Source of the DNA: a virus
Length of the DNA stretch: 64,000 nt
Reading direction: 5' to 3' (one strand)
IMG/VR virus record: IMGVR_UViG_3300044707_000140
Coordinates: 34,081-98,080 of that record
Shown: positions 1 to 64,000 of the stretch, piece by piece
How the letters are laid out: the number at the start of each line of letters is the position of its first letter
Position numbering within the stretch: position 1 is the first letter of the stretch
Position numbers and translations under genes: made by a program
Notes under the pieces: generated by a model
The model's database searches: none
The model's input: only the letters and a program-made list of their open reading frames with translations
Told to the model about the DNA's origin: nothing

Positions 1-699
1 ACCATCAACTCCATCACTTGTAATGTCTGTCTTTAATCTAAAGTAGGTGGATAGTAACTTCTGGGAAGTTAGCTCTAACACTTGCTTTTCTAGGTAGCCA
101 GGAACAGGAGACTCTTTATCAAGAGGATTCTTGCAAAGTTCTTCTGTTGTATATTCTGGGGTACCACAGCCACATTCTGGAAACATAATGGAATTTGGAA
201 CATCCTCCTCGAACAAAGCAACAAGTCTGATGGCTTTCAGAAGGGGGTTATTCACATAGAGATATCCATTAGCAATCCAGTAGTATTCTTCCTTCTTAAT
301 GATAGGAAGCTTAAGCAAGTTGATATATCTATTGATGGTTATTTCTTTTAGTTTCTTTCCTTGTCCACTTAATGCATTAATAGAGTAGACACCCTGGATA
401 ACGTATTGATAATTACCCTCTGTAATGCGTGGCAACTTAAATTTGGTTCTTGCCACCGTGCAAGGATCTACATAATCACAACATTCAGAAATAGGAACTT
501 CCACCATCTCTAGACAAGGGATGGTGGTGAACACTGTATCAGTGGCCCACAACTTCCTTAGATTAGTCTCACGTTTAATCAAAAGGAAGGCATTATTCTT
601 AATCTCGGACATAACAGCTCTATCCGTGATCAAGTTGTCTGTAGACAGCAACTTGTGCATAGAGCGTACATCCGAAACTAATTTCCTAAAAGTAGACAT
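1..699 (-). CDS. crAss-like tail ring/tubular structural protein (3' end lies outside the window)
   Basis: Missing from the ORF track because it runs off the edge. ATG at 699 overlaps the upstream TAA (TAATG). Hand translation MSTFRKLVSDVRSMHKLLSTDNLITDRAVMSEIKNNAFLLIKRE...IPCLEMVEVPISECC...ARTKFKLP...YYWIANGYLYV resembles crAss ring proteins; position in the structural block fits. Confidence 0.6.
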   Translation of the reverse strand, partial: MSTFRKLVSDVRSMHKLLSTDNLITDRAVMSEIKNNAFLLIKRETNLRKLWATDTVFTTIPCLEMVEVPISECCDYVDPCTVARTKFKLPRITEGNYQYVIQGVYSINALSGQGKKLKEITINRYINLLKLPIIKKEEYYWIANGYLYVNNPLLKAIRLVALFEEDVPNSIMFPECGCGTPEYTTEELCKNPLDKESPVPGYLEKQVLELTSQKLLSTYFRLKTDITSDGVDG

Positions 700-1949
700 T
701 ATAAGTACTGTTTGAATATGTTTGTTATTCCATAATCGAAGTCTATGAGAAATCCAGTCACCTCACCTTTTGTAATAGTGTACCCATTTTTATCATCCCA
801 AGAGCTTTTAGCTGTTGAGAATGCAGGGAGCTGGAAGAACTTAATTCCATTAAAATCCAGGCTCACTTCGTGATGTTTGTCTCCTGTGAAGATGTAGAAG
901 TTCTCATGGTTAGACCATGCTTCTTTATACTCCATAGGAAACAGACCAGCTAGTTTGGCAGGTTTCAAAGCATCCCCATGATTGAACATCATGGCAGAGC
1001 TTCCGTAGCTAACATACTTTCTATATCTTGGAGAGATGTCAAAAGAGACACGCTCTTCATTTCTAAAGTAGGTCTGTAACCAGCTAGCTAAGTGCCATCC
1101 TACAAACTCATCGTGATTACCAGCTACAAATATCACCTCTATATCAGAGCTTTTTTGAAGAAGCAGATTTATTACATTTATCTCATGATCACAAATCCTT
1201 TGGAAAGCACTGTGATAGGACAGAATGTTTTGTTGAGGTGTACCCTTTGTAGTTGTGTTAGTGAACTCACTATTAAATTCGTCTGACCCAATTATGTATT
1301 TAATATCTGTAATATTGTTAGAAAGAGCAGCTTGATTAAGAATTGTTTCTACCTTTTCAATGTAAATAGCAAATCTTTCATTAATATCATTGTTTCCTTC
1401 TATATCTAGTTTGTTCAGATGGGAGTCTTGTTTGTTAATTACCAAACAAGCATCTGCTTTAGATGACTCAAACTTAGGAGCCATTATCTCGGGAGATACT
1501 GGTTGGTAGGCCTCTAAAAAAGAAATGAACGAGTCTTGGAAAACTTGTTCATTGTTTTTCTTACCTAACCAAGCCTTCACTTGATAGTGAGGGGTTTCAG
1601 CATTGCCCCAGTAGTTTTGAACATATTTAGTTATCTCCCACTTGTCCGTATCAATCTTGCACTTTTCAATCAGCTCATCTAAACTTTTGATTTCTTCTTT
1701 ACTATTGAAAACCACCTCACCAGTTCCTTTCTGTACATCCTCGAAAAACCTCACAATTTGGTCTTCTAGTTCTCCAATGTAGTTCCCAACCTCTGCATCA
1801 TTTTCTGCAGTTTCTGAATTTCTTAACTCTCGTATCAACGCATCCACCTCATCCTCTGTAATGTTTAGTTTCTCTGCGTAGAACTTTTTGCTCTTTTTCC
1901 AGTGTAGCATCTGCTCCATCTGGTGCAGAAGGGATTGATTTTCAGGCAT
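699..1949 (-). CDS. Calcineurin-like metallophosphoesterase with N-terminal HTH-like segment
   Basis: Motifs DxH (QDSH), GSD, GNHD, HGD and GDKHH; N-terminal 'AEKLNITEDEV' is HTH-like. Confidence 0.75.
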   Translation of the reverse strand: MPENQSLLHQMEQMLHWKKSKKFYAEKLNITEDEVDALIRELRNSETAENDAEVGNYIGELEDQIVRFFEDVQKGTGEVVFNSKEEIKSLDELIEKCKIDTDKWEITKYVQNYWGNAETPHYQVKAWLGKKNNEQVFQDSFISFLEAYQPVSPEIMAPKFESSKADACLVINKQDSHLNKLDIEGNNDINERFAIYIEKVETILNQAALSNNITDIKYIIGSDEFNSEFTNTTTKGTPQQNILSYHSAFQRICDHEINVINLLLQKSSDIEVIFVAGNHDEFVGWHLASWLQTYFRNEERVSFDISPRYRKYVSYGSSAMMFNHGDALKPAKLAGLFPMEYKEAWSNHENFYIFTGDKHHEVSLDFNGIKFFQLPAFSTAKSSWDDKNGYTITKGEVTGFLIDFDYGITNIFKQYL

Positions 1950-1977
1950 TTACGATTTAGTTTAGTTAAAATTGCCA

Positions 1978-2009
1978 TAAAGGTAGAAAACTTTTTGATA
2001 TTTTCCAAA
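1978..2009 (-). promoter_or_regulatory. Bacteroidota-type sigma promoter
   Basis: Minus strand TTTG-N20-TACCTTTA, upstream of the ATG at 1949. Confidence 0.55.
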
Positions 2010-2054
2010 TTATTTTAAGCACTTAGGTTAGTGTGGATAACTAAGTTGGTTATA

Positions 2055-2088
2055 AATAAAAACTCCCCAGGGTAGAGACCCCAGGGAG
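2055..2088 (-). terminator. Rho-independent terminator
   Basis: Minus strand CTCCCTGGGG-TCTCTA-CCCTGGGGAG followed by TTTTTATT. Confidence 0.7.
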
Positions 2089-2125
2089 AATACCCTGAAA
2101 ACCAACAAACAGGGTTTTTGATTAT

Positions 2126-2707
2126 TTAAAGACCGCAAGGTCCTGTAGGTGTTATACTTCCACTTCCTCCAGTTTGAACAACTGTTCCAGTTTCTGCACA
2201 TATTGATATGCCACCTGAACCTACAGTTTGTGTTAAGAATTCACCTGAGCATGCAAACCACTCTATACTAATAGATGGACTACCCACCACATCATATTGT
2301 GTACAGTCTAAAGGAGCTTCTGTAGTGGTGGTGGTAGTTGTAGGTGGTGGCTCTGTAGTGGTTGTTGTAGTTGTTGTTGGAGGTACTTCTGTAGTGGTGC
2401 TTGTTGTAGTAGATGTACTAGTAGACGTACTAGTTGATGTACTTGTAGTGGTTGTAGAAGAAGTTGATGTTGTGGTGGTACACTCTCCACTTATTGTAAT
2501 ATCTATGTAATTGGTGCAAAGTGCACTATTAGACATCACCCTAATAATAGTGGTTCCATTAGGAACCAGAGATGTTGTGTATCCAGATAAAAGAGCCGCT
2601 TTACTCACACCAGTCTCGAAAGCTGATACAAACCCATCAACATCTGAGTAGAGATTGAATGGGCCTGTATCAGTTCCAGCTGTTGTTAATGTTATTGTTA
2701 CAGTCAC
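2126..2707 (-). CDS. Putative virion fibre/decoration protein with central Thr/Ser/Pro mucin-like tract
   Basis: Beta-rich N-terminal domain, about 55 aa of poly-Thr/Ser/Pro, and a small Cys-containing C-terminal domain; lies in the structural block. Confidence 0.6.
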   Translation of the reverse strand: MTVTITLTTAGTDTGPFNLYSDVDGFVSAFETGVSKAALLSGYTTSLVPNGTTIIRVMSNSALCTNYIDITISGECTTTTSTSSTTTTSTSTSTSTSTSTTTSTTTEVPPTTTTTTTTEPPPTTTTTTTEAPLDCTQYDVVGSPSISIEWFACSGEFLTQTVGSGGISICAETGTVVQTGGSGSITPTGPCGL

Positions 2708-2718
2708 AAATCAGTTGT

Positions 2719-3282
2719 TTAGACAGTGGTTGTAGTGGTAGTAGTTGTGGGAGGTGCAATTGTTGTAGTGGTAGTGGTTGTAGGTGGTGTAATCGTAGTG
2801 GTTGTTGTAGTTGTGGGACACGCTCCAAGAGTTGACAGCGTTACACCAGGGGTTGGTGGTACAACAACAGATTCTGTACAAGCACAGACGTAAATAGTAC
2901 CAAACGCACCAACCACAGCAGTTGTATAAATACCACCACAAGAATAGTAAATAATCTCTGCAGGAGTAATTGTACTGTTGTTTACAGAGTAAAACTCACA
3001 AGAAGGACATGCTATTGTAGTTGTAGTGGTTGTTGTAGAGCTAGTGCTTGTGGTAGTTGTAGTAGTTGTTAAACTATTCACCAGTGTTTGAAGAGCTGTA
3101 ATTTGACTCTGCAAATCACACACCTCAGCATCTATTTTTTGTAGAGATACAGTGACTGTATCACATGTATGAATTCCTGTACAAGGCAGGTTAGGACCAC
3201 TATAGCACACATTATCTGTTGGTGTACATGGAACATTACAGGGGTCTACAGGAGCGTAGTTAGGTTGATTGCAACAAGACAT
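2719..3282 (-). CDS. Cys-rich fibre-like structural protein with two poly-Thr tracts
   Basis: N-terminal 'CYSGPNLPCTGIHTCDTVTVSLQKID' resembles the N-terminus of the neighbouring fibre protein; followed by a coiled coil and Thr runs. Confidence 0.6.
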   Translation of the reverse strand: MSCCNQPNYAPVDPCNVPCTPTDNVCYSGPNLPCTGIHTCDTVTVSLQKIDAEVCDLQSQITALQTLVNSLTTTTTTTSTSSTTTTTTTIACPSCEFYSVNNSTITPAEIIYYSCGGIYTTAVVGAFGTIYVCACTESVVVPPTPGVTLSTLGACPTTTTTTTITPPTTTTTTTIAPPTTTTTTTTV

Positions 3283-3302
3283 TATATAATTATTTTAAAC
3301 TA

Positions 3303-4391
3303 TTAAGGAATATACATGATATAGTAACATCCAAGACCAGGCTGGAAGTTCGGGTGACCTAATCCTCCTCCTGCAGAACCAACACTGACTGCCACAGAAA
3401 CTCCTGTAACTGCTGTGTTTGTGGTGGTTGACGAACTTTTTGTACCATCTTGATCCATGTAATCAGCAACCGCTCCTGGCTCATCTGGATCAGAAAATCC
3501 AGGTGCATACGCAAGAGTGTGTGTATGTCCAGGGTCAGTTACAGTGGCTGTAGCTGAGTGAGAGTGAGCAGCAATCTGAGCAGAGGTAAGTACAATAGAG
3601 TTGGCTCCTTGTGTTCCTAGTAATGTATAAGAAGGATTTCCAGCAACCGCAGGATCAACAGCAGGATTGAGGGGTCCTCCACCCATGCCTGTTGTAGTAC
3701 CTACAGGTACACGCCCTCTTTTATCAGGAGTTCCGTTGTTACCATTACAGAGGTAGATTTTATCAAAAGCACCAATACCTGCACCAGATACATCGAAATT
3801 ACCAGTCAGTGAACCATAGTATTCAACAACAGTGAAAGGCACCATTCTATCCTTGTATGAAGTAGTAGGAGAAGGTGGTGTACAAGCTGCCACTAGAGCG
3901 CACAGTTCTGATTTCTTTACATAGTTAGTTTCAACATCTATTACAAAAGCATCAAAGTCAGCAATGTGTGCACAGAGCTTTGTAATTACTGCCTGAAGGA
4001 TGGCATGAGTTCCAGAAGTGGAAGTTACACCATCTAGACATCCTACAGTGTAGGGTCCTTCTAGTGCAGCAAAGTCATCCTCTAGAGCAGTAACTCGTGT
4101 GTCTAGCTCACATACAGCTTTGATAATAGCATTGATTACATTAGGAAGTGTAAGGTCTTCACAGGCTACTAGATTCTTATTAACAATCTCACAAATGATT
4201 TGTGGGTTAATGTCTAGTTTAATACCTGTACCGTTTAGTGTAGAGACAAGAAATCCAATCAATGCTTGCTCTACATAAGAGAGCGAATCACCAGTTTTGA
4301 TTCCCAAAATAGGAACATCAATACCTGTATACTTAACACACTGATCAGAAACAATCTCTGTACATCCGTTATAGCAATTTGAGCAAGACAT
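3303..4391 (-). CDS. Tail fibre protein with tail-collar-like C-terminal domain
   Basis: 'LCNGNNGTPDKRGRVPVG', 'HSH...GHTH' and 'HPNFQP...YIMY' are typical tail-collar/short-fibre motifs; Cys-rich coiled-coil N-terminus. Confidence 0.7.
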   Translation of the reverse strand: MSCSNCYNGCTEIVSDQCVKYTGIDVPILGIKTGDSLSYVEQALIGFLVSTLNGTGIKLDINPQIICEIVNKNLVACEDLTLPNVINAIIKAVCELDTRVTALEDDFAALEGPYTVGCLDGVTSTSGTHAILQAVITKLCAHIADFDAFVIDVETNYVKKSELCALVAACTPPSPTTSYKDRMVPFTVVEYYGSLTGNFDVSGAGIGAFDKIYLCNGNNGTPDKRGRVPVGTTTGMGGGPLNPAVDPAVAGNPSYTLLGTQGANSIVLTSAQIAAHSHSATATVTDPGHTHTLAYAPGFSDPDEPGAVADYMDQDGTKSSSTTTNTAVTGVSVAVSVGSAGGGLGHPNFQPGLGCYYIMYIP

Positions 4392-4658
4392 TTATCTAAA
4401 TTTTAGAAGTTTAATTCTGCTGGCAATCATGTTCACAGTGAACGCAGCATTATAATTTGGATTGCAATATTTATATGTAAGAATTCTCCTGTAGTTCAGG
4501 AGATCCAACATTGTTCCACCAGGAACAGGTTGGTTTAGAATAAAGACAATATTATTGTACAGATTGCTTGCTAAGTCAGCTAACTTGCAGTCAATCTCAG
4601 CAATTAATGCTGGGATATTAGCACATTCTGGACAATTTGTAAGCCTGGGTGATAACAT
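4392..4658 (-). CDS. Small structural protein (possible tail hub/fibre adaptor)
   Basis: 88-aa ORF tightly packed in the structural operon; function inferred from position only. Confidence 0.45.
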   Translation of the reverse strand: MLSPRLTNCPECANIPALIAEIDCKLADLASNLYNNIVFILNQPVPGGTMLDLLNYRRILTYKYCNPNYNAAFTVNMIASRIKLLKFR

Positions 4659-4770
4659 TTGTTATAATTTTTTGTCCTTGTTTAGTGGCTGCATTGCACA
4701 GCCCACAAAGACCGTTAATCAATTGACATCCACACCCAACATTAGCTCCACAATTTCTACACTTTGCCAT
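4618..4770 (-). CDS. 50-aa Cys-rich protein (not in ORF track)
   Basis: MAKCRNCGANVGCGCQLINGLCGLCNAATKQGQKIITNVITQAYKLSRMC*; ATG follows the previous stop almost directly; CxxC-CxC-CxxC pattern. Confidence 0.6.
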   Translation of the reverse strand: MAKCRNCGANVGCGCQLINGLCGLCNAATKQGQKIITNVITQAYKLSRMC

Positions 4771-4771
4771 A

Positions 4772-5335
4772 TTAGTAAAAGTTTATTACGTAGTTATTTC
4801 CAGAGCAACCACAGTTATTTCTGAGGAAGTTGTCAAGCATTATGTCTGCCTGGTTATATAACCTCATCGCATCCTGTGTAGCGCAGTTGTTAGCTGCAGC
4901 TATAGATCCTTGAATGAAGAAATATATGGAAGTGAGGTTCACCTTTGCTTGTGTTTTAATAGCTCTATCACATTCCATCATATCAAGCTTCATGAATGCG
5001 CCATCAAACTTTTCTTGTAATCTCTCAACACGCATAATTGACTTTTCTACAAAGTTTACATATGCAGGTGCCACTGAGTATTTTAGAAAATACACACCAT
5101 CAGGAAGTGGTTGTTCCACACCTGGTGCAGTGATACCCAAGTTTGAAGAGTTGAAAACATTAAAATCGTTAACGCTGAAAGGTCTAAATACAATACCAAA
5201 ACCAGGAACATTAATCTCAATAGTAGCTCCAGAAACAACAGGAGGGTTTGTAGGATAGACAGATGCATCAGCAACTCCCAACGTAAGTGTGTTATACGTA
5301 GGAATCACTAGTATGTCTAATTTCAAGTCTGCCAT
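4772..5335 (-). CDS. crAss-like tail hub/structural protein
   Basis: 'LPDGVYFLKYSV' Ig-like segment, then a helical part and a C-terminal CGC; follows the auxiliary capsid gene as in crAss-like phages. Confidence 0.55.
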   Translation of the reverse strand: MADLKLDILVIPTYNTLTLGVADASVYPTNPPVVSGATIEINVPGFGIVFRPFSVNDFNVFNSSNLGITAPGVEQPLPDGVYFLKYSVAPAYVNFVEKSIMRVERLQEKFDGAFMKLDMMECDRAIKTQAKVNLTSIYFFIQGSIAAANNCATQDAMRLYNQADIMLDNFLRNNCGCSGNNYVINFY

Positions 5336-5344
5336 GTTGTTTTA

Positions 5345-5392
5345 AATAAATAAGCCAGAGGATCTGAGTTTGTATCCTCTCACCTCTGGCTT
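5345..5392 (-). terminator. Hairpin terminator/attenuator after the auxiliary capsid gene
   Basis: Inverted repeat AAGCCAGAGG (5352-5361) and CCTCTGGCTT (5383-5392), with a U-rich tail on the minus strand. Confidence 0.55.
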
Positions 5393-5428
5393 AGGTTAAT
5401 ATAATATTTCTATGTCTCTATCCTACTA

Positions 5429-6616
5429 TTACGGAATCAAAGTTGATGTAGTAGTAGTAGAAGGCCATACAGTGGTTGTGGTAGATGTAGTGGTGATACA
5501 AGAGTTATCAGCAGTTACAGTACCAAGACCAGCCTCAAGAACAGCCTCAATCAATCCACCAATTGGGTTCGCAGAACCATTGGATTGTGTTTGAGGAGTA
5601 GCAATGATTACAGTGCTGTCTTCAAAGATGTAGTCACCCCATTGATAAGTAGATTTGTCATAAGTGTTGAACTTGATGTAGTAAGTGTCATAAGTAACAC
5701 CATCACTTACCCAGCTTTCAAAGTTCTCGTTATAACCATTCATTCTGTAGAGGTGCTTCAAATATCCAGCCTGATAGCTGTAGAAGTTCTTCTCCAATTG
5801 AGCAATCTCAGCAGAAGTACCAACAGCGTAAGAAGAACGCTGAATGATTACAGGAACTGCTGCAGTGTTACAAGCATCAGCAACGATGAAGTCAGCTGTA
5901 GTTGCAGGTCCATTGATAATGAACGTACGGAACCACATGCGGTCATACTCGAAAGGAAATGCTGCCACATCACAAGGCTGACCATATTTAGTAAGAGGCT
6001 TACCAGTGATACGGAGAACAGCGTTTTGGTCGTTACCAAGTCTCTGGAACTGATAGAAGTCAGAGAAAGTGATGTTGTCAGGGTTGTTACCAGGAGCCTG
6101 ATACAGGAAGTGAAGGATGATGTCATCGATCAAAGCAGGCACATCAACAGTAGTACAAGGATCACCACCACAATCGCAACAAGGTGCATTTACAGTTACT
6201 GAACGAGTGAAACCGTTGAAGTACAGAGTGTCTAAGTAGCTAGAGTGAGCACGCAAAGTTACAGTGATAACATCACCACACTGTACGTTCCAATCTCCAA
6301 CATCTGTAATCTGAGTGATAGGAGTAGGGCAACCTTGCACCTTGTACCACTCAGTTACGTTGCTGTTGCAACCAGATCCTGAAGGACAACCTTTAATCTT
6401 ATCAGAACGCTTAGAGCCTTGCAGATAAGTGTTAGTACGGCCCTGCGCAACATAGAAATAAGGAGCAGCAGCGATGTTACCAGCTGTTGCAAGAGTGTAG
6501 TCATTGCGGAATATACCCACCTGACCTGCTGTTAAATCTTGCGTAGATCCAGAGCTAGGGAGCGCAGTTTGCCCTACTGGTACTACGAACAGCGTAGTTA
6601 ATGAAAAATCAGCCAT
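5429..6616 (-). CDS. Putative auxiliary capsid protein (crAss gene-73-like) with C-terminal Thr tail
   Basis: Third gene after the major capsid gene, as in crAss gene order; codon usage like a highly expressed gene; ends CITTTSTTTTVWPSTTTTSTLIP. Confidence 0.6.
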   Translation of the reverse strand: MADFSLTTLFVVPVGQTALPSSGSTQDLTAGQVGIFRNDYTLATAGNIAAAPYFYVAQGRTNTYLQGSKRSDKIKGCPSGSGCNSNVTEWYKVQGCPTPITQITDVGDWNVQCGDVITVTLRAHSSYLDTLYFNGFTRSVTVNAPCCDCGGDPCTTVDVPALIDDIILHFLYQAPGNNPDNITFSDFYQFQRLGNDQNAVLRITGKPLTKYGQPCDVAAFPFEYDRMWFRTFIINGPATTADFIVADACNTAAVPVIIQRSSYAVGTSAEIAQLEKNFYSYQAGYLKHLYRMNGYNENFESWVSDGVTYDTYYIKFNTYDKSTYQWGDYIFEDSTVIIATPQTQSNGSANPIGGLIEAVLEAGLGTVTADNSCITTTSTTTTVWPSTTTTSTLIP

Positions 6617-6644
6617 TTTGTTTTATTTTAGGTGATTAAAAAAT

Positions 6645-7376
6645 CTATTCGTTTGTCTGTATCCTGAATTGTGCACTTTGAACAGCAGATTGGTTCTCAG
6701 TGTACATTGCAAGGTTTTGTACTGTTAAGTCTAACAGCTCATCCTCCAGATATAGTTCAAGTTCGCAGTCTTGATCAAATGATGGTTCTCCATCTAGCAT
6801 GATATATCCTGTCTTATTTATATACAAAGGATAACGCATGTAGGACATGTAAATCTTGCTCGGAGTGAAGGTACCATCAGTGAAGATGGATATTTCATCT
6901 GTAGAGAGGAAGTTGAAAGTCTCTTGATATTCAAAAGAAGGCTTGTAGTGATCATTGTTCAGAATGAACTGTAAGTCACCATGTTTAGCCAAGTCTCTGT
7001 TAATCCAGATCTTTCTATCCTTACACACCCCTTTGTCAGCTAGTACATATGCATCAATATAGAACATGTACTTAGGAACAAGTAGGTGCAGATTAGCAAA
7101 CCATTGATTTAGTTCAGCGTTCTTGAGAGTGAGAGCAAGAGGTTGATTGTTATACGTGACCACTAAGCTTTGGAGGTCCTCATAACGCTTCTTGAAAGCA
7201 TCGAGACCCATTCCACTTATTACACTAAAACCATCAACCTTTTGTTTTATCAGCTTAATCTGGGCCTCATTGAGAGCCAGAATTTTATCTTCTAAGTTTA
7301 TCTGCTGGTGTATATTGGTCGATAGTTTATTTAGTTTTTGGTCAATCTTATATAATAAACTATCTACTGGTATCAT
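6645..7376 (-). CDS. crAss-like ring/neck protein (gene-74-like)
   Basis: 'LNEAQIKLIK', 'YMRYP' and 'CELELYLEDELLDLTV' pattern; synteny. Confidence 0.65.
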   Translation of the reverse strand: MIPVDSLLYKIDQKLNKLSTNIHQQINLEDKILALNEAQIKLIKQKVDGFSVISGMGLDAFKKRYEDLQSLVVTYNNQPLALTLKNAELNQWFANLHLLVPKYMFYIDAYVLADKGVCKDRKIWINRDLAKHGDLQFILNNDHYKPSFEYQETFNFLSTDEISIFTDGTFTPSKIYMSYMRYPLYINKTGYIMLDGEPSFDQDCELELYLEDELLDLTVQNLAMYTENQSAVQSAQFRIQTNE

Positions 7377-8341
7377 ACTGCAGCTAATTTCTTAGATTTC
7401 AACTTACCTTCGAGAGTCAAGAGCAAGTCTTGGTTATCATCGTCAGCAAGCAGTTTAATTAAATCATCTTCATCCTTAGCTACTTCAAACTCACCTTCAT
7501 AAATCTTACCATTTGGTCGAGCTCTATAAATAGAATGTGTAAGAGCTTGTTTCACTAAGTCTTTGATATGGAGTAAGTTATCCTTCATATCTGCGAAGCG
7601 TGTGAACACTTCAACAGGATTTAACCCTTGATACTTACCGTTTTTAAACTCGGTTTGTTTGAGGACATTATCTACAAGATTGTAAACAGCTTCCTCTTTA
7701 GTATCATCAGTTACAGGTAATCCCAACAAGCGTGCCACTTTTCTTTTTCTCTCAGGGGTCATATTGTCAAACTTGACAATAGCCTTATTGATAAGTTGCT
7801 TCTTCTTGAACATCACTGCGTTCTCAATATCCTCGTCAGCCACATAAAACTGTGTATCTGCAGGAAATTCACCACGCTCCCAAGCTTGATAAGAACTTGC
7901 AATTGTGGGGTGAACACGCAACCAAGAGAAAGCTATTTCCTGAAGAGGAATAGAAAGATCAAAGAAGTTGTCTCCATCTAGCAGCTTTACAGGCTGAACG
8001 TGCAAAGTGTCATTTGTAGATGTGGACATTCCATAGTTCCAGAAATTAGAACGAGGACCTAGATCAACATCTCCTAAAGCAGCTTGTAACTTGTCTCTTA
8101 AAGCTGTTACACGTTCAGTCTCCATTTCTCTCTCTAGAGGATCAGAGATTCTGCGTATGTAAGCAGCATCAGGATCAATACCTGTGCGGTATTTACCATC
8201 AAGTTCTTTGTAAGGATACTTAAATACCCCTGTTCCAGGGATACGTGTAAGCCCTCTTAAAGACAGGCCACCTTGCATTGTTTGAAGTTGTGAGTTATTA
8301 TACTCCTTCTTAAGTGTTGAGATTTTACCTAACTTACCCAT
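7373..8341 (-). CDS. Conserved crAss-like protein immediately downstream of the major capsid gene (gene-75-like)
   Basis: Start moved from 8449 to the ATG at 8341 (MGKLGK), which carries the recurrent AAACCAA...AACTACAT leader; synteny. Confidence 0.65.
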   Translation of the reverse strand: MGKLGKISTLKKEYNNSQLQTMQGGLSLRGLTRIPGTGVFKYPYKELDGKYRTGIDPDAAYIRRISDPLEREMETERVTALRDKLQAALGDVDLGPRSNFWNYGMSTSTNDTLHVQPVKLLDGDNFFDLSIPLQEIAFSWLRVHPTIASSYQAWERGEFPADTQFYVADEDIENAVMFKKKQLINKAIVKFDNMTPERKRKVARLLGLPVTDDTKEEAVYNLVDNVLKQTEFKNGKYQGLNPVEVFTRFADMKDNLLHIKDLVKQALTHSIYRARPNGKIYEGEFEVAKDEDDLIKLLADDDNQDLLLTLEGKLKSKKLAAV

Positions 8342-8511
8342 ATGTAGTTTATTTATTTGGTTTATTAGCAGAGATGTGAGGACCGAACCTCGCAGCAATT
8401 GGGAGACACCCCAATTCTCACCTCTGTAGTTTGAGAAGAGCTCCCCCACTCTGAAGTGGGGGGTATTCTCTCCTCGGTAGTTTATAAGAACAGCGTATAG
8501 CTGTATTCTTA

Positions 8512-10065
8512 TTAGAACTGTGGAATTTCTTCAATAAGAACTGTACGAGACAAGTCCTCAATGAATACATCACAACGATCCTTCATCCAGATTTCATATC
8601 CTGGGAATTTGTTCGCAGAGCTCATACCCTGAGACTTAGCAAAGCCTAAGTGGTGGCGAGTTCCATCGATATATCCCCAAGTCATAGAAGGTGCACCCTT
8701 CATACGAACTTCACGGATGTTGTTAACCATAGAGCCATCAGACATTGGAGATACGTCGAACACCATGAATACAGGTGTAGACTTCTTGTTCTGTCCAAAT
8801 TCTAGGTTAGATTGAGGAAGGTCAAGTTCTTTCAGGTGAATCAGTTCAACACGACCAGTCTCACGAGTTACCATTGCATCGAATGCAAAGTTGTAAGTGA
8901 TGTGTTGTCCTTCGCCCTGCAGGTAACGGTTTCCGCTATCAGCTATGAAGCTAAGACCACTGTTCAAAGCGTCTGTCTTCAAAGCTTGTTGGAACACGTC
9001 AAAACCTGCTTCGTTAGTATACATTTTAACACGACGGTCTTTAACATCCACACGACGATAGAACAGGTCACCAAACACAGAACGGATCAGGTTGGCAGTA
9101 AATTCACCACGGTTGTATTGAACCAGGTTACCGTTGTTACGCATGCGGTGGTAAACACCAGCAGAAGTACGCTTAAGTTCTTGCTTGCTACCGTTAGTCT
9201 TAACAGTACCAGGACGAGACCAAATCATACGCTTAACTTTCAACTCAAGCATAGATTTACGCATCCAGAACTCAATAAATGGCTCCCATTTAACATCGTT
9301 ACGAGTTAAAGGAAGTTGGTTACGACGCTGAGGTGCATATACAAGGATATCCAAAGGACGTCCTGCAGAGTCACGCATCATTTTGTCATCAGCCCACTCA
9401 GTGATTTTGTGCTCAAAACCATATGCAGAACCTAAAGATTCAAACATTGTGATTTGCTCACCCAAACGAGGAAGACCTAACAAATCTTGATCGAACTCAC
9501 CAATTGCAGCATCAACCAACTCAAGCTCGATACCTACTTGTAAGAAAGTAGAGCTAACGAAATCTACAGTTGGGTTGTCTGTAACCAAAGTGAAGCTATA
9601 AAGGAATCCCATGTTCCAAGGAATTGGGTCCTTAATAACGTAGAAACGAGGACCATACTGACGGCTACCAACAGAAACGATTGCGTTCTTAGAGAACTCG
9701 TTTGTGTCAAGTACCAATTGGAACTCTTGTCCATCGATACCAGGCTTGCTCAACTCAAGAGTTGAGTTAGGTACATCGATGATTTTGGGGAATTTGTAGG
9801 GAACAGCTACTTGCCATTTCCAAGCATCGCTATTATTATCAATGTAATAAGGCGTGCTTTTGTTGATCATGTCAAGGAAGTCATTGCTGTACAGAGAGCT
9901 CTGCGTATAGAGACTGATGATCTTCTTGTCGTAATCAGCAGGCTCAGTTGAGTGAAAGCTCTCCAGGTGGTTAGCGTCAGTTAGCTTACCTACAGCACGC
10001 TTGTCCATAGAAGCGACACGAGCATACGTGAAGCCAGTTAGACCTGGGATTGTTTGAATTGCCAT
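8512..10065 (-). CDS. Major capsid protein (crAss-type)
   Basis: 517 aa; order terminase-portal-scaffold-MCP; strongly biased codons; 'VKMYTNEAGFDVFQ' and C-terminal 'VFIEDLSRTVLIE'. Confidence 0.85.
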   Translation of the reverse strand: MAIQTIPGLTGFTYARVASMDKRAVGKLTDANHLESFHSTEPADYDKKIISLYTQSSLYSNDFLDMINKSTPYYIDNNSDAWKWQVAVPYKFPKIIDVPNSTLELSKPGIDGQEFQLVLDTNEFSKNAIVSVGSRQYGPRFYVIKDPIPWNMGFLYSFTLVTDNPTVDFVSSTFLQVGIELELVDAAIGEFDQDLLGLPRLGEQITMFESLGSAYGFEHKITEWADDKMMRDSAGRPLDILVYAPQRRNQLPLTRNDVKWEPFIEFWMRKSMLELKVKRMIWSRPGTVKTNGSKQELKRTSAGVYHRMRNNGNLVQYNRGEFTANLIRSVFGDLFYRRVDVKDRRVKMYTNEAGFDVFQQALKTDALNSGLSFIADSGNRYLQGEGQHITYNFAFDAMVTRETGRVELIHLKELDLPQSNLEFGQNKKSTPVFMVFDVSPMSDGSMVNNIREVRMKGAPSMTWGYIDGTRHHLGFAKSQGMSSANKFPGYEIWMKDRCDVFIEDLSRTVLIEEIPQF

Positions 10066-10093
10066 TTTTTATTCTTTTGTGTTTATGAAAAAA

Positions 10094-11386
10094 TTATAAA
10101 AACCATGAATTTTGTTTAGAAGGCTGAGAGCCACCGCTAGTTGTTGACTTAGTTTTAGTCACCTGTCTAGCCACTTCCCCAAACAGCTCGTTTGATTTCT
10201 TAGAAACGCCTGTTCTTTGGATGGTAGATAGTGTAGGATCTTTTTCTAAGATCTTCAGTAGCAGTGCAACCTTCACTTTGGTTGCATGGTTTTCAGGTCT
10301 TTTCAACTCTAAGATGGTCTTATCGAAATCTGTGAGAGTTTCTCCTGTTGCTGTCTTATACTTATCTACCAGCAGGAAGTCTTGTAGTTCGTTGGCCAAC
10401 TTAGGGTTGATGGGTATTCCGTCAAACTCCTTGGATTTCAGCTTATCCTGAAGGACTTGCTGAACGTTATTAATATACTGATTCTTTACAGCTTGTTTCT
10501 GTTGTAGCTCCACCTCAGCCTTTTGCTCCATTTGGGCAAGTTTCTGGGCTTCCTTCTTAACCAACACCTTGTGGTGTTTTGTTGCTACACTTTCTAAATC
10601 ACCGTAGTTTTTGAGTCTTTCAACCTCTGTGTTGATGTCTTCAGGCTCAAATCCTTGATCAGCTAGAGCTTGCTTAATGACTGACACTTGATTATTCTCT
10701 TGTGACAAGTCCATATCAGCGAAGCTTACAACATTGTTATATGTACCAAAGTATTCCTTTGGATTAACACCTTTTACGAATATAGCATCGAACGCTTGTT
10801 GATAATCTTCACCAAACTGACCAATGAAGTTTTGTACCATTTCAACAGCTCCTTTCTTCTTCTCACTTTGGAAGCGTTCAAGGAACTCTTCAGGAGTGGA
10901 TATACTTACATCTTCTTCATCCTCATCCTGTGAAAACACACCAAGTTTGAAGAGGTCGCGGGACAGAGCTGTAAATTGACTCACTTGCTCATCTCCACCT
11001 TCTGCATCATCTGTTTCTTCAGCAGCAGGTTTAGCTTCAGCAACAGGAGCTGCGGGAGCTTTCTTCTTAACTGGTTGAGGATCAGCTTCTTCTGCATTAT
11101 CCTCATCCCCAGCATTATCTCCCAAGAAGCTAGAAATCAGGTCTTGACCTGAAAGTTCTTTACCATCTTCTTTAGGAACAATCTCCTTTCCTTTTGGAAC
11201 ATCTGGTTTTGGATCTGCAGTGGGGGGTGTAGCCTCTTTTACAATCTCCTGAAGTTGATCAGGACTGCTTGTAGAAGTTTCAGGAGCTAAAAGGTCATTA
11301 AGAAGCTCCGTACCACCAGGACCCATTTCCATAGTGTTCTCAATACTAAAGTTGCCAAACGATGGCGTATCAAGGTTCTCAGCCAT
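10094..11386 (-). CDS. Acidic scaffolding-like protein (crAss gene-77-like)
   Basis: Acidic disordered N-terminal half and coiled-coil C-terminal half; immediately upstream of the major capsid gene. Confidence 0.65.
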   Translation of the reverse strand: MAENLDTPSFGNFSIENTMEMGPGGTELLNDLLAPETSTSSPDQLQEIVKEATPPTADPKPDVPKGKEIVPKEDGKELSGQDLISSFLGDNAGDEDNAEEADPQPVKKKAPAAPVAEAKPAAEETDDAEGGDEQVSQFTALSRDLFKLGVFSQDEDEEDVSISTPEEFLERFQSEKKKGAVEMVQNFIGQFGEDYQQAFDAIFVKGVNPKEYFGTYNNVVSFADMDLSQENNQVSVIKQALADQGFEPEDINTEVERLKNYGDLESVATKHHKVLVKKEAQKLAQMEQKAEVELQQKQAVKNQYINNVQQVLQDKLKSKEFDGIPINPKLANELQDFLLVDKYKTATGETLTDFDKTILELKRPENHATKVKVALLLKILEKDPTLSTIQRTGVSKKSNELFGEVARQVTKTKSTTSGGSQPSKQNSWFL

Positions 11387-11417
11387 ATGTAGTTGTTTTT
11401 TATTGGTTTATGAAACG

Positions 11418-11448
11418 TAAAAGTATATAATAGCTATTGAATAACAAA
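11418..11448 (-). promoter_or_regulatory. Bacteroidota-type promoter for the capsid operon
   Basis: Minus strand TTTG-N19-TACTTTTA. Confidence 0.45.
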
Positions 11449-11515
11449 GAGTTAGATGGCTATATAGACCATTTTCATGGATAATATAGCATTAATGTTT
11501 TTTACTCTAACTAAA

Positions 11516-11785
11516 TCACTTTAATTCTACCCATCTAAAACCAAGTTTCCACAGAAATCTGGCTGTCTTGGAGGACTCTTTACTAACCTTTGTCTCGCTC
11601 CAGTCAGGGTGTTTTAAGTGAAAATGCTCATGTAGGGCGGTGAGTAAATACCTATAACCACTAAGTCTTACATCTAATTCTATCTTGTTCTTATCATCCC
11701 AGGCTAGTCCATGAGCTTTTTCTCTGCCTAGTTTACGATGCTCTACCTTATGTGGGTTTGTTATTTCCATATTGACTTGCTTCAA
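11516..11785 (-). CDS. Small HExxH (zincin-like) protein
   Basis: 'GLAW...IELDVRL...TALHEHFHL...WSE' fits a minimal metallopeptidase; the true start may be the downstream MEITNP. Confidence 0.5.
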   Translation of the reverse strand: MKQVNMEITNPHKVEHRKLGREKAHGLAWDDKNKIELDVRLSGYRYLLTALHEHFHLKHPDWSETKVSKESSKTARFLWKLGFRWVELK

Positions 11786-11984
11786 ATATTTCTTTAAGAG
11801 CCTGATAAGTAATTAATAATGACATCTTTTTTATTCCACTCACCATCTCAACCTCTTCTTCAGACAACAAAACAGTGTCCATGTCCTCAACAACACCCAT
11901 TGCTTGTATACAGGCTGTAATGTCCTCATGAGGTGTTGGATCAAACTCCATGATGTCATTATCTAATATCTCGTTGATATCCAT
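11748..11984 (-). CDS. Hypothetical acidic protein
   Basis: Start overlaps the portal stop (TAATG). Confidence 0.6.
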   Translation of the reverse strand: MDINEILDNDIMEFDPTPHEDITACIQAMGVVEDMDTVLLSEEEVEMVSGIKKMSLLITYQALKEIFEASQYGNNKPT

Positions 11985-14578
11985 TATTCTTTTTTAGGTT
12001 TCTTCGCTCTTCCCTTTGCATTCTCTTTTGCTATCGCTAAATCATTTGCTTGATTCTCACGAGCCACTTTCAATTTCTCCCTTTCTACAGAAAGTTTTTC
12101 AGCAGCTAGTCTATTCTTGGAATTGATATCAGCCATTTTAGCATCAAACTCTCTACTTGCTTTCGATTGTTCTGCAGCTAACTTGCTGATTTCCAATACA
12201 TCAGGAGTTCCTGACTCATCTACATCAGACAGACCCATACCCATAGACTTAGCTTCAGCATTGATTAGGGCAATCTCTTTCTTGTTTATGCGATCAAGCT
12301 CGTTCTGGTAGTTATCATTTGCAATATCCTGCTCTTTCTGTATTTGAGCTTGTTGCATTTGAGCTTGAGCAATTTGAGCCTGTTGATCAGTTTGTTGCTG
12401 TTGGATTTGCAATTGTTGCTGTTGCATTGCATCTTGTTTGTCACGAAGAGTTTTAAATACCTTCTTCATTTCTCTCATAGACTTAGTGCTGTACAGCTCG
12501 ATCACGTCGTACAGAGATCCACCATTCTGCATCAAAGGCTGTGCCAGCTGACGAAGCTCATTGAACATCTGTGTATCCTCAGGACGATTTGTCAAGAACA
12601 CCTTCAGGTCACGAAACTTTAAGTCAGAACCATTAACAGAAACAAAAGCTGATTCACCCTCGCTAGTAATATAACTGAGTGTAGACTGAGGCTTCTTAGA
12701 TTCTACATATAGAGCTGCATCAATAATAGCTTGATAGAGCTGACCCATTACATATTCGTGAGCTATAAATAAAGGTTCTGTTTGAGCGTAAGACTGTTGA
12801 ACAGCTGTGTTTACACCTGTAGCAGACTCACTGGCTGTAACAGATCCCATACGCTGTCTACTCATCCCCACGAGTTCCCAACATTCGTTCTTTAATTGTT
12901 GAGCTAGTGTATAACGAGATTGAATTTCCTGTGTACGTGTGAGGTCAATATCTCTAAACTGGTTGAAGCTTGAAGGACTCTTCAAGTTCTCAGGGCTATC
13001 GTCAATAAAGACAACACCCCTGTTTCTTGCTTCTAATTCCCATATATCTAAAGCATCTTGGGCATCACCATCCTTAGGAACAGGAATATGTCTGATGGAT
13101 GTTAAATACACCTTACCCACTTCTTTCTCTAGTAGCTTATAGAGCTGGTTCATACATACGTTGTACAGCACCTGGAAAGGCTTCATCAAATCTACCAGAG
13201 ATTTAGCTTCTGTGTTCTTCACCTCAAAGGTTATACCAATGATAGGACAATAATTAAGAAGCTTAAAAGGTTTAACGTGATAGATGTCTGGACCAATTTT
13301 TGTACCCTGATACCACTGGTTAATCCATCCCCACTCTAACGATTGTTGTGTGGGCATTGTACCACTCTTATAGTTTTCATCTACAAGAACAGATTGCTCG
13401 TTACCAAGCTCATCTAAATAGATGAGTTTACCAATCTTCTTCTTACTTAACCAGTAACAACGAACAACAACATACTTATATCCAAAAGAACTAACATTAG
13501 ATGTTAATCCTAAGAAGTCTTTTAGTCCATCATTATTCTCCTTCATTTCTGATTCAATAATCATACGTGTTTGAAGAACAAGAGGATCGAATGTATCATA
13601 TGTCACTGAGTCAATACCAGGGACAGCATTGGGATTACCTAGATTAGATTCACGGACGTTAATAAGTCCATAGTCTTGGAGAGAACTTCTTAGATGGTCT
13701 ATCTCTTCTTTAGTGAGATCAGGAATGCTTTCAATGATTTCTGAAAGCTCCATAACTTGCACTGTACCAGCGGCATAAGCACCCTGTGCTCTACCTGTAG
13801 GGTCAGAAATATACTTCCTATCAGGAGTTGTAAGAAACCAAGTGTTCTTTGGGTTAGCCACCTCGATGTTAAAACCGAGCTTTGAGTTGTCTTCATATAT
13901 ATGATAGAATTCTCTTCCAGAAATTAGCATATCACGAAATGCATCTTCGCTCTTTTCCTTTACATTGAATTCAGCTTTCTGGCATGTAAGCACGTGGTTA
14001 GCCCACTTTTCAGCTACAGATGTGTAACTGTCTAGGACATCCTGCACATCTTCCATTGTCATTTGTTGCACCTCTTCCTCAGAAAGTTCTTGACCATTCA
14101 TTGCAGCATTTTCTAGAATTTGCTGTTTAGCTTTTCCAATAACATATTGCTGAAGAATTTCTGTTTTAAACTCAAGCTCTTCAGACTTACTATCATCATC
14201 AAAAGCCTTCACCCTGAATGTGTCAGGACGCTTGCTTATTTCACCAACCAGTTCATTAACAGGAGTGGTGATGATGGAGTACATCTTAACATAAGCAGGC
14301 AATTGTAGATCAGCTGTAAGTACGTCTGTGAATGAACGCACTTGTGGTTCCTGATAGAAGTCTTCCATCCTCAGGATACCCTTCATTAGGTCATAGTTTT
14401 TAACAAACGTGTCACGGTTCTTTACATACTCAGCATACGCTTTGTTTGCAAAGTAGTCCATGGTGTTTTTAATCCAGCTTTCATCTTGCTTCTCCTTATC
14501 TGTCTTAAACTGGTCAGGGAAGATGTTAAGATAGGCATACCTAATGGTAGCATCTTTGGTATATCTTATAATTGCCAT
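11984..14578 (-). CDS. Portal protein (crAss-type)
   Basis: 864 aa, follows terminase; 'SLVDLMKPFQVLYN', 'LVGMSRQRMG' and a Gln-rich coiled-coil C-terminus. Confidence 0.85.
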   Translation of the reverse strand: MAIIRYTKDATIRYAYLNIFPDQFKTDKEKQDESWIKNTMDYFANKAYAEYVKNRDTFVKNYDLMKGILRMEDFYQEPQVRSFTDVLTADLQLPAYVKMYSIITTPVNELVGEISKRPDTFRVKAFDDDSKSEELEFKTEILQQYVIGKAKQQILENAAMNGQELSEEEVQQMTMEDVQDVLDSYTSVAEKWANHVLTCQKAEFNVKEKSEDAFRDMLISGREFYHIYEDNSKLGFNIEVANPKNTWFLTTPDRKYISDPTGRAQGAYAAGTVQVMELSEIIESIPDLTKEEIDHLRSSLQDYGLINVRESNLGNPNAVPGIDSVTYDTFDPLVLQTRMIIESEMKENNDGLKDFLGLTSNVSSFGYKYVVVRCYWLSKKKIGKLIYLDELGNEQSVLVDENYKSGTMPTQQSLEWGWINQWYQGTKIGPDIYHVKPFKLLNYCPIIGITFEVKNTEAKSLVDLMKPFQVLYNVCMNQLYKLLEKEVGKVYLTSIRHIPVPKDGDAQDALDIWELEARNRGVVFIDDSPENLKSPSSFNQFRDIDLTRTQEIQSRYTLAQQLKNECWELVGMSRQRMGSVTASESATGVNTAVQQSYAQTEPLFIAHEYVMGQLYQAIIDAALYVESKKPQSTLSYITSEGESAFVSVNGSDLKFRDLKVFLTNRPEDTQMFNELRQLAQPLMQNGGSLYDVIELYSTKSMREMKKVFKTLRDKQDAMQQQQLQIQQQQTDQQAQIAQAQMQQAQIQKEQDIANDNYQNELDRINKKEIALINAEAKSMGMGLSDVDESGTPDVLEISKLAAEQSKASREFDAKMADINSKNRLAAEKLSVEREKLKVARENQANDLAIAKENAKGRAKKPKKE

Positions 14579-16602
14579 TATGAGAACAATTTACTTTTTT
14601 TCTTTTGGAATAACCCTCTTGATTCTGTGAACAATTGGTTTTTCTTATTTGGTCTAAAGAATGCTTTTAATCTGTCATCTCCTGATCCTCCCACCTTTCC
14701 AAGTATGGGGTCCATTTTAAGAGCTTGTGCAATAGCTAACTCTGCTGCTACAATACGGTCAAAGTTACCTTGATCGTTATACTGAATAATCTCTTCTAGC
14801 AGAACAGGATCAAATATCTTTGACACACCTAGCACCTCTTTAATGATATCACCATCTTCGTTCTTTTCTTGATACACTACAGCCTCCATATACTTCTTGA
14901 GACAGTTGTGCAGATAGTCTCTTATCTTATCTGCTGAGCGGTGCACCCCATACTCACGCTTTACGGTGGTACCAGGCACCACTTCTTTCAACCACTCAGG
15001 TTGTTTTTCGAGGTAGTGTGCATCTCCTTTTGCTTTCATATATTCTATGAAGGAGATATCATCATTTTCACAGAGCGTTCGTGCATTATAATATTTGATA
15101 AGAAGTCTAGCCTGTTCTTCCCAGGTTTCTTTCTTATCAGGTCTTGCACAATACGAAGCTACGAACATATCTTGGTATTTCTCACCAGTTATGTCGTGCA
15201 TTCTCTTATAAATATATACAGAACCCAAAGATGTAGAATAGGCAGCTTGTCCTTGTCTATAAGGGTCAACTCCTGCTACATAGAGTCCGTATGGTGGGTT
15301 TTCTAAAGGAAATTCATATACAACTACAGGAGCATCCTTCAGATCAGTATTCTTAAGAGGGAAGTTAGTGATGGGTTGTTTGTCTGTAAACTCATGACTT
15401 ATCTTCTCTCCATCATGGAACAATATAACAGGAGTACCTGTGCGTTCTTGACCAATGAGTCTAGCTTTCTGACGTTTAGCTGCCTCAATATCAAATATGT
15501 TTGTGTCCTCATTCAGGAAGATGTCATCCACTTCCATGGGATAGTACATCTTCTCTTTCAGATAGGCCACTCTATCTCCAGCCTTTTTCAGGCGTTCTAG
15601 ATTAGATTCTGTAATTTGTTTAGCCTTCTCCTCATTACTCACCAACATCTTAACGTTGTGAAGATCGCTTCCTTTAGGCTGTTCCAAAAACGCACCAAGC
15701 GTACTTTCTTCCTTAGCCTCCATTCGATATTTATACGAAATAAACAAGCCATGAATACGTTTCTCATCCTTTTCATTATTGTATGTAAGGAAGTTAAAGT
15801 TGTCTACATCAAACATTAGACTCTTGGCATCCATGAATCTCTTCATATCACCACCAGTCCCAGTAAGAATTGGAGAACACCCCCATCCGTATGGAGTTGT
15901 AAAACCTGGCACAGCTGCCTGAAATCCTCTGAGAAAATTACCCTTACCAATCTCATCAATAATTAGTTTACGTGGTTTGGTACCAGCAATAGCTTCTTCG
16001 TTATTACCTTCATCCAAGTTACGGATGAGGATCTGGGAGAACGGAATACGCTCTCCTGATTTAGTCTTAATACCTAGGGTGACTTGGTTTTTCCAGTTGT
16101 CCTCAACTCTCTGCCATCTCCATGCTTCAGGCAAAAAGTTAAGGCCCTTGTCCAGCTTATCCGTGATCAGCTTTATATCGGGGGCATTCAACCCAGCGAT
16201 CACATTCTGGGAATTCTCATCAAATGTAGCGCCCCACCCTATGTAAGAAGCCTCTAAAACAGACTTAGCAAAACGTCGAATTCCTAGTATAACTAGTCCT
16301 TTCTTGTCTTGTTGAGCCCTTTCTATTTCGTTTGTTACAATCCACTCATTGTCACGCAATAAGGGATTGGCATATTTCTGTGATATTCTTCCACGCTCAT
16401 CAATAACATCCACTTCTGTGTGCCAGATGTTAAGGTGCCAGTAGAGAAAAGGGTTAATGAACACCCCGTTCATCATAGCACCATTTAAGCATATATCTCT
16501 ATGGAAGTCAAAAAAAGGTTTGTACTCTGCTGACTGACGATCAGGAATACGCCCCTGGTTTAAATACCAGTCTCTGTAATCTATGCTTTTTATTTCAGTC
16601 AT
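14578..16602 (-). CDS. terL: Terminase large subunit
   Basis: Walker A variant 'GIRRFAKS', Walker B 'LIIDEIG', 'TGTGG', nuclease 'GVDPY' and 'GNFDRI'. Confidence 0.88.
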   Translation of the reverse strand: MTEIKSIDYRDWYLNQGRIPDRQSAEYKPFFDFHRDICLNGAMMNGVFINPFLYWHLNIWHTEVDVIDERGRISQKYANPLLRDNEWIVTNEIERAQQDKKGLVILGIRRFAKSVLEASYIGWGATFDENSQNVIAGLNAPDIKLITDKLDKGLNFLPEAWRWQRVEDNWKNQVTLGIKTKSGERIPFSQILIRNLDEGNNEEAIAGTKPRKLIIDEIGKGNFLRGFQAAVPGFTTPYGWGCSPILTGTGGDMKRFMDAKSLMFDVDNFNFLTYNNEKDEKRIHGLFISYKYRMEAKEESTLGAFLEQPKGSDLHNVKMLVSNEEKAKQITESNLERLKKAGDRVAYLKEKMYYPMEVDDIFLNEDTNIFDIEAAKRQKARLIGQERTGTPVILFHDGEKISHEFTDKQPITNFPLKNTDLKDAPVVVYEFPLENPPYGLYVAGVDPYRQGQAAYSTSLGSVYIYKRMHDITGEKYQDMFVASYCARPDKKETWEEQARLLIKYYNARTLCENDDISFIEYMKAKGDAHYLEKQPEWLKEVVPGTTVKREYGVHRSADKIRDYLHNCLKKYMEAVVYQEKNEDGDIIKEVLGVSKIFDPVLLEEIIQYNDQGNFDRIVAAELAIAQALKMDPILGKVGGSGDDRLKAFFRPNKKNQLFTESRGLFQKKKSKLFS

Positions 16603-16937
16603 TATCTTCTGCTCCTGAGGAAGTCTTCAGCCATTGAACTCAACTCTCCATTCCCTCTAACTTCCACTTTAGCTTCTTCTTTCTCACGCAGTTTTTCCAC
16701 AACCTCCAGAAGAGCTAGATAGTTCTTCATTGTTTCCTGGATGAACTTACCCTGTGCCTCAATGCTTGCTATCACCATGGGTAACATACCTCCTTTAGCT
16801 GTAGGTTTCCACTCAATCCTGTCCTTCAGTTCATGAAGGGGATTTGCATCTACATAAGCTTTCCACGATGTGAGCTGTTGTTCAGCCCAATCAAGCTCTG
16901 TATTTATGTATGTAGTTTTTTTAATAGTCTTCGCCAT
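16602..16937 (-). CDS. Hypothetical protein (possible terminase small subunit)
   Basis: Helical, ends 'VRGNGELS'; translationally coupled to terL; function from position only. Confidence 0.4.
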   Translation of the reverse strand: MAKTIKKTTYINTELDWAEQQLTSWKAYVDANPLHELKDRIEWKPTAKGGMLPMVIASIEAQGKFIQETMKNYLALLEVVEKLREKEEAKVEVRGNGELSSMAEDFLRSRR

Positions 16938-17202
16938 CTTGCTCTTTTAAAATGTCATCCAGATTCATACCATCCTTAATAATCTGGTCAAGTTCGTTCT
17001 CATCTGTATGAGGAACGTCTAGCTCTAGTTGAGACTTATACTTCTCTAGAGCAAATAGCACTTCTTTGTCTGTCAGTCCCCACACGTCTCCATACTCATC
17101 AAGCGCAGTGGCTAAGTGTCTACCCATATTGTAATTAGGGTAGGCAGTGTGTAGTTGTTGGAGAATTGTCAGAACCTGACTGTAATAACTTGCCTTTCTC
17201 AT
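16921..17202 (-). CDS. Hypothetical protein
   Basis: Packed ORF in the operon. Confidence 0.6.
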   Translation of the reverse strand: MRKASYYSQVLTILQQLHTAYPNYNMGRHLATALDEYGDVWGLTDKEVLFALEKYKSQLELDVPHTDENELDQIIKDGMNLDDILKEQDGEDY

Positions 17203-17206
17203 TAGC

Positions 17207-17389
17207 TCATTTTACTATCAAGCCAGCGCTTGTAGCAGATAGCTTCTCTAATCCTGGTGAAACAACACTCTTGATTAGTTTAGCTATCTCTTCGTTAGCT
17301 AGCGTTTTTACATCTTCTGAAATTCCTGGAGTTGCTACCAAAGCTCCGAGCTTCTCAATAACAATCCATGCTTCTACTATTGGGTTCAT
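17207..17389 (-). CDS. Hypothetical protein
   Basis: 60-aa ORF overlapping the upstream stop (ATGA). Confidence 0.55.
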   Translation of the reverse strand: MNPIVEAWIVIEKLGALVATPGISEDVKTLANEEIAKLIKSVVSPGLEKLSATSAGLIVK

Positions 17390-17643
17390 ATTAATTGGTT
17401 TAAATCTTCGTCATCAAGCTTTTTAGAAGGGTCAATCTCCACCTCTATATCAAACTCATTTTCCTCTTTATCTCCTTTGGTGTAATATTCTTCCTTGATA
17501 GCAATTCCTATGTTATCTTGTAACTCATCAGGAACGCCTATAATATCCACGAAATCAGCGCCTTTGTTCCAAGCGTCTGTAAGCACCTCAATGAATAGCT
17601 TCAGAGGTATCTTCTTAAGGGTGATTTCTTGTCTATTTTCCAT
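17386..17643 (-). CDS. Hypothetical acidic protein
   Basis: Packed ORF. Confidence 0.6.
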   Translation of the reverse strand: MENRQEITLKKIPLKLFIEVLTDAWNKGADFVDIIGVPDELQDNIGIAIKEEYYTKGDKEENEFDIEVEIDPSKKLDDEDLNQLI

Positions 17644-17923
17644 CAGGATTCATTTCATCTTCTTGATCTGGTGTTACCAGGGCCAACCACTTTTCTAAAG
17701 GGCAAGCACAAGATAGACACTTAGTCTTGGCAGCCAGGGTGCATCCACAATGTGTGCAATGATCGTCTGGTCTGACAGTTTTATAGTTCTTTCTGTTTTT
17801 GGAGTGGTATTCACATCCAGCACAGATGGCCAACCTTTCTTCACTCGTTTCCGTTATCTTGCTCCTCAACTTTTTGGGCGGCAGCAGGTTGTTCCTCCAC
17901 CCCTCGTAAATCTGAGAAATCAT
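17633..17923 (-). CDS. Cys-rich zinc-binding protein
   Basis: 'RLAICAGC...HCTHCGCTLAAKT...CACPLEKW', a pattern common in Bacteroidota phages. Confidence 0.65.
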   Translation of the reverse strand: MISQIYEGWRNNLLPPKKLRSKITETSEERLAICAGCEYHSKNRKNYKTVRPDDHCTHCGCTLAAKTKCLSCACPLEKWLALVTPDQEDEMNPDGK

Positions 17924-18299
17924 ATATCCTTGGTTTTAAATCTCTTATGTTGTCAAGGGCTGACTGAAGCTTCATGCTGGCGTTCCTCCTTTTGGCTTCT
18001 GGCAGCGCTTCGTCATTTGCCTTTTTCTCAAACAGGGCCTTTTGGCTTAGAAACTTCTGCATTGTTTTCACCGCCTTCCCATCATTGAAAAAGAACTTCC
18101 CAAACCCACTGATTTCCAAGCTCTTATGCTGAGACATTGCCTCGTTAGCGCTTTGGAACTGGTGGTTGACAACAGCCTCTAGCACCTTCTCACTCATTCT
18201 CATTTTCACAGCCATTTTCCTAATCAGATATTCCTTGACGGAAAGGCTAACAGGCTTATCAGTGAACAAGTCTGATTTCAAGGGTGATGTCATTATCAA
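17841..18299 (-). CDS. HU/IHF-like DNA-binding protein
   Basis: 'VVNHQFQSANEAM...SLEISGFGKF' matches the HU/IHF 'I.GFG.F' signature; start uncertain (TTG at 18269 is possible). Confidence 0.65.
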   Translation of the reverse strand: MIMTSPLKSDLFTDKPVSLSVKEYLIRKMAVKMRMSEKVLEAVVNHQFQSANEAMSQHKSLEISGFGKFFFNDGKAVKTMQKFLSQKALFEKKANDEALPEAKRRNASMKLQSALDNIRDLKPRIYDFSDLRGVEEQPAAAQKVEEQDNGNE

Positions 18300-18603
18300 A
18301 GTTTAACACGATTTGTGGATTCACCTTCACCTTTGTCCCATCCTTCACCAGCACTCCTATCTTCTTCAGCCTAGAAATGATGTTATTTATGGAGGCATTG
18401 GTGGTGCCATATCTCTCACAGAAATCCTTACGTATGTTAGCATAAGAGATGTTACCCCTTACAGCAGCAAAAGCCAGGAGCTGTATTTCTCTCTGTGTTA
18501 GCTTCAGATCGTTTACAGCAGACAATAGGGTGTAATACCTTTCAGCAAGGAGGATGTTATCACTCTCTTGTTTCCTTAGTTTCTGTAATACGACGTTCTT
18601 CAT
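18259..18603 (-). CDS. Winged-HTH protein (RepL-like)
   Basis: 'LTQREIQLL...TTNASINNIISRLKKIGVLVK...VNP'. Confidence 0.55.
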   Translation of the reverse strand: MKNVVLQKLRKQESDNILLAERYYTLLSAVNDLKLTQREIQLLAFAAVRGNISYANIRKDFCERYGTTNASINNIISRLKKIGVLVKDGTKVKVNPQIVLNFDNDITLEIRLVH

Positions 18604-18617
18604 AAATTTAGTTAGTA

Positions 18618-18649
18618 CAAAGATAGGAACTATTTATAACATATTCAAA
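18618..18649 (-). promoter_or_regulatory. Bacteroidota-type promoter
   Basis: Minus strand TTTG-N20-TATCTTTG, 15 nt upstream of the ATG at 18603. Confidence 0.7.
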
Positions 18650-18768
18650 TACAATCTTTTACCCTATTGCTATATTATGTCTTATTTCCCTTATTTCTGT
18701 CTACCAGAAGGGGATGAAAAAGCTTTATATCTAAAGGATGTATAGAATAATAACCCACCCAACCTCCC

Positions 18769-18801
18769 CAAAGTTACAACATCCTTCAGATAGGTTCCAA
18801 A
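18769..18801 (-). promoter_or_regulatory. Second Bacteroidota-type promoter
   Basis: Minus strand TTTG-N21-TAACTTTG. Confidence 0.6.
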
Positions 18802-18810
18802 TTTATTTTT

Positions 18811-18874
18811 TAGTAAAGCCACATCTTGACAAACACCCCCCTATAGTAAAGCTTTAGCTTGACATTCCCCCCTA
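18811..18874. repeat. Imperfect tandem repeat, 2 x about 32 bp (iteron-like)
   Basis: TAGTAAAGC-N4-CTTGACA-N2-4-CCCCCCTA at 18811-18843 and 18844-18874; a third CCCCCCTA near 18897. Confidence 0.6.
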
Positions 18875-18877
18875 CCA

Positions 18878-18893
18878 GGTTTCACGTGAAACA
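18878..18893. promoter_or_regulatory. parS: parS-like palindrome
   Basis: GGTTTCACGTGAAACA matches 15/16 of the canonical TGTTTCACGTGAAACA; perfect 14-bp palindrome at 18879-18892. Confidence 0.7.
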
Positions 18894-19042
18894 GGTCCCC
18901 CCTAATTTTCTAATAGGTTGGAAATCAATTGTGTGCATGGGAGGGGAGGGTACTTCCAACAGCAACCCCTCCTAGGTTTCGAGTGGTCGGGGGCACCCCC
19001 CACACTTGAACTCCATTATTTAACCGCCAAAAAACAAAACAA

Positions 19043-19435
19043 ATGGCAAAAGAAATCAAAGGCCGTGATGTCCTTAACATCAAGACAATCTTAGTGGGAA
19101 GACCTTACAATGTAGAAGCTGGTCATCCTTTAGATGGTAAGACTTACAATCGTTACCAGTTCGATGGTATTGTGTTCACTGTGAACTCAGAAGATGAGTT
19201 TGTAAAGTGGAAGAATGATGGTACACTCTACAGTGCTACATTCACAGAAGGTAAGATGATGGTTGATGTTGATGGTCAACAAGTTGAGCGTAAAACTCTA
19301 CAATTGACTGGTTGCACTAACATCAATCAGGAGAAAGCAATGGCAAGAGCAGAGCGTGAGATTAGTTACTTCCTCACAGAGTTCGATCCTGCAAAAGTGG
19401 ACGAGAGCTTGCTTGCACAATTGCAAACTGCCTAA
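19043..19435 (+). CDS. Hypothetical early protein
   Basis: A-rich leader, 130 aa, followed by a terminator. Confidence 0.75.
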   Translation: MAKEIKGRDVLNIKTILVGRPYNVEAGHPLDGKTYNRYQFDGIVFTVNSEDEFVKWKNDGTLYSATFTEGKMMVDVDGQQVERKTLQLTGCTNINQEKAMARAEREISYFLTEFDPAKVDESLLAQLQTA

Positions 19436-19444
19436 TAAAGACTT

Positions 19445-19470
19445 GAGCCCTTCGGGGCTCATTTCTTTTC
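19445..19470 (+). terminator. Rho-independent terminator
   Basis: GAGCCC-TTCG-GGGCTC followed by ATTTCTTTT. Confidence 0.8.
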
Positions 19471-19672
19471 ATATATAGGGGTGGGAGACAACCAAATGTT
19501 GTCAGGGTGGGATAAAACAACCAACTTTGTAGTTGTAAGTGATTAATAATCAATGCGTTAGAGAGTGGGTGTGTCACCCATCACACCTTTTAGCACCCTT
19601 TTCACCATTTCTCAATAACCAAACGCTATATAGCATAAATATAGCATTAATTAACCCTTTAAACCAATTGGT

Positions 19673-19834
19673 ATGAAGAAGTTTATTATCACACTTATGG
19701 GATGGAATGGTCCTATTAAGTCAGAGTATTGTTATGGATATAACAGACAAGAGGTTTATTCTATGTATAGGAATGAATATCCTGTTTCTGATTATCCTCA
19801 AATACAATATATTGATGTGGCTGAGATGTTATAA
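19673..19834 (+). CDS. 53-aa hypothetical protein (not in ORF track)
   Basis: MKKFIITLMGWNGPIKSEYCYGYNRQEV...; followed by hairpin AAGAGCCT-GGAAT-GGGCTCTT and a T tract. Confidence 0.5.
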   Translation: MKKFIITLMGWNGPIKSEYCYGYNRQEVYSMYRNEYPVSDYPQIQYIDVAEML

Positions 19835-19870
19835 GAGCCTGGAATGGGCTCTTTCTTTTAACCCTTTAAA

Positions 19871-20248
19871 ATGCTTGTTATGAACAATGAAACTATTTAC
19901 ACAATAGTCCCTGAGACTATAGATAGTAAGTCAATAGGGGATTATACACGAGAAGAGCTTGTTAGAGCTAGTTTTTGTTATTTACATGGTGATTTACAAG
20001 ATAAGGTGGGGGGATATGACATATTCAACATGCTAAGATCTGAATTAGAGCCTGAACAGATAAATGAGCATGGTTATTTAACAGATGAGTTTGGACCAGG
20101 CATATATTCATGTGTATGCATGGGTGAGCCTTGTACATTCTTCAGATGGAAGCGTATGCACTATAAAGGACTTGTGGTCCTTAATGCAGATAAGGAGTCA
20201 TACGAATATGCATCTAAATGTTATGAAGAAAGAGAATATTCAATTTAA
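19871..20248 (+). CDS. Hypothetical protein
   Basis: ORF track; AT-rich leader. Confidence 0.65.
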   Translation: MLVMNNETIYTIVPETIDSKSIGDYTREELVRASFCYLHGDLQDKVGGYDIFNMLRSELEPEQINEHGYLTDEFGPGIYSCVCMGEPCTFFRWKRMHYKGLVVLNADKESYEYASKCYEEREYSI

Positions 20249-20282
20249 CCTATTAATAATCAATCATTTAAAACAGTTTGCT

Positions 20283-20786
20283 ATGAAAAAAGAACTTGTT
20301 CTCCCTTTGGGAGTAAAAATTGAAGATGGTCACCTCTATTTTGGAGATCGTCAGGTTTCTTTCCGCGGTGAGCCATATAAGTTTGCTCACATTCCTACAA
20401 TGGCAACAATGTTTGCTGTTAGGTATGGCAAGGGTGTATTATGCACCACATTTGACCTTATTTGGTCCAGAATGCTCATTGAGGAAGGCTATCATGATGA
20501 AACACTTATATGGATTCGTGGAGTGGAGATGTCAGGAGAGAAATATCTTCCTAGTGGTTATTATTCAGATTGGAAGTCTGTTGAGTATGTACTAAACACC
20601 TTTGCTAAAGAATTACAGGGTCAAGAGTGGTTTATAGAGGTGGATGATATTAATGATGAGTATGCCTGGGATGAGGAAAAAGGTGTATTTAGAAAGCAGA
20701 TAAAAATAGAGAAGATAGAGTATATGTGGGCTGATGATGATGAGCCAGAATATGACTCAGCAGGCTATACAGAGGAAGATAGATAA
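20283..20786 (+). CDS. Hypothetical protein with acidic C-terminal 'EYDSAGYTEEDR'
   Basis: Start moved to MKKELVL (20283) to avoid overlap with the upstream gene. Confidence 0.65.
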   Translation: MKKELVLPLGVKIEDGHLYFGDRQVSFRGEPYKFAHIPTMATMFAVRYGKGVLCTTFDLIWSRMLIEEGYHDETLIWIRGVEMSGEKYLPSGYYSDWKSVEYVLNTFAKELQGQEWFIEVDDINDEYAWDEEKGVFRKQIKIEKIEYMWADDDEPEYDSAGYTEEDR

Positions 20787-20866
20787 GATATTTAAGGTGC
20801 CTATACACAAGATAGGTAAATGGCTACATGGCACAGCCTTTTATTGTTTTTCATAAGCAAGCGTAC

Positions 20867-20900
20867 GCTCCTGTGTTTCCACACTGGGAGCCTTTATTTT
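20867..20900 (+). terminator. Terminator-like hairpin
   Basis: GCTCCTGTGT-TTCC-ACACTGGGAGC followed by CTTTATTTT. Confidence 0.6.
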
Positions 20901-20927
20901 TATTAATCAATTAAAAATCAATAAGTT

Positions 20928-21077
20928 ATGTTAAAATTAATCTACACAGGTGTAACCATTGCGTTATCAACACCTATTCTTGGATGGAATGCTCTTTTTA
21001 CTGTCATCATGGGGGACATCAAGTATTGGGATAATGCTTGTGAGCAAGTTAATAACCTTATAAACTCAAAATTATGA
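20928..21077 (+). CDS. 49-aa membrane peptide (not in ORF track)
   Basis: MLKLIYTGVTIALSTPILGWNALFTVIMG...; coupled to the next ORF by ATGA. Confidence 0.5.
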   Translation: MLKLIYTGVTIALSTPILGWNALFTVIMGDIKYWDNACEQVNNLINSKL

Positions 21078-21190
21078 AAAAACTACTCTTATTAGCAGTT
21101 ATTGCTGTATTTATGCTTCAGAGCTGTGCCACAAATGGATATGGCTGTAGGGGCAAAGGCAAGATTATTACACGTGTTAAACAATTCTAA
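21074..21190 (+). CDS. 38-aa lipoprotein (not in ORF track)
   Basis: MKKLLLLAVIAVFMLQSC-ATNGYGCRGKGKIITRVKQF: signal peptide II with lipobox LQSC. Confidence 0.65.
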   Translation: MKKLLLLAVIAVFMLQSCATNGYGCRGKGKIITRVKQF

Positions 21191-21201
21191 ATCAATTAGT
21201 T

Positions 21202-21348
21202 ATGAAAACTATCCTTTTATCCCCTCGAGACTTTATTTTGTTCAAAACCTTAGCCAACCGTATTCACCTTATTTTTATGTATAAAGTGCTGCATGGTGTA
21301 TTCCATGTAGAGGCTGATGCATTACGTCTTGACGAGTTGGGTTACTAA
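21202..21348 (+). CDS. 48-aa hypothetical protein (not in ORF track)
   Basis: MKTILLSPRDFILFKTLANRIH...LDELGY*; followed by a terminator. Confidence 0.55.
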   Translation: MKTILLSPRDFILFKTLANRIHLIFMYKVLHGVFHVEADALRLDELGY

Positions 21349-21354
21349 GGATGA

Positions 21355-21389
21355 AAGGACAGCTCTGAAATATGGGCTGTTCCTTTTTT
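21355..21389 (+). terminator. Rho-independent terminator
   Basis: AAAGGACAGCTC-TGAAATAT-GGGCTGTTCCTTTTTT. Confidence 0.65.
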
Positions 21390-21621
21390 ATGTTTGAAAA
21401 AGTGTTGTAAATCACACTTTTACATACGTAAAACTGTATCCATACCCAAAAACACTCATAATGAGTCATATAATGCACTTTATGGCTCATATTGGTCCTT
21501 TATAAGTCACATTATCGCTCATGTGTGAGCTATAAATGGCCAAATCAGGAAGTAAATGCATGACATTTTCGGTAAAATTCATGCAAACAATAATACATAA
21601 CACATTTTAAATCAATTATTT

Positions 21622-21840
21622 ATGGCAATTAACACATTCGTGACTAAAAAGTCAACAAGCAAGTATCCCAGACTTATGACAAGTAAGGATGATGGATACG
21701 TTTATTTATTCATAGAGGATGGTTTAGCTATTCCTCTGAACAATCCAGATTATGTTAGAACAATGGATATTGAGGATGTGACAGACTGGAATATGAGTAA
21801 TTTTGAAGATTTTGATGGTTCAATCACCCTAACAAACTAA
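21622..21840 (+). CDS. Hypothetical protein
   Basis: Ends 'FEDFDGSITLTN'. Confidence 0.65.
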   Translation: MAINTFVTKKSTSKYPRLMTSKDDGYVYLFIEDGLAIPLNNPDYVRTMDIEDVTDWNMSNFEDFDGSITLTN

Positions 21841-21845
21841 AGCAT

Positions 21846-22061
21846 ATGGTAGGGACAATCTTCAGAAAGCATGTTGAAAGACATGAGGCTGGTACAGCTG
21901 GCAAATCAATGTATCAAGCGTGGAAGGTAACAAAAGACCTAGGAGATGGACTATACGAATGTGTTCGTGTAGATAATACACAAGATCCTATGGGTGCTGC
22001 TAATCCACAGAAGCGTACATTTAAACAAAAAGACATCCTTAACTATCTCAAAACTAAATAG
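21846..22061 (+). CDS. Hypothetical protein
   Basis: Packed ORF. Confidence 0.6.
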   Translation: MVGTIFRKHVERHEAGTAGKSMYQAWKVTKDLGDGLYECVRVDNTQDPMGAANPQKRTFKQKDILNYLKTK

Positions 22062-22063
22062 TT

Positions 22064-22645
22064 ATGCACTTCACCGTTGAGCTTGTGCTTAAGAGCTATA
22101 TGCCTAAGCAACTAGAACCAGGTATGTGGTTTATAACAAAGCTTAATCCAGGCACCAGAAAAGAATATTCAGAGATATGGGCCTTGGATAAGTTTCCTAA
22201 AGAATCACTAGAAGAGTTTATAGCTAAAAATGGTGCTCCTGTTGAGCCCTATCTAATCTATGATGAGCAGGTGCTTGCTGAGCCACACGAGATTGGATGG
22301 TGGGATGATGGACCAGACTTTGATGAGCTTAGAGACATCGATCTTAAAGATGTTAATGGTATCATCAATGAGTTTGATGGATTTGTAGACCTTGAGATAG
22401 ACGAATGGGATTTTGCTCATGAGGATGAGGTGAATCCTATCATTTATGCAGACAAGATTACCATCACTATTCCAGGGATGTATGATGAGGAGGAAGAAGA
22501 GGATGATGAGGAAGGTCCTTGGTTATGTATCACTTGTAATGGTTCAGGATATGGTGCTACACCAGATGTAGCTTGTCCTGTCTGTCATGGAGAGGGTGAA
22601 ATCTATCCTTCAGATGATGAAGAGAATATAGAAGAAGATAATTAA
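22064..22645 (+). CDS. Acidic protein with C-terminal DnaJ-type zinc-finger repeats
   Basis: CITCNGSG and CPVCHGEG (CxxCxGxG twice). Confidence 0.65.
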   Translation: MHFTVELVLKSYMPKQLEPGMWFITKLNPGTRKEYSEIWALDKFPKESLEEFIAKNGAPVEPYLIYDEQVLAEPHEIGWWDDGPDFDELRDIDLKDVNGIINEFDGFVDLEIDEWDFAHEDEVNPIIYADKITITIPGMYDEEEEEDDEEGPWLCITCNGSGYGATPDVACPVCHGEGEIYPSDDEENIEEDN

Positions 22646-22663
22646 TTAACAAAACAAAAGCAT

Positions 22664-22864
22664 ATGTTAAAGCACATTAAATTAGAAAGGCTTCAAGAAA
22701 TTGAGGCTGAAAGAGCACAAACAGAAACAGATCCCAACTTTCAACAATGGATGAGTGACCTTCAAATAGGTAAACTCTATGAAAAGAAAGATGGTATCAC
22801 TAGAGCACAACAAATGATGGCAGATTGGAATCAATCACCTTTAAACAAAACTTTATGGGAGTAG
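22664..22864 (+). CDS. Hypothetical protein
   Basis: A-rich leader. Confidence 0.55.
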   Translation: MLKHIKLERLQEIEAERAQTETDPNFQQWMSDLQIGKLYEKKDGITRAQQMMADWNQSPLNKTLWE

Positions 22865-23427
22865 ACATCGCTGGGATCAATCCTCAAATAGTTGGGGAGC
22901 GTCCACAGAAACCAGATTGGAAAACAGCTACAGGATATGAAAAGGATATGTATATTAATTCTATGGATCTATTTCACAGTAGCAATCCTGGTATTTATTT
23001 CAGGAGTAATTGGTGGGGCTGGAGACCAATTCATGCTATTGCAGACATGGCTATTAGGTTGATGAATCTTCCTTTTGATACAAGCTTATGGGGAGAGAAT
23101 AATGGTGGTGGATTGAAAACACAAGAAGAATGTAATCAGCTAGCTGATGCAATAGAAGCATTTATGACGCTAAATCATGCTAATATGTATGATGAGGATG
23201 ATAGATTCTATTTGTGTCTTGGTTCATGGACCAATTCTAGCGGTACATTTATTGATAAAGAGATTGAAGCTGAGCTCAATGCACAACATCTATTAGGTAC
23301 TATCCTCTACCGTGGAGTGGTAGCATCTAATGGACAATTAGTGTTTCCCTCTCATAGCGCTCCTCTGTATCACGTAACCAATTTTATCACCTTCCTTCGC
23401 AAATGTGGAGGATTTGAAATCTGGTGA
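22855..23427 (+). CDS. Conserved phage hypothetical protein
   Basis: Likely start MGVDI (22855); 'YFRSNWWGWRP' and C-terminal 'FLRKCGGFEIW'. Confidence 0.65.
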   Translation: MGVDIAGINPQIVGERPQKPDWKTATGYEKDMYINSMDLFHSSNPGIYFRSNWWGWRPIHAIADMAIRLMNLPFDTSLWGENNGGGLKTQEECNQLADAIEAFMTLNHANMYDEDDRFYLCLGSWTNSSGTFIDKEIEAELNAQHLLGTILYRGVVASNGQLVFPSHSAPLYHVTNFITFLRKCGGFEIW

Positions 23428-23989
23428 CATGACTACATATGCCCAAACCCTTGCTGCTCAGCCAGACAGAAGGAGAAAGAAGGAGGTCAGAGACTTCCTT
23501 TTTTCTTTATTTGCAGGCTTTGAGCTAAACAGAATAGTGGGACTCGCAGGCCCACATATTGGAGATTATATAGAATTCTGTAAATCAAAAGGATATACAG
23601 AGTTTGAAATCTATGAAATGGACAAACTAACTGCCTTACATCAACTAGTTCATCTTAACGATAGTGTACAGCTTAAACTCAAAAACATTTTGGAAGCTAA
23701 TCCTGACCAACCTGGTACACTGTATGATTTAGACTATTGCGTTACAGGTAGATATATGAAGGAACACATGATAAGATTCAAAAGCAACTTCATTATGACC
23801 TTCTCTGGTAGAGTGTCCTTAAAAGAAACAATGGATACATTTTTTGACGTGAGACAAGAAAAGGTGGTAGACATGGTGGAAAATAAGCGTCCTATGAGAC
23901 ATAACACTTATTTTACTAATAAGGGTGTGTACGTACAGCTATCCTACCGTGACACATCACCTATGTTTTGTATCGCTAAAATTGCTTAA
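23405..23989 (+). CDS. Hypothetical protein, possibly SAM-methyltransferase-like fold
   Basis: 'IVGLAGP...FEIYEMD...LYDLDYC'; weak support. Confidence 0.4.
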   Translation: MEDLKSGDMTTYAQTLAAQPDRRRKKEVRDFLFSLFAGFELNRIVGLAGPHIGDYIEFCKSKGYTEFEIYEMDKLTALHQLVHLNDSVQLKLKNILEANPDQPGTLYDLDYCVTGRYMKEHMIRFKSNFIMTFSGRVSLKETMDTFFDVRQEKVVDMVENKRPMRHNTYFTNKGVYVQLSYRDTSPMFCIAKIA

Positions 23990-23991
23990 TC

Positions 23992-24597
23992 ATGGCTATT
24001 GTAGACATCCCAGCTCGTGTTTGCCCACATTGTGGTGGTACAAGATGGAGCTTAGAACCCAAAAACACAGGGTTTGTACGCTACAGATGTCCTGTATTAG
24101 CACTAGAAAGGCGCAAACGCTGGAAAGAAAAGAATCCTGACCGCGTTTTGCAACATGAAAAGAAACATGCTGCAAAAAGAGTGGCTGCAGGGTATTTTAA
24201 AGAAAGAAGACAACTAATTAAAGAACAAACAATTATTAATCAACAATTAAATTCAAACAAAATGGCAACTAACAAATTTTTCTACAACTGGAAAGAAATC
24301 AAAGAACTAAAAGATCTCATTCGTACAGGGGAACCTATTTCACGTATTGCTAAAAGAGAGTGTGCTCGTTTCAACACCAGTGCTCAAGCTTTACAAATGA
24401 AAATGTACAAGCTTGCTAAAAGTACCAATAATATTAGAGAGTGGGAAGGTCCTAAGAAAATACGTAGAACTAAGGCTCAAATGGCTGAAGCACAAGCACC
24501 TACCAACAAAGGGCTCACTGTTCCTGAAGGAACCACATTTGAGGGTACACCCAAGAAAGTGGAAATCCACACTGATCACTTCCGTATTTATTTCTAA
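23992..24597 (+). CDS. Zinc-ribbon/basic DNA-binding-like protein (possible internal start at 24262)
   Basis: CPHCGG motif; an in-frame MATNKFF has its own A-rich leader. Confidence 0.55.
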   Translation: MAIVDIPARVCPHCGGTRWSLEPKNTGFVRYRCPVLALERRKRWKEKNPDRVLQHEKKHAAKRVAAGYFKERRQLIKEQTIINQQLNSNKMATNKFFYNWKEIKELKDLIRTGEPISRIAKRECARFNTSAQALQMKMYKLAKSTNNIREWEGPKKIRRTKAQMAEAQAPTNKGLTVPEGTTFEGTPKKVEIHTDHFRIYF

Positions 24598-24617
24598 ATC
24601 CATAAATACTCATCCTT

Positions 24618-24830
24618 ATGTCAACACTCGTCTATCGCTCTGCCTGGAGCACAGTAACACCCTTAGTTTATCAAGATGGCTCTGATGACACAGCTGTTAA
24701 TGAATTCATTGACAGAGTGTTCAAAGCTAAATTGCGTACAACAAGATTAGTTCTTGATAACAACAAGATGTATTACAAACCTAGTAATCAGTACAAAAGA
24801 TTTGTTGTTCGCATGCGAAAAATTAAGTAG
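24618..24830 (+). CDS. Hypothetical protein
   Basis: ORF followed by a hairpin. Confidence 0.55.
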   Translation: MSTLVYRSAWSTVTPLVYQDGSDDTAVNEFIDRVFKAKLRTTRLVLDNNKMYYKPSNQYKRFVVRMRKIK

Positions 24831-24842
24831 ATTTGGGCTACG

Positions 24843-24875
24843 GTTCCTACTCTCATTTAGAGGGTAGGAACTTTT
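24843..24875 (+). terminator. Hairpin terminator
   Basis: GTTCCTACTCTC-ATTTA-GAGGGTAGGAAC followed by TTTT. Confidence 0.6.
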
Positions 24876-24888
24876 AAATCCAAACTAT

Positions 24889-25119
24889 ATGGCAAAAGAC
24901 AAATGCGTACTGTGTGGCGCAGAAACTCTCTATGATGAGAGTGTACACATAGATTATAGACATGGATATATTGAAGGAGCTGGACAGCTCTGCAAATCCT
25001 GTTATGATAGGGGAACAAAACGAACGCACATCACTATTCCTGCGGACGTTATTTATAATACCCCGAATGATCAAGAATTAGGACAGAAGGTGAGAACTAT
25101 TTATAATCAAACTAATTAA
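24889..25119 (+). CDS. Small zinc-finger protein
   Basis: CVLCG...HIDYRHGYIEGAGQLCKSC. Confidence 0.65.
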   Translation: MAKDKCVLCGAETLYDESVHIDYRHGYIEGAGQLCKSCYDRGTKRTHITIPADVIYNTPNDQELGQKVRTIYNQTN

Positions 25120-25120
25120 A

Positions 25121-25384
25121 ATGGCTACTAAAAAGAAAGCTGCTCCTAAAAAAGCAGTAAAAAAATCTGGATACCTGTATGTTGATCTATTTAACAATAA
25201 CACTGCAGATGTTCAGCTAGATTGTACTAATGGTGAAATGGTAGAAGCACTTGCAACAGTGTTCAGTGATGCTGAACATCCTGTCACTAGAATAGTTGTT
25301 ACAGCATTAGGTTTAGCAGTTACTGAATTGGAAAAGAAAGAAAAGAAAGTTAAGAAGAAAGCAGCTCCCAAAAAGAAGAAATGA
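25121..25384 (+). CDS. Hypothetical protein with Lys-rich histone-like termini
   Basis: KKKAAPKK at both ends. Confidence 0.6.
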   Translation: MATKKKAAPKKAVKKSGYLYVDLFNNNTADVQLDCTNGEMVEALATVFSDAEHPVTRIVVTALGLAVTELEKKEKKVKKKAAPKKKK

Positions 25385-27339
25385 TGAATGTGATCATTTA
25401 TGATATCGAAACCTTAAAAGAATACTTTCTAGTGGTAGTATTAGTTCCTCAAGAACCGTATAGAGTATTTAAAGTTAATCAAGAAGAGAACAGTCTGGGT
25501 GCGTTTGTTAAGTTCACCGAGCAGTATAAAGATTATTATTGGGTGGGCTACAATAATCTTCGGTTTGACTCTCAAGTGGTGGAATGGGTACTGCGTAACA
25601 ATGAATATTGGCATGAGCTTTCCAACTTGGAAATAACAGCCAAAATACACCAGAAGGCAGCTGATGTCATACATGACGCTAATTTCGATGTGTTTCCTGA
25701 ATTTAGGGAGTATGACCTAAGCCTCAAACAGATTGATCTCTTCAAGATTCACCACTTTGACAACAAGAATAGACGTGTTAGTCTTAAGCGCTTAGAGTTT
25801 GAGATGGACCTTGAGAACATTGAAGAAATGCCTATACACCATGACAAGACAAACATGACTAGGGATGAAATCATCCTTACGACAGAATATTGTTTGAATG
25901 ATGTGTGGGCCACCTATCAGTTCTACAAGGTGACTATTGGTGATACAGATCATCCTTTGTATAAAGGTGATAACAGAATACAGCTCAGACAGGATATACA
26001 GGATGAGTTTGGCATTCCTTGTCTAAACTATTCTGACAGTAAGATTGGTGATGAGATGATCAAAAAGTATTACTGCCAGGAGAAGGGTATAGACTATAGG
26101 GACCTACCTAAAAAGGGTAAGTTTGAGAAGAAAACTTATGTCAAAAACTGTATTGCGGACTATGTACAGTTCCAAACACCTGAGCTGCAAAAGTTTCTAG
26201 CACGCATCAGAAAGATGAGTTTGGGTATGCAGGATGATTTCAAAGAGGAACTACACTTCTATAACAATGTGTATTCCTTCATGAAAGGTGGTTTGCATAC
26301 AGAGAACGGTCCCAAGATCTTTGAAGCTGATAATGAGCACGAGATTATAGACTGGGATGTATCCAGCTATTATCCAGCCATTATCATTAACAATGGTCGT
26401 TATCCAAGACATTTGGGTAAAGAATTCCTTCAGGGCTATAAGACAATGTTTGAGAAAAGATTGGAACTCAAGCCTTTAGCTAAGAAGGACAAGAAAATCA
26501 AGGGTATTGTAGGAGCACTAAAGCTTGCTGTAAACTCAGTTTATGGTAAGAGCTCTGACATACAGAACTGGATTTATGATAGACAGCTCACTATGTTCAC
26601 CACCATTACAGGTGAGCTGAGCTTAATGATGCTTATAGAAGCTTATGAACTGGCTGGCATTAATGTCATATCTGCTAACACAGATGGTGTAACAATTATG
26701 ATCAAAAAATGTTACATAGACAAGATGCACGAGATAAACAGCTGGTGGAGTGAGCTAACACAATATGAGCTCGAGAGGGCTGACTATCAAAAGATTATAT
26801 TTTCCACGGTAAATGACTATCTTGCAATAAAAACAGATGGAGAGATTAAGAAGAAAGGCGATTTCCTCACGGATTTCGAGCTTCATAAGAACAAGTCAGC
26901 GCGTATTGTCCCAATGGCTCTGGAACAATATTTTGTTAGTGATATACCTGTTGACACTACTATTCGCAACCATAGTAATATCTTTGACTTCTGCCTCAGA
27001 CAGAAAGCCTCAAAAGACTTCCACTACGAAGGAATAGATAGGTCCACAGGTGTTAAAACTGTGTACAATAAGCTGATTCGTTATTATATCTCCAACACTG
27101 GAGAGAAGCTTCTAAAAATCAAGAATGAGGATTCTACAAGTGGTGCTGCAGCTGTTTCCCAAGTGGAAGCTGGTGAGTGGCTAGCCACTGTATGCAATAA
27201 ACTTGATAAAAAACATCCTCTAGATAACATCAATTATGCCTATTACATTGAGCGTGCTGAGAAGCTCATTAGGAAGATTGAAACAGAAGGTAGATCTCGC
27301 AACATAGTTGTAAATCCTAACCAATTAAGTTTATTCTAA
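25381..27339 (+). CDS. polB: DNA polymerase family B
   Basis: Exonuclease 'YDIET' and 'GYNNLRFD'; polymerase motifs 'DWDVSSYYP', 'KLAVNSVYGK' and 'NTDG'. Confidence 0.92.
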   Translation: MMNVIIYDIETLKEYFLVVVLVPQEPYRVFKVNQEENSLGAFVKFTEQYKDYYWVGYNNLRFDSQVVEWVLRNNEYWHELSNLEITAKIHQKAADVIHDANFDVFPEFREYDLSLKQIDLFKIHHFDNKNRRVSLKRLEFEMDLENIEEMPIHHDKTNMTRDEIILTTEYCLNDVWATYQFYKVTIGDTDHPLYKGDNRIQLRQDIQDEFGIPCLNYSDSKIGDEMIKKYYCQEKGIDYRDLPKKGKFEKKTYVKNCIADYVQFQTPELQKFLARIRKMSLGMQDDFKEELHFYNNVYSFMKGGLHTENGPKIFEADNEHEIIDWDVSSYYPAIIINNGRYPRHLGKEFLQGYKTMFEKRLELKPLAKKDKKIKGIVGALKLAVNSVYGKSSDIQNWIYDRQLTMFTTITGELSLMMLIEAYELAGINVISANTDGVTIMIKKCYIDKMHEINSWWSELTQYELERADYQKIIFSTVNDYLAIKTDGEIKKKGDFLTDFELHKNKSARIVPMALEQYFVSDIPVDTTIRNHSNIFDFCLRQKASKDFHYEGIDRSTGVKTVYNKLIRYYISNTGEKLLKIKNEDSTSGAAAVSQVEAGEWLATVCNKLDKKHPLDNINYAYYIERAEKLIRKIETEGRSRNIVVNPNQLSLF

Positions 27340-27770
27340 TGGATATCAAAAAAGGAGACAAGTTTAAGGACTATATAGGTACTCCTTGTTTCATTAGCTA
27401 CATCAAGGGAGACATTATAAAGCTGTCATTCATAGAAGAGCGTCCACACGTAGAGGTTTGGGATAAGAAGGAATTCTTAGCTGAGATTAGCAAGAATAGA
27501 TTCTTTCCTGAACCACGCGTTGTGGTGAATAGAACAAACATCACCACACATCTTATTGAATATCAGCTAAATATGGTGGGTAAAACAATAGAGCAAGCTT
27601 ATGAGTTGGAAGATTGGTATCAGCAATGGACCATGACAACAACACAGTTTGAACTCTTCAAAGCATATGCAATCCCTCTGCTTCGTAAGGTATTTAAATT
27701 CAACAAACGAAATGCGGAGAGTACATTTGACTGGTTTAATCTCCAGTATGGTCTTCGCATAAAAGACTAA
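27339..27770 (+). CDS. Hypothetical protein
   Basis: Coupled to polB; ends 'FDWFNLQYGL'. Confidence 0.65.
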   Translation: MDIKKGDKFKDYIGTPCFISYIKGDIIKLSFIEERPHVEVWDKKEFLAEISKNRFFPEPRVVVNRTNITTHLIEYQLNMVGKTIEQAYELEDWYQQWTMTTTQFELFKAYAIPLLRKVFKFNKRNAESTFDWFNLQYGLRIKD

Positions 27771-27773
27771 TCC

Positions 27774-27935
27774 ATGTTCTACTTTATTATCACCTTTGCA
27801 GTGGTTTTCACTGCATGGATAGGATGGGAGCTATACAGAGCTCCTAATATGGAAGATGAAAATGATACACTGTATGACCCAACCACTACATGTTGGGATG
27901 ATGATAAAAATCATACAGAAGGAGGCTTTCACTAA
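27774..27935 (+). CDS. 53-aa protein with N-terminal TM segment (not in ORF track)
   Basis: MFYFIITFAVVFTAWIGWELYRAP... Confidence 0.5.
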   Translation: MFYFIITFAVVFTAWIGWELYRAPNMEDENDTLYDPTTTCWDDDKNHTEGGFH

Positions 27936-27945
27936 ATCTTTTTTT

Positions 27946-28041
27946 ATGAATAACGATAGAGAGTCTGCGAAAGCAGAGATGATGGGCCTTTTTGCCCTAT
28001 TTATCGCAATGTTTTTAATTACAGTTTTTGATAAATGTTAA
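27946..28041 (+). CDS. 31-aa membrane peptide
   Basis: MNNDRESAKAEMMGLFALFIAMFLITVFDKC. Confidence 0.4.
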   Translation: MNNDRESAKAEMMGLFALFIAMFLITVFDKC

Positions 28042-28047
28042 ACAACT

Positions 28048-28605
28048 ATGGGATCACAATCATTCACCGTAAGAAGCAGAGGCATGTCTGCTAAAGAAGC
28101 ATATGACAGAGCTGTAGAAGAGGCTGAATCAGAATATGGCCATCAACAAGGATATAGTGGCGCTATTAATGCTACACCAGGATTTAGAGATGTGACAAAG
28201 GACTACAAGTCTTCTAGTCTTCCTAAATACAATTTTATTGAAAAGCGCATGGATATTCTCACTAAACACCAAGGCGCAGAGTGCATTTGTATTACAGAAC
28301 CCAAGACCAACACCAACAAGATTAAAACACAGGTGGACCATGTTGTAGAGAAAGGCACCAAGAAATGGGTGCTTCTGTATTGTGTTTATGAAGCCTGGAG
28401 TGGTAAGTTTGTAGCATCTTTTGACAAAAAGGGTGATGCTGTAGCTAGAGCTCGTCAGCACACAGAGAAAACACAAGCTGAAACGCATGTAAAAATGGAG
28501 AAGAAACTTGAGAAGGGAACACCTCTCACTGCTAAAATCACCTACAAAAAAGCAAAAGATGAAAAAGAAGGCGAATGGGAGTTCTACGGCTGGGCAAGCT
28601 GTTGA
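28048..28605 (+). CDS. Conserved phage hypothetical protein
   Basis: 'EYGHQQGYSGAI' and C-terminal 'WEFYGWASC'. Confidence 0.7.
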   Translation: MGSQSFTVRSRGMSAKEAYDRAVEEAESEYGHQQGYSGAINATPGFRDVTKDYKSSSLPKYNFIEKRMDILTKHQGAECICITEPKTNTNKIKTQVDHVVEKGTKKWVLLYCVYEAWSGKFVASFDKKGDAVARARQHTEKTQAETHVKMEKKLEKGTPLTAKITYKKAKDEKEGEWEFYGWASC

Positions 28606-28757
28606 TTACACACTTGTTACAACCAGAGCAAAGCTCGTGGGTAACATCCTTTATTATTCAGGCGATGAGTTTGAAACAACAGATGACATTACAGAATTAG
28701 CAATGGAATCTGAGGAAGAACTGGTTGACAGACTCATTAACCTTTTAGATTATTACT

Positions 28758-28955
28758 ATGATAAAGCCAACGAACTTTCCTGAAGATTTTGAGCGGGAAG
28801 CACTAAAAGATTCTGTATATTTGCTAGAAGAACAACAAAGAATACTGCAGGAGATTAATGAAGAAGAACATAGACTGCCTGCGAAGATTACGCTTTTAAC
28901 ACCTCTTCCTGAATCTACGACAAATGAATCTGAAGTTAACACCCTACCATTTTGA
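28758..28955 (+). CDS. Hypothetical protein
   Basis: Packed ORF. Confidence 0.5.
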   Translation: MIKPTNFPEDFEREALKDSVYLLEEQQRILQEINEEEHRLPAKITLLTPLPESTTNESEVNTLPF

Positions 28956-29550
28956 AGAGCTAATTAAAAAGAGTTATTCTCTTGATCTAATTTTCTTACT
29001 AAAGCTTGTCGAAGAACAGTATGACATTGCTTCTCTAAAGGAAGCTAGTGTAAAGATTGCTGCTCTTCATCAAACTTTAGTAAGAAAAGGATTGATTACA
29101 GAAACAGAGGATAAACTCACCACCATGGGTCAAGAGCTCATTAAGTTTATTGACACCAAAGAACCAAAGAAGATTGTAAAGAAGAAACCTGCAACCACAG
29201 AGTTTGAAGAGTGGTGGAAAGCATATCCAGGTACAGACACATTTAAGCATAATGGTAAGAGCTTTACAGGTGCAAGAAGCTTGAGACAAAACAAGGATGA
29301 GTGCAGGTTGAGGTTTGATAAGATACTTCTAGAGGGAGAATATACAGCAGCTGAACTAATAGAAGCGCTTAAATTTGATGTCCTTCAAAAGAAAGAAAGT
29401 TCTGTAAAGAGTGGGACCAATAGGCTCACGTACATGCAGAATAGTCTCACCTATCTGAATCAACGCAGCTATGAACCATTTATTGAATTAATCAAAGAGG
29501 GTGTTCAGATTGAACAAGCCCCTAAAATTGTAGGAGGAACAGATATATGA
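28924..29550 (+). CDS. Replication initiator/helicase-loader-like protein
   Basis: 'FEEWWKAYP...TYLNQRSYE' pattern; upstream of DnaB. Confidence 0.55.
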   Translation: MNLKLTPYHFEELIKKSYSLDLIFLLKLVEEQYDIASLKEASVKIAALHQTLVRKGLITETEDKLTTMGQELIKFIDTKEPKKIVKKKPATTEFEEWWKAYPGTDTFKHNGKSFTGARSLRQNKDECRLRFDKILLEGEYTAAELIEALKFDVLQKKESSVKSGTNRLTYMQNSLTYLNQRSYEPFIELIKEGVQIEQAPKIVGGTDI

Positions 29551-29798
29551 CAATATATAGCATCTTAGACATAATGGAAAAACAAACATCCAATGCTAGA
29601 TTTCCTCTAAGACATGACCAGATACTAAATTTTGGAGACATCATTGTTCGCAGAAATTCTAAATTTATGATTGTAATAAAAGACATGAAGGAGGAAGATA
29701 AAGTGATGGTTGCAGAGAAGTATGGAAATGTTTATGTAAGAGAAAGAAAGAACATATGGTTTTCTACAACACTAAATACTTTAATGCATGAGCTTTGA
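29547..29798 (+). CDS. Hypothetical protein
   Basis: Coupled ORF. Confidence 0.5.
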   Translation: MTIYSILDIMEKQTSNARFPLRHDQILNFGDIIVRRNSKFMIVIKDMKEEDKVMVAEKYGNVYVRERKNIWFSTTLNTLMHEL

Positions 29799-30849
29799 AC
29801 AACTAAAACAAGAGGTCCAGCTAGGCCTAGAGGGCAGAAATAGCGGCATACCTATGGGCTTTGATAGGCTAAATAGATATATTGGCATCCGTAAGAGCAT
29901 GTACTTTCTTGTAGGTGGTTTAACAGGCTCTGGTAAAACATCCTTCATAGATGATGCATTTGTGCTCAATCCTTTTGACTGGTATATCAGTCAGAAAGAC
30001 CCAAAACTCAAGCTACGCATCATATATCGTTCAATGGAGCGTACAAGAGTGTACAAGCTAGCCAAATGGGTAGGTAGGAGGATATTTCTAGACCACGGGG
30101 TGATTATTCCTGTTCCTAAGCTATTAGGCTGGACAGAGAAGATGACTGCTGATGAGCATGATCTATTCCTCATGTACCAAGACTACATGGGTCAGATGGA
30201 TGAGGTGATTACTATCATCGATGGACCAGAGAACCCTGTAGGTATAGCCAAAGAATTAAAGGCGCATGCTGTTAAAAACGGGCGCATTGAGCAGGTAGAT
30301 GAGTATAATAAGCGATATTTCCCAAATAATGAGCGAGAAATCACTATTGTAATCATTGACCACATTGGTCTATTAAAGACTACAAAGGACCAGACTACCA
30401 AAAAGCAAGCTATTGATAAGATGTCAGATGAGCTTAGATTTGCTCGTGACTTTTATGGGTATACGCCTGTTGTTGTTAGTCAGTTCAATCGTGATATTAG
30501 TAATCCTATTCGCATAAAGAATGGTGATGTAGAGCCTCAACTAGAGGATTTTGCAGAGAGTTCTCAAACTCAGAATGATGCGGATATAGTATTAGCTTTA
30601 TTTGATCCTATACGCTATAAAGTGGCTGATCCCAGTGGCTATAATCTGGAGAAGCTAAAAGATGATTATGGCGCTAAGTATTTCAGAAGTCTCAGACTAA
30701 TTAAGAATTCTTATGGAGAAGATGATGTAAGAATAGGTTTGGGCTTTATGGGTCAGATAGGCATGTTCAAAGAGCTGCCCAAGCGCAGTCACATGACTGA
30801 TGCTGATTATGAGGCAGTGTTGAACAAAACTTTCTTTTTAAACAAATAA
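29788..30849 (+). CDS. dnaB: DnaB-like replicative helicase
   Basis: GGLTGSGKT, IIDHIGL, SQFNR, QNDAD and KNSYG. Confidence 0.85.
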   Translation: MSFEQLKQEVQLGLEGRNSGIPMGFDRLNRYIGIRKSMYFLVGGLTGSGKTSFIDDAFVLNPFDWYISQKDPKLKLRIIYRSMERTRVYKLAKWVGRRIFLDHGVIIPVPKLLGWTEKMTADEHDLFLMYQDYMGQMDEVITIIDGPENPVGIAKELKAHAVKNGRIEQVDEYNKRYFPNNEREITIVIIDHIGLLKTTKDQTTKKQAIDKMSDELRFARDFYGYTPVVVSQFNRDISNPIRIKNGDVEPQLEDFAESSQTQNDADIVLALFDPIRYKVADPSGYNLEKLKDDYGAKYFRSLRLIKNSYGEDDVRIGLGFMGQIGMFKELPKRSHMTDADYEAVLNKTFFLNK

Positions 30850-30850
30850 A

Positions 30851-31021
30851 ATGAATATTAAACTATTTAACACAGCACCTAAAAACAGTGATGTATTTTG
30901 GCAGATTGTGCTATTACCAACTATTACTATTTTACGAAACACTGAATTTGACCAAGGGTATTCTGTAATTAGTGTAGAATGGTTATTCTGGTCTGTAACA
31001 CTAATTAATTATGACAATTAG
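30851..31021 (+). CDS. 56-aa hypothetical protein (not in ORF track)
   Basis: MNIKLFNTAPKNSDVFWQIVLLPTITIL...EWLFWSVTL; fills the gap between the two helicase genes. Confidence 0.5.
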   Translation: MNIKLFNTAPKNSDVFWQIVLLPTITILRNTEFDQGYSVISVEWLFWSVTLINYDN

Positions 31022-32087
31022 AGATCAGAGACAGCAAGAGTTTGCTAACATTTGGGTAAACAGCGGTAAACATGGTATACTTAATCTATGTCCTAGATTT
31101 GGCAAGATTTACACTACCATCAATATAATTGAAAGACTGAATCCAAAAAGCATTCTTATTGCCTACCCAGACAACAAGATTAAACAAAGCTGGAAAGATG
31201 ACTTTGAAAAGCGCGGGTTTGATGATAGTGGTGTTACATATACCACTCACCTGAGCCTGAAGAAGTATACAGAGAACCTGTATGACCTTGTGGTGATAGA
31301 TGAAATACACTTGCTGTCTGAGGCTCAAATAGAAGCTGCTAGAGAGCTCCTAGAGATAAACCTAAATGTCCTAGGGCTCACAGGTACCATGACTACATGG
31401 ACAGAGCGCACCCTTGAAGAAGAGCTTGATTTGTCTGTTGTAGCCACCTATTCAATAGAGAAGGCTATAGAGGAAGGAGTAATTGTGGATTATGAAATTA
31501 CAGTGGTCCATGTTCCTTTAGATAACAAACGTAAGAACAACTACAAGGGTAAGATGCGCACTGAGAAAGCTCAGTTTGAAGCTTATGGGTATGTGATAAA
31601 CAGCCTAGAAGCACAAGGTAGAGCTACCATGTTTTTGAGACTTGCAAGGATGCGTATTATCCAGAACAGTGTGGCTAAAATGGAGAAGACCAGGGAACTA
31701 CTCAAAAAGCATAAAGATGAACGAGTGTTAGTATTCTGTGGTGTCACCAAGATAGCTGATCAACTGGGCGTCCCATCCTATCATAGCAAGAAGGAAGAGA
31801 AGCAGATATTTGATGACTTTGTAACAGGTAAGGGTAAACACTTAGCTGTTGTAAAAATCGGTAATACAGGAGTGACATATAAACCACTGAACCGTGTGAT
31901 TATCAATTATTTTGACAGCAATGCAGAAAACCTGGCTCAGAAGATCAACAGATGTATGGCTATGGAATACAACAATCCCGAGAAGAAAGCACAGATTTAC
32001 ATTGTATGTTCTACGGAGGATGTTGAAGCAAAGTGGCTCAAAAAAGCACTAGAATTCTTTGATAAAGACAAAATAAAATTTGTTTAA
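31011..32087 (+). CDS. SF2 (DExH) helicase
   Basis: 'PRFGK', DEIH, LGLTGT and QKINR. Confidence 0.8.
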   Translation: MTIRDQRQQEFANIWVNSGKHGILNLCPRFGKIYTTINIIERLNPKSILIAYPDNKIKQSWKDDFEKRGFDDSGVTYTTHLSLKKYTENLYDLVVIDEIHLLSEAQIEAARELLEINLNVLGLTGTMTTWTERTLEEELDLSVVATYSIEKAIEEGVIVDYEITVVHVPLDNKRKNNYKGKMRTEKAQFEAYGYVINSLEAQGRATMFLRLARMRIIQNSVAKMEKTRELLKKHKDERVLVFCGVTKIADQLGVPSYHSKKEEKQIFDDFVTGKGKHLAVVKIGNTGVTYKPLNRVIINYFDSNAENLAQKINRCMAMEYNNPEKKAQIYIVCSTEDVEAKWLKKALEFFDKDKIKFV

Positions 32088-32110
32088 TCGGAAAGAATTT
32101 CTTATCTTTA
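32079..32110 (+). promoter_or_regulatory. Bacteroidota-type promoter
   Basis: TTTG-N20-TATCTTTA. Confidence 0.5.
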
Positions 32111-32143
32111 TAGCTATTAAATCACAATAAACCCTTAAAGCAC

Positions 32144-32815
32144 ATGGCAAGTAAATTAATCGGAATTGTAGGTCAAACAGGCACAGGAAAATCCACAGCT
32201 ATTAAAAACCTAGATCCAAAAGAAACGTACATTATCAATGTAGCAAAGAAAGAACTTCCGTTCAAAGGCTCAGAGAAACTGTACAACACAGAGAACAAGA
32301 ATTACAAGGAAGTGGATGATGCAAATGAAATTACACGTTTGCTCAGGACCATCTCAGACAAAGCTCCTCACATCAAGAATATCGTTATTGAGGACAGCAA
32401 TTACATCATGGGATTCAACATTGTATCTAAAGCTACAGAAGTGGGCTACACCAAGTTTAGCTTGATGGCAAAAGATATGGTGGATCTATTCAGAGAATCT
32501 CGCAAACTTCGTGAAGACATTATAGTGTTCTATCTTACACACCCTGAAACTATTGAAGATGGTGGTGATATTGTAGGATATAAAATTAAGACCGCTGGTA
32601 AGCTGATTGATAATCAAGTGTTACTAGAAGGCTTGATGACTGTGTGTTTATACACGTATGTAGATGAGAATAAAGATGGCACAGCTAGCTATCATTTCAT
32701 CACTAATAGATTCAAAAAGATGCCTGCAAAGAGCCCAGATGGTATGTTTGCAGAGGTTAAAATCCCTAACAACTTACAGTTGGTAGTGGATACAGTGAAA
32801 TCGTATTATAATTAA
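32144..32815 (+). CDS. AAA-family ATPase (Sak4-like single-strand annealing ATPase)
   Basis: GQTGTGKS, IVIED, KTAGKL and AKSPDGMF. Confidence 0.8.
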   Translation: MASKLIGIVGQTGTGKSTAIKNLDPKETYIINVAKKELPFKGSEKLYNTENKNYKEVDDANEITRLLRTISDKAPHIKNIVIEDSNYIMGFNIVSKATEVGYTKFSLMAKDMVDLFRESRKLREDIIVFYLTHPETIEDGGDIVGYKIKTAGKLIDNQVLLEGLMTVCLYTYVDENKDGTASYHFITNRFKKMPAKSPDGMFAEVKIPNNLQLVVDTVKSYYN

Positions 32816-32837
32816 ATCACAATAAAAAACAAAGCAC

Positions 32838-33701
32838 ATGATCCAAGGAGACAAAAGAGAAAGACAGGCCCTCCCCGAAATTAGTAAAAAGGTGGGGCTA
32901 TTTGAAGCACGAGTAGTAGCTATCAATCCAACAACAGAAGAGTTCAAAGAAGTGTTAAACATTGACCTTCCTGAGGACAGCAAACTAGCAGAGTATCTGG
33001 GTACAAGCAGAGATGGTAACACCTTCTTGCGTGTAGACGTTTGGCTGGAGGAAGTGAAAAAGAAAGACAAGTTCAAAGTGACCTTCTTCTTAGAAGACAA
33101 AGAACGTGAGAACAAGGATGGCAGCAAAAAGCAGTATATCAATAACATTGGTAGATGCGCCTGGGCTGATGATCCAAACAATCTTGCTGAGTGGTTCGCG
33201 AAGCGTGATCACCGCGTAGCATTTGTAGGTGAAGAAGAACTTTATGAGTTCTTACGTACATGGTTGGGTGAGCTTGATTATTCTAAAGACACAACAGTGT
33301 TACAGCTTGAGTGGAAGAAGCTCATGAAAGGTAACCTAAAGGACCTGAAGAGTCAAGTGGATGGCGCATATTGCACAAATGTAGCAGCTCTTGCTACCAT
33401 CACTGTTAAACAGAAAGATGGTGAGAACAAAGAATATCAGAGCATTTACAATAAAGCATTCCTGCCTGCTTACTATCTGAAAAACTTCCGTTTGATTAAC
33501 TATAACGATCCCACAGTACAAAGTGGCTTGCGTGCTAAGAAGTCTAAGGACCTCAAGCCTCACGAGCGCTTTGTGGTGAACGTTACAGGAGAGTATGGTT
33601 GTAAAGACTATTACACTCTGCGTGACTTACAGGACTATAATCCAGATGACAATCTGGTAGCGTCTGATAAGGCACTCTCTGATGACGGTAGTGACTATTA
33701 A
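32838..33701 (+). CDS. crAss-like ssDNA-binding protein (putative)
   Basis: 'VVAINPT...RVDVWL...KQYINNIG'; acidic C-terminal tail; follows the AAA ATPase. Confidence 0.55.
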   Translation: MIQGDKRERQALPEISKKVGLFEARVVAINPTTEEFKEVLNIDLPEDSKLAEYLGTSRDGNTFLRVDVWLEEVKKKDKFKVTFFLEDKERENKDGSKKQYINNIGRCAWADDPNNLAEWFAKRDHRVAFVGEEELYEFLRTWLGELDYSKDTTVLQLEWKKLMKGNLKDLKSQVDGAYCTNVAALATITVKQKDGENKEYQSIYNKAFLPAYYLKNFRLINYNDPTVQSGLRAKKSKDLKPHERFVVNVTGEYGCKDYYTLRDLQDYNPDDNLVASDKALSDDGSDY

Positions 33702-33717
33702 TTTCCATTCCCTTCAC

Positions 33718-33757
33718 AGCCCTCATCAGAGCAATCTGGTGGGGGCTTTATTTTTTA
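33718..33757 (+). terminator. Rho-independent terminator
   Basis: AGCCCTCATCAGA-GCAA-TCTGGTGGGGGCT followed by TTATTTTTT. Confidence 0.75.
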
Positions 33758-33761
33758 TTCT

Positions 33762-34142
33762 ATGATAACAATCCCTGTTAGTGTAGGTGAGTTGATTGAC
33801 AAATACACCATCCTACAAATTAAACGCTCTAAGGTGAGTGCTGATAAGCTTTCTAAGGTGGAGAATGAATCAAAACAGCTATTGCCGCAGGTTGGTAAGT
33901 TCCTTGCCATAGATCCAATATCCACACTGTATGAAGACCTTATAGGTATAAATCTACAGCTTTGGAATGTGGAGGATGACATAAGAAAGCTTGAGAAAGA
34001 CAAAGACTTTGGTGATAAGTTCATTGAGCTTGCCAGAGCTGTTTATCATCTAAACGATGAGCGTTTTGTCATCAAGAATAAAATCAACACTCTCACAGAT
34101 TCAGACATTCAAGAAGTAAAACAGTATATTGACTACAAATGA
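33762..34142 (+). CDS. DUF6165-like protein
   Basis: 'IPVSVGELIDKYTILQIK...LWNVEDDIR...FIELARAVY..NDER...KNKIN'. Confidence 0.7.
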   Translation: MITIPVSVGELIDKYTILQIKRSKVSADKLSKVENESKQLLPQVGKFLAIDPISTLYEDLIGINLQLWNVEDDIRKLEKDKDFGDKFIELARAVYHLNDERFVIKNKINTLTDSDIQEVKQYIDYK

Positions 34143-35143
34143 TTACAGGTGAAAGAAAGGTGAGGCTCACTCCTCAAGCTGTTCTTCAGAAGATATCAGA
34201 GTATGACATATTTAGGTTCTACATGCCAGAGAAAGGCTGGAAGATTAACCAAGCTACATTCTCTCCATTTAGGCAGGAGAACAATCCATCCTTTGTGATA
34301 GGTAATAAGAAGGGGTTTCTATCGTTCATAGACTTTGCGGACACTAGTAAACGTGGTGACTGCTTTACATTTGTAAAGATGCTCCACAATCTATCCAGTA
34401 TGGATGATGTCCTAAGGATGGTAGATAGAGACTTTGGACTAGGATTTCTACCTAACACAGCTACAGGTGATTACAAGATAATTACAAAAGAATATAAGCA
34501 GCCTGAAGATATAGGCAAGAGATATTCTATTATTCAAGTGATTACGCGTAAGTTCACCCAAGAGGAACTGGATTATTGGAATGACTACCATCAGAGTCTA
34601 GATGATCTTAGAGCAAACAATGTATACGCTATTAAAAAGCTGTATTTCAACAAACAATTGTTTCCTCTAAAGGATACAGAGCTCAGGTTTGGTTATCTGT
34701 ATGACGGTCATTGGAAAATCTATCGTCCGTTTGCTGATAAGAAAAACAAATGGGTGCCTAATAATGTCCCTATTACAATGATGGATGGTAAAGAGAACAT
34801 TGTCAACTGTAAAGTGGCTTTCATCAACAAGAGTAAGAAAGACTATATGGTGATGAAAAAGGTGTTTCCGTGCTCCTGTGCTGTCCAGAACGAAGGATTG
34901 GGATGTTTCTCTGATGAGAATGTAGAATATCTAAAAGCTAACTCTGATAGACAAATCCTAAGCTTTGATAGCGATGAGACAGGTGTACACAATTCTAAAC
35001 AGATTACAGAACTGTTTGGTTTTGATTATACTAACGTCCCGCGTAAGTATCTATCTGAAGGAATCAAGGATTGGGCTGATCTAGTAAAAACGTATGGGTA
35101 CTATCCCGTAGAAAACTATTTAAGACAAAAACAACTACTATGA
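34139..35143 (+). CDS. DNA primase (crAss-type, TOPRIM)
   Basis: 'SPFRQENNPSF', 'KIYRP', 'KSKKD', 'QNE', 'FDSDETG' and 'KDWAD'. Confidence 0.82.
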   Translation: MITGERKVRLTPQAVLQKISEYDIFRFYMPEKGWKINQATFSPFRQENNPSFVIGNKKGFLSFIDFADTSKRGDCFTFVKMLHNLSSMDDVLRMVDRDFGLGFLPNTATGDYKIITKEYKQPEDIGKRYSIIQVITRKFTQEELDYWNDYHQSLDDLRANNVYAIKKLYFNKQLFPLKDTELRFGYLYDGHWKIYRPFADKKNKWVPNNVPITMMDGKENIVNCKVAFINKSKKDYMVMKKVFPCSCAVQNEGLGCFSDENVEYLKANSDRQILSFDSDETGVHNSKQITELFGFDYTNVPRKYLSEGIKDWADLVKTYGYYPVENYLRQKQLL

Positions 35144-35925
35144 AGATCGCAACGTACAACTCAACAAAAGACTTGTTGATTAAAGCAGAATTGCCTCAAC
35201 AAACAAGAACGTACAAGCCTGTTACACATCAACAGCTTATTGATCTCACCCTGGAAAGCATAAATCAAGCAGGGTTTCAATTAGACAAAGAACTGTATTC
35301 TAGTACATCAGATGGTCAAGTGGCTAATGGTAACTTCACTATTAGTAATGTGGCAGACAAAGAAATGCAGCTTCAGATTGGCTGGCAGAATAGCTACAAC
35401 AAGACCTTGAGCTTGAAGTTTGCTATTGGTGCACGTATCTTTATTTGTCAGAATGGTGCTGTACATGGTGATATGGGCTCTTTCAAGAAGAAACACATGG
35501 GCACTGTACAGGAGTTTACACCAGCAGCTATTACAGAATATATTAAGCAAGCTGGTGAAACTTTTAGAACTATGCAGACAGAGCGTGAATCTATGAAGCA
35601 AATCGAGGTGAGCAAGCGTGCACAAGCTGAGCTTGTAGGTAGATTGCTTCTGGAGGAGAAGTTGATTAGCACTATGCAGGTGAATCAAATCGCTGCTGAG
35701 TTAACCAACCCCACCTATGATTATGGTGCTCCTGGATCTATGTGGGAACTCTATCAGTTCACTACACAAACTATGAGAGAAACTCATCCTAGATTCTGGA
35801 TTAATGACCACATGCGTGCTCACAAGTTCTTTGTGAACGAGAGTGGTATTATGGTGAGTTCATCTAACATAGAAGTGGTGGTTGAAGAACCTTCACCTTT
35901 TACACAACTAGAAATGACATTTTAA
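35140..35925 (+). CDS. DUF932/DUF945-like protein
   Basis: 'YKPVTH', 'NSYNK', 'ICQNG', 'KKKH' and 'WELYQ..T'. Confidence 0.7.
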   Translation: MKIATYNSTKDLLIKAELPQQTRTYKPVTHQQLIDLTLESINQAGFQLDKELYSSTSDGQVANGNFTISNVADKEMQLQIGWQNSYNKTLSLKFAIGARIFICQNGAVHGDMGSFKKKHMGTVQEFTPAAITEYIKQAGETFRTMQTERESMKQIEVSKRAQAELVGRLLLEEKLISTMQVNQIAAELTNPTYDYGAPGSMWELYQFTTQTMRETHPRFWINDHMRAHKFFVNESGIMVSSSNIEVVVEEPSPFTQLEMTF

Positions 35926-35926
35926 T

Positions 35927-36637
35927 ATGCAATGGGAGAAATTCGCAGACCAGTTTGATGAAAGCTGGCACTACAAAATGAAGCCATTCATTGAAAGTGA
36001 AGCCTGTGACGCTATCTATGAGTTTCTTAAAAAGGAAGCAAAGAGGGGTAAGAAGATTGCCCCTCTTTCTTCTAATACCTTCAGGGCATTCAAAGAAACC
36101 AAGTTTACAGACGTCAAGGTTATAATGATAGGCATGTGCCCCTATCACACCTTCAAGAATAATGAGCCTATAGCAGACGGGTTATTAATGGGTTGTTCCA
36201 CAACAGGTTATCCACAGCCATCACTAGATAATTTCTACAATGCTTTGGAAAAAGAGTTCCATAATGGGCTCAACCTGAAGATGAACAAGAATCCAGATGT
36301 TACCTATTTAGCTAACCAGGGCGTGCTTATGCTTAACGCAGCCCTCACTGTAGAGGCTAATAAAGCAGGCTCACATAATGCCATTTGGGAACCATTCATG
36401 AAGTATTTACTTGAGAATGTGTTAGATACAACAGGCGCTCCAATCATCTTCCTTGGGAAAGATGCAGCTAAATATGAGCGCTATGTAGCCCCTTTTACAT
36501 GGACATTCACACTATCACACCCCGCCAGTGCATCATACAAGAATACAGACTGGGATACAGAGGGTGTGTTTAAGAAAGTGAGCACAATAGTTAAACAAAA
36601 CAACAATCTAGACATCAACTGGCTAGATTTAAAGTAA
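35927..36637 (+). CDS. ung: Uracil-DNA glycosylase family 1-like protein (atypical catalytic motif)
   Basis: 'VKVIMIGMCPYH', 'ADGL', 'QGVLMLNAALTV', 'GSH...W' and 'HPAS'. Confidence 0.82.
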   Translation: MQWEKFADQFDESWHYKMKPFIESEACDAIYEFLKKEAKRGKKIAPLSSNTFRAFKETKFTDVKVIMIGMCPYHTFKNNEPIADGLLMGCSTTGYPQPSLDNFYNALEKEFHNGLNLKMNKNPDVTYLANQGVLMLNAALTVEANKAGSHNAIWEPFMKYLLENVLDTTGAPIIFLGKDAAKYERYVAPFTWTFTLSHPASASYKNTDWDTEGVFKKVSTIVKQNNNLDINWLDLK

Positions 36638-36649
36638 AACCGAAAATTT

Positions 36650-36961
36650 ATGGAAACAACTGTAGACAACCTCCAACTGGGGGATGAGTTCCTCTACTCT
36701 ATACAGGGAACTATTGCCAGGGCTAAAGTGATTAGACCCGTAGAACCAAAGAAAGTGCAACCAACGTATGGGACTCAGGGTAAAACCTATTACAAATCAG
36801 TGAAGTGTAAAGTGGCTGTTAAAGAAACAACTTACAGCTATGGTGCTTTTGGTAAAACACGCACATATACTAAAAAAGAATACAATGCATCAGACAATTA
36901 CACTGTTGAGAAGTATGTAGATCTTAATTATAGAAACATTTGGTTACTTAAAAAAGCATAA
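36650..36961 (+). CDS. Hypothetical protein
   Basis: ORF track. Confidence 0.65.
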   Translation: METTVDNLQLGDEFLYSIQGTIARAKVIRPVEPKKVQPTYGTQGKTYYKSVKCKVAVKETTYSYGAFGKTRTYTKKEYNASDNYTVEKYVDLNYRNIWLLKKA

Positions 36962-36962
36962 T

Positions 36963-37361
36963 ATGAAACTAAGATATGGAGGAGATCTCCAGATAGGAGA
37001 TTTCATTATAGTCGCAAACAGTAATTACACATCCTTTGGATGGTTCTGCGGAAGAGGTCAGGGTGGTACAGTTCAGTATTATTACTTCCGTGTTCCAGCA
37101 GAAAGATATAAGACTTTTCAGGAATGGGAGGCTGGTAAGCTTCCAAATCTTAATAAATGGTACAGAGAAAAGTTTGAGAAACACGGATTTAGCTCCAAGC
37201 TATTCTATAAAGAATACATCTATGGAGGTAGTATGGATTTAAATGGATCTCGTGTTGTTAAGATAGCAGATCCAGAGAGCATATTTACACACCCAGAAGA
37301 CTTAGAAGACTACAGAAAATCAAAAGAAGCACTAATCTACATTAAATTCCCCGTAAAATGA
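36963..37361 (+). CDS. Hypothetical protein
   Basis: ORF track. Confidence 0.65.
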   Translation: MKLRYGGDLQIGDFIIVANSNYTSFGWFCGRGQGGTVQYYYFRVPAERYKTFQEWEAGKLPNLNKWYREKFEKHGFSSKLFYKEYIYGGSMDLNGSRVVKIADPESIFTHPEDLEDYRKSKEALIYIKFPVK

Positions 37362-39676
37362 TCCTAGAAAAACAGAAAGAAGCATTAGTTCACCAAGATG
37401 GTGAAGCAACAGAGTCTATAGGCATGTCCTTAGACTTAGAGTCTGCACAGGTGTTGATGCAGATGTTAAGTAAAAACTTGTATTCAGATGACATTGGTTC
37501 CACTGTTCGCGAGTGTGCCTCGAATGCACTAGATTCACACAGAAGAGCAGGGGTGGACAAACCAATTGTTGTTAGTCTACGAGCTACAAAAGACAACACA
37601 TATGAATTCTCTGTAGAAGATTTTGGTATAGGCTTAGATGCTGAGGACGTAAAGAATATCATCAGCAAGTATGGTAAGTCTACCAAGCGTAACAGCGCTA
37701 CAGAACTAGGCATGATGGGGCTAGGTTTCAAAGCCCCGCTAGCATACACATCTAGCTTTTATTTCATCTGTCGTAAGGATGGAATGGAACGCAAATACAT
37801 GATGTATGAGGGTGAAGATGTCAACACTATTGACCTTCTATATGAAGCACCCACAGATCAGCCTAATGGTGTAAAAGTTATTGTTCCTGTTAAATGGCGT
37901 GACACTTATGACTTTAAGAAAAAAATCAAACAACAGTTGGCGTATTTCGAGAGTGTTTATTTCGATGTGGAAGACATTAGAAATGACTTTTCAATCACTC
38001 GCCACAAGTATTTCCAGTTTTCTGAACTCGCTAGTGATAGCTATATGCATATCTGTCTGGATAATGTTTATTATCCTATCGATTTTGGTAAACTTGGCAT
38101 TAACAGTATATCTCTTCCTGTGGGTCTTCGATTTAGTTTGACAGATGGTATATTTCCAACTCCAAACAGGGAATCTATTCGATATACTCAGGAGGCTAAA
38201 ACTATCATTCTCAAGCGCTTACAAGAAGCTGCTGATTATTTCATTGAGAAATACAATGAAACCATCACAGATACAGATGATGTAAGGCAGATAGTGGAGT
38301 ATTTCAACTCAACCAGTAGATCGCTGAAGTTTAACAATGGATCATGGGATATACATCCTCTAGCTCAGTTTGCCACTATACAAATGGCTAAGCCTAATTT
38401 TAAGGGTACAACACTTATAGATCCAGAGCGTATCTACAAGATTCAGGAATATATCCTTAATGAGTATGAAGCTAAGTTTGTAGTGGATGGTAGAACTATG
38501 CGTGATGCTAAGCGCTATTATCAAATCACCTCTGTAAAACGTCTATATGAGAAGGTGTATGTTTATGAAGGAGAACGTGTCTCTGGACTAAAGAAAGACT
38601 ACATCAAGAGTTTACAGGCAGGTATCCATAAAGATGCTTGCGTCCTTAGGAAGGTTAAGAGTTTTCGTTTATTCCCTGCAAAAGGTAGAAGTCAGGAGTA
38701 TGATAACTACTATAACATCTTGAGACTAAGTAGTTATCCAAAGAAGCAGTGGCGTCAGCTCATCCAAGAGTTTCAGCTTATTATCAAGAGTTTGACAGAT
38801 ACATTCATTAATGTTGATACAATGGATGTACCTCAGTCTTTCATTGATTCTAGGAAGAAACAAAGAGTGACAGCTGGTAAAGCTAGTGGTACACCTGGTG
38901 TCCGTCGTGTTAAACTAAAAGGTGAGATAGTATGTAAGCAGGCTGAAGAACTAGAGCGCTGGGTACAGGGTAAGAGTTGCAAGTGGGTAAGCAAAACCTA
39001 TGACATGGCTAAGTTCCACCAGAACAAGTTCATCCTTGTATATGGTAAGCAGGAAGATACTGATGCTATGGATAAGTGGTTCAAGCCCACCAGAGGTCAC
39101 AATATTGAGCTTGCTATTCTTAGTGAGCGCGAGCTTAAAGTGGTGAGTGCAATTCAATTACATAACCTAATACCTTTTAGTAAATTTATGGAAGGAAAGA
39201 ATAAACCGTTCCAACGGATAGCTACGGCTTCTATGATTCATCAACTAACAAAGCGCTATGATGCTTCATTTGGAAAATGCGAAAGTTTTGCAACAATATC
39301 CTCTAATCTAGCTGCTAAGTTTGAAACACTTAACAAGTATAGAGAAAATCACTTCAAGTATATGGATAATGAAGTGAGAGATGCTATTGTTGAACAGGCT
39401 CAACAAATTAAAGAGTTTGATCCTGAGGTGATATCTATTGTAAATGAGGTGAAAGCTACCCTTGAGAAGTTTCCATTTATAGAAACTATCATGGAGAGCA
39501 TGAATAGGTATGAATCTGACAGGAATAAGGAGCTTCAGCAGGTGCTTATTGATCTATTCAAATACCACAAGCATAGAGTAGATTGGAAGAATTACAACAT
39601 CAAGCTAAATGAAGACCTCCCTTTAGAGGAGACGCTAACATCGGAAACTGTTGAAGAATTAGTACAACAAGATTAA
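37358..39676 (+). CDS. rIIA: rIIA-like protein (GHKL ATPase N-terminal domain)
   Basis: 'LYSD...VRECASNALDSH', 'EDFGIG', 'STKR', 'GMMGLGFK' and 'PNRESI.YT'. Confidence 0.82.
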   Translation: MILEKQKEALVHQDGEATESIGMSLDLESAQVLMQMLSKNLYSDDIGSTVRECASNALDSHRRAGVDKPIVVSLRATKDNTYEFSVEDFGIGLDAEDVKNIISKYGKSTKRNSATELGMMGLGFKAPLAYTSSFYFICRKDGMERKYMMYEGEDVNTIDLLYEAPTDQPNGVKVIVPVKWRDTYDFKKKIKQQLAYFESVYFDVEDIRNDFSITRHKYFQFSELASDSYMHICLDNVYYPIDFGKLGINSISLPVGLRFSLTDGIFPTPNRESIRYTQEAKTIILKRLQEAADYFIEKYNETITDTDDVRQIVEYFNSTSRSLKFNNGSWDIHPLAQFATIQMAKPNFKGTTLIDPERIYKIQEYILNEYEAKFVVDGRTMRDAKRYYQITSVKRLYEKVYVYEGERVSGLKKDYIKSLQAGIHKDACVLRKVKSFRLFPAKGRSQEYDNYYNILRLSSYPKKQWRQLIQEFQLIIKSLTDTFINVDTMDVPQSFIDSRKKQRVTAGKASGTPGVRRVKLKGEIVCKQAEELERWVQGKSCKWVSKTYDMAKFHQNKFILVYGKQEDTDAMDKWFKPTRGHNIELAILSERELKVVSAIQLHNLIPFSKFMEGKNKPFQRIATASMIHQLTKRYDASFGKCESFATISSNLAAKFETLNKYRENHFKYMDNEVRDAIVEQAQQIKEFDPEVISIVNEVKATLEKFPFIETIMESMNRYESDRNKELQQVLIDLFKYHKHRVDWKNYNIKLNEDLPLEETLTSETVEELVQQD

Positions 39677-39679
39677 ACA

Positions 39680-39710
39680 AAAAAAGGGGGACTAAAAATC
39701 CCCCTTTATT
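39680..39710 (+). terminator. Terminator-like hairpin
   Basis: AAAGGGGGA-CTAAAAA-TCCCCCTTT. Confidence 0.55.
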
Positions 39711-39731
39711 AAACATTTTAAAAACAAAAAC

Positions 39732-41270
39732 ATGTTAAGCCTAAATTGGTTCAAATCAAGAAAACAAAGAGAACTAGAAGAATTACAAGTGGAGGAGCAA
39801 AGAATAAAGAATGAGCTCCTGAGAAAAGAATTATATCAAGCGTCATTTGCAACATCTGCAACATCAGCTCCTGTAGAAAAGACCTACAACTGGACTGTTA
39901 ACACCACATCCACTCCAACAGTAAGTGTAAAACCTTACAAAACTGTGAAGATGGTGAATGATGTACTAACTGTCGTACTAAATGATGGATCTGTACTATC
40001 TAAACCTGGTGCTACATCAGATGATTTCATTGCTGCTCGTAATGCTACAGATGAGGTGGATATCCTAAATGTTGTAGCTACACAAGAGATTGTTACAGAA
40101 AGGAGAAGACAAGAGTTTGAAGCTGAGAAAGCCAGAGCTCTACAGGCTGGTATTAAACTCCTGTCCAATCTACATGATTTCAAAGTGGAGGGAACTAGTG
40201 TCTATCTGAAGGGTATCAATCGCACATTACCACAGCTGCTGGTAGAAGAATTCTTGCGTATTGTTAACTATTATAATGTAAGTGGTTACAGATTTCAAGG
40301 AGATATTGAGACAGCTCTTGAAGAAGATGCTGAATATCAATCTCTTAAGCGCTTCTTTATGTGGTGCTGTCTAAATCCACGTGCTGAAGTGGCTGACAAG
40401 CTATACAACTTCCTCAAGAGGAATAGCTTCAAAATCACCAAGCAGGGATTCTTTGTAGCACTTCGTAACGTGGTAACACTCCATGGATCTACAGAGCTGG
40501 TCCAGTTTGTATCTAATGCATACAACAAGGTGAAAGCTGTATGGAAGAAGAGCCCAGATGCATATGAGGTGTATCTAAAGGATGGTCAGTATAGCTTTAT
40601 TCATATCGATGACACTTACACTACAGAACTAATGGAAGGTGAAGAGTGGTATGATGAGGAGATTGAGGAATATGTTACATCTGAAGATGAGGAAGTGAGT
40701 GTAAAGAGATCTGATCTGGGTGAATTGATTGGTAATCTGACAGACCTTTATCTAGACCTACCAAACCGTGCAGAGAATCGTTTTACAGATGCTCACACAC
40801 AAACATTTGATATTCGTATTGGTAGACCAGTGAACATGGACCCAGGTGCATGTCGTTGGAATACAGACGATTGTGGTGCAGAAGGTTTGCATTTCACAGC
40901 TAATGAGATTCACTATGTAGGATGTGGTGATCAGTCTGTACTGGTGTTAATTAATCCTATGAAGGTTGTGGGTATTGGTGAGAGTAAGGGTAGATGCTGG
41001 GAATATCTCCCTATCATGACTGTTCCTCGTGAGGAGGCTACAGAAATCCTACATGATCTAGACTTTGACACATTGCAACTGGATGATAGTTACGCCATCC
41101 GTGAGTTGGAGAGCTTGACAGACAAAGCTAAAGAAGGTTTTGTTGCTGAGTCTAGAAAGCATGAGTTTAACATTCCTCACATTTCCACTGTAGAGATTGA
41201 AAACATTGTTGCCTCTTTGGACAACATGAAGGATGAAATCAGCTCTAGAGTTCAGATGATTGTTGATTAA
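39732..41270 (+). CDS. rIIB: rIIB-like protein
   Basis: Follows rIIA; 'ITKQGFFVALR', 'FTDAHT', 'CGAEGLH', 'INPMKVV' and 'KGRCWEY'. Confidence 0.78.
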   Translation: MLSLNWFKSRKQRELEELQVEEQRIKNELLRKELYQASFATSATSAPVEKTYNWTVNTTSTPTVSVKPYKTVKMVNDVLTVVLNDGSVLSKPGATSDDFIAARNATDEVDILNVVATQEIVTERRRQEFEAEKARALQAGIKLLSNLHDFKVEGTSVYLKGINRTLPQLLVEEFLRIVNYYNVSGYRFQGDIETALEEDAEYQSLKRFFMWCCLNPRAEVADKLYNFLKRNSFKITKQGFFVALRNVVTLHGSTELVQFVSNAYNKVKAVWKKSPDAYEVYLKDGQYSFIHIDDTYTTELMEGEEWYDEEIEEYVTSEDEEVSVKRSDLGELIGNLTDLYLDLPNRAENRFTDAHTQTFDIRIGRPVNMDPGACRWNTDDCGAEGLHFTANEIHYVGCGDQSVLVLINPMKVVGIGESKGRCWEYLPIMTVPREEATEILHDLDFDTLQLDDSYAIRELESLTDKAKEGFVAESRKHEFNIPHISTVEIENIVASLDNMKDEISSRVQMIVD

Positions 41271-41274
41271 TAAA

Positions 41275-41306
41275 TTTGGGAGGTGTCACTTTTTTTCATA
41301 GATTTG
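41275..41306 (+). promoter_or_regulatory. Bacteroidota-type promoter enclosed by an inverted repeat
   Basis: TTTG-N20-TAGATTTG; GGTGTCAC (41282) pairs with GTGACACC (41306). Confidence 0.6.
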
Positions 41307-41329
41307 TGACACCCCCTTTTTATAACTAT

Positions 41330-41752
41330 ATGACAATCAAGAAGAAACGCAAGCCTCCTAAACCTAGAGTAGCTAGGCCTAGGAATGCTGGTACTATGAC
41401 TGAAAGTGCCTTTTGGTCCTTCATTCGTAGTGCTCTGAGGCAGAAGAGTAGATTCTGGAGACCCATCTTACAGTGTAAGCTAGAAGCTCGTAGACCTTAC
41501 AAAGGACCTAACAAGCGCCAGAAGTTTGAATACTTATGCAATGACTGTAAGAAATGGTATCCAGAGAAGAAAATTAACGTGGATCATATGGTTCCTGCAG
41601 GAAGTTTAAACTGTGCAGCAGACCTTCCAGGATTTGTGGAGCGTCTGTTCTGTGAGAAGGAACACTTACAGGTGCTGTGTGAGTCGTGCCACAATAAAAA
41701 GACAGCAGATGAGAAAAAAGGAGCAGCAACATCCAAAAATATGGATACCTAA
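41330..41752 (+). CDS. HNH endonuclease
   Basis: CNDC...VDH...LQVLCESCHNKKT; start moved to MTIKKK. Confidence 0.8.
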   Translation: MTIKKKRKPPKPRVARPRNAGTMTESAFWSFIRSALRQKSRFWRPILQCKLEARRPYKGPNKRQKFEYLCNDCKKWYPEKKINVDHMVPAGSLNCAADLPGFVERLFCEKEHLQVLCESCHNKKTADEKKGAATSKNMDT

Positions 41753-41828
41753 AAAAGAATGGGAAAATTGGAAGGCGCTTCGAGAGAAAGCTTTTTTAAA
41801 ACATCTTAAAAACTTTAAACAAAAAAAG

Positions 41829-42161
41829 ATGGCAATTTACAACAATGACCGTGATCCCAACGAAGTGATGTGGGAGAAACAAAACGAAGAAGTTAATCAA
41901 ATAGTGATTAACAAAGAAGCATCTTTTGTAGAGGTGTGGCATGAGGGATACGTAGAGTGCAAAGGAGAGCGCCATTACTTCTGGCTTATTGATCCTCAGG
42001 GTGTAGATCCTAGAGGTAATGAATATGCTCCAGAGGTGAGATGGTTCTTTGCCCGCGTACCTAGAGAGGTGAGGGTGATGTACAATTCTATTATTGAGGC
42101 ATTTAAACAAACACAGAAAGATGATAGTGCAAACAGTGCACGAGATCTTAAATCCCTTTGA
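41829..42161 (+). CDS. Hypothetical protein
   Basis: Likely start MAIYNN after an A-rich leader. Confidence 0.55.
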   Translation: MAIYNNDRDPNEVMWEKQNEEVNQIVINKEASFVEVWHEGYVECKGERHYFWLIDPQGVDPRGNEYAPEVRWFFARVPREVRVMYNSIIEAFKQTQKDDSANSARDLKSL

Positions 42162-42348
42162 TGTAGAAGTGCGAGAGCTGGGGTATGGAGTGGCTTTGTT
42201 TCTGATAACAGGAAGCATACATTCCAACCCTCAGTTCATTGTACGTTTCTATCATACAGGAGAAATTAGGACCGTGGACCAAAATGACCTGCGTGTGTAT
42301 GGTAATCCAACAGCAGGTGAATCTTTAAAACCAAAAGACAATGATTAA
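42120..42348 (+). CDS. Hypothetical protein
   Basis: MIVQTVHEILNPFDV...YGNP; start approximate (ATG near 42121). Confidence 0.55.
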
Positions 42349-43387
42349 AGGACAAGTAAAAACAGAAAGCAACTATCGTGCTAAGGCAATTGATAGCTCG
42401 TCTAGCTTGAAGGAATTCAGCATGGACAGAAAGAAGTATTACCGAAAGTATATACTGGGTGAGGATGTAGAGGATAAAGACACTCAAGCAGCAACAATTG
42501 GTAGGGTGGTAGAAACTCTATTACTGGAACCAGAGCTATTTGATGAGAAATTTTATATGTCAGCTTGTGCTAGCGCCCCTACATCTCTTATGTTAGCATT
42601 TGTAGAAGCACTATATAAGTTCACTAAAGAATCTACAGATGATAATGGTAATGTAACTAGAAGCTTTGAGGACATATCTAAGGACGCATATGCAGAATCT
42701 GGATTTAAGATTAAGTATGATGCTGTCATTAGCAAGTTTGTAGGAAGTGATGCAGAAATCTATTACAACGAAATCCGTAAGGTGAGGGGACAGAACCTGA
42801 CAGTAGTCACTACAGAGGATGTTACTAATGCTGAAAAGATTGTAGAAGAGCTGCGTAATAATCCTGTAACCAAGGACGTTGTTAATTTAGTGAACAGCCC
42901 ACGTTACACAGTGTATAATCAGCTTCAAGTGGAAGGATATGTGCTTGATGGTCATGAGTTTAAGAGCATGATGGATAAGGTGGTAGTGGATCATGAAGCT
43001 AAAACCATCCAGGTGTATGACCTCAAGTGTACATGGTCTGTAGAGAACTTTCTAGAGGAGTATTATCTCTATCGCAGAGCATATATTCAAGCACTATTGT
43101 ATTATAAGGCAGCTATTCATTTTATGAATAACACAGAGGAAATCCGTGGATATCGTGTGGAACCTCCACGTTTTATTGTCTGTGACAGCACCAACTATTA
43201 CAATCCATTGATTTATACACTCTCTGATAAGGATATTGAGGATGCATACAATGGCTTCACCCATAAGAATAGAGAATATACAGGTGTAGCTACACTCATT
43301 AAAGATTTGAAGTGGGCTCTAGAGAACAATGTATGGAACCTAAGCAGAGAAAACAGTATTAACAATGGCCTTGTAAACATTAGATGA
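42341..43387 (+). CDS. PD-(D/E)XK exonuclease (RecE/Cas4-like)
   Basis: 'SSSSLK', 'KSMMDK...YDLK' and 'YIQALLY'. Confidence 0.75.
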   Translation: MIKGQVKTESNYRAKAIDSSSSLKEFSMDRKKYYRKYILGEDVEDKDTQAATIGRVVETLLLEPELFDEKFYMSACASAPTSLMLAFVEALYKFTKESTDDNGNVTRSFEDISKDAYAESGFKIKYDAVISKFVGSDAEIYYNEIRKVRGQNLTVVTTEDVTNAEKIVEELRNNPVTKDVVNLVNSPRYTVYNQLQVEGYVLDGHEFKSMMDKVVVDHEAKTIQVYDLKCTWSVENFLEEYYLYRRAYIQALLYYKAAIHFMNNTEEIRGYRVEPPRFIVCDSTNYYNPLIYTLSDKDIEDAYNGFTHKNREYTGVATLIKDLKWALENNVWNLSRENSINNGLVNIR

Positions 43388-43944
43388 TAATGAATGATAT
43401 AAAAAAGACAATCACGAGTATATTTATGGTGCCCACCCTCAAGATACCTAGAGGTGAGCTGCAAGACAATGAGTTTATCAATGGCTATATTCAGGATGGA
43501 AGCAAAGAGGTGCAGTATGAAAACTGCATCTATTTGCTATTCCAGCCTAAGAATCTAGATAAATTCAGAGAGTTCCTAGACAGTGAATATGAACGCACCA
43601 AAGCTATTATTGATGATTATGATTATCAGGATGGTTTTGTTGTTGTAGTTTATCAGCTAGATAAGAAGTTCAACAAAGACTTCATGCTCATCAGAGAGGG
43701 TTTGTATTCTCGCACTTCTAAAGACTTCCAAGCGTTGTTTCCTAAGATAATCAAGATAAAGAAGAATGGTTTGCAGCGAGATGAAATCAGCTTGCAATAT
43801 CGTGTGTTCAATAGAACAGAAGACTTGATTAAATTCTGGGAGGACAAGCTAGGCGTAGAGTTTGATGATGATCAGGAAGTGTGGCATGCATTCATCCTAG
43901 AGAATGAGATTCTTAACATTGAAAAACTTAAAGAACATGTTTGA
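43384..43944 (+). CDS. Conserved crAss-like protein
   Basis: 'FINGY...IYLLF...EGLYS'; follows the exonuclease. Confidence 0.6.
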   Translation: MIMNDIKKTITSIFMVPTLKIPRGELQDNEFINGYIQDGSKEVQYENCIYLLFQPKNLDKFREFLDSEYERTKAIIDDYDYQDGFVVVVYQLDKKFNKDFMLIREGLYSRTSKDFQALFPKIIKIKKNGLQRDEISLQYRVFNRTEDLIKFWEDKLGVEFDDDQEVWHAFILENEILNIEKLKEHV

Positions 43945-44149
43945 TAATGAAATAGCAGAGGTGCTAAGAAAAACCTATGGAGATGAAAAGTTTCGTATAT
44001 TCTGTGAAATGCAAGTGACAAGAAACAAGCTTGCAACAGATGAGCTCAACAGGTTAAATGATTCTGAAGACATGAGCTATGACCGTTACTTTTGGCAAAC
44101 CAAATTAGATGAGACAACTAGAAACGAAAAACTAAACAACAATGACTAA
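43937..44149 (+). CDS. Hypothetical protein
   Basis: Likely start MFDNE. Confidence 0.5.
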   Translation: MFDNEIAEVLRKTYGDEKFRIFCEMQVTRNKLATDELNRLNDSEDMSYDRYFWQTKLDETTRNEKLNNND

Positions 44150-44552
44150 TTTACTAGAAAGCTATCCTTATGCTACACAAGCCATAAGAGAGTGGTTCAT
44201 GGGAAAGATGATTGAGTCTTTCAAAGATCAAAGCGTACCAGCTGAGTTTAAAGAATTTATGCGTCAGCAGGGTATATCTAATGACAGACTATCAAAAATC
44301 CTCTCAGATAACCCTAGGGTGTTGTTTGATGTATTTGATGATAACAACCTAATTATCAACATTATATACACAGACCAGGGATTTACATGGGATGTAAAGG
44401 ATGTCAAAAGCATCCAATTATATTCCTCAAGAAGAACTGCTGAGATGGCTGCTGTTGAACGCACCTTCCGTATATTGGATGAAAGACTAAACATTATAAT
44501 TTCTGAAACCAAAAACAATGAAGGACCAGATAGTACAACAAGTAATAGCTAA
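44142..44552 (+). CDS. Hypothetical protein
   Basis: ORF track. Confidence 0.6.
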   Translation: MTNLLESYPYATQAIREWFMGKMIESFKDQSVPAEFKEFMRQQGISNDRLSKILSDNPRVLFDVFDDNNLIINIIYTDQGFTWDVKDVKSIQLYSSRRTAEMAAVERTFRILDERLNIIISETKNNEGPDSTTSNS

Positions 44553-44769
44553 GTATTCTGAACGCAGCGAGAGAGGTTATCAGAAATATGGCACCACCTT
44601 AGAGGAGAACAATAGCGATATCTACCTAAAACATCTTCAGGAAGAGCTCATGGATGCTACCCTCTATCTAGAAAAACTTATTACGTTAGAAAAGGAGATG
44701 AGAATCCTCTGCATGAGGCATTCTGACAATAAGGAACTAGGTGATGCTGTAAGGAAATTAGTTAGCTAG
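44518..44769 (+). CDS. All-alpha NTP pyrophosphohydrolase-like small protein
   Basis: 'RGYQKYGTTL...HLQEELMDATLY'. Confidence 0.55.
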   Translation: MKDQIVQQVIAKYSERSERGYQKYGTTLEENNSDIYLKHLQEELMDATLYLEKLITLEKEMRILCMRHSDNKELGDAVRKLVS

Positions 44770-44854
44770 AATTTTTCATTTCTCTTGGAATTTAGAGGGT
44801 GGTGAATTAACTTCGCCACCCTTTATTTTTCACCCTTTAAAATACGATTTATCT

Positions 44855-46705
44855 ATGGATTTAGGATTGGATGCACTAAGTAAATTAACAGTTTTTAGTA
44901 AGTACGCAAAGTATGTACCCGAATTAAAGCGCAGAGAGACCTGGGAAGAGATTGTAGCCAGGTATGAGAACATGATGATCAAGAAGTATCCTAAGCTTGA
45001 GAACCAAATTAAGGAGACTTCTCAGTTCATTTTAAACAAGAAAGTGCTTCCTTCCATGAGAGCCCTGCAGTTTGCAGGACCAGCTGCTGAGGTGAATAAC
45101 TCCCGTATTTACAACTGTTGTTATCTACCTATAGATAGCATTCACAGCTTCAGTGAGACTATGTTCTTGCTGTTAGGTGGTACAGGAGTGGGCTATAGTG
45201 TTCAAAAACAACACGTTGCACAGCTTCCTGCTGTTACAAAACCTGGCAAAGCTCGTAACTACCTGATTGAAGACAGTATTATGGGATGGGCAGATGCTGT
45301 AAAGGTGCTAATGAAAGCCTATCTGGAGGGTGGTTTTACACCCAAATTTGACTTTAGAGCTATCCGCAAGAAGGGTGCTCGACTGGTTACAGCTGGTGGT
45401 AAAGCGCCTGGACCTGAGCCTCTAAAGATATGTCTGGCTCATGTAGATGCTGTTTTGAGCCGAATAGAGCCTGGTAATCAGCTCACACCTCTTCAGTGCC
45501 ACGATATCCTGTGTCACATAGCAAATAGTGTACTGGCTGGTGGTATCCGCAGATCTGCCATGATTGCCCTATTTAGTCATGATGATGAGGAAATGATCAC
45601 CTGTAAGTACGGAAACTGGTGGGAAACTAACGAACAGCGTGGTAGGGCTAATAACTCAGCAGTTTTAGAAAGAGGTGCTGTATCAAAATTAGAATTTGAT
45701 GCTTTATGGAAGCGCATTGAAGCTTCTGGATCTGGGGAGCCTGGTATCTACTGGACCAACAACCTAGACTGGGGAACTAACCCATGTTGTGAGATTGCCC
45801 TTAGACCCTATCAGTTCTGTAACCTGTGTGAGGTGAACGTAAGTGATGTTACGTGTCAGGAAGACCTGAATGACCGTGTTACAGCAGCAGCATTCTTTGG
45901 AACCCTGCAGGCTGGATTTACAGATTTCCACTACTTACGCCCCATTTGGTCTAAAACCACCCAGAAAGATGCCCTCCTTGGGATAGGTATGACTGGGATT
46001 GGATCAGGGGAAATACTTAAATACAACCTAGCATCTGCAGCTCGTGTAGCTAAGATGACTAATGCCATCATTAGCGAGAAAATAGGCACTAATGAGGCAG
46101 CTCGTGTTACATGTATCAAGCCTTCTGGTACAACTAGCCTTGTTCTAGGAACAGCTAGTGGTATCCACGCATGGCACAATGATTACTATCTACGCACCAT
46201 GCGCTTTGGTAAAACTGAAGACGTGGCTAGCTATCTGATGGTAAATCATCCAGAACTGGTTGAGGATGATGTACTTAGACCACATGACACAATATGTGTA
46301 AGAATTCCTGTTAAGGCACCTGAAGGATCTATATTCAGAACAGAGAGCCCTATTGATACGTTAGAGCGTGTTAAGAAGTTCTCCATCGAGTGGATTAAAG
46401 AAGGTCACTTAATAGGAGACAACACACACAACGTATCAGCCACTGTCTCTCTAAAGGAAGAAGAATGGCCTATTGCAGGAGAGTGGATGTGGGATAACCG
46501 TGAGCATTATAACGGACTAAGTGTTCTCCCTTATTTTGGACATAGTTATAAACAGGCACCTTTTGAGGACATCACAAAGGAAGAATATAACACAAGACTG
46601 TCCTCACTACATGCACTAGATCTCACTAAGGTGATAGAACTAGACGACACTGTGGAGTTTGGTCAGGCAGTTGCGTGCGGAGGAGGCGCTTGTGAAGTAC
46701 AGTAA
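44855..46705 (+). CDS. nrdJ: Ribonucleotide reductase class II (adenosylcobalamin-dependent)
   Basis: 'LPSMRAL', 'YNC', 'GGIRRSA', 'TNPCCEI', 'KPSGT' and C-terminal 'ACGGGACEV'; no beta subunit nearby. Confidence 0.88.
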   Translation: MDLGLDALSKLTVFSKYAKYVPELKRRETWEEIVARYENMMIKKYPKLENQIKETSQFILNKKVLPSMRALQFAGPAAEVNNSRIYNCCYLPIDSIHSFSETMFLLLGGTGVGYSVQKQHVAQLPAVTKPGKARNYLIEDSIMGWADAVKVLMKAYLEGGFTPKFDFRAIRKKGARLVTAGGKAPGPEPLKICLAHVDAVLSRIEPGNQLTPLQCHDILCHIANSVLAGGIRRSAMIALFSHDDEEMITCKYGNWWETNEQRGRANNSAVLERGAVSKLEFDALWKRIEASGSGEPGIYWTNNLDWGTNPCCEIALRPYQFCNLCEVNVSDVTCQEDLNDRVTAAAFFGTLQAGFTDFHYLRPIWSKTTQKDALLGIGMTGIGSGEILKYNLASAARVAKMTNAIISEKIGTNEAARVTCIKPSGTTSLVLGTASGIHAWHNDYYLRTMRFGKTEDVASYLMVNHPELVEDDVLRPHDTICVRIPVKAPEGSIFRTESPIDTLERVKKFSIEWIKEGHLIGDNTHNVSATVSLKEEEWPIAGEWMWDNREHYNGLSVLPYFGHSYKQAPFEDITKEEYNTRLSSLHALDLTKVIELDDTVEFGQAVACGGGACEVQ

Positions 46706-46865
46706 GTTTGATCTTATAAAGGATATGCACTATTATCTAGAAGGTAATAAGGTGGTGTTTACAGAGCTGTTCCATAAACAACGTGGAAGTTGTTGTGGTT
46801 CAGGCTGTAAACATTGTCCTTATGAGCCTAAGAACAAGAAAGGAAATAAGAAATTGAAGAGTTGA
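46692..46865 (+). CDS. DUF5522-like Cys-rich protein
   Basis: 'VFTELFHKQRGSCCGSGCKHCPY'; start uncertain. Confidence 0.6.
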   Translation: MKYSKFDLIKDMHYYLEGNKVVFTELFHKQRGSCCGSGCKHCPYEPKNKKGNKKLKS

Positions 46866-46883
46866 TTTTTTGGTTAATAAAGG

Positions 46884-46919
46884 GCCCTGGGTGTGTCTAC
46901 ACTCGGGGCTAATTTTTTT
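46884..46919 (+). terminator. Rho-independent terminator
   Basis: GCCCTGGGTGT-GTCT-ACACTCGGGGC followed by TAATTTTTTT. Confidence 0.7.
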
Positions 46920-46930
46920 GTGAAAAAAGG

Positions 46931-46962
46931 TTTGGTTTTCCCAATGAAAATCATTATATTTG
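46931..46962 (+). promoter_or_regulatory. Bacteroidota-type promoter upstream of recA
   Basis: TTTG-N20-TATATTTG. Confidence 0.7.
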
Positions 46963-46983
46963 TACATTAAACAACAACTACAT

Positions 46984-48015
46984 ATGGCAAAAGCAAAACA
47001 AGAAAGCTCTGAATCAAAGAGCAAATTCCAAGAAGCATTAGACAAGTTAAACAAGACGTATGGTGTAGGCACAGTGCTTGCACTAGACAGCAAAACTGGT
47101 GGTGATTATGACATCATCAGCACAGGATCTATTGGATTTGATTATATCACCCTAGGTGTAGGTGGGTTTGTAAAAGGCCGCCTATACGAATTAATGGGTT
47201 GGGAGGGTACAGGTAAGTCAACTATCTGTGGTCATGCAGCAGCTGAGTGTCAAAGAAAAGGAGGCACTGTATTATACATAGATGGTGAGCATGCTGTGGA
47301 TAAGAACTATTTCCAAGCTCTGGGTGTTGATACAACCAAGATGTTGATTGCTCAACCAGCCTGTGGCGAAGAGGGTTTCAATATTGCTATGGAGATGATT
47401 AACACTGGAGAGATTGACCTAGTGATTATCGACAGTGATAGTTCACTAATTCCTAAGAAGGTGTTAGATGGTGAGGTGGGTGATTCAGCTATTGGTAAGA
47501 AAGCTGTACTGAATAGTAATGCCTATCCTAAGCTGAAGACAGCTCTGTCTGCAAACAATGTTTGCATGATTGTAATCAGTCAATACCGCGAGAAGATTGG
47601 TGTTATGTTTGGTAATCCTACTACCACGCAGGGGGGACATGCGCTAAAGTTTTATTCAGATGTTCGTATAGAAGTGAGCAGATCATTAGCTAAGGAAGGT
47701 GATGTCACTTATGGTAATCTCACTAAAGTGAAAGCCACTAAGAACAAGATGAATCCTCCCTATAGAATGTCTACCTTTGAGATTATTTATGGTCAGGGTA
47801 TTGACAAGGTGGGAGAGGTGCTTGAACTGATGAATGAGTATGAAGTGGGTAGAAAGTATGGTAAGACAATGACTTTCAATGACACTAAATATGACTTAGA
47901 ACAGTTTAAGCAAATGCTCTTAGACAATCCTGAGTTTTATACAGAAATCAAAGACGCTATTCTTAACAAAATCAAAGAGGCAGATATAAATGTCGAAGAA
48001 AATGTTGCAGATTAA
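46984..48015 (+). CDS. recA: RecA recombinase
   Basis: 'STGS', 'GWEGTGKST', 'IDGEHA', 'QYREKIGVMFGNP.TTQGG.ALKFYS' and 'KNK'. Confidence 0.92.
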   Translation: MAKAKQESSESKSKFQEALDKLNKTYGVGTVLALDSKTGGDYDIISTGSIGFDYITLGVGGFVKGRLYELMGWEGTGKSTICGHAAAECQRKGGTVLYIDGEHAVDKNYFQALGVDTTKMLIAQPACGEEGFNIAMEMINTGEIDLVIIDSDSSLIPKKVLDGEVGDSAIGKKAVLNSNAYPKLKTALSANNVCMIVISQYREKIGVMFGNPTTTQGGHALKFYSDVRIEVSRSLAKEGDVTYGNLTKVKATKNKMNPPYRMSTFEIIYGQGIDKVGEVLELMNEYEVGRKYGKTMTFNDTKYDLEQFKQMLLDNPEFYTEIKDAILNKIKEADINVEENVAD

Positions 48016-48439
48016 ATTCAAGAAAAAAGATGAGCAGACCAAGCTACCTGTAAAGGGTAGCTTGAACGCTGCTTGTTACGATGTCTATGCACATAGCATC
48101 AAGCTAGAAAGACCTGATAAAATCATTGTGGGCCTAGGATTTAGCACAGAAATCCCTCCTGGATTCAAAGGCATATTAGTACCTAGAAGCAGTATTGCTA
48201 AGACCAATTGGTTCTTAGCCAACTCTATAGGGATTATAGATGCTGACTACCGTGGAGAATGGATGATGGTCCTTAAGACTAGCAATAGTGTTATGTATGA
48301 TGCCCTTCCATTTGCTATAGGAGAGCGCTGTGCACAAATCTATTTTGAGAAGGTGAATGATGTGGAAATAGAAGAAGTGGATGAGCTTTCTGACACAACT
48401 CGTGGACAGGGTGGATTTGGGTCCACAGGTAAAAGCTAA
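47990..48439 (+). CDS. dut: dUTPase (trimeric)
   Basis: PRSS, GIIDADYRGE, AQI and RGQGGFGSTG. Confidence 0.92.
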   Translation: MSKKMLQIKFKKKDEQTKLPVKGSLNAACYDVYAHSIKLERPDKIIVGLGFSTEIPPGFKGILVPRSSIAKTNWFLANSIGIIDADYRGEWMMVLKTSNSVMYDALPFAIGERCAQIYFEKVNDVEIEEVDELSDTTRGQGGFGSTGKS

Positions 48440-48442
48440 TCT

Positions 48443-48670
48443 ATGAGTAAATTAATACTATCTCTGGAGGATGAAAATGTCAGCTTATATTCCAAGCAAT
48501 ACCTCAGCATTATAGAACTATCTGATGAGATAGAAACTAAACTAGAGGAGATTAATGGAATGGACAAGCGTAAGAAAAAAGAGCTGAAGCAGGCTAAAGA
48601 GGATGTCAATTTCCTTATAGACATGTATAATGCTAGATCTAAATTTAAAACCTACAATCGTGTAAAATGA
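48443..48670 (+). CDS. Hypothetical protein
   Basis: Coupled ORF. Confidence 0.55.
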   Translation: MSKLILSLEDENVSLYSKQYLSIIELSDEIETKLEEINGMDKRKKKELKQAKEDVNFLIDMYNARSKFKTYNRVK

Positions 48671-49068
48671 ACACATGCCCCACGTGTGGAGCAAGGTGTG
48701 AAGGGTCTCACTGTTTCAGGCACAAACCTAGAAAACCAATGGCCAAAACGTCCAGTTTATTGAGCAAAAAACTTGACAAATCTGAAGAGGTAATTCGACA
48801 GATTTCCGAAATGAAAGAGTTCTTTTTACAGATTTGGAGCAAGAGATCACATCACTCAGAAGTTAGTGGTAAGTGGTTAGGCAATGAACCTTTAACAGTG
48901 TTCTTTCATCACATCCTTTCTAAGGAGAAATATCCTCAGGCTAGTCTAGACGAAGAGAATATTGTGCTCCTAAGATTAGAAGAGCATGAGCAAGTGGAGC
49001 TAGACATGTACAGATATGAAGAGATTAATGAACAGCGTAAATATTTACTAAACAAATATCAAAAATGA
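48667..49068 (+). CDS. Degenerate HNH/NinG-like nuclease-domain protein
   Basis: CPTC N-terminus; 'FHHILSKEKYP...NIVLL..EEH'. Confidence 0.55.
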   Translation: MNTCPTCGARCEGSHCFRHKPRKPMAKTSSLLSKKLDKSEEVIRQISEMKEFFLQIWSKRSHHSEVSGKWLGNEPLTVFFHHILSKEKYPQASLDEENIVLLRLEEHEQVELDMYRYEEINEQRKYLLNKYQK

Positions 49069-49364
49069 AAAACCAATTCTTCTACACTCGTAAGGAACTA
49101 AAGAGTGGTACACCAGAAAACCCTGTGTATAATGAGTTCCGTGACAGTTTTAACATTAACAAGGTGATTCGTTCTGTAGCCATTGAGGACGGACGTGTAA
49201 TGATCTTGTTAGATGACCTGCATGAGCGTGCTCAAGAGGTTCCTGATATTGATCCTCGTACTAACAAGGTGAAAGGTGTAAAGCGCCAAAAGAACACCTT
49301 TCAGAGTGAAATCTATCTAGAGGGAGAAGATGTACAAAAATTTTATGATGCAACATCAATCTGA
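49065..49364 (+). CDS. Hypothetical protein
   Basis: Coupled ORF. Confidence 0.6.
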   Translation: MKNQFFYTRKELKSGTPENPVYNEFRDSFNINKVIRSVAIEDGRVMILLDDLHERAQEVPDIDPRTNKVKGVKRQKNTFQSEIYLEGEDVQKFYDATSI

Positions 49365-50127
49365 ACTACCGTTTATAAGCTGTAAATGCATCACTTACGG
49401 TAGGGTGGATACGCTTGAGGAGAGTTTAAATGCTTTCCTCAAGCAGGACTATCCTGCTGATAAGTGTGAGCTGGTGATAGTTAATGACTATCCTATGCAA
49501 AAGTTACTATTTGAACATCCACAGGTGAAAATCCATAATATGGATTATACCTTTAGCACCATTGGTGACAAGGAAAACTATGCTACAGATCTTTGTAATG
49601 GAGACATCATCTGCCAGTGGGATGATGATGATGTAGCTGTTCCGTGGCACCTCAATAATGTAGCTAAATACTTCACAGACGATGTGAACATTATGCATTG
49701 GAATCCAGGAGTGTTCTATAATGGTGATAGCATCACTGATATTACATGGATAGGTAATTCTGGTATTGTGTTCAGGAAGTCTGCATGGGAAGCTATTGGT
49801 AAACATCCTATAGAGAATGCTGGATATGATATGACATTCATAGAGCGTCTACATGCTTATGGTGGAAGACTGTTTGCAACGCCTCCTAAGGAAGAAGCTA
49901 GTTGGTTTTATATGTGGGGTGGCAGAGGTTATCACATGTCTGGACAAGGACATGATAAGCCTGGTCAACCAAACGTAATACAAAGACACAGCGCACACAT
50001 TGAGAACATGAGAATTCAGGGTAAGATACCTACAGGAGAAATCCAACTCAATCCAAATTGGAAATACGATTACACTCAAATGCTAAAAGACTATGTTAGT
50101 AGACTTCATAATCCCGACGTACAATAG
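49345..50127 (+). CDS. Glycosyltransferase family 2 (GT-A)
   Basis: 'ISCKCITYGR...QDYP...VIVND...GDIICQWDDDD'; start could be 49330, 49345 or 49348. Confidence 0.8.
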   Translation: MMQHQSELPFISCKCITYGRVDTLEESLNAFLKQDYPADKCELVIVNDYPMQKLLFEHPQVKIHNMDYTFSTIGDKENYATDLCNGDIICQWDDDDVAVPWHLNNVAKYFTDDVNIMHWNPGVFYNGDSITDITWIGNSGIVFRKSAWEAIGKHPIENAGYDMTFIERLHAYGGRLFATPPKEEASWFYMWGGRGYHMSGQGHDKPGQPNVIQRHSAHIENMRIQGKIPTGEIQLNPNWKYDYTQMLKDYVSRLHNPDVQ

Positions 50128-50659
50128 ACCAGCTCCTTTAAAATGCATGCTGGCTTCTCTTGTTGCACAAACTAATCCAGACTGGGGAGCACATGTTGTA
50201 ATTGACAATCCTGAGGATGAGGATAATGTAAAGCTTGTAGAAAGCTTTAACGATCCTAGAATCCGTTGGTCTAAGATGGATAAGCGTTATAATGACTGGG
50301 GTCACACTCCAAGAGAATATGGAAAGCAAAAGAGTGAGGCTAAATACATCATTATGACAGGTGATGACAACTATTACACACCTAACTTCCTACAAGAAAT
50401 ATCTGTTCTATGTAACGTAGAGGTGGGTATGGTGTACTGGGATATGGTGCATTCACATTACAACTATGCATATTTTAAATGCGTTCCTGCAGGAGGACAA
50501 ATTGATATGGGAGCATTTGCTACACGTAGAGATCTTGCCCAACAGATTGAATTAGGAACAGACTTTGCTGCTGATGGATGGTTCGTAGAACAGTTTAAAC
50601 AGAAGTTTCCAATAGAGAACATTTCTAAGATTAACAAGGTCTTATTCGTACACAACTAA
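50093..50659 (+). CDS. Glycosyltransferase family 2 (GT-A)
   Basis: 'FIIPTYNRP...AQTNPDW...GDDNYY...IDMG...ADG'. Confidence 0.8.
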   Translation: MLVDFIIPTYNRPAPLKCMLASLVAQTNPDWGAHVVIDNPEDEDNVKLVESFNDPRIRWSKMDKRYNDWGHTPREYGKQKSEAKYIIMTGDDNYYTPNFLQEISVLCNVEVGMVYWDMVHSHYNYAYFKCVPAGGQIDMGAFATRRDLAQQIELGTDFAADGWFVEQFKQKFPIENISKINKVLFVHN

Positions 50660-50663
50660 TTTT

Positions 50664-51209
50664 ATGGGAAGACTTACAGATATTGCCAACCGTCAGGAGA
50701 CTGATAAAGGCACAGAACATTTTGAAAAACATGGCTATACAGAAGTGTATGACCAGTACATTCCTGAAGCTGGGAAGTTTAAGCTCCTCGAGATAGGAAT
50801 CTATCATGGGGATTCTCTAAGGATGTGGGAAGAATATAACCCAGAACTAGAGATCCATGCGCTAGATATAGATGAGAACATCAACAGGTGGATACAACAA
50901 CCTAATCCCTATCACATATACATTGGAGATCAAACAAGTCCCTCTATGATAGATGAGATTGCTAAGAACGGTGGTCCATTTGACTTCATTATAGATGATG
51001 GAAGTCATGTAGGCCAGCACATTACAGCATCGTTCAAGATGTTGTGGCAGCATCTAAAGCCTGGAGGATATTATTTCATTGAAGACCTGCACGCAGGACA
51101 TGCTAATAGGCAAGAGACCATTAAAATTGTTACAGAGTTTATAGCTGGTCAGTCCTATTTCATGACTCTAATGCTCGATGCAAAGCTTCTTATTATTGAG
51201 AAACGATGA
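50664..51209 (+). CDS. Class I SAM-dependent sugar O-methyltransferase-like protein
   Basis: 'TDK...H.Y...Y', 'LLEIGI..GDSL.MW', 'FDFIIDDGSH' and 'LKPGGYYFIEDL' (MycE/CmcI-like pattern). Confidence 0.8.
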   Translation: MGRLTDIANRQETDKGTEHFEKHGYTEVYDQYIPEAGKFKLLEIGIYHGDSLRMWEEYNPELEIHALDIDENINRWIQQPNPYHIYIGDQTSPSMIDEIAKNGGPFDFIIDDGSHVGQHITASFKMLWQHLKPGGYYFIEDLHAGHANRQETIKIVTEFIAGQSYFMTLMLDAKLLIIEKR

Positions 51210-51859
51210 ACATTCCTGTTATAATAAACAACCGTAACTTTCTCACATGGCCTAAGTCTATGGTGGAGAGAATAAAAGAATATGATGGGGTGGGAGAAAT
51301 AATTATTGTGGACAATGATTCCACCTATCCACCCTTATTGGAATGGTATGCTACCAATCCATGTAGAATAGAAAGATTGAATAACAATATTGGTGTAGCT
51401 GCTCCTTGGATATCAGGAGTGGTGGAAAGCCTCAAAGGTATTCCCTATGTTGTAACTGATCCAGATCTTGGTCTAAATGAGACACCCAAAGACACCCTAC
51501 TTTATTTGATGGATAAGTTAGATGGCTTGAATATAGATAAGGTGGGGCTAGGTCTGGACTGGCAGAGAGTAGAGAGCAAGTCTCCCTATTACGAACGTCT
51601 TCACGTTCATGAGAAAGATAGATGGGACAAATCTCCTAAGAAGGATGGTGTAGCTCTTGAGGTGCAAATAGACACCACGTTTGCTTTATATAGACATCCT
51701 GTGTATTTCATAGGAGGCTCATCCACAACATTCCCTTATGTAGCCAGACATTACCCATGGGAATTCTCTATTGAGGAAGCTAAGAACAATGAGGAGTTTA
51801 TGTTCTATATGAACAACGCCACGAATGCATCTTCCTATAAAACCATCGTACATATTTAA
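51206..51859 (+). CDS. GT2-like glycosyltransferase
   Basis: 'PVIINNRN...IIVDNDSTYPPLL...YVVTDPD...IDTTFALY...ARHYPW'. Confidence 0.75.
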   Translation: MNIPVIINNRNFLTWPKSMVERIKEYDGVGEIIIVDNDSTYPPLLEWYATNPCRIERLNNNIGVAAPWISGVVESLKGIPYVVTDPDLGLNETPKDTLLYLMDKLDGLNIDKVGLGLDWQRVESKSPYYERLHVHEKDRWDKSPKKDGVALEVQIDTTFALYRHPVYFIGGSSTTFPYVARHYPWEFSIEEAKNNEEFMFYMNNATNASSYKTIVHI

Positions 51860-51862
51860 TAG

Positions 51863-51890
51863 AAAAGGCCCCTAGAAAGGGGCCTTTATA
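51863..51890. terminator. Bidirectional terminator at the convergence point
   Basis: AAAAGGCCCC-TAGAAA-GGGGCCTTT. Confidence 0.75.
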
Positions 51891-51913
51891 TTAAACAACA
51901 CTATGAACAACAA

Positions 51914-52051
51914 CTATTTTGAGAGGCGCTTAGATTTCAAAGGCCACATCTTACTCTTAAGACGCAGCTTTGTATCAGCTTCCTTCATATAATTATCCTT
52001 TGGTCGGGGATTGGGTACCTTAGGCGCCTTTTTTGGTTTACCTGATTTCAT
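51914..52051 (-). CDS. 45-aa basic peptide (not in ORF track)
   Basis: MKSGKPKKAPKVPNPRPKDNYMKEADTKLRLKSKMWPLKSKRLSK*. Confidence 0.55.
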   Translation of the reverse strand: MKSGKPKKAPKVPNPRPKDNYMKEADTKLRLKSKMWPLKSKRLSK

Positions 52052-52052
52052 T

Positions 52053-52535
52053 TTAGTAGCAACCTCCTCTGCATTTTTTCATAGAACCACCCATTCTCAT
52101 TTTAGACATGTTCTTTCCAATCACACGTCCATAGCTAGAAAGACGGTTAGATGTGCTCTTCTTAGAAGGAGAAAGTGTAGCACCACCACGAGCTTTCTTC
52201 ATTTTACCACCATTCTTAATAACACCACGTCCTTTAAGAATGTCAGCTTTAGTGATTTTACCATCTTTGTTCAGGTCAGGGAAGCTCTTACCATTCTTAG
52301 CCTTCACCTTAATTCCTTTACGTCCTATGTTCTTTTGAGAAGCAGGCATAGCAGGCTTATTCTTTTCAAGATTTCTAATCTCTTCTTTAGTAGCTTGACG
52401 GTCTTTACGCTCAATCTTACGAGGATTGTATTTTGGTATGCTTTTCATTTCCTTTTTACTAGGAGTGATCATACCACTAGGATACTTACGAGTGGTGGTA
52501 TCTCCACCCGTTTGATACTTTTTAATCTTTCCCAT
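52053..52535 (-). CDS. Highly basic protein with EF-hand-like motif and repeated K-x-x-x-GG motifs
   Basis: 'FPDLNKDGKITKADIL'; KYQTGG, KNGG, KARGG, KMRMGG and KCRGG. Confidence 0.65.
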   Translation of the reverse strand: MGKIKKYQTGGDTTTRKYPSGMITPSKKEMKSIPKYNPRKIERKDRQATKEEIRNLEKNKPAMPASQKNIGRKGIKVKAKNGKSFPDLNKDGKITKADILKGRGVIKNGGKMKKARGGATLSPSKKSTSNRLSSYGRVIGKNMSKMRMGGSMKKCRGGCY

Positions 52536-52556
52536 TTTTATTTGAGTTTTTAATTG

Positions 52557-52997
52557 TTAGCAATTCCATTTACGGAGACTCTTATTGATTCTGCTATTTG
52601 GATCGTTGGCAGTTTTGGCAGATGTACGACTTCTCTTCATACCTGACATTCTCGCACAGAATGACTTACGTCTATTAGCAGCTTTGCTTCCAGGTTTTAG
52701 TTTGGAAGGCTTTGTTGTTACAGCTGTCTTCAGCTTGCTTCCAGGATTAGCACGTCTGTAACTTGCTACACCCTTAGCATTTAGACCACCAGAAGGGTTT
52801 TTCCCTTCTTTTCTAGTCCATGCTGCAGTTTTACCACCAGAGCGCATTTTAGGAGCTCTACGTGCTTCACGTTTAGCTTCCCTATCAGCCAGTCTATCAG
52901 CTCTACGGTTTTCTTTTGCAGCAATTCTTTCATCTCTACGAACTTGTTTTTCAATTCCACAAGACCTACCAAACTGAGCTTTACTAATCTTGCCCAT
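52557..52997 (-). CDS. Basic phage protein (DUF6321-like)
   Basis: 'AWTRKEGKNPSGGLNAKG...RRKSFCARMSGMK...DPNSRINKSLRKWNC'. Confidence 0.65.
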   Translation of the reverse strand: MGKISKAQFGRSCGIEKQVRRDERIAAKENRRADRLADREAKREARRAPKMRSGGKTAAWTRKEGKNPSGGLNAKGVASYRRANPGSKLKTAVTTKPSKLKPGSKAANRRKSFCARMSGMKRSRTSAKTANDPNSRINKSLRKWNC

Positions 52998-52999
52998 GA

Positions 53000-53269
53000 C
53001 TATTTCTTTTTCTTTGTGAAACGCATATTACCTATGCTACTTTTAGCAGATCCTAATTTCTTAGAAACGTTAGATTTCTTAGGAACAAGCTTCCCACCAC
53101 TTTTAAGTGTAGATCCTGCATAAGGTCCTTTCTTTTTAACCAGTGGTCCATTGGGAACAGGGGATATAGATCCCTTAATAACTGTAATTGTATCTCCTTT
53201 CTGTGCCTTACGGGGCATAGAATTACGCATTCTAGGAGCAACTGTCAAGAGTTTCTTGATGGTTGGCAT
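53000..53269 (-). CDS. Basic hypothetical protein
   Basis: Coupled ORF with KAQKG and LKSGG. Confidence 0.6.
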   Translation of the reverse strand: MPTIKKLLTVAPRMRNSMPRKAQKGDTITVIKGSISPVPNGPLVKKKGPYAGSTLKSGGKLVPKKSNVSKKLGSAKSSIGNMRFTKKKK

Positions 53270-53655
53270 TATTTCTTCTTACGCATTTTACCTAAAGTTA
53301 CTGCCAAACGTGCACGCTGACCTAATTTACCAGGAGCCTTAGCAGCTTTGGCAAGCTTAGCAGCAGGAATTGGTTTACCAGGCTTAGCACCTAAAGACTT
53401 ACGTAGAGCTCCAGGCTTCTTGATAGCAGATTGAATCCATTTGCCACCTTTAGCCTTAGCCACCTTTGCACCCTTCTTAGCAGTCATAGATGTAGCGCCA
53501 AGTTGTTTATCTTTTGTAAGACTCACTTTAGTCTTTACATTACGAGGAGGAAGATTCATTTCCTGAACCTTTGTCCAAGCACCCTTAGGATCAACAGGAC
53601 CTACACGCTTATTAGAAGCGTTTAAACCACGTTGAGCTTTTTTAATATGTCTCAT
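53269..53655 (-). CDS. Basic Lys/Ala-rich phage protein
   Basis: 'KWIQSAIKKPGALRKSLG...KLGQRARLAVTL'. Confidence 0.65.
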   Translation of the reverse strand: MRHIKKAQRGLNASNKRVGPVDPKGAWTKVQEMNLPPRNVKTKVSLTKDKQLGATSMTAKKGAKVAKAKGGKWIQSAIKKPGALRKSLGAKPGKPIPAAKLAKAAKAPGKLGQRARLAVTLGKMRKKK

Positions 53656-54125
53656 TTTCCTTTAGCTTTAATTTTACGTTCTTGTTTCAGCATTGCTGCT
53701 GTAGGTTTTTTACCACGCTTACCAGCTGCCTTATTACGCTTAGCTGCAGCACGGATGTTATCCCAAAGACCGCGTTGTGATGTAGAACCATCAGCACGTT
53801 TAATCATTTGTTTACCACCCTTGGCCTTAGTCATCTTACCACCAGAACGATATGTTTGTGCACTAGTTACATTTCCCTCTTTATCTTGCTTAACATATGA
53901 TCTTTTAAATGATGGACGATCAGCTCCTTTTAAAAGTCCTTTTAATGTGCGCCTTTTACTAACAACTGACATACTTCCATCTTCAGTGGGAACAGTTTTA
54001 CTTTTATATTTATAGTTATCACCTAAACTTGTTGCTTTTGTTCTAGTGATACCATATTTGTTAGTCTTTGATTTTTGAGACTTCAAAAGTACTTGTCCAT
54101 CTTGAGCTTTCTTAACTTTTGCCAT
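53652..54125 (-). CDS. Basic hypothetical protein
   Basis: KAQDG, YRSGG and KAKGG; 'GLWDNIRA'. Confidence 0.65.
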   Translation of the reverse strand: MAKVKKAQDGQVLLKSQKSKTNKYGITRTKATSLGDNYKYKSKTVPTEDGSMSVVSKRRTLKGLLKGADRPSFKRSYVKQDKEGNVTSAQTYRSGGKMTKAKGGKQMIKRADGSTSQRGLWDNIRAAAKRNKAAGKRGKKPTAAMLKQERKIKAKGK

Positions 54126-54136
54126 ATCAATAATTT

Positions 54137-54376
54137 TTATAGACCAGCTTGCTTAGGCTCTTCTGGAGCCTCTTTAACAACATCAGCTTCTACAGCTGCA
54201 GCAAGAGCACGCTCAATTGCTTCATTAGCTTGATTAGCTAACAAAATCTTTGCAGCTTCTTCTGTACCAAGGATGGCACGAAAAGCATTAAGAATCATTC
54301 CGAACTCAGCTCCGTTAAGTTCAAACTTGTCTGCAGGAGTCCAGGTGTAACGTTTGTTAGGATCGTAAGTTGCCAT
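54137..54376 (-). CDS. Hypothetical protein
   Basis: Has its own promoter upstream. Confidence 0.65.
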   Translation of the reverse strand: MATYDPNKRYTWTPADKFELNGAEFGMILNAFRAILGTEEAAKILLANQANEAIERALAAAVEADVVKEAPEEPKQAGL

Positions 54377-54402
54377 AATTTATAACTGTTTGGTTTAGAG
54401 TA

Positions 54403-54435
54403 CAAATATAAGGGGAAATTAATTAATTATCCAAA
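54403..54435 (-). promoter_or_regulatory. Bacteroidota-type promoter for the basic-protein operon
   Basis: Minus strand TTTG-N21-TATATTTG. Confidence 0.65.
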
Positions 54436-54710
54436 TTTATTTCAAAGGTGATTGTAGCAGAGCTTTTAATAGACTTAGATAGATTGAGCTTTATCTTGAA
54501 GATGTTATGTAGTTTTAGTATCTCTTCGAGCAGCATTTCATTATACTTAGGCAGGCTAGGAGCCAGTCTAAAATGATATGAGTGTGGGTTCTTGATTATC
54601 TCAAGGGAAGACAATTCATCCACTGAGTTAATTACTCCCTCTAGATGAGCAAAATAAGCAAGTTCGTTATCAGCCATCACCTCAGGGAAGAACCTCTTAC
54701 TAATTGTCAT
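54423..54710 (-). CDS. Hypothetical protein
   Basis: Coupled to the upstream gene (TAATG). Confidence 0.6.
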   Translation of the reverse strand: MTISKRFFPEVMADNELAYFAHLEGVINSVDELSSLEIIKNPHSYHFRLAPSLPKYNEMLLEEILKLHNIFKIKLNLSKSIKSSATITFEINLDN

Positions 54711-55123
54711 TAGGACAGGGTTAACAGGTATTTAGTTTTTGCAGCTTCTCCAGATAGGGCATCAGCCAGATTAGAAATGTCATGGTATCCGTTGCTCTCA
54801 CCAAAACTCTTAAGGCTTGAGGCGAAACTCATAAGCTCGCTCACAACAATAGTTGCATTTGCTGTATCTGATAGAGGTTCCATCTTAGGTGCTTTGGGAC
54901 GCTTGCCCATATAGCCCATGAGCTTCTCAATCACCCCATCCTTAAAGTCATGTACATAATCGTATAGTCCACCAAGAGCTTGGTGTTCTGCATAACTCTG
55001 TGTAGTCCAATGTAATAGATGTAATTGCTCATGAAAGTAGGTGAGCTTTCCAGCAATGCCTTCAAGTGTCATCTCACCACTTCCACTCTTCAGCATGTCT
55101 GAAGGAAATAATGATTTTGCCAT
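54710..55123 (-). CDS. Dps/ferritin-like four-helix protein (DUF5856-like)
   Basis: 'HLLHW...YAEHQALGGLYD...D...E..MG' and C-terminal 'KYLLTL'. Confidence 0.7.
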   Translation of the reverse strand: MAKSLFPSDMLKSGSGEMTLEGIAGKLTYFHEQLHLLHWTTQSYAEHQALGGLYDYVHDFKDGVIEKLMGYMGKRPKAPKMEPLSDTANATIVVSELMSFASSLKSFGESNGYHDISNLADALSGEAAKTKYLLTLS

Positions 55124-55134
55124 TGTTTAGTTTT

Positions 55135-55365
55135 TTAGCGAGCTGTGGTAGTCGTGGTGGTTGTAGCAGGCACAGTGGTAGTAGTGGTTGTTGTAGGAGC
55201 ACTACTTGTAGTAGTTGTAGTTGTTGGATTACAACACTCGTACGCATCAATCTCTTGCCAATTACCCACCTTAGGCTTAAAACGTTGAAGAATCAAGCTT
55301 CCAGCAATAACACGTCCTGTACCATCGTAACGAACGTATGCTTTTAATTTATTATTAGTTGCCAT
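55135..55365 (-). CDS. Small protein with C-terminal poly-Thr tail (paralog A1)
   Basis: 46-aa domain 'LKAYVRYDGTGR...ECCNP' followed by TTTTTTSSAPTTTTTTTVPATTTTTTTAR. Confidence 0.7.
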   Translation of the reverse strand: MATNNKLKAYVRYDGTGRVIAGSLILQRFKPKVGNWQEIDAYECCNPTTTTTTSSAPTTTTTTTVPATTTTTTTAR

Positions 55366-55375
55366 ATGTTAAGTT

Positions 55376-55615
55376 TTATCCACCAGTTGTGGTTGTGGTT
55401 GTTGTGGTAGGAGCTACAGTGGTAGTGGTAGTAGTTGTACTACTGCTACTAGTTGTAGTGGTTGTTGTAGGATTGCAGCATTCATAAGCTGGAATTTCTA
55501 CCCACTTACCTACCTTGGGTTTCTTTCTTCTAAGAATTAGGCTGCTGGGAACTATTCTCCCAGTACCATCAAAGCGTACGAAGGCTTTAAGAGGGCGATT
55601 GTCAATTGTGGCCAT
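55376..55615 (-). CDS. Small protein with C-terminal poly-Thr tail (paralog A2)
   Basis: 'LKAFVRFDGTGR...ECCNP' followed by a Thr/Ser tail. Confidence 0.7.
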   Translation of the reverse strand: MATIDNRPLKAFVRFDGTGRIVPSSLILRRKKPKVGKWVEIPAYECCNPTTTTTTSSSSTTTTTTTVAPTTTTTTTTGG

Positions 55616-55617
55616 GA

Positions 55618-56634
55618 TTAATAATTAAGATTGTATTTATTAGATAATTTTTTAAGCTCGTTTGCGTAAAACCATGTGCAGCGTTTCTGTGATTTCTCAT
55701 CATTTAACACTACATCTAAATGAGGATCTTTAGTTGGGTCACCACTTGCATGGTATTTACCCTTATAAAAGCAGGCATATCCATCCATCTGTGTTCCTAC
55801 AATACCTGCGTTATGAAAAATAGGATGGGTTTTTAGTTTTTCAAGTGGATCAGGAGCCCATGAGAATCCCATCTCATCAATCACCTTCACCTCTTTTTCT
55901 TTCACCCACAGGTTCCACAGAACAGCCCACATATCAGCGCACCAGCTCTGGAATCCCCTATCCTCGCTTTCAAAGAATTCTTTGTTTATCTTCTGAAGGT
56001 AGCTTCTAATCAGGATGCAATCATTCATCACCTTGCCCCAGAAAGCTGCATCTATGTTCTTAAGGAGGTATTGTGCACCACCTGAATCTTTGTCTTTTTG
56101 CTCAGCTTCCTCTCTACTAATCCCAATCACACTGCCTATCTCAGCAAGGATGTCCCTGGTTTTATACTCTTCCAGTTTCTCAGGAAGTACATCTTTCACC
56201 TTACTGTCAAAATATGCAGCTCCTATGTAACTCTGTGTATCAGATAGATAACATACATCGTCATCTATAAACTTTTGAATATCAAAGTGTTCTGTAAACA
56301 GAATATCTGAATCACAGTAGAAGATTGCCTTATCACTGAGACTTGGGTTTTCTTTCCAGTGTCTCCACAGGGTGTATGGTCTAAGCACTGGGATGTATAT
56401 ACCTAACAGAGAGCTTACATCATCCTTGTCTTTGTAGAAGTGGAATTCAGCTTCTGGATAGAGTTTCATCACTTGTTCCCATTTGGGATTTTGTTCCCTA
56501 TAACTAGGGATGAAGATGAGAACAATCGCCTTATCAGACTCATTTCTGTTCCTAAGGCTTTCTAACCAAAGATGCACCTGCCATGTGTAATACGTATCAT
56601 CTGGCTGAACACAGACATACTTAAGATCCTTCAT
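55618..56634 (-). CDS. GT-A glycosyltransferase resembling plant HPAT/SRGT1 (GT95/GT96) protein O-glycosyltransferases
   Basis: Ordered motifs YYTWQ, YIPVLRP, CDSDIL (DxD), GGAQYL, WCADMWA and HNAG. Confidence 0.7.
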   Translation of the reverse strand: MKDLKYVCVQPDDTYYTWQVHLWLESLRNRNESDKAIVLIFIPSYREQNPKWEQVMKLYPEAEFHFYKDKDDVSSLLGIYIPVLRPYTLWRHWKENPSLSDKAIFYCDSDILFTEHFDIQKFIDDDVCYLSDTQSYIGAAYFDSKVKDVLPEKLEEYKTRDILAEIGSVIGISREEAEQKDKDSGGAQYLLKNIDAAFWGKVMNDCILIRSYLQKINKEFFESEDRGFQSWCADMWAVLWNLWVKEKEVKVIDEMGFSWAPDPLEKLKTHPIFHNAGIVGTQMDGYACFYKGKYHASGDPTKDPHLDVVLNDEKSQKRCTWFYANELKKLSNKYNLNY

Positions 56635-56660
56635 ATGTAGTTTTGTTGGTTTAATTCGTT

Positions 56661-56810
56661 CTATCCAGGGGATGTCGTAGTAGTTGTTGTGGTTGTGAAG
56701 TTGTTATTCAAATCACAAAGCTGGCAGGAAATACCCTCCAGCTGCTTGGCTATTTGCCATAACAAGTTCTCTGTTGTACCCCAACCTATTCCTCTTGATG
56801 GTATTGGCAT
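56661..56810 (-). CDS. 49-aa protein with poly-Thr tail (paralog B1; not in ORF track)
   Basis: MPIPSRGIGWGTTENLLWQIAKQLEGISCQLCDLNNNFTTTTTTTTSPG*. Confidence 0.7.
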   Translation of the reverse strand: MPIPSRGIGWGTTENLLWQIAKQLEGISCQLCDLNNNFTTTTTTTTSPG

Positions 56811-56812
56811 TA

Positions 56813-57970
56813 TTAATAAGTTTTATTCAATATGAAAATATCACTGTATATACTATTACCTGCGCTAGCCGCACCCCACTGAACAGTGACATCTAATGTG
56901 TTACTGATTGTTGTATCAAAGGTGGTGCTATTAACTGTGTTAAACGCAAAACCCTCAACAACACCATTCACCGTTTTAGTGTAGTGGAATCCACCTAAAG
57001 TGACAATTGATGCTACACCAGCAGCTCCTAATTGTCTAATGGTGAAATCTATATTTAAATTAAACACATTGTTTGTGATGTTTGTAATGGGCTGAGCTCC
57101 ACTGTCAAGTAGGATGACAGCACCTGTCTTCACTCTAACTCTTATTGTTTGGTTGTTTGTAGCATTTAGAATTCCACCAAACACAGCTCTAAAGCTATCT
57201 CCTACACTAAATCCATTAGCTGGTACAGTTAATGTACCTACACCACCATTAATAAGACTGCTTTCTACAGTGGTGTTAGTGATTATAGTGCTGTTTGCTG
57301 TTTGAGCAAAAAGTCCATAATTCACTGATGTTGGGAGTGCTGCAGATGTACCTGATGATCCACTAGTGCCAGATGTGCCATTAACACCAGAACTACCCGA
57401 TGTACCGTTCACTCCAGATGAACCGCTAGTTCCAGTAGTTCCACTGGTACCCGTGGTACCAGAACTTCCACTAGATCCAGACGTACCAGTTGTACCGCTT
57501 GTTCCTGATGTTCCTGTACTACCTGATGTTCCAGAAGTACCAGAAGATCCATCTCCTCCAGCTGCTCCATCAAGATTCACTGTCCAAGAAGAATATGTAC
57601 CACTTCCTGTTACAGAAACAGGACCACCAATCACCATTACACCAGTAACAATGTCATAACTCACCACTGTACAAGTTTGGTGATTACCAACATTGTATGT
57701 TATAATGATGTCTTGAGCTGGTGTATAAGCTAGCCCAGGCTCAACAACTATATTAGTGCTTACACCTAGTGTAAAGGTAGTGGTGGATGTAGTTCTAAAT
57801 CTATCTCCTGAATATCCAGAGGTACCACTAGTGCCAGATGTTCCTCCAAAGGTTTCAATGTTATCGTTAAGCGTACAGAGCTGACAGCTAGCTTGCTCCA
57901 TTTGTTTAGCAATCTGCCACAGCAGGTTATCCTGTGTGCTCCAGCCTATCTGTCTTGAAGGAATTGGCAT
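56813..57970 (-). CDS. Fibre-like protein with (GTS/GSS)n repeats (paralog B2)
   Basis: N-terminus shared with B1; Gly at every third residue in G-T/S-S/T repeats; beta-rich C-terminal head. Confidence 0.7.
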   Translation of the reverse strand: MPIPSRQIGWSTQDNLLWQIAKQMEQASCQLCTLNDNIETFGGTSGTSGTSGYSGDRFRTTSTTTFTLGVSTNIVVEPGLAYTPAQDIIITYNVGNHQTCTVVSYDIVTGVMVIGGPVSVTGSGTYSSWTVNLDGAAGGDGSSGTSGTSGSTGTSGTSGTTGTSGSSGSSGTTGTSGTTGTSGSSGVNGTSGSSGVNGTSGTSGSSGTSAALPTSVNYGLFAQTANSTIITNTTVESSLINGGVGTLTVPANGFSVGDSFRAVFGGILNATNNQTIRVRVKTGAVILLDSGAQPITNITNNVFNLNIDFTIRQLGAAGVASIVTLGGFHYTKTVNGVVEGFAFNTVNSTTFDTTISNTLDVTVQWGAASAGNSIYSDIFILNKTY

Positions 57971-57976
57971 AATTTA

Positions 57977-58006
57977 CAAATATATGGTGTTAGTTAGAGA
58001 AAACAA
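57977..58006 (-). promoter_or_regulatory. Bacteroidota-type promoter (-7 TATATTTG), near-leaderless
   Basis: TATATTTG lies 7 nt upstream of the ATG at 57970; weak -33 element. Confidence 0.45.
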
Positions 58007-58049
58007 TGAGCTTCAACAAATTACAATAACCAAGTTTGTTAAAACAGCT

Positions 58050-58271
58050 CTAACTAAACTTGTTTAAATATTTGGACAGCAAGATATAGCAGGCAAAGAA
58101 CGATCCTGAGATTCCATAGAAGATAAGATCGGCTGCCCAGAATGAGCCAGTTACCTCCATTATCAACTTGAAAAGGAAGTCGTACCCAAAAGGTAGGAAG
58201 AACATTCCCAGCATTAGGGAGACGTCTCTTAAGGTTGTTAATTTCTTTCTTTGCTTTCTTAACATGCTCAC
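58050..58271 (-). CDS. Small two-TM membrane protein
   Basis: 'LMLGMFFLPFGYD...LIFYGISGSFFACYILL'; start uncertain. Confidence 0.5.
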   Translation of the reverse strand: MSMLRKQRKKLTTLRDVSLMLGMFFLPFGYDFLFKLIMEVTGSFWAADLIFYGISGSFFACYILLSKYLNKFS

Positions 58272-58292
58272 TTTCCATAGATTTAGTATTGG

Positions 58293-58418
58293 TTAACGAC
58301 CCTGTCCCCTATACTTAGAGACAGCTTTATCTTTGGGACCGCTAGATTTTCTAGCCTTTCCACCCTTGCGTTTGCCAAAGGTGATTTTTCTAGAGTCTGA
58401 AGCTTTTGGTTTTGCCAT
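58293..58418 (-). CDS. 41-aa basic peptide ending YRGQGR (not in ORF track)
   Basis: MAKPKASDSRKITFGKRKGGKARKSSGPKDKAVSKYRGQGR*; A-rich leader. Confidence 0.6.
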   Translation of the reverse strand: MAKPKASDSRKITFGKRKGGKARKSSGPKDKAVSKYRGQGR

Positions 58419-58431
58419 TTTGGTTTATTTT

Positions 58432-59175
58432 TTATTTTTTATCCTCTTGGGTTGCATACTTAATACCCATAATTGTTCCTACTATTGAGAAGGCATTGGT
58501 TAGCAATACGCTAAACATATTAGACCAAGTTGACCCAATAATCTGCGTATCCTTGTTTGACAATATTGCGAATGAGTACATTATGGTTGTAATAAATCCG
58601 ACACTAATAATAACCGCTAAAGCACACTTGACAATCGTTTTAATTAATTCGTTTTGACTTTTCTTTAGAGTTGCATCCAAGTCATCCAAAGCAGCATTCT
58701 TTTCTATCTCTATTGCATCTTTTAGCTTGTTAGAATTGTCTAACTCTATTTGCAAGCTCTTAGATAGTTCGTTTATTTTGTTTTTGCTAACAACAGTTTC
58801 ACTGATGTCAGTAGCTATCTTCATTATCTTAGTGATGTTGCCACTTTCGTCGAATATAGGGTTGTAGGTTGCTTGTAGATAGATAGAAGAACCATCTATC
58901 TTCTTTCTCTCAAACTCACCTTCAAAAAACTTTCCCAACCTTAGCGTTTCCCAAAACTTCACATAGTCATCTGACTTGCTATACTCGTAACTAACAAAAA
59001 TGCTATGGTGCTTCCCGATTAACTTATCGTGCTCATCTTCTGCGAATCCCATTGCCTTTAAAAAGATTGCATTAACCCCAAGAATAAACCCATTGAGATC
59101 AAAGTAGATGATGGCATTACTACGATTAATAGCCTCCATCCTACTCAGTAGCTCTTCTTTACTGAGGTTCTTCAT
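58432..59175 (-). CDS. PAS/PAC-domain protein with coiled coil and two C-terminal TM helices
   Basis: 'AINRSNAIIYFDLNG.IL..N..FL..MG...LIGKHHSIFV...FWETL..G....GEFER....G...LQATYNPI.D..G...KIMKIATDI' is the chemoreceptor/BdlA-type PAS pattern. Confidence 0.85.
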   Translation of the reverse strand: MKNLSKEELLSRMEAINRSNAIIYFDLNGFILGVNAIFLKAMGFAEDEHDKLIGKHHSIFVSYEYSKSDDYVKFWETLRLGKFFEGEFERKKIDGSSIYLQATYNPIFDESGNITKIMKIATDISETVVSKNKINELSKSLQIELDNSNKLKDAIEIEKNAALDDLDATLKKSQNELIKTIVKCALAVIISVGFITTIMYSFAILSNKDTQIIGSTWSNMFSVLLTNAFSIVGTIMGIKYATQEDKK

Positions 59176-59416
59176 CGTTATTTCCTTTTGTCTTGTTAAT
59201 CCATTTATCTACAGAAGCTATTCCAAAAGCTCCCAGTACAATTATCATGAATCCATCAAATATGAATTGGTGGATGGGCATTTCTCTACCCAGAATACCA
59301 GTGATAAGATCTGTAATCAGAGCTACCACCATCATGAGGAAGGCAATAAATCCAACCACAGCTTTCTCATTAATAGAGTTGTTGTCGTTAAATAAATCGT
59401 GTAAAAACTTTTTCAT
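59159..59416 (-). CDS. Holin-like two-TM protein
   Basis: Two hydrophobic helices and a charged C-terminus; next to the endolysin. Confidence 0.6.
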   Translation of the reverse strand: MKKFLHDLFNDNNSINEKAVVGFIAFLMMVVALITDLITGILGREMPIHQFIFDGFMIIVLGAFGIASVDKWINKTKGNNDEEPQ

Positions 59417-60015
59417 GCTAATAAATTGTAATATTCTTTAAAATGTTTGATACGATCAGCCAGACCAATTGTACCACCATTTACACGCTTAGTCACCTCA
59501 GTGACTACAGTGTCTGTAGCACCCTTGTCAGCTATTTTGTGTAATCCATTTTTATGGAAAAACCATGCTGCAGAAAGGAGGGGATATTTGCTAGCCACCA
59601 ACTCTGGATTAGCTAGGATGTCCTCAGGAACTACAGCATCAAATGCTTTGTAGTTATCCTTTCCTGTAAGCTGGATGTAACCTCTTCCACGGAACTTAAA
59701 TCCTTCACCAGAGGCCTCAGGACCGTTACCCATTCTTCCTCCATATACTAGATTAGCAATCTTTTCAGGCTTACGCTCATATTCCTTAGCTTTAGCTTCT
59801 GTAGGGAAATACTTCTTAAAGATGGATAGGAGCCCTTTAGCTCCATAATTCAGGTTTTCATTCACCACCTTAAACCCACCAGATTCATGTCCTGCTTGGG
59901 CTAAGAAATGGGCTAGTTTAACGGGGGTGTTTAGTTCAAATTTGGAGATGGTATCAGGTAGCTGAGCTATTACAGCATCAGGAATGTGACCTTTAAGTTT
60001 TTCTATATTTAACAT
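59413..60015 (-). CDS. Endolysin, glycoside hydrolase family 19
   Basis: 'AHFLAQAGHESG', 'ENLNY', 'FRGRGYIQLTGKDNY' and 'TKRVNGGTIGLADR'. Confidence 0.9.
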   Translation of the reverse strand: MLNIEKLKGHIPDAVIAQLPDTISKFELNTPVKLAHFLAQAGHESGGFKVVNENLNYGAKGLLSIFKKYFPTEAKAKEYERKPEKIANLVYGGRMGNGPEASGEGFKFRGRGYIQLTGKDNYKAFDAVVPEDILANPELVASKYPLLSAAWFFHKNGLHKIADKGATDTVVTEVTKRVNGGTIGLADRIKHFKEYYNLLA

Positions 60016-60018
60016 ATG

Positions 60019-60678
60019 TTATACTGTTTTATACTTCCAAAAATAACCAGCTGACCTAGTTCCATTTTTTAAAGCATTGCTAAGACGTGTTATATATTTT
60101 AACCTTAAGACTTGAGCAGCTATTGTCATGCTATCAAATTCATTTATTACATTACCAGCACTATCTAGTTGGACTATAGGCTTTCTACGATTAATATTTG
60201 GTCTTCTAGCTTTTTCTGATAGTTTTCTTTTGTGATTTTCAGTGAAAGTTCTACCCTTATGCCTTTCACTTATTTTCAACTTTGTTTCTTCAGATAAATG
60301 TGTCCCAATTCTTGTAAGTCTTTGACTTTCAATTGATTGTACACTTCTTTTTCTACCTACAAGTTTTTGACTTATGCTTTTAATAACTTCTGGACTATGG
60401 TTTATTGTTCCATCGCCTCCATCAGTCATGTTAACTAGAGGTCCTAGTTTTAAATCTTTTCTACCATAATCAGAAATCATTCCAATTTCTACTGCTTTAG
60501 CATCTTCTATACTACAACCTTCTATGAGTATATCTACAGCATATCCCACTTTATCAACTATATACTTCCAGTGTTTATTTCTTTTCTTTTTGGAGTAAGC
60601 TCTAGAAGCATCTTTACCTATACCAATGTAGAATACTTCACCTGTATCTAATCTTCTATGTTGATAAACTGTTGCCAC
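60019..60678 (-). CDS. GIY-YIG-like homing endonuclease with NUMOD3/NUMOD1 motifs
   Basis: 'VYQH...FYIGIG...R', 'LVNMTDGGDG', 'HLSEETKLKIS' and 'SAGYFWKY'; AT-rich. Confidence 0.75.
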   Translation of the reverse strand: MATVYQHRRLDTGEVFYIGIGKDASRAYSKKKRNKHWKYIVDKVGYAVDILIEGCSIEDAKAVEIGMISDYGRKDLKLGPLVNMTDGGDGTINHSPEVIKSISQKLVGRKRSVQSIESQRLTRIGTHLSEETKLKISERHKGRTFTENHKRKLSEKARRPNINRRKPIVQLDSAGNVINEFDSMTIAAQVLRLKYITRLSNALKNGTRSAGYFWKYKTV

Positions 60679-61290
60679 TTATTTTTTAAGCTTTATCTTC
60701 CAAAATGCACCTATTCCGTATTGTAAATCGCCATAAGTATTTACACTTAGTGACCCTGACAAAGCAAAATCTTTCCTAGTTTTTAGAAGAGCAGATGCCC
60801 CTATTTGCTGATTATTACCACCAGTTTGGAAGACCCCCCCTATGTACACCTGGTTCACTTTTTTAGCTGGGAGAGTGATGGTCTCAGTAATTACGGGGTA
60901 TTTAATGTTCACCTGTGTACCTCTACCTACAATCAGGTTTTTCTGTACAGTGTCTGTTATCTTTACATATCCATTGCTATCAATACGTATGCTGTCCTCC
61001 ATAATGTTCTTTGCAAGTAATTGATTTACAATCTCTTGGTATTGTAACACTAGCTTTGCATAGTTGGTGTCTGGTATATACTGGTTGATGATGGTGTCAT
61101 GTGACTCTATCTCAATGGTCTTTACCAGCTGAGGTTTGCTGTATATCAGGGAATCTTTTACCACCCAAGCTGTATCCCTAACAATTGTAGGCTGCTCAGA
61201 AGGATTAGGCTGAGCACACTTTTGTAGAGCCACTATCACTAGCAGCACTATTATGGCTAAGCTCAATAAATTCTTCTTAACAAACTCCAT
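60679..61290 (-). CDS. Spanin-like membrane/lipoprotein
   Basis: N-terminal hydrophobic segment ending LQKC; beta-rich C-terminus; in the lysis cassette. Confidence 0.5.
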   Translation of the reverse strand: MEFVKKNLLSLAIIVLLVIVALQKCAQPNPSEQPTIVRDTAWVVKDSLIYSKPQLVKTIEIESHDTIINQYIPDTNYAKLVLQYQEIVNQLLAKNIMEDSIRIDSNGYVKITDTVQKNLIVGRGTQVNIKYPVITETITLPAKKVNQVYIGGVFQTGGNNQQIGASALLKTRKDFALSGSLSVNTYGDLQYGIGAFWKIKLKK

Positions 61291-61291
61291 A

Positions 61292-61612
61292 TCAATTAGT
61301 TAGGTTGGCAATAATTTTGGTGACATATTCAGCTCCCATAACAAGTGCACCTAGAATAAAAGCTGCCCAGTACACTTTCTTCTTGAAATCCTCATGCTTT
61401 TCCACCTGCTTTTCTAGCTTGTTTATCTTAGCTTCTAGATATTCAATGTCTTTAACAAACCCACCCTGTTTAGTGAGGGGGTTGCCCAAAATAGCGTCTA
61501 CCACTTGTGTTAGTTTGGTATCTATGGAGTCCATTTTCTCCTCTAGATCATATAGACGCTGGTCCATGCTTTTTAATTCTTCTTTTACTTGTTCTTCAAA
61601 TAGGTTTTCCAT
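61292..61612 (-). CDS. Coiled-coil protein with C-terminal TM helix (XhlA/holin-associated-like)
   Basis: Heptad-rich with C-terminal 'VYWAAFILGALVMGA'; first gene of the lysis operon. Confidence 0.55.
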   Translation of the reverse strand: MENLFEEQVKEELKSMDQRLYDLEEKMDSIDTKLTQVVDAILGNPLTKQGGFVKDIEYLEAKINKLEKQVEKHEDFKKKVYWAAFILGALVMGAEYVTKIIANLTN

Positions 61613-61764
61613 AGCGTTTTTACATAGGAAAAGGGTTTATAAAAGCATAGCACTCCCAGATTCCTCCGAACAGAAACCAGAAGTGCTATGTAATTTGGCC
61701 TGAAATAAAATCCCCAGGACGGGGCATAATATAGCAATAACCTGACAGAGTAGGTGTCTCGTGG

Positions 61765-61813
61765 CAAATCTATGAAAAAGTTTTGAAACTACCAAATATT
61801 TTTTCTACCTTTG
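61765..61813. promoter_or_regulatory. Overlapping divergent Bacteroidota-type promoters
   Basis: Minus strand: TTTG (61796-61793)-N20-TAGATTTG (61772-61765). Plus strand: TTTG (61782)-N20-TACCTTTG (61806-61813). Confidence 0.7.
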
Positions 61814-61833
61814 GGACAGAAAATCAAGTGGTT

Positions 61834-64000
61834 ATGCCCAATAGTTATGACTATTTCAAGCAGGATGTAAGACAGTGGTTTATAGATAATGTTCCCTTAA
61901 GCAAAAGAATCTTAGATGTGGGTCCTGGACAGGGCACTTATTCAGAGCTCCTAAGAGACCTAGGATATAGAATAGATGCTGTGGAGGTGTTTGCTCCCTA
62001 CGTGGATAGGTTTGACCTGCGAGATAAATATGACAATGTTTACATAGCTAACATCCTAAATTTTGATGTAAAACCCTATGACTTCATCATCCTAGGGGAT
62101 GTGCTAGAACACATTCCTACAGAGCTAGCCCAAAACTTGCTTACAGATTTTGATTTAATGGACAAGAGGTTTCTAGTGGCTGTACCCTATATGATGCCTC
62201 AGGATGGTGAGCAGTATGGGAATGAATATGAAACCCACCATCAGCCAGATCTCACTCCACAGGTGATAGCAAAACGCTATCCAGGACTAGTGAAGCTGTA
62301 TGATAACCAGTGGTATGGATATTATGTAAATGAGGATGTTAGATGGGAAAAAGCCTATGTGCTCTATGCTACAGAGAGCTATAAAGAAACTGTCCAAGCC
62401 TGTGTAGATTCTATTAAGACATTCAGTGATATTCCTGTTATAGTGTATATGCTGAATTCAGATGTGAATATTAATGGTGCAGCCACCTTTCGCTGGACCT
62501 GTAAAATCAAAGACATACCACAACAGAAATATATTGACAGATCTAATAGTGACATCTATAACATCCTTATACAGCGTCCACTAATTGTTAAAGATGCATT
62601 AACACATGCCAAAATAGTGGCTTATGTAGATAGTGATAGTGTTGCCACCAAGTATATAGACAGGATATTTAGCTTCTTCTCACCCAAGAGTTCCTATCCC
62701 TATTTTACAGAAGGGATATATGACTGGATGATACTCAATGGTAGAGGTGGGGCTGATAGTAGAGATGATATGTCAGGCACCCTTGAACATCCAGCCTGTG
62801 AGCTGTTTGGTGTGGACCAATACATCAGGGATAAATACAGACAGACAGGATATTTTGTAGCTGGTGATTGGTGTATAGACTTCTTAGATGAGTGGGCATG
62901 GATGTGCAATCATCCTAGAGTGTTACAGAACCCACAATATTATGCTCCCTATCACGAAGAAACTATAGCTAATGTGCTTCTATGGAAATACAAAGCTTTT
63001 AGTGGACTGCCATACATATACATCAATGGATCCTTAGACATGGTGAATAATTTAACGTTCACAGGTAGGAAGCAACACACCAACCATTTTGTTGCTGTGC
63101 CTGCTGTTGAGAATCAACTGCTATTCTACCATGGAGAGAAGGATGCTGTCACTATGTACAGGATGATAGAGCGCCAGAAGAACCAGCTGAGAGTGTTGTT
63201 TGTAGCTCCTCACCTATCTACAGGTGGTATGCCTGCATTCCTTCTAGAGAGAATCAAAGACCTAATTAAATACACCAACACTAGAATCATTGTGGTGGAA
63301 TATGCCAATCACAGTGATCATTATGTAGTGCAGAAAAAACAGATAAAAGAATTAGCCCACCACTTCTACACACTAGGAACTGATAAACTAGAGATAGTGG
63401 ATATTATTAAAAGACATGCTGTAGATATAGTGCACATAGATGAGATGGTGGAAGATGGGCATAATAACTGGCCAGAAGAGGTGAGAGAAGCTTTATATAG
63501 TCCAGATAGAACATGGAGAGTGATTGAAACATGTCATAACATTATATTCAAACCAGATATTGAGAAGCGCTATCACCCAGATGCATATGCATTCTGTACT
63601 CCTTTCCATCTCAAGACATTTGCTAATATGCCTTCTAGAAAAGAGGTGATAGAATATCCTATTGTAAGGAAAAACAGTGCACCTATGATAGGATGGGGAC
63701 CTGGAAAACATGTGCTCAATGTAGGACTATGGACTCCTGGAAAGAATCAAGGAGAAGCTGTAGAGCTAGCTAGACAAATGCCAGATGTAACATTTCATTT
63801 TGTAGGAAATCAAGCAGGCAACTTCCAGCATTATTGGGAACCTATTATGAAAGACCTACCTCCTAATGTACATGTGTGGGGAGAAAGAGATGATATAGAT
63901 GGATTTATGGCAGCTGCAGATGCGTTCCTATTCAACAGCACATTTGAATGTAATCCACTAGTGATTAGAGAAGCTATAGGACATGGGCTACCAATTCTAG
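61834..64000 (+). CDS. Multidomain protein: SAM methyltransferase + GT-A glycosyltransferase + GT4 (GT-B); 3' end lies outside the window
   Basis: Open for 722 codons to the window end and missing from the track. 'ILDVGPGQG...GDVLEH'; 'AYVDSDS...HEETIAN...YHGEK'; 'VLFVAPHLSTGGMP...VGLWTPGKNQ...FECNPLVIREA' (EX7E). Confidence 0.85.
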   Translation, partial: MPNSYDYFKQDVRQWFIDNVPLSKRILDVGPGQGTYSELLRDLGYRIDAVEVFAPYVDRFDLRDKYDNVYIANILNFDVKPYDFIILGDVLEHIPTELAQNLLTDFDLMDKRFLVAVPYMMPQDGEQYGNEYETHHQPDLTPQVIAKRYPGLVKLYDNQWYGYYVNEDVRWEKAYVLYATESYKETVQACVDSIKTFSDIPVIVYMLNSDVNINGAATFRWTCKIKDIPQQKYIDRSNSDIYNILIQRPLIVKDALTHAKIVAYVDSDSVATKYIDRIFSFFSPKSSYPYFTEGIYDWMILNGRGGADSRDDMSGTLEHPACELFGVDQYIRDKYRQTGYFVAGDWCIDFLDEWAWMCNHPRVLQNPQYYAPYHEETIANVLLWKYKAFSGLPYIYINGSLDMVNNLTFTGRKQHTNHFVAVPAVENQLLFYHGEKDAVTMYRMIERQKNQLRVLFVAPHLSTGGMPAFLLERIKDLIKYTNTRIIVVEYANHSDHYVVQKKQIKELAHHFYTLGTDKLEIVDIIKRHAVDIVHIDEMVEDGHNNWPEEVREALYSPDRTWRVIETCHNIIFKPDIEKRYHPDAYAFCTPFHLKTFANMPSRKEVIEYPIVRKNSAPMIGWGPGKHVLNVGLWTPGKNQGEAVELARQMPDVTFHFVGNQAGNFQHYWEPIMKDLPPNVHVWGERDDIDGFMAAADAFLFNSTFECNPLVIREAIGHGLPIL

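Follow-up and report, generated by a model that had tools for sequence, protein, structure and literature searches.

Glycosylation of phage virions is known by experiment only for a few mycobacteriophages, in which it has been reported to blunt antibody recognition. As summarized in PMC12363180 (citing Freeman et al. 2023), the virions of Che8, Corndog, and Myrna carry glycans, and capsid glycosylation requires the glycosyltransferases Che8 gp110 and Corndog gp38. The account in PMC12619734 assigns the glycans to the C-terminal ends of the subunits that form the capsid and the tail tube. A comparable task is performed by the plant enzymes HPAT (GT95) and SGT1 (GT96), which place the initiating sugar on hydroxy-amino-acid runs of repetitive structural proteins; the HPATs are Golgi type II membrane proteins (PMC8012813).

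We analyzed a five-gene locus (positions 55135-57970) in a phage genome fragment. The window, i.e., the whole 64,000-nucleotide stretch under analysis, ends where the 98,080-bp record ends, and the genome record is only 85% complete. The initial annotation had proposed that a soluble 338-aa protein in this locus initiates O-glycosylation of its Thr-rich neighbors. We found the gene to be associated with poly-Thr tails in distant phage groups, and the most likely role of the enzyme is to initiate O-glycosylation of virion proteins, in a system analogous to that of Che8. A search of the full-text literature, covering a minority of the subscription journals, gave no description of this family of enzymes, nor of poly-Thr tails serving as sites of glycosylation in phages.

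Gene Content of the Locus and Its Genome

The five genes all lie on the minus strand and are tightly packed, with gaps of 2-26 nt:

55135..55365, minus strand: 76-aa paralogue of the 79-aa protein (73% identical) with three T6-7 runs; proposed acceptor
55376..55615, minus strand: 79-aa protein with an N-terminal beta domain of ~48 aa ending in YECCNP, followed by a poly-Thr/Ser tail; proposed acceptor
55618..56634, minus strand: 338-aa soluble glycosyltransferase of GT-A fold, assigned to PHROG 4417 and to no Pfam family; proposed to initiate protein O-glycosylation on poly-Thr tracts
56661..56810, minus strand: 49-aa protein composed of an N-terminal region of ~38 aa, a paralogue of the fibre protein's N-terminus, and a T8 tail (T8-SPG end); proposed acceptor
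56813..57970, minus strand: 385-aa collagen-like tail-fibre protein with G-(T/S)-S triplets and an N-terminal domain in common with the 49-aa protein; possible further acceptor

The arrangement first described, a soluble 338-aa protein amid small Thr-rich proteins, was thus confirmed, with three poly-Thr-tailed small proteins and a fibre protein flanking the enzyme. The tail of the 79-aa protein contains the Thr/Ser runs T6S4T7...T8. Its N-terminal domain is kept in 46 relatives, with variable tails, and the AF2 model predicts a small beta domain at residues 10-41 (pLDDT ~86) and a disordered tail. The 49-aa protein is a conserved upstream neighbor of the glycosyltransferase gene in 45 of 80 related loci. 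The poly-Thr tracts are encoded by a mixture of ACA, ACT, ACC, and ACG codons and are therefore kept at the protein level rather than being slippage repeats. Mucin-like carrier proteins had also been proposed. In the 385-aa protein, however, we found the (GTS/GSS)n stretch to fit the Pfam Collagen triple-helix repeat (E 2e-12), and tail-fibre PHROGs were matched as well (down to E 4e-9); its repeats are of the collagen-type G-X-Y kind, and the protein is a collagen-like fibre rather than a mucin-like carrier.

Elsewhere in the window, we recorded further Thr-rich proteins and candidate glycan-processing enzymes, whose roles are predicted:

2126..2707, minus strand: 193-aa protein with a 30-residue T/S run and T8 and T7 runs; proposed acceptor
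2719..3282, minus strand: 187-aa Cys-rich protein with four poly-Thr runs, adjoining a tail-fibre gene; proposed acceptor
5429..6616, minus strand: 395-aa protein of the structural module, its gene flanked by virion structural and tail genes and its C-terminal tail reading TTTSTTTT...STTTTST; proposed acceptor
49330..50127, plus strand: GT2-domain protein (Pfam Glycos_transf_2, E 8.6e-7); candidate glycan-extending enzyme
50093..50659, plus strand: GT2-domain protein (Pfam Glycos_transf_2, E 4.1e-9); candidate glycan-extending enzyme
50664..51209, plus strand: Methyltransf_24 protein, a domain shared with Che8 gp108; candidate sugar O-methyltransferase
61783..63999, plus strand: ORF truncated at the contig end, in which a methyltransferase domain comes first and a GT1 (GT-B) domain lies toward the C-terminus; candidate extending enzyme

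The poly-Thr genes at 2126-2707, 2719-3282, and 5429-6616 were absent from the earlier list of Thr-rich genes. A 1684-aa ORF upstream of the window is also poly-Thr. Extending and methylating enzymes had been placed at 49.3-51.9 kb and 61.8 kb, and we recovered two GT2 proteins and a methyltransferase at 49.3-51.2 kb and the methyltransferase-GT1 fusion at 61.8 kb. The description of the phage as crAss-like was retained in a distant sense only, its TerL being 25-34% identical to those of crAss-like and Cellulophaga phages.

Fold and Conserved Residues of the Enzyme

The AF2 model of the 338-aa protein (pLDDT 97.3) has a GT-A glycosyltransferase fold with a Rossmann-like alpha/beta/alpha core. 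Its first strand starts at residue 4, and the protein has no N-terminal hydrophobic or membrane segment. Using VIA-align, we compared the model against 48,161 PDB chains; the best matches, with 209-252 aligned residues, included LgtC (GT8; Z 13.9), glycogenin (13.9), the Skp1 alpha-galactosyltransferase (13.8), UGGT (GT24; 13.0), and GlyE (12.6). Foldseek agreed, with retaining GT-A enzymes best (E about 1e-5, probability 1.00). The expectation of a soluble GT-A protein with a DxD motif was thus borne out by the model and both comparisons. The best solved folds belong to GT8, GT24, and GT6, the LPS-type LgtC among them, and an LPS-type GT8 match was one of the outcomes that the initial annotation had named as speaking against its proposal; HPAT/SGT1 structures are absent among the PDB matches, such that the fold search is nondiscriminating with respect to that kinship. 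The modeled fold alone does not prove a protein acceptor, given that the lipooligosaccharide enzyme LgtC is among the fold neighbors.

The five motifs noted from the letters are all present, at Y15-x-x-W18-Q19, Y80-x4-R85-P86, D108-S-D110, G185-G-A-Q188-Y-L, and W231-C-A-D234-M-W, and the family alignments are invariant, or nearly so, in the corresponding columns. The DxD motif follows the strand at residues 103-107, and both Asp residues are invariant in sets of 63 and 74 members; across the 63 diverse members, Y80, D108, D110, Y136, F257, H274, and K291 are all invariant. We take the invariant His and Lys, found in the family pattern H-x-x-G...F-x-K, to resemble the GT8 motif H-x-x-G-x-x-K-P-W, a likeness at the level of the pattern.

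At the sequence level, the protein matched PHROG 4417, labeled "unknown function" (E 1e-53), and belongs to a family of about 2,600 clusters, with fused relatives carrying GT2, GT6, GT29, GT32, GT25, GT61, and methyltransferase domains. Searches of Pfam (E<=1) gave no match and those of the PDB (phmmer and profile searches) no meaningful one. Membership in GT8 was likewise without sequence-level support: Pfam Glyco_transf_8 (PF01501) matched none of the 63 members at E<=1 and none of the 74 more at E<=0.01, and hhalign to E. coli WaaJ and WaaO gave probabilities of 1-5%, around the DxD strand, with the DxD placed on their L-D-A-D motif.

Association of the Enzyme with Poly-Thr Tails

Related loci were collected with a search based on a 16-sequence family alignment. 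The carriers include phages of freshwater Bacteroidota and, from gut and dairy sources, phages infecting Enterococcus, Lactobacillus, Lactococcus, Staphylococcus, and Clostridium; the laboratory phages phiFL1A, VPE25, LP65, 1706, and bIL285 are among them. In three distant phage groups, ORFs with Thr runs were 25- to 80-fold enriched within 1.5 kb of the gene or found only there. Among phages resembling that of the window, 79 of 80 loci had such an ORF (0.81 per kb vs. 0.010 per kb further away), and 77 of 80 loci in Enterococcus prophages did so (0.47 per kb vs. none in 523 kb). Chryseobacterium-phage-like and jumbo phages had one in 13 of 23 loci (0.21 vs. 0.008 per kb). The locus counts are not phylogenetically independent, and the nearness of poly-Thr tracts to the glycosyltransferase is far beyond chance. 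Some of the Chryseobacterium-phage-like and jumbo loci counted as misses carry (PTTV)n or S/T-rich tails.

A presence/absence comparison among close orthologues used 27 loci with tail-tube proteins of the phiFL1A type, 65-100% identical. The tail tube had a poly-Thr C-terminus in all 12 loci with the glycosyltransferase and in none of the 15 without it; for the capsid, encoded five genes away, the corresponding counts of C-terminal poly-Thr were 12 of 12 and 0 of 13. The states with and without the enzyme were interleaved across the identity classes. For another capsid lineage (L181 type), the repeat of this comparison brought up the same three contigs and no others. The coupling of the glycosyltransferase to poly-Thr tails is strong, and the enzyme and the tails co-vary across loci. 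The function of the enzyme had been tied to its Thr-rich neighbors on the basis of one genome, and independent distribution of the two had been named as the observation that would speak against it; the co-variation decides this clearly in favor of the tie.

The Thr-tailed proteins of other lineages include a tail tube, a capsid protein, a structural protein with an Ig domain, and a virion structural protein, in agreement with the idea of a coat on the virion. Phage members without a Thr-rich neighbor exist as well, examples being L165-167 and L179 in a 385-kb phage. The long homologues encoded on Bacteroidota chromosomes have no Thr-rich neighbors, so the acceptor is not always poly-Thr. These long forms are instead found beside C39-peptidase ABC exporters, HlyD, LanC-like proteins, and a GG-leader peptide, a neighborhood that hints independently at peptide substrates.

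Alternative Targets and Kinships

Under one alternative, the enzyme would modify a non-protein target, such as a host envelope polysaccharide, teichoic acid, LPS, or phage DNA, and the poly-Thr tracts would be flexible linkers located nearby by chance. Fold neighbors such as LgtC, WbbM, and other glycan-building GT8-type enzymes would fit such a target, as would the members without a Thr-rich neighbor, and phage glycosyltransferases modifying DNA or O-antigen are well known (PMC12619734 and references therein), the enzymes of serotype-converting prophages being a parallel. Chance linkers, however, do not predict that the Thr tails of capsid and tail tube come and go with the glycosyltransferase among close orthologues. 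In phiFL1A, moreover, the gene is part of the operon for tail morphogenesis, with the tail tube gene on one side and the chaperone genes on the other, and the window protein has no membrane segment. For phage DNA, we found in the genome no Tet/JBP gene and no thymidylate-synthase/dCMP-hydroxymethylase-like gene that could supply hydroxymethylated bases, and DNA glycosylation was rejected as the main explanation on this ground. We consider a non-protein target unlikely.

A second alternative, that the family is an orthologue-level member of plant HPAT/SGT1 acting on hydroxyproline or serine, with the Thr tracts secondary, appears still less probable. It draws on the motif order named in the initial annotation, which is present and conserved, and on one family member, P0267, whose residues 9-242 are collinear with positions 9-230 of the 307-position Pfam HPAT model (PF23452). 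The match, at 21.9 bits (E 1.3e-4), is the best in the family and stays below the curated cut-off of 23.9 bits. Language-model neighbors point the same way, 20 of the 30 named ones falling in clusters in which 10-58% of the members carry PF23452. Against orthology, the window protein and 135 of the 137 sampled members do not match PF23452 (matches in 2 of 63 and 0 of 74), and the label is found in none of the 85 relatives of P0267. Whole-genome searches with the model (the genome of the window, five records of phages, and five of bacteria) were blank, but so were the control genomes, which leaves these searches without weight. Neither the absent membrane anchor nor the adjoining tracts, which are Thr and not Pro/Hyp or Ser-Pro repeats, resemble the plant case. 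The kinship to HPAT/SRGT1 originally put forward has weak support: the near-threshold match of P0267 and the language-model neighbors point to it, and the window protein itself gives no profile match.

That the collagen-like fibre is the main acceptor, glycosylated on its G-(T/S)-S triplets as the collagen-like region of Bacillus anthracis BclA is O-glycosylated on GPT repeats, with the small poly-Thr proteins unrelated, is very improbable. In its favor are the position of the fibre gene, two genes upstream, and the N-terminal domain common to the fibre and the 49-aa poly-Thr protein. The constant partner across lineages, however, is the poly-Thr tract and not the collagen repeat, and in the loci of Enterococcus, Lactobacillus, and Chryseobacterium phages poly-Thr proteins occur without a collagen-like neighbor.

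Discussion

We propose that the 338-aa protein acts in the cytoplasm as a metal-dependent GT-A glycosyltransferase that, probably by a retaining mechanism and from a UDP-sugar donor, would place the first sugar on the hydroxyls of contiguous Thr (and Ser) residues within the disordered poly-Thr tracts that virion proteins carry, either ahead of virion assembly or in its course. In this phage, the acceptors would be the three small proteins made of a domain and a Thr tail, whose genes lie to both sides of the enzyme gene and which are presumably carried on the particle, with the Thr tracts of at least four other structural-module proteins as further candidates. The products of the two GT2 genes, the methyltransferase gene, and the methyltransferase-GT1 gene may lengthen and methylate the sugar. 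We place the probability that the enzyme is an initiating O-glycosyltransferase for the Thr tracts of virion proteins, as set out here, at about 0.7.

The pairing of enzyme and Thr tails points to what may be a widespread way for phages to sugar-coat their particles. For a family labeled as of unknown function, it offers a name and a testable rule: where the gene is present, Thr tails are expected on capsid, tail, or fibre proteins. Several carrier phages are already in culture. If true, the proposal bears on the contacts of phage particles with mucus, host polysaccharides, proteases, and antibodies and on the reading of cryo-EM maps and proteomes of the carrier phages, and it adds to the protein O-glycosyltransferases that could serve as tools; the chromosomal relatives, for their part, hint at still unexplored natural products of Bacteroidota, namely glycosylated peptides. 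More speculatively, the family may be a prokaryotic and viral sister of GT95/GT96 that forms a portable mucin module in phages of Bacteroidota and Bacillota, turning any Thr-tailed structural protein into a densely O-glycosylated, mucin-like virion filament, and that glycosylates exported ribosomal peptides in Bacteroidota; we regard this wider picture as tentative and rather doubtful as a whole.

Among known systems, the overall fold is shared with GT8, GT24, and GT6 enzymes and the Skp1 alpha-galactosyltransferase AgtA (Z 12.6-13.9), and a DxD motif after the fourth strand is common to the 338-aa protein and these retaining enzymes. The 338-aa protein differs by about 80 extra residues, present as helical insertions. 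Proteins are the substrates of several of the fold relatives, namely glycogenin, UGGT, the Skp1 enzyme, and GlyE, whose target is a serine-rich repeat adhesin. HPAT and SGT1 are alike in the proposed job, HPAT also in the near-threshold collinear match of one member and in language-model proximity, and they differ in being Golgi type II membrane proteins, in using Hyp or Ser rather than the proposed Thr tracts, and in the lack of an HPAT match for most of the family.

The glycosyltransferases of known glycocin clusters are of the GT2 family. A C39-peptidase ABC exporter with a GG-leader peptide, as found beside the long homologues, is the arrangement typical of genes for ribosomal peptides that are glycosylated and exported, and glycocin-type clusters such as that of enterocin F4-9 (PMC8620827) have it as well, whereas the LanC-like genes of the Bacteroidota clusters are unlike that type.

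The enzyme family and the acceptor differ from those of Che8. Che8 gp110 is GT25-like and unrelated to the 338-aa family (hhalign probability 0.07%), Mycobacterium phages are absent among the 77 phage records with a homologue, and the Che8 capsid and tail tube end in ...KTGS and ...SDGS, without a poly-Thr tract. The likeness to its phage-encoded cytoplasmic glycosyltransferases, which decorate capsid and tail-tube C-termini, is one of genes: Che8 gp108 is a fusion of GT2 and Methyltransf_24 and gp109 a GT2 protein, and the window has a matching domain kit at 49330-51209. As in a Che8-type system, the presence of the glycosyltransferase parallels that of a dedicated acceptor tail on capsid and tail proteins in phiFL1A-type loci, and the two Thr-tailed proteins of these prophages, capsid and tail tube, are the pair that is glycosylated in Che8.

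Poly-Thr Proteins Around the Glycosyltransferase Gene

The 338-aa glycosyltransferase (GT) is one of five co-directional, closely spaced ORFs on the minus strand (ORF listing of the window), and the arrangement on which the initial annotation was built, a GT gene amid Thr-tail genes, is thus real. Three further Thr-tract proteins, missing from the original list, are found in the structural module of the same window.

Minus-strand ORFs around the GT gene and further Thr-tract proteins of the window
56813–57970, minus strand: collagen-like fibre protein, 385 aa
56661–56810, minus strand: Thr-tail protein, 49 aa
55618–56634, minus strand: GT, 338 aa
55376–55615, minus strand: Thr-tail protein, 79 aa
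55135–55365, minus strand: Thr-tail protein, 76 aa
2126–2707: further Thr-tract protein, structural module
2719–3282: further Thr-tract protein, structural module
5429–6616: further Thr-tract protein, structural module

In the 49-, 79-, and 76-aa proteins, a short N-terminal segment precedes runs of 6–8 Thr with a few Ser. The Thr runs in the window mix the codons ACA, ACT, ACC, and ACG, which argues for selection at the amino-acid level rather than slippage of the DNA. In the family of the 79-aa protein, an alignment of relatives showed strong conservation of the N-terminal 48 residues, 14 of which are invariant (the pair C46–C47 among them), while the tails differ in length and composition; AlphaFold predicted residues 10–41 to form a small beta domain (pLDDT about 86) and the tail to be disordered. 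The G-T-S/G-S-S stretch of the 385-aa protein had been read as mucin-like. It matches the Pfam collagen triple-helix repeat (E-value 2e-12), and because the protein also matches tail-fibre PHROGs, we consider it a collagen-like fibre and not a mucin-like carrier. Its first ∼35 residues are common to the 49-aa protein, suggesting that the latter may dock where the fibre docks. Directly downstream of the Thr-tail genes, the same operon contains a 137-aa DUF5856 protein (54710–55123) that matches a PHROG annotated as “starvation-inducible transcriptional regulator.”

Coupling of the GT to Poly-Thr Tracts

We collected loci around GT relatives from IMG/VR and searched every ORF for stretches of six or more S/T residues, five or more of them T. 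The coupling of the GT to poly-Thr tracts was the strongest result of our analysis. In window-like phages (63–91% identity), a Thr-run ORF was found within 1.5 kb of the GT in 79 of the 80 loci, and the density of such ORFs was 0.81 per kb near the GT vs. 0.010 per kb beyond 2.5 kb. The recurrent gene order was fibre, Thr-tail protein of ∼48 aa, GT, and one or two Thr-tail proteins of ∼70–80 aa, with a short Thr-tail ORF immediately upstream of the GT in 45 and immediately downstream in 44 of the 80 loci. Prophages of the Enterococcus phiFL1 type gave a similar picture (77/80 loci; 0.47 per kb near the GT vs. 0 in 523 kb beyond 2.5 kb). Among Chryseobacterium-phage-like and jumbo phages, the pattern was seen in 13 of 23 loci (0.21 vs. 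0.008 per kb); some of the misses have (PTTV)n tails on both proteins encoded upstream, or a capsid with an S/T-rich C-terminus.

Thr-bearing neighbours in other lineages include virion proteins. In Enterococcus phage phiFL1A, the tail-tube protein gp50 (L002:3345–4001 in the fetched locus) ends in N-G-T5-S-T6-SS-T7 and the capsid protein gp45 (L002:960–1955) in T5-KP-T5-KP-T7. In Lactobacillus phage Semele, the small protein 5′ of the GT consists largely of Thr repeats, and in Chryseobacterium phage MA9V-3, both proteins upstream of the GT contain long Thr/Ser runs; elsewhere, the neighbours include a major head protein, an Ig-domain structural protein, and a virion structural protein.

Using the tail-tube N-terminal domain alone, we fetched 27 loci with phiFL1A-type tail-tube orthologues (65–100% identity). 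The tail tube had a poly-Thr C-terminus in all 12 loci with the GT downstream, while in all 15 loci without the GT it ended soon after the conserved G-E-T-T-G-D-Y motif (Fisher test about 6e-8, indicative only as the loci are related). The capsid orthologues, encoded five genes upstream, were tailed in 12/12 loci with and 0/13 loci without the GT. The GT and the Thr tails are thus co-distributed and not independent, which speaks strongly for the initial interpretation. As both states were found inside the same identity classes, the trait has been gained or lost several times. The cultured phiFL1A carries poly-Thr tails on both capsid and tail tube, and the orthologues in close GT-less prophages have neither tail.

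Comparative genomics and the predicted fold lend good support to reading the GT as a probable phage O-glycosyltransferase for proteins, with Thr-rich stretches of virion proteins as its dedicated acceptors. A GT acting on a non-protein target, either an envelope glycan or DNA, would be compatible with the fold, but would not explain why two separate Thr tails co-vary with the GT gene; moreover, the genome contains no Tet/JBP-like or thymidylate-synthase-like genes.

Family and Fold of the Enzyme

The GT had no Pfam match at E ≤ 1 and no sequence relative in PDB sequence searches; it matches PHROG 4417 (“unknown function”) with an E-value of 1e-53. The family comprises 2,605 clusters at 90% identity (E ≤ 1e-3) and 750 representatives at 50% identity, and copies occur in 77 isolated phages, namely phages of Lactobacillus, Enterococcus, Staphylococcus, Lactococcus, and Clostridium together with Chryseobacterium phage MA9V-3. 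We found no description of it in the searchable literature. Across 63 diverse members, Y80, D108, D110, Y136, F257, H274, and K291 are invariant and Q188 and Q229 almost so. The AlphaFold model built from the same alignment has a mean pLDDT of 97.3 and places the DxD after a central strand; hhalign aligned it to the DxD of Escherichia coli WaaJ and WaaO, with a probability of only 1–5%.

The top Foldseek hits in the PDB were UGGT (GT24), WbbM, glycogenin (GT8), alpha-1,3-galactosyltransferase (GT6), and XXYLT1. All-against-all comparison with VIA-align gave Z scores of 13.9 for LgtC and glycogenin, 13.8 for Skp1 alpha-galactosyltransferase, 13.0 for UGGT, 12.7 for LARGE1, 12.6 for GlyE, and 10.7 for PBCV-1 A64R. 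In BFVD, the close matches were uncharacterised phage proteins and LP65 Orf49 only, followed by viral GT8-like proteins. Judged by the model, the GT is a GT-A enzyme in the structural neighbourhood of the retaining GT8, GT24, and GT6 families, and by sequence it is a member of none of them. Domains fused to its relatives (GT2, GT6, GT29, GT32, GT25, GT61, methyltransferase, and radical-SAM) form a mix that looks like that of multi-step glycan builders.

The enzyme had been labelled as related to the plant hydroxyproline arabinosyltransferases (HPAT, PF23452) and serine galactosyltransferase (SGT1). HPAT was the only glycosyltransferase family approached, and barely, by more than one of the first 63 family members (2/63, best E-value 1.3e-4); one of the 63 weakly matched Glyco_transf_34. 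The best match, P0267, scored 21.9 bits, short of the 23.9-bit cut-off, its residues 9–242 being collinear with positions 9–230 of the 307 in the model. PF23452 was found in none of 74 further members and did not match the GT of the window. Among 30 named language-model neighbours of the GT, 20 were clusters with PF23452 in 10–58% of their members, followed by DUF7164, GT6, and GT8. The GT8-type hits of the fold search, an outcome that the initial annotation had counted as refuting, do not decide the question since neither HPAT nor SGT1 was represented among the PDB hits. Unlike the soluble GT, HPATs reside in the Golgi as type II membrane proteins (PMC8012813). The sub-threshold match and the language-model neighbours make a remote relationship possible; membership of the HPAT/SGT1 family is not established.

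The Phage and Chromosomal Relatives of the Enzyme

The window forms the final 64 kb of a 98,080-bp IMG/VR record estimated to be 85% complete, and encodes a portal, large terminase (TerL), major head protein, DNA polymerase, RIIA/RIIB, and ribonucleotide reductase. Upstream of it (930–32592 of the record) lie giant ORFs of 2019, 4308, 869, 1088, and 1684 aa, the last lying close to the window and bearing Thr tracts, with four poly-Thr runs near its C-terminus. TerL is 41% identical to that of Leptolyngbya phage Lbo-JY46, 34% to those of Cellulophaga phages phi17:2 and phi4:1, and 25–28% to those of crAss-like phages, so that the initial “crAss-like” tag holds distantly but not as close kinship. 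The RIIA- and RIIB-like genes lie at 37358–41270; the terminase of this phage is distantly related to those of crAss-like and Cellulophaga podophages. At 58432–60015, a 247-aa PAS-domain protein adjoins a likely endolysin of 200 aa that matches glycoside hydrolase family 19; a PAS sensor domain within a lysis cassette is unusual. The nearest GT copies in binned genomes (60–66% identity) are on Cytophagales, Saprospiraceae, and Sediminibacterium MAG contigs, hinting at a Bacteroidota host.

Chromosomes of Chitinophaga, Sphingobacterium, Pedobacter, and Elizabethkingia encode a longer homologue (450–710 aa); in the one copy tested (L198), a second GT-type domain (Glyco_transf_7C) was weakly matched. 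The loci of these long homologues contain no Thr-rich neighbour, which shows that poly-Thr is not always the acceptor. A LanC-like protein was adjacent in all three loci examined (L196:4163–10603, L198:2403–8827, and L201:5995–8117), accompanied by a C39-peptidase ABC exporter at L196 and L198, HlyD at L198, and a GG-leader, Cys/Thr-rich 100-aa peptide at L196. These loci look like candidate clusters for exported, modified (glycosylated) ribosomal peptides, and as such suggest, independently of the phages, polypeptide substrates for the family. In Chitinophaga sp. YR573 (L191:4066–7321), two homologues of 272 and 351 aa stand in tandem, flanked by one protein of 327 aa that contains a short T/S run and another of 94 aa whose N-terminus (K-A-F-I-K-Y ... 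CC) resembles that of the 79-aa protein of the window.

Comparison with Known Virion Glycosylation

PMC12363180, citing Freeman et al. 2023, describes the virions of Che8, Corndog, and Myrna as glycosylated and capsid glycosylation as requiring the glycosyltransferases Che8 gp110 and Corndog gp38; according to PMC12619734, the capsid and tail-tube subunits of these mycobacteriophages carry the glycans at their C-termini. The window at 49330–51209 (GT2, GT2, Methyltransf_24) has the same domain kit as Che8 gp108 (GT2 and Methyltransf_24) and gp109 (GT2; L233:4172–6042), and by analogy the enzymes at 49–51 kb and 61.8 kb may plausibly extend the glycan started by the GT. Che8 gp110, however, is GT25-like and unrelated to the family of the GT (hhalign probability 0.07%), and no Thr tract is present at the ends of the Che8 capsid (...KTGS) and tail-tube (...SDGS) proteins. 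The GT and its poly-Thr partners would therefore follow the same logic as Che8 with another candidate initiating enzyme and acceptor design, and would represent a new form of phage virion glycosylation that is widely distributed and has cultured members.

Follow-up and report, generated by a model that had tools for sequence, protein, structure and literature searches.

A PAS domain joined to a conserved two-helix membrane hairpin in the lysis cassettes of uncultured phages

Lysis timing fixes the burst size and the fitness of a phage. To our knowledge, the only signal-responsive control of lysis that is well understood is the lysis inhibition of T-even phages, together with its analogue in phage ICP1, and these systems sense superinfection from outside the cell. 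T4 lysis inhibition involves the holin T and the antiholins RI and RIII (PMC11413866), and the ICP1 analogue involves TeaA/ArrA (PMC7182436). Here we describe a gene from an uncultured freshwater phage that encodes a PAS sensor domain joined by a long helix to two transmembrane (TM) helices (the PAS-hairpin protein, 247 aa), and a wider family in which the same hairpin is found either fused to its sensor or, PAS-less, in an operon with a histidine kinase and a receiver (the relay form). The gene lies in a 64-kb stretch of DNA, hereafter the window, at the end of an IMG/VR virus record that spans 98 kb and is estimated to be 85% complete.

The PAS-hairpin protein is predicted to resemble T4 lysis inhibition in that a soluble domain on, or bound to, a hole-former would read the signal that determines lysis time. 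Its gene, too, accompanies the lysis genes of a virulent phage in which rIIA and rIIB are present. The protein has no sequence or fold relation to those of T4, where a periplasmic domain does the sensing and superinfection is read by way of a separate protein. In the family described here the putative input is instead a cytoplasmic PAS domain, a GAF domain or a kinase/receiver relay, and the membrane part is attached by a helix that is predicted to be rigid.

The LytSR two-component system controls the holin-like CidAB/LrgAB proteins of staphylococci and Bacillus. As a two-component system linked to holin- and antiholin-like membrane proteins, it is the nearest analogue of the relay form. LytR is, however, a bacterial, DNA-binding, transcriptional regulator, whereas the phage regulator consists of a receiver only and must therefore act on a protein, and the window carries a fused PAS domain in place of the relay.

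Class II holins and pinholins, exemplified by S21 68, have two TM segments in an N-in/C-in arrangement, a charged tail and a stripe of small residues on TM2, and they are encoded beside an endolysin. As modelled, the PAS-hairpin protein shares the two-TM N-in/C-in plan, the charged tail and the TM2 stripe, and it also has an endolysin neighbour. It differs from these holins in having no homology to them, in carrying a 170-aa cytoplasmic extension and in being far more conserved than is usual for holin families; moreover, the neighbouring endolysin is soluble and not of the signal-anchor-release type. Features of the holin type (two TM helices, a short charged C-terminal tail and, by prediction, an N-in topology) are thus present in a protein of atypical size for a holin: the window protein has 247 aa with a cytoplasmic part of about 170 aa, and forms with two PAS domains reach about 370 aa, whereas holins are typically shorter than about 150 aa.

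The PAS-hairpin protein resembles T4 lysis inhibition and LytSR in logic, and sensors built on a PAS-helix-effector plan as well as the receptor Aer in build, and it belongs to none of these groups. A full-text literature search found no account of a PAS-holin or of a PAS/GAF-fused lysis-cassette protein, and it found no phage two-component system tied to lysis.

A PAS-hairpin gene within a lysis cassette

The closest counterparts of the phage terminase are found in a Leptolyngbya phage, in the Cellulophaga phages phi17:2 and phi4:1, in Flavobacterium phages and in crAss-like phages, and the host is probably a member of the Bacteroidota. A megablast search of the cassette against isolated phages gave zero matches.

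The cassette consists of eight tightly packed genes that run on the minus strand from 61612 to 58050, with overlaps or gaps of no more than about 20 nt. It opens with g106 (61292–61612), which encodes an XhlA-like protein with a coiled coil and a C-terminal TM segment (PHROG 937, E 2e-8) and whose homologues are found immediately upstream of the PAS-hairpin gene in six loci. Then come g203 (60679–61290), whose 203-aa product has a TM or signal segment at its N-terminus and is seen repeatedly in PAS-hairpin cassettes, and a GIY-YIG/NUMOD homing endonuclease gene. The next gene (59413–60015) encodes a 200-aa GH19-type endolysin that lacks an N-terminal TM segment and is recognised by both Pfam Glyco_hydro_19 (29 bits; cutoff 25.5) and PHROG 181 'endolysin' (E 2e-65). 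It is followed by hol85 (59159–59416), an open reading frame for an 85-aa two-TM protein with a charged C-terminus that falls in no Pfam or PHROG family and is the best candidate for the conventional holin. The PAS-hairpin gene (58435–59175, with its stop codon at 58432–58434) is supported by its open reading frame, by Pfam PAS families and by a structural model. The last two genes are g41 (58293–58418), for a very basic 41-aa peptide whose homologues accompany the cassette in 22 loci, usually adjoining hol85, and g73 (58050–58271), for a 73-aa two-TM protein with homologues that are 82% identical and hold the equivalent position in two other loci (L071 and L072).

The stop codon of the endolysin gene and the start codon of hol85 overlap by 4 nt (ATGA), and the 3' end of hol85 overlaps the start of the PAS-hairpin gene by exactly 17 nt (59159–59175), which confirms the order of endolysin, holin-like gene and PAS gene, and the length of the overlap, given in the original prediction for this locus. 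Promoter and terminator scans, as well as a scan for the Bacteroidetes -7 motif, returned chance-level matches only. The rIIA (37358–39676) and rIIB (39732–41270) genes are genuine. They had been read as a further pointer to lysis control, but they lie about 18 kb from the cassette on the opposite strand, are unlinked to it and add nothing to the case.

We compared the neighbourhoods of PAS-hairpin genes on metagenomic contigs, which are partly interrelated, taking the best 80 loci per scan, calling genes by the longest-ORF rule and defining neighbour families as BLAST clusters with one annotated representative each. An endolysin lies within four genes of the PAS-hairpin gene in 73 of the 81 best-scoring IMG/VR loci, and in the window it is one gene away. 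Such a survey of PAS-two-TM genes near endolysins had been proposed together with the original prediction, with a lack of linkage set beforehand as part of the grounds for refutation; among the 56 fully flanked loci (at least three genes on each side), an endolysin was found within four genes in 55, within two genes in 51 and adjacent in 40. With one endolysin per roughly 100–200 genes, proximity of this kind would be expected by chance in a few percent of loci. The neighbouring endolysins come from three unrelated families, namely Peptidase_M15_3 (PHROG 894), GH19 (PHROG 181) and Phage_lysozyme (PHROG 7), and gene order is shuffled from locus to locus, which argues that the linkage is functional rather than historical. 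By this linkage pattern, the PAS-hairpin gene is a true component of the lysis cassette.

Small TM genes also recur in these neighbourhoods, including hol85 homologues, Phage_holin_4_1 and XhlA-like genes. Of the 81 best-scoring PAS loci, 48 have a hol85 homologue no more than four genes from the hairpin gene. When fully flanked loci are considered, 44 of 56 have a hol85 or Phage_holin_4_1 homologue within four genes and the remainder have other small TM genes. Nearly every locus offers a second small TM protein as a candidate for the real holin, so hole formation need not fall to the hairpin.

The relay form has a recognised endolysin within four genes in 31 of 74 fully flanked loci, a count that rises to 40 of 74 if holin-like genes are included. 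This link to lysis is well above chance and weaker than that of the fused forms, and many of the neighbours are unannotated. A different reading, in which the protein would be a membrane-anchored sensor with a role outside lysis (in host takeover, for instance, in superinfection exclusion or in controlling a membrane protein of the host) and would sit in the late operon for co-expression only, is favoured, among other points, by the lack of a recognised lysis gene within four genes at about half of the relay-type loci. The relay neighbours k4, k6 and k7, which have no assigned function, agree with such a role, and the strong conservation of TM2 described below would suit binding to a conserved host membrane target. 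The sensor-fused forms nevertheless lie within four genes of an endolysin, from one of three unrelated families, at 55 of 56 loci, and adjacent to it at 40, in shuffled order, and PADLOC gave no match to defence families. We consequently regard a role outside lysis as improbable.

Domain architecture and the PAS pocket

Residue positions given here follow the full-length numbering of the 247-aa protein, and all coordinates are on the minus strand. A PAS sensor domain spans residues 22–126 (58798–59112) and scores above the cutoffs of PAS_9 (E 4e-10, 40.3 bits; cutoff 27), PAS (36.0 bits; cutoff 22.6), PAS_3 (35.5 bits; cutoff 25.6) and TIGR00229 (E 5e-13, 49.3 bits; cutoff 22.9). This domain is cytoplasmic: the protein has no signal peptide, and an N-cap helix at residues 6–19 stands ahead of the PAS domain. 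Beyond it, a modelled stalk helix (residues 127–176; 58648–58797) runs on into TM1 (residues 177–205; 58561–58647), which is placed by a hydropathy scan, the model and conservation. TM2 (residues 212–241; 58453–58542) is placed by invariant alignment columns and a polar-face test, and the sequence ends in a short, charged C-terminal tail, TQEDKK (58435–58452).

An AlphaFold2 model built from a 106-sequence alignment (mean pLDDT 79.7) places the PAS core at residues 21–123 and predicts an unbroken helix over residues 125–205, made up of the stalk and TM1, that is separated by a 5-residue loop from TM2 at residues 211–243. The modelled PAS domain is a five-stranded antiparallel sheet (strands 21–25, 30–34, 84–91, 97–108 and 114–123) with flanking helices. 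Foldseek gave LOV-histidine-kinase chimeras, short LOV proteins, MmoS and NifL as the top matches, with probability 1.0 to LOV, MmoS and NifL PAS structures. By sequence, the closest solved relatives are MmoS PAS-A (3EWK, E 7e-8), phototropin LOV1 and, weakly, Aer (E 0.006).

The architecture shares with YF1, LOV-histidine kinase chimeras (4GCZ, 8A52), MmoS (3EWK) and NifL (2GJ3) an N-cap helix and PAS core, a C-terminal helix that leads into the effector and a heptad-constrained linker. It differs from them in that the effector is a pair of TM helices and not a kinase, and in that the LOV cysteine and the flavin-contacting residues are absent. In Aer (8DIK), too, a cytoplasmic PAS domain at the N-terminus precedes two TM helices that are connected by a very short outer loop, a resemblance that likely explains why JGI automatic annotation names relatives of the window protein 'methyl-accepting chemotaxis protein'. 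We reject this name, since no HAMP or MCP domain follows TM2 and the protein terminates 6 residues past it. Aer also differs in that its hairpin is an anchor, whereas here the hairpin is the most conserved part. A Pfam search at E ≤ 0.1 found no kinase, MCP, HAMP, GGDEF or other output domain, in agreement with the earlier description of a PAS domain that lacks a kinase, MCP or GGDEF output and is followed by membrane helices only.

The Asn/Asn/Gln residues of LOV domains hydrogen-bond the isoalloxazine ring of the flavin. In HMMER alignments to phototropin LOV1 and MmoS, the corresponding positions of the window protein are R90/L100/A121, each of which is conserved at 95% or more within the phage subfamily. 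A LOV photoreceptor can be dismissed, as the photoactive Cys is missing and the position of the GXNCRFLQ motif reads GKHHSIFV. The suggestion in the original prediction that the PAS domain senses flavin or redox state is not supported at the residue level.

The PAS domain of the window is 28–59% identical to the PAS domains of the phage histidine kinases encoded in relay operons, and the pocket-type residues H57, Y71, W75, R90 and Y104 are conserved at 95% or more across both hairpin and kinase PAS domains. Conservation of this kind bears on the idea that the PAS domain is a ligand-free dimerisation scaffold and the protein a constitutive second holin component, as in mycobacteriophage two-holin cassettes. 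Dimerisation is a frequent job of PAS domains, and the idea would accord with the flavin-binding residues of LOV, MmoS and NifL not being conserved. In addition to the shared pocket residues, however, two observations speak against it: the head is exchanged elsewhere in the family for a GAF domain or a kinase/receiver-driven domain, all of which are signalling parts, and the heptad-exact stalks described below imply that register matters. A mere scaffold therefore seems very unlikely.

Conservation of the hairpin and its fused and relay forms

Comparison of relatives indicates that the hairpin is the most constrained part of the protein. Across a 32-codon stretch of TM2 there are 134 distinct DNA versions and only 8 peptides, with a third-position identity of 49% versus an amino-acid identity of 95%, and the TM2 columns are invariant in two separate alignments of relatives. 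This strong purifying selection rules out a decaying remnant. Polar or small residues make up 14 of the 30 positions of TM2 and gather on one face (S215, N219, S222, T226, S230, G233 and G237), with a polar-face resultant of 0.42 against a random 95th percentile of 0.35. A polar/small stripe occurs in helices that pack tightly or line a pore. The neighbouring hol85 is variable, with a mean column identity of 34%.

The stalk between head and hairpin varies in length in a restricted manner. The DIT motif of the PAS domain stands exactly 90 aa from the hairpin loop in 67 of the 68 unique proteins of the PAS form. Among 84 unique relay effectors, only six spacings occur between the head motif and the loop (85, 92, 99, 113, 120 and 127 aa), and these are multiples of 7 apart. 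With at least five independent changes of stalk length, the probability of chance agreement is about (1/7)^5. Spacing by heptads implies that head and hairpin are kept in a fixed rotation through a coiled-coil-type helix, and a fixed heptad register is a hallmark of PAS-to-effector signalling helices such as those of PAS-linked kinases.

The closest database proteins are 69–85% identical to the window protein and about 371 aa long, with two tandem PAS domains. IMG/VR contains at least 186 PAS-form relatives, with one or two PAS domains and mostly from lake metagenomes, and a search with residues 150–247 identified more than 450 PAS-less relatives of the relay form. An exhaustive HMM search with the hairpin alone recovered 108 clusters among 1.84 billion representatives; in these the hairpin is essentially always C-terminal and is preceded by one PAS domain, two PAS domains, a GAF domain or a small domain. 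All three loci of the GAF-headed form (P0251) adjoin hol85 or GH19. The ESM Atlas clusters of the family are 91–100% viral. In tblastn searches of isolated phages, the PAS protein returned PAS-only matches and the relay effector likewise no family member. The species-representative genome collection gave one match, in a Flavobacteriales MAG; the contig concerned is 4.9 kb long, has hol85 and GH19 as well and is most likely a binned phage fragment.

Residues 130–247 match no Pfam, PHROG or NCBIfam family, described holins included, and homology between the hairpin and hol85 was rejected because hhalign against the hol85 family gives a probability of 12% only. Short 'homologues' of 81–134 aa, considered as free-standing holins, proved to be mostly internal-start or contig-end calls, and the ORFs on long contigs measure 181–229 aa. 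By these comparisons the hairpin appears as a compact, virus-only family that lies outside every described holin family. The sensor-gated holin or antiholin of the original prediction is upheld in its lysis-cassette membership and its sensor-helix-membrane architecture, and not in its kinship: the two-TM part belongs to no holin family and is not homologous to hol85.

PAS-less homologues of the TM part, which had been expected to carry holin annotations, do exist, but they are not annotated as holins and instead form the third gene of a kinase/receiver/hairpin operon. Among the best-scoring loci, the small-head hairpin occupies this third position of a fixed operon in about 84 of 97 non-redundant loci. 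The first gene encodes a membrane histidine kinase of 294–711 aa with GAF, one or two PAS and HATPase_c domains (Pfam). The second encodes a receiver-only regulator of 143–148 aa whose match to Response_reg exceeds the cutoff and which keeps the acid pocket, the phospho-acceptor Asp, the Ser and the Lys unchanged across 79 sequences. The third encodes the hairpin protein itself, a relay effector of 181–229 aa that is modelled as a small head (about 37 residues) with a single, very long helix and the hairpin shared with the PAS form. The neighbours of relay loci include k4, k6 and k7, to which no function is assigned.

The fused and relay forms are mutually exclusive alternatives. The 98-kb record that contains the window lacks both the receiver and the kinase core, and a receiver is likewise missing from five further PAS-hairpin records, which include three complete genomes with terminal repeats. 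As a positive control, the same receiver query succeeded in five of five relay records of 187–430 kb. The hol85, M15 and g41 families flank both forms (relay examples are L181, L182, L213 and L226). The window gene thus shares with the kinase/receiver/hairpin operon an identical hairpin, a PAS domain homologous to that of the kinase and the same neighbours, and it differs in the lack of a kinase and a receiver in its phage, in the direct fusion of sensor to hairpin and in its location within the cassette rather than beside it. These sequence relationships recast the window protein as a probable fused, one-component version of a phage signalling relay.

The near-invariance of the hairpin also bears on whether the protein is an antiholin. 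As such, the hairpin would hold hol85 or its substitutes inactive in the membrane, and a signal at the PAS domain would release or strengthen the block, in a cytoplasmic-signal analogue of T4 lysis inhibition. Translational coupling to hol85 through the 17-nt overlap is consistent with this role, as is the hol85 or Phage_holin_4_1 homologue within four genes in 44 of 56 fully flanked loci, and large soluble domains are usual for regulators and not for hole-formers, with a precedent in T4 (PMC11413866). The hairpin is, however, nearly invariant, whereas the presumed partners come from different and fast-evolving families and are missing at some loci (for example L067–L070, where a two-PAS hairpin gene is directly followed by GH19). 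The hairpin has no homology to hol85, and there is no strict co-occurrence with one holin family. An antiholin thus strikes us as somewhat unlikely. That the hairpin is invariant while hol85, Phage_holin_4_1 and the endolysins vary points to self-assembly or a conserved host target over a cognate holin partner, and we favour autonomous action of the hairpin over a cognate antiholin role.

A possible sensor-to-membrane control of lysis time

Our main reading, to which we assign a probability of roughly 45%, is that the window protein is a one-polypeptide, phage-only sensor-to-hairpin module that controls lysis time and in which the activated hairpin forms a small depolarising lesion. From domain logic only, we infer that the PAS domain is the input and the hairpin the output; membrane permeabilisation as the output of the hairpin, and the sign of the effect on lysis, are likewise proposed.

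The module would work as follows. The cytoplasmic PAS domain would be joined by a rigid, heptad-register helix straight to TM1 of the two-helix hairpin, whose TM2 would present its invariant polar/small face. A change in the PAS domain would travel down the helix, as in PAS-linked kinases, and alter the packing or oligomerisation of the hairpin in the inner membrane. The activated hairpin may then open a small membrane lesion and dissipate the proton-motive force, the loss of which would fire the conventional holin, hol85, and so free the soluble GH19 endolysin. In larger phages, where a small head replaces the PAS domain, phosphorylation through the kinase and receiver would do the job that ligand binding does for the PAS domain.

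Extended to the family, this reading is a tentative one to which we give slightly less than even odds: PAS, GAF and kinase/receiver inputs may all act through a heptad helix on one invariant hairpin that times permeabilisation in many aquatic phages of Bacteroidota-type hosts, and would then constitute a new lysis-timing class. The family is widespread in lake and marine viromes, and IMG/VR has at least 186 loci of the PAS form and over 450 of the relay form. If the reading is true, phages use bacterial sensor parts (PAS, GAF and phosphorelay) to read the interior of the infected cell and to act directly on the membrane, and the family would offer, in a compact module, a natural example of a cytoplasmic sensor that drives transmembrane helices. 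The fused form found in the window would be the simplest version, with input and output in one gene, of a new kind of control over lysis time that responds to the internal chemistry of the infected cell.

Opening genes and the endolysin slot

The lysis block opens with two minus-strand genes, one encoding g106, an XhlA-like coiled-coil/TM protein (61292-61612), and the other g203, which is 203 aa long and has a TM segment at its N-terminus (60679-61290). Both are found again alongside the cassette in related loci, and their candidate roles include holin partner and spanin substitute. A GIY-YIG/NUMOD homing endonuclease gene (60019-60678, minus strand; PHROG 314, E 4e-21) separates g203 from the endolysin, and none of the 81 related loci has an equivalent of it. 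In the closest syntenic relatives, L071 and L072, the slot that is occupied by a GH19 enzyme in the window contains an M15 endolysin. Because the endonuclease is absent from the 81 loci and the endolysin family differs from that of these relatives, the homing endonuclease may mark a recent endolysin swap.

Directly past the endolysin, many PAS-hairpin loci encode a metallophosphoesterase of the calcineurin-like type (PHROG 221/7339), either 293 or about 323 aa long, without an obvious connection to lysis. This gene falls at positions +1 to +3 relative to the hairpin gene in L004, L011, L022, L029-L037, L042-L044 and other loci.

Composition of the sensor region

Comparison with 368-aa relatives that have two tandem PAS domains (P0001) revealed the single PAS domain of the window protein (58435-59175, minus strand) to be a mosaic of PAS-A and PAS-B. 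The N-terminal 35 residues and 'IYLQATYNPI' are PAS-A-like, and 'IFLKAMGF', 'SYEYSKSD' and the C-terminal 'MKIATDISETVVSKNKINELSK' are PAS-B-like. This pattern is compatible with unequal recombination between the repeats or, alternatively, with a recent duplication.

A few hairpin proteins have unusual N-terminal parts (P0270, 224 aa; P0242, 159 aa), one being a truncated family-2 glycosyltransferase and another a Rossmann-like start. Such proteins may be chimeras produced by assembly or gene calling, not genuine fusions.

A basic peptide accompanying the cassette

The cassette is regularly accompanied by g41 (58293-58418, minus strand), a very basic, TM-less peptide of 41 aa with homologues in 22 loci, where the usual order is g41, the two-TM holin-like gene hol85, PAS-hairpin gene and endolysin. 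A cationic peptide that disrupts the outer membrane has reportedly been found in coliphage phiKT. Since no spanin pair is evident, g41 might be a peptide of this type.

Proteins downstream of marine relay effectors

In the marine loci with the relay form (L082-L098), in which a histidine kinase and a receiver-only regulator share an operon with the hairpin effector, a conserved trio of proteins, with lengths of 176, 131 and about 407 aa, follows the effector at genes +1 to +4. None of the three has a Pfam or PHROG match. If the trio represents unrecognised lysis proteins, the linkage of the relay form to lysis is understated.
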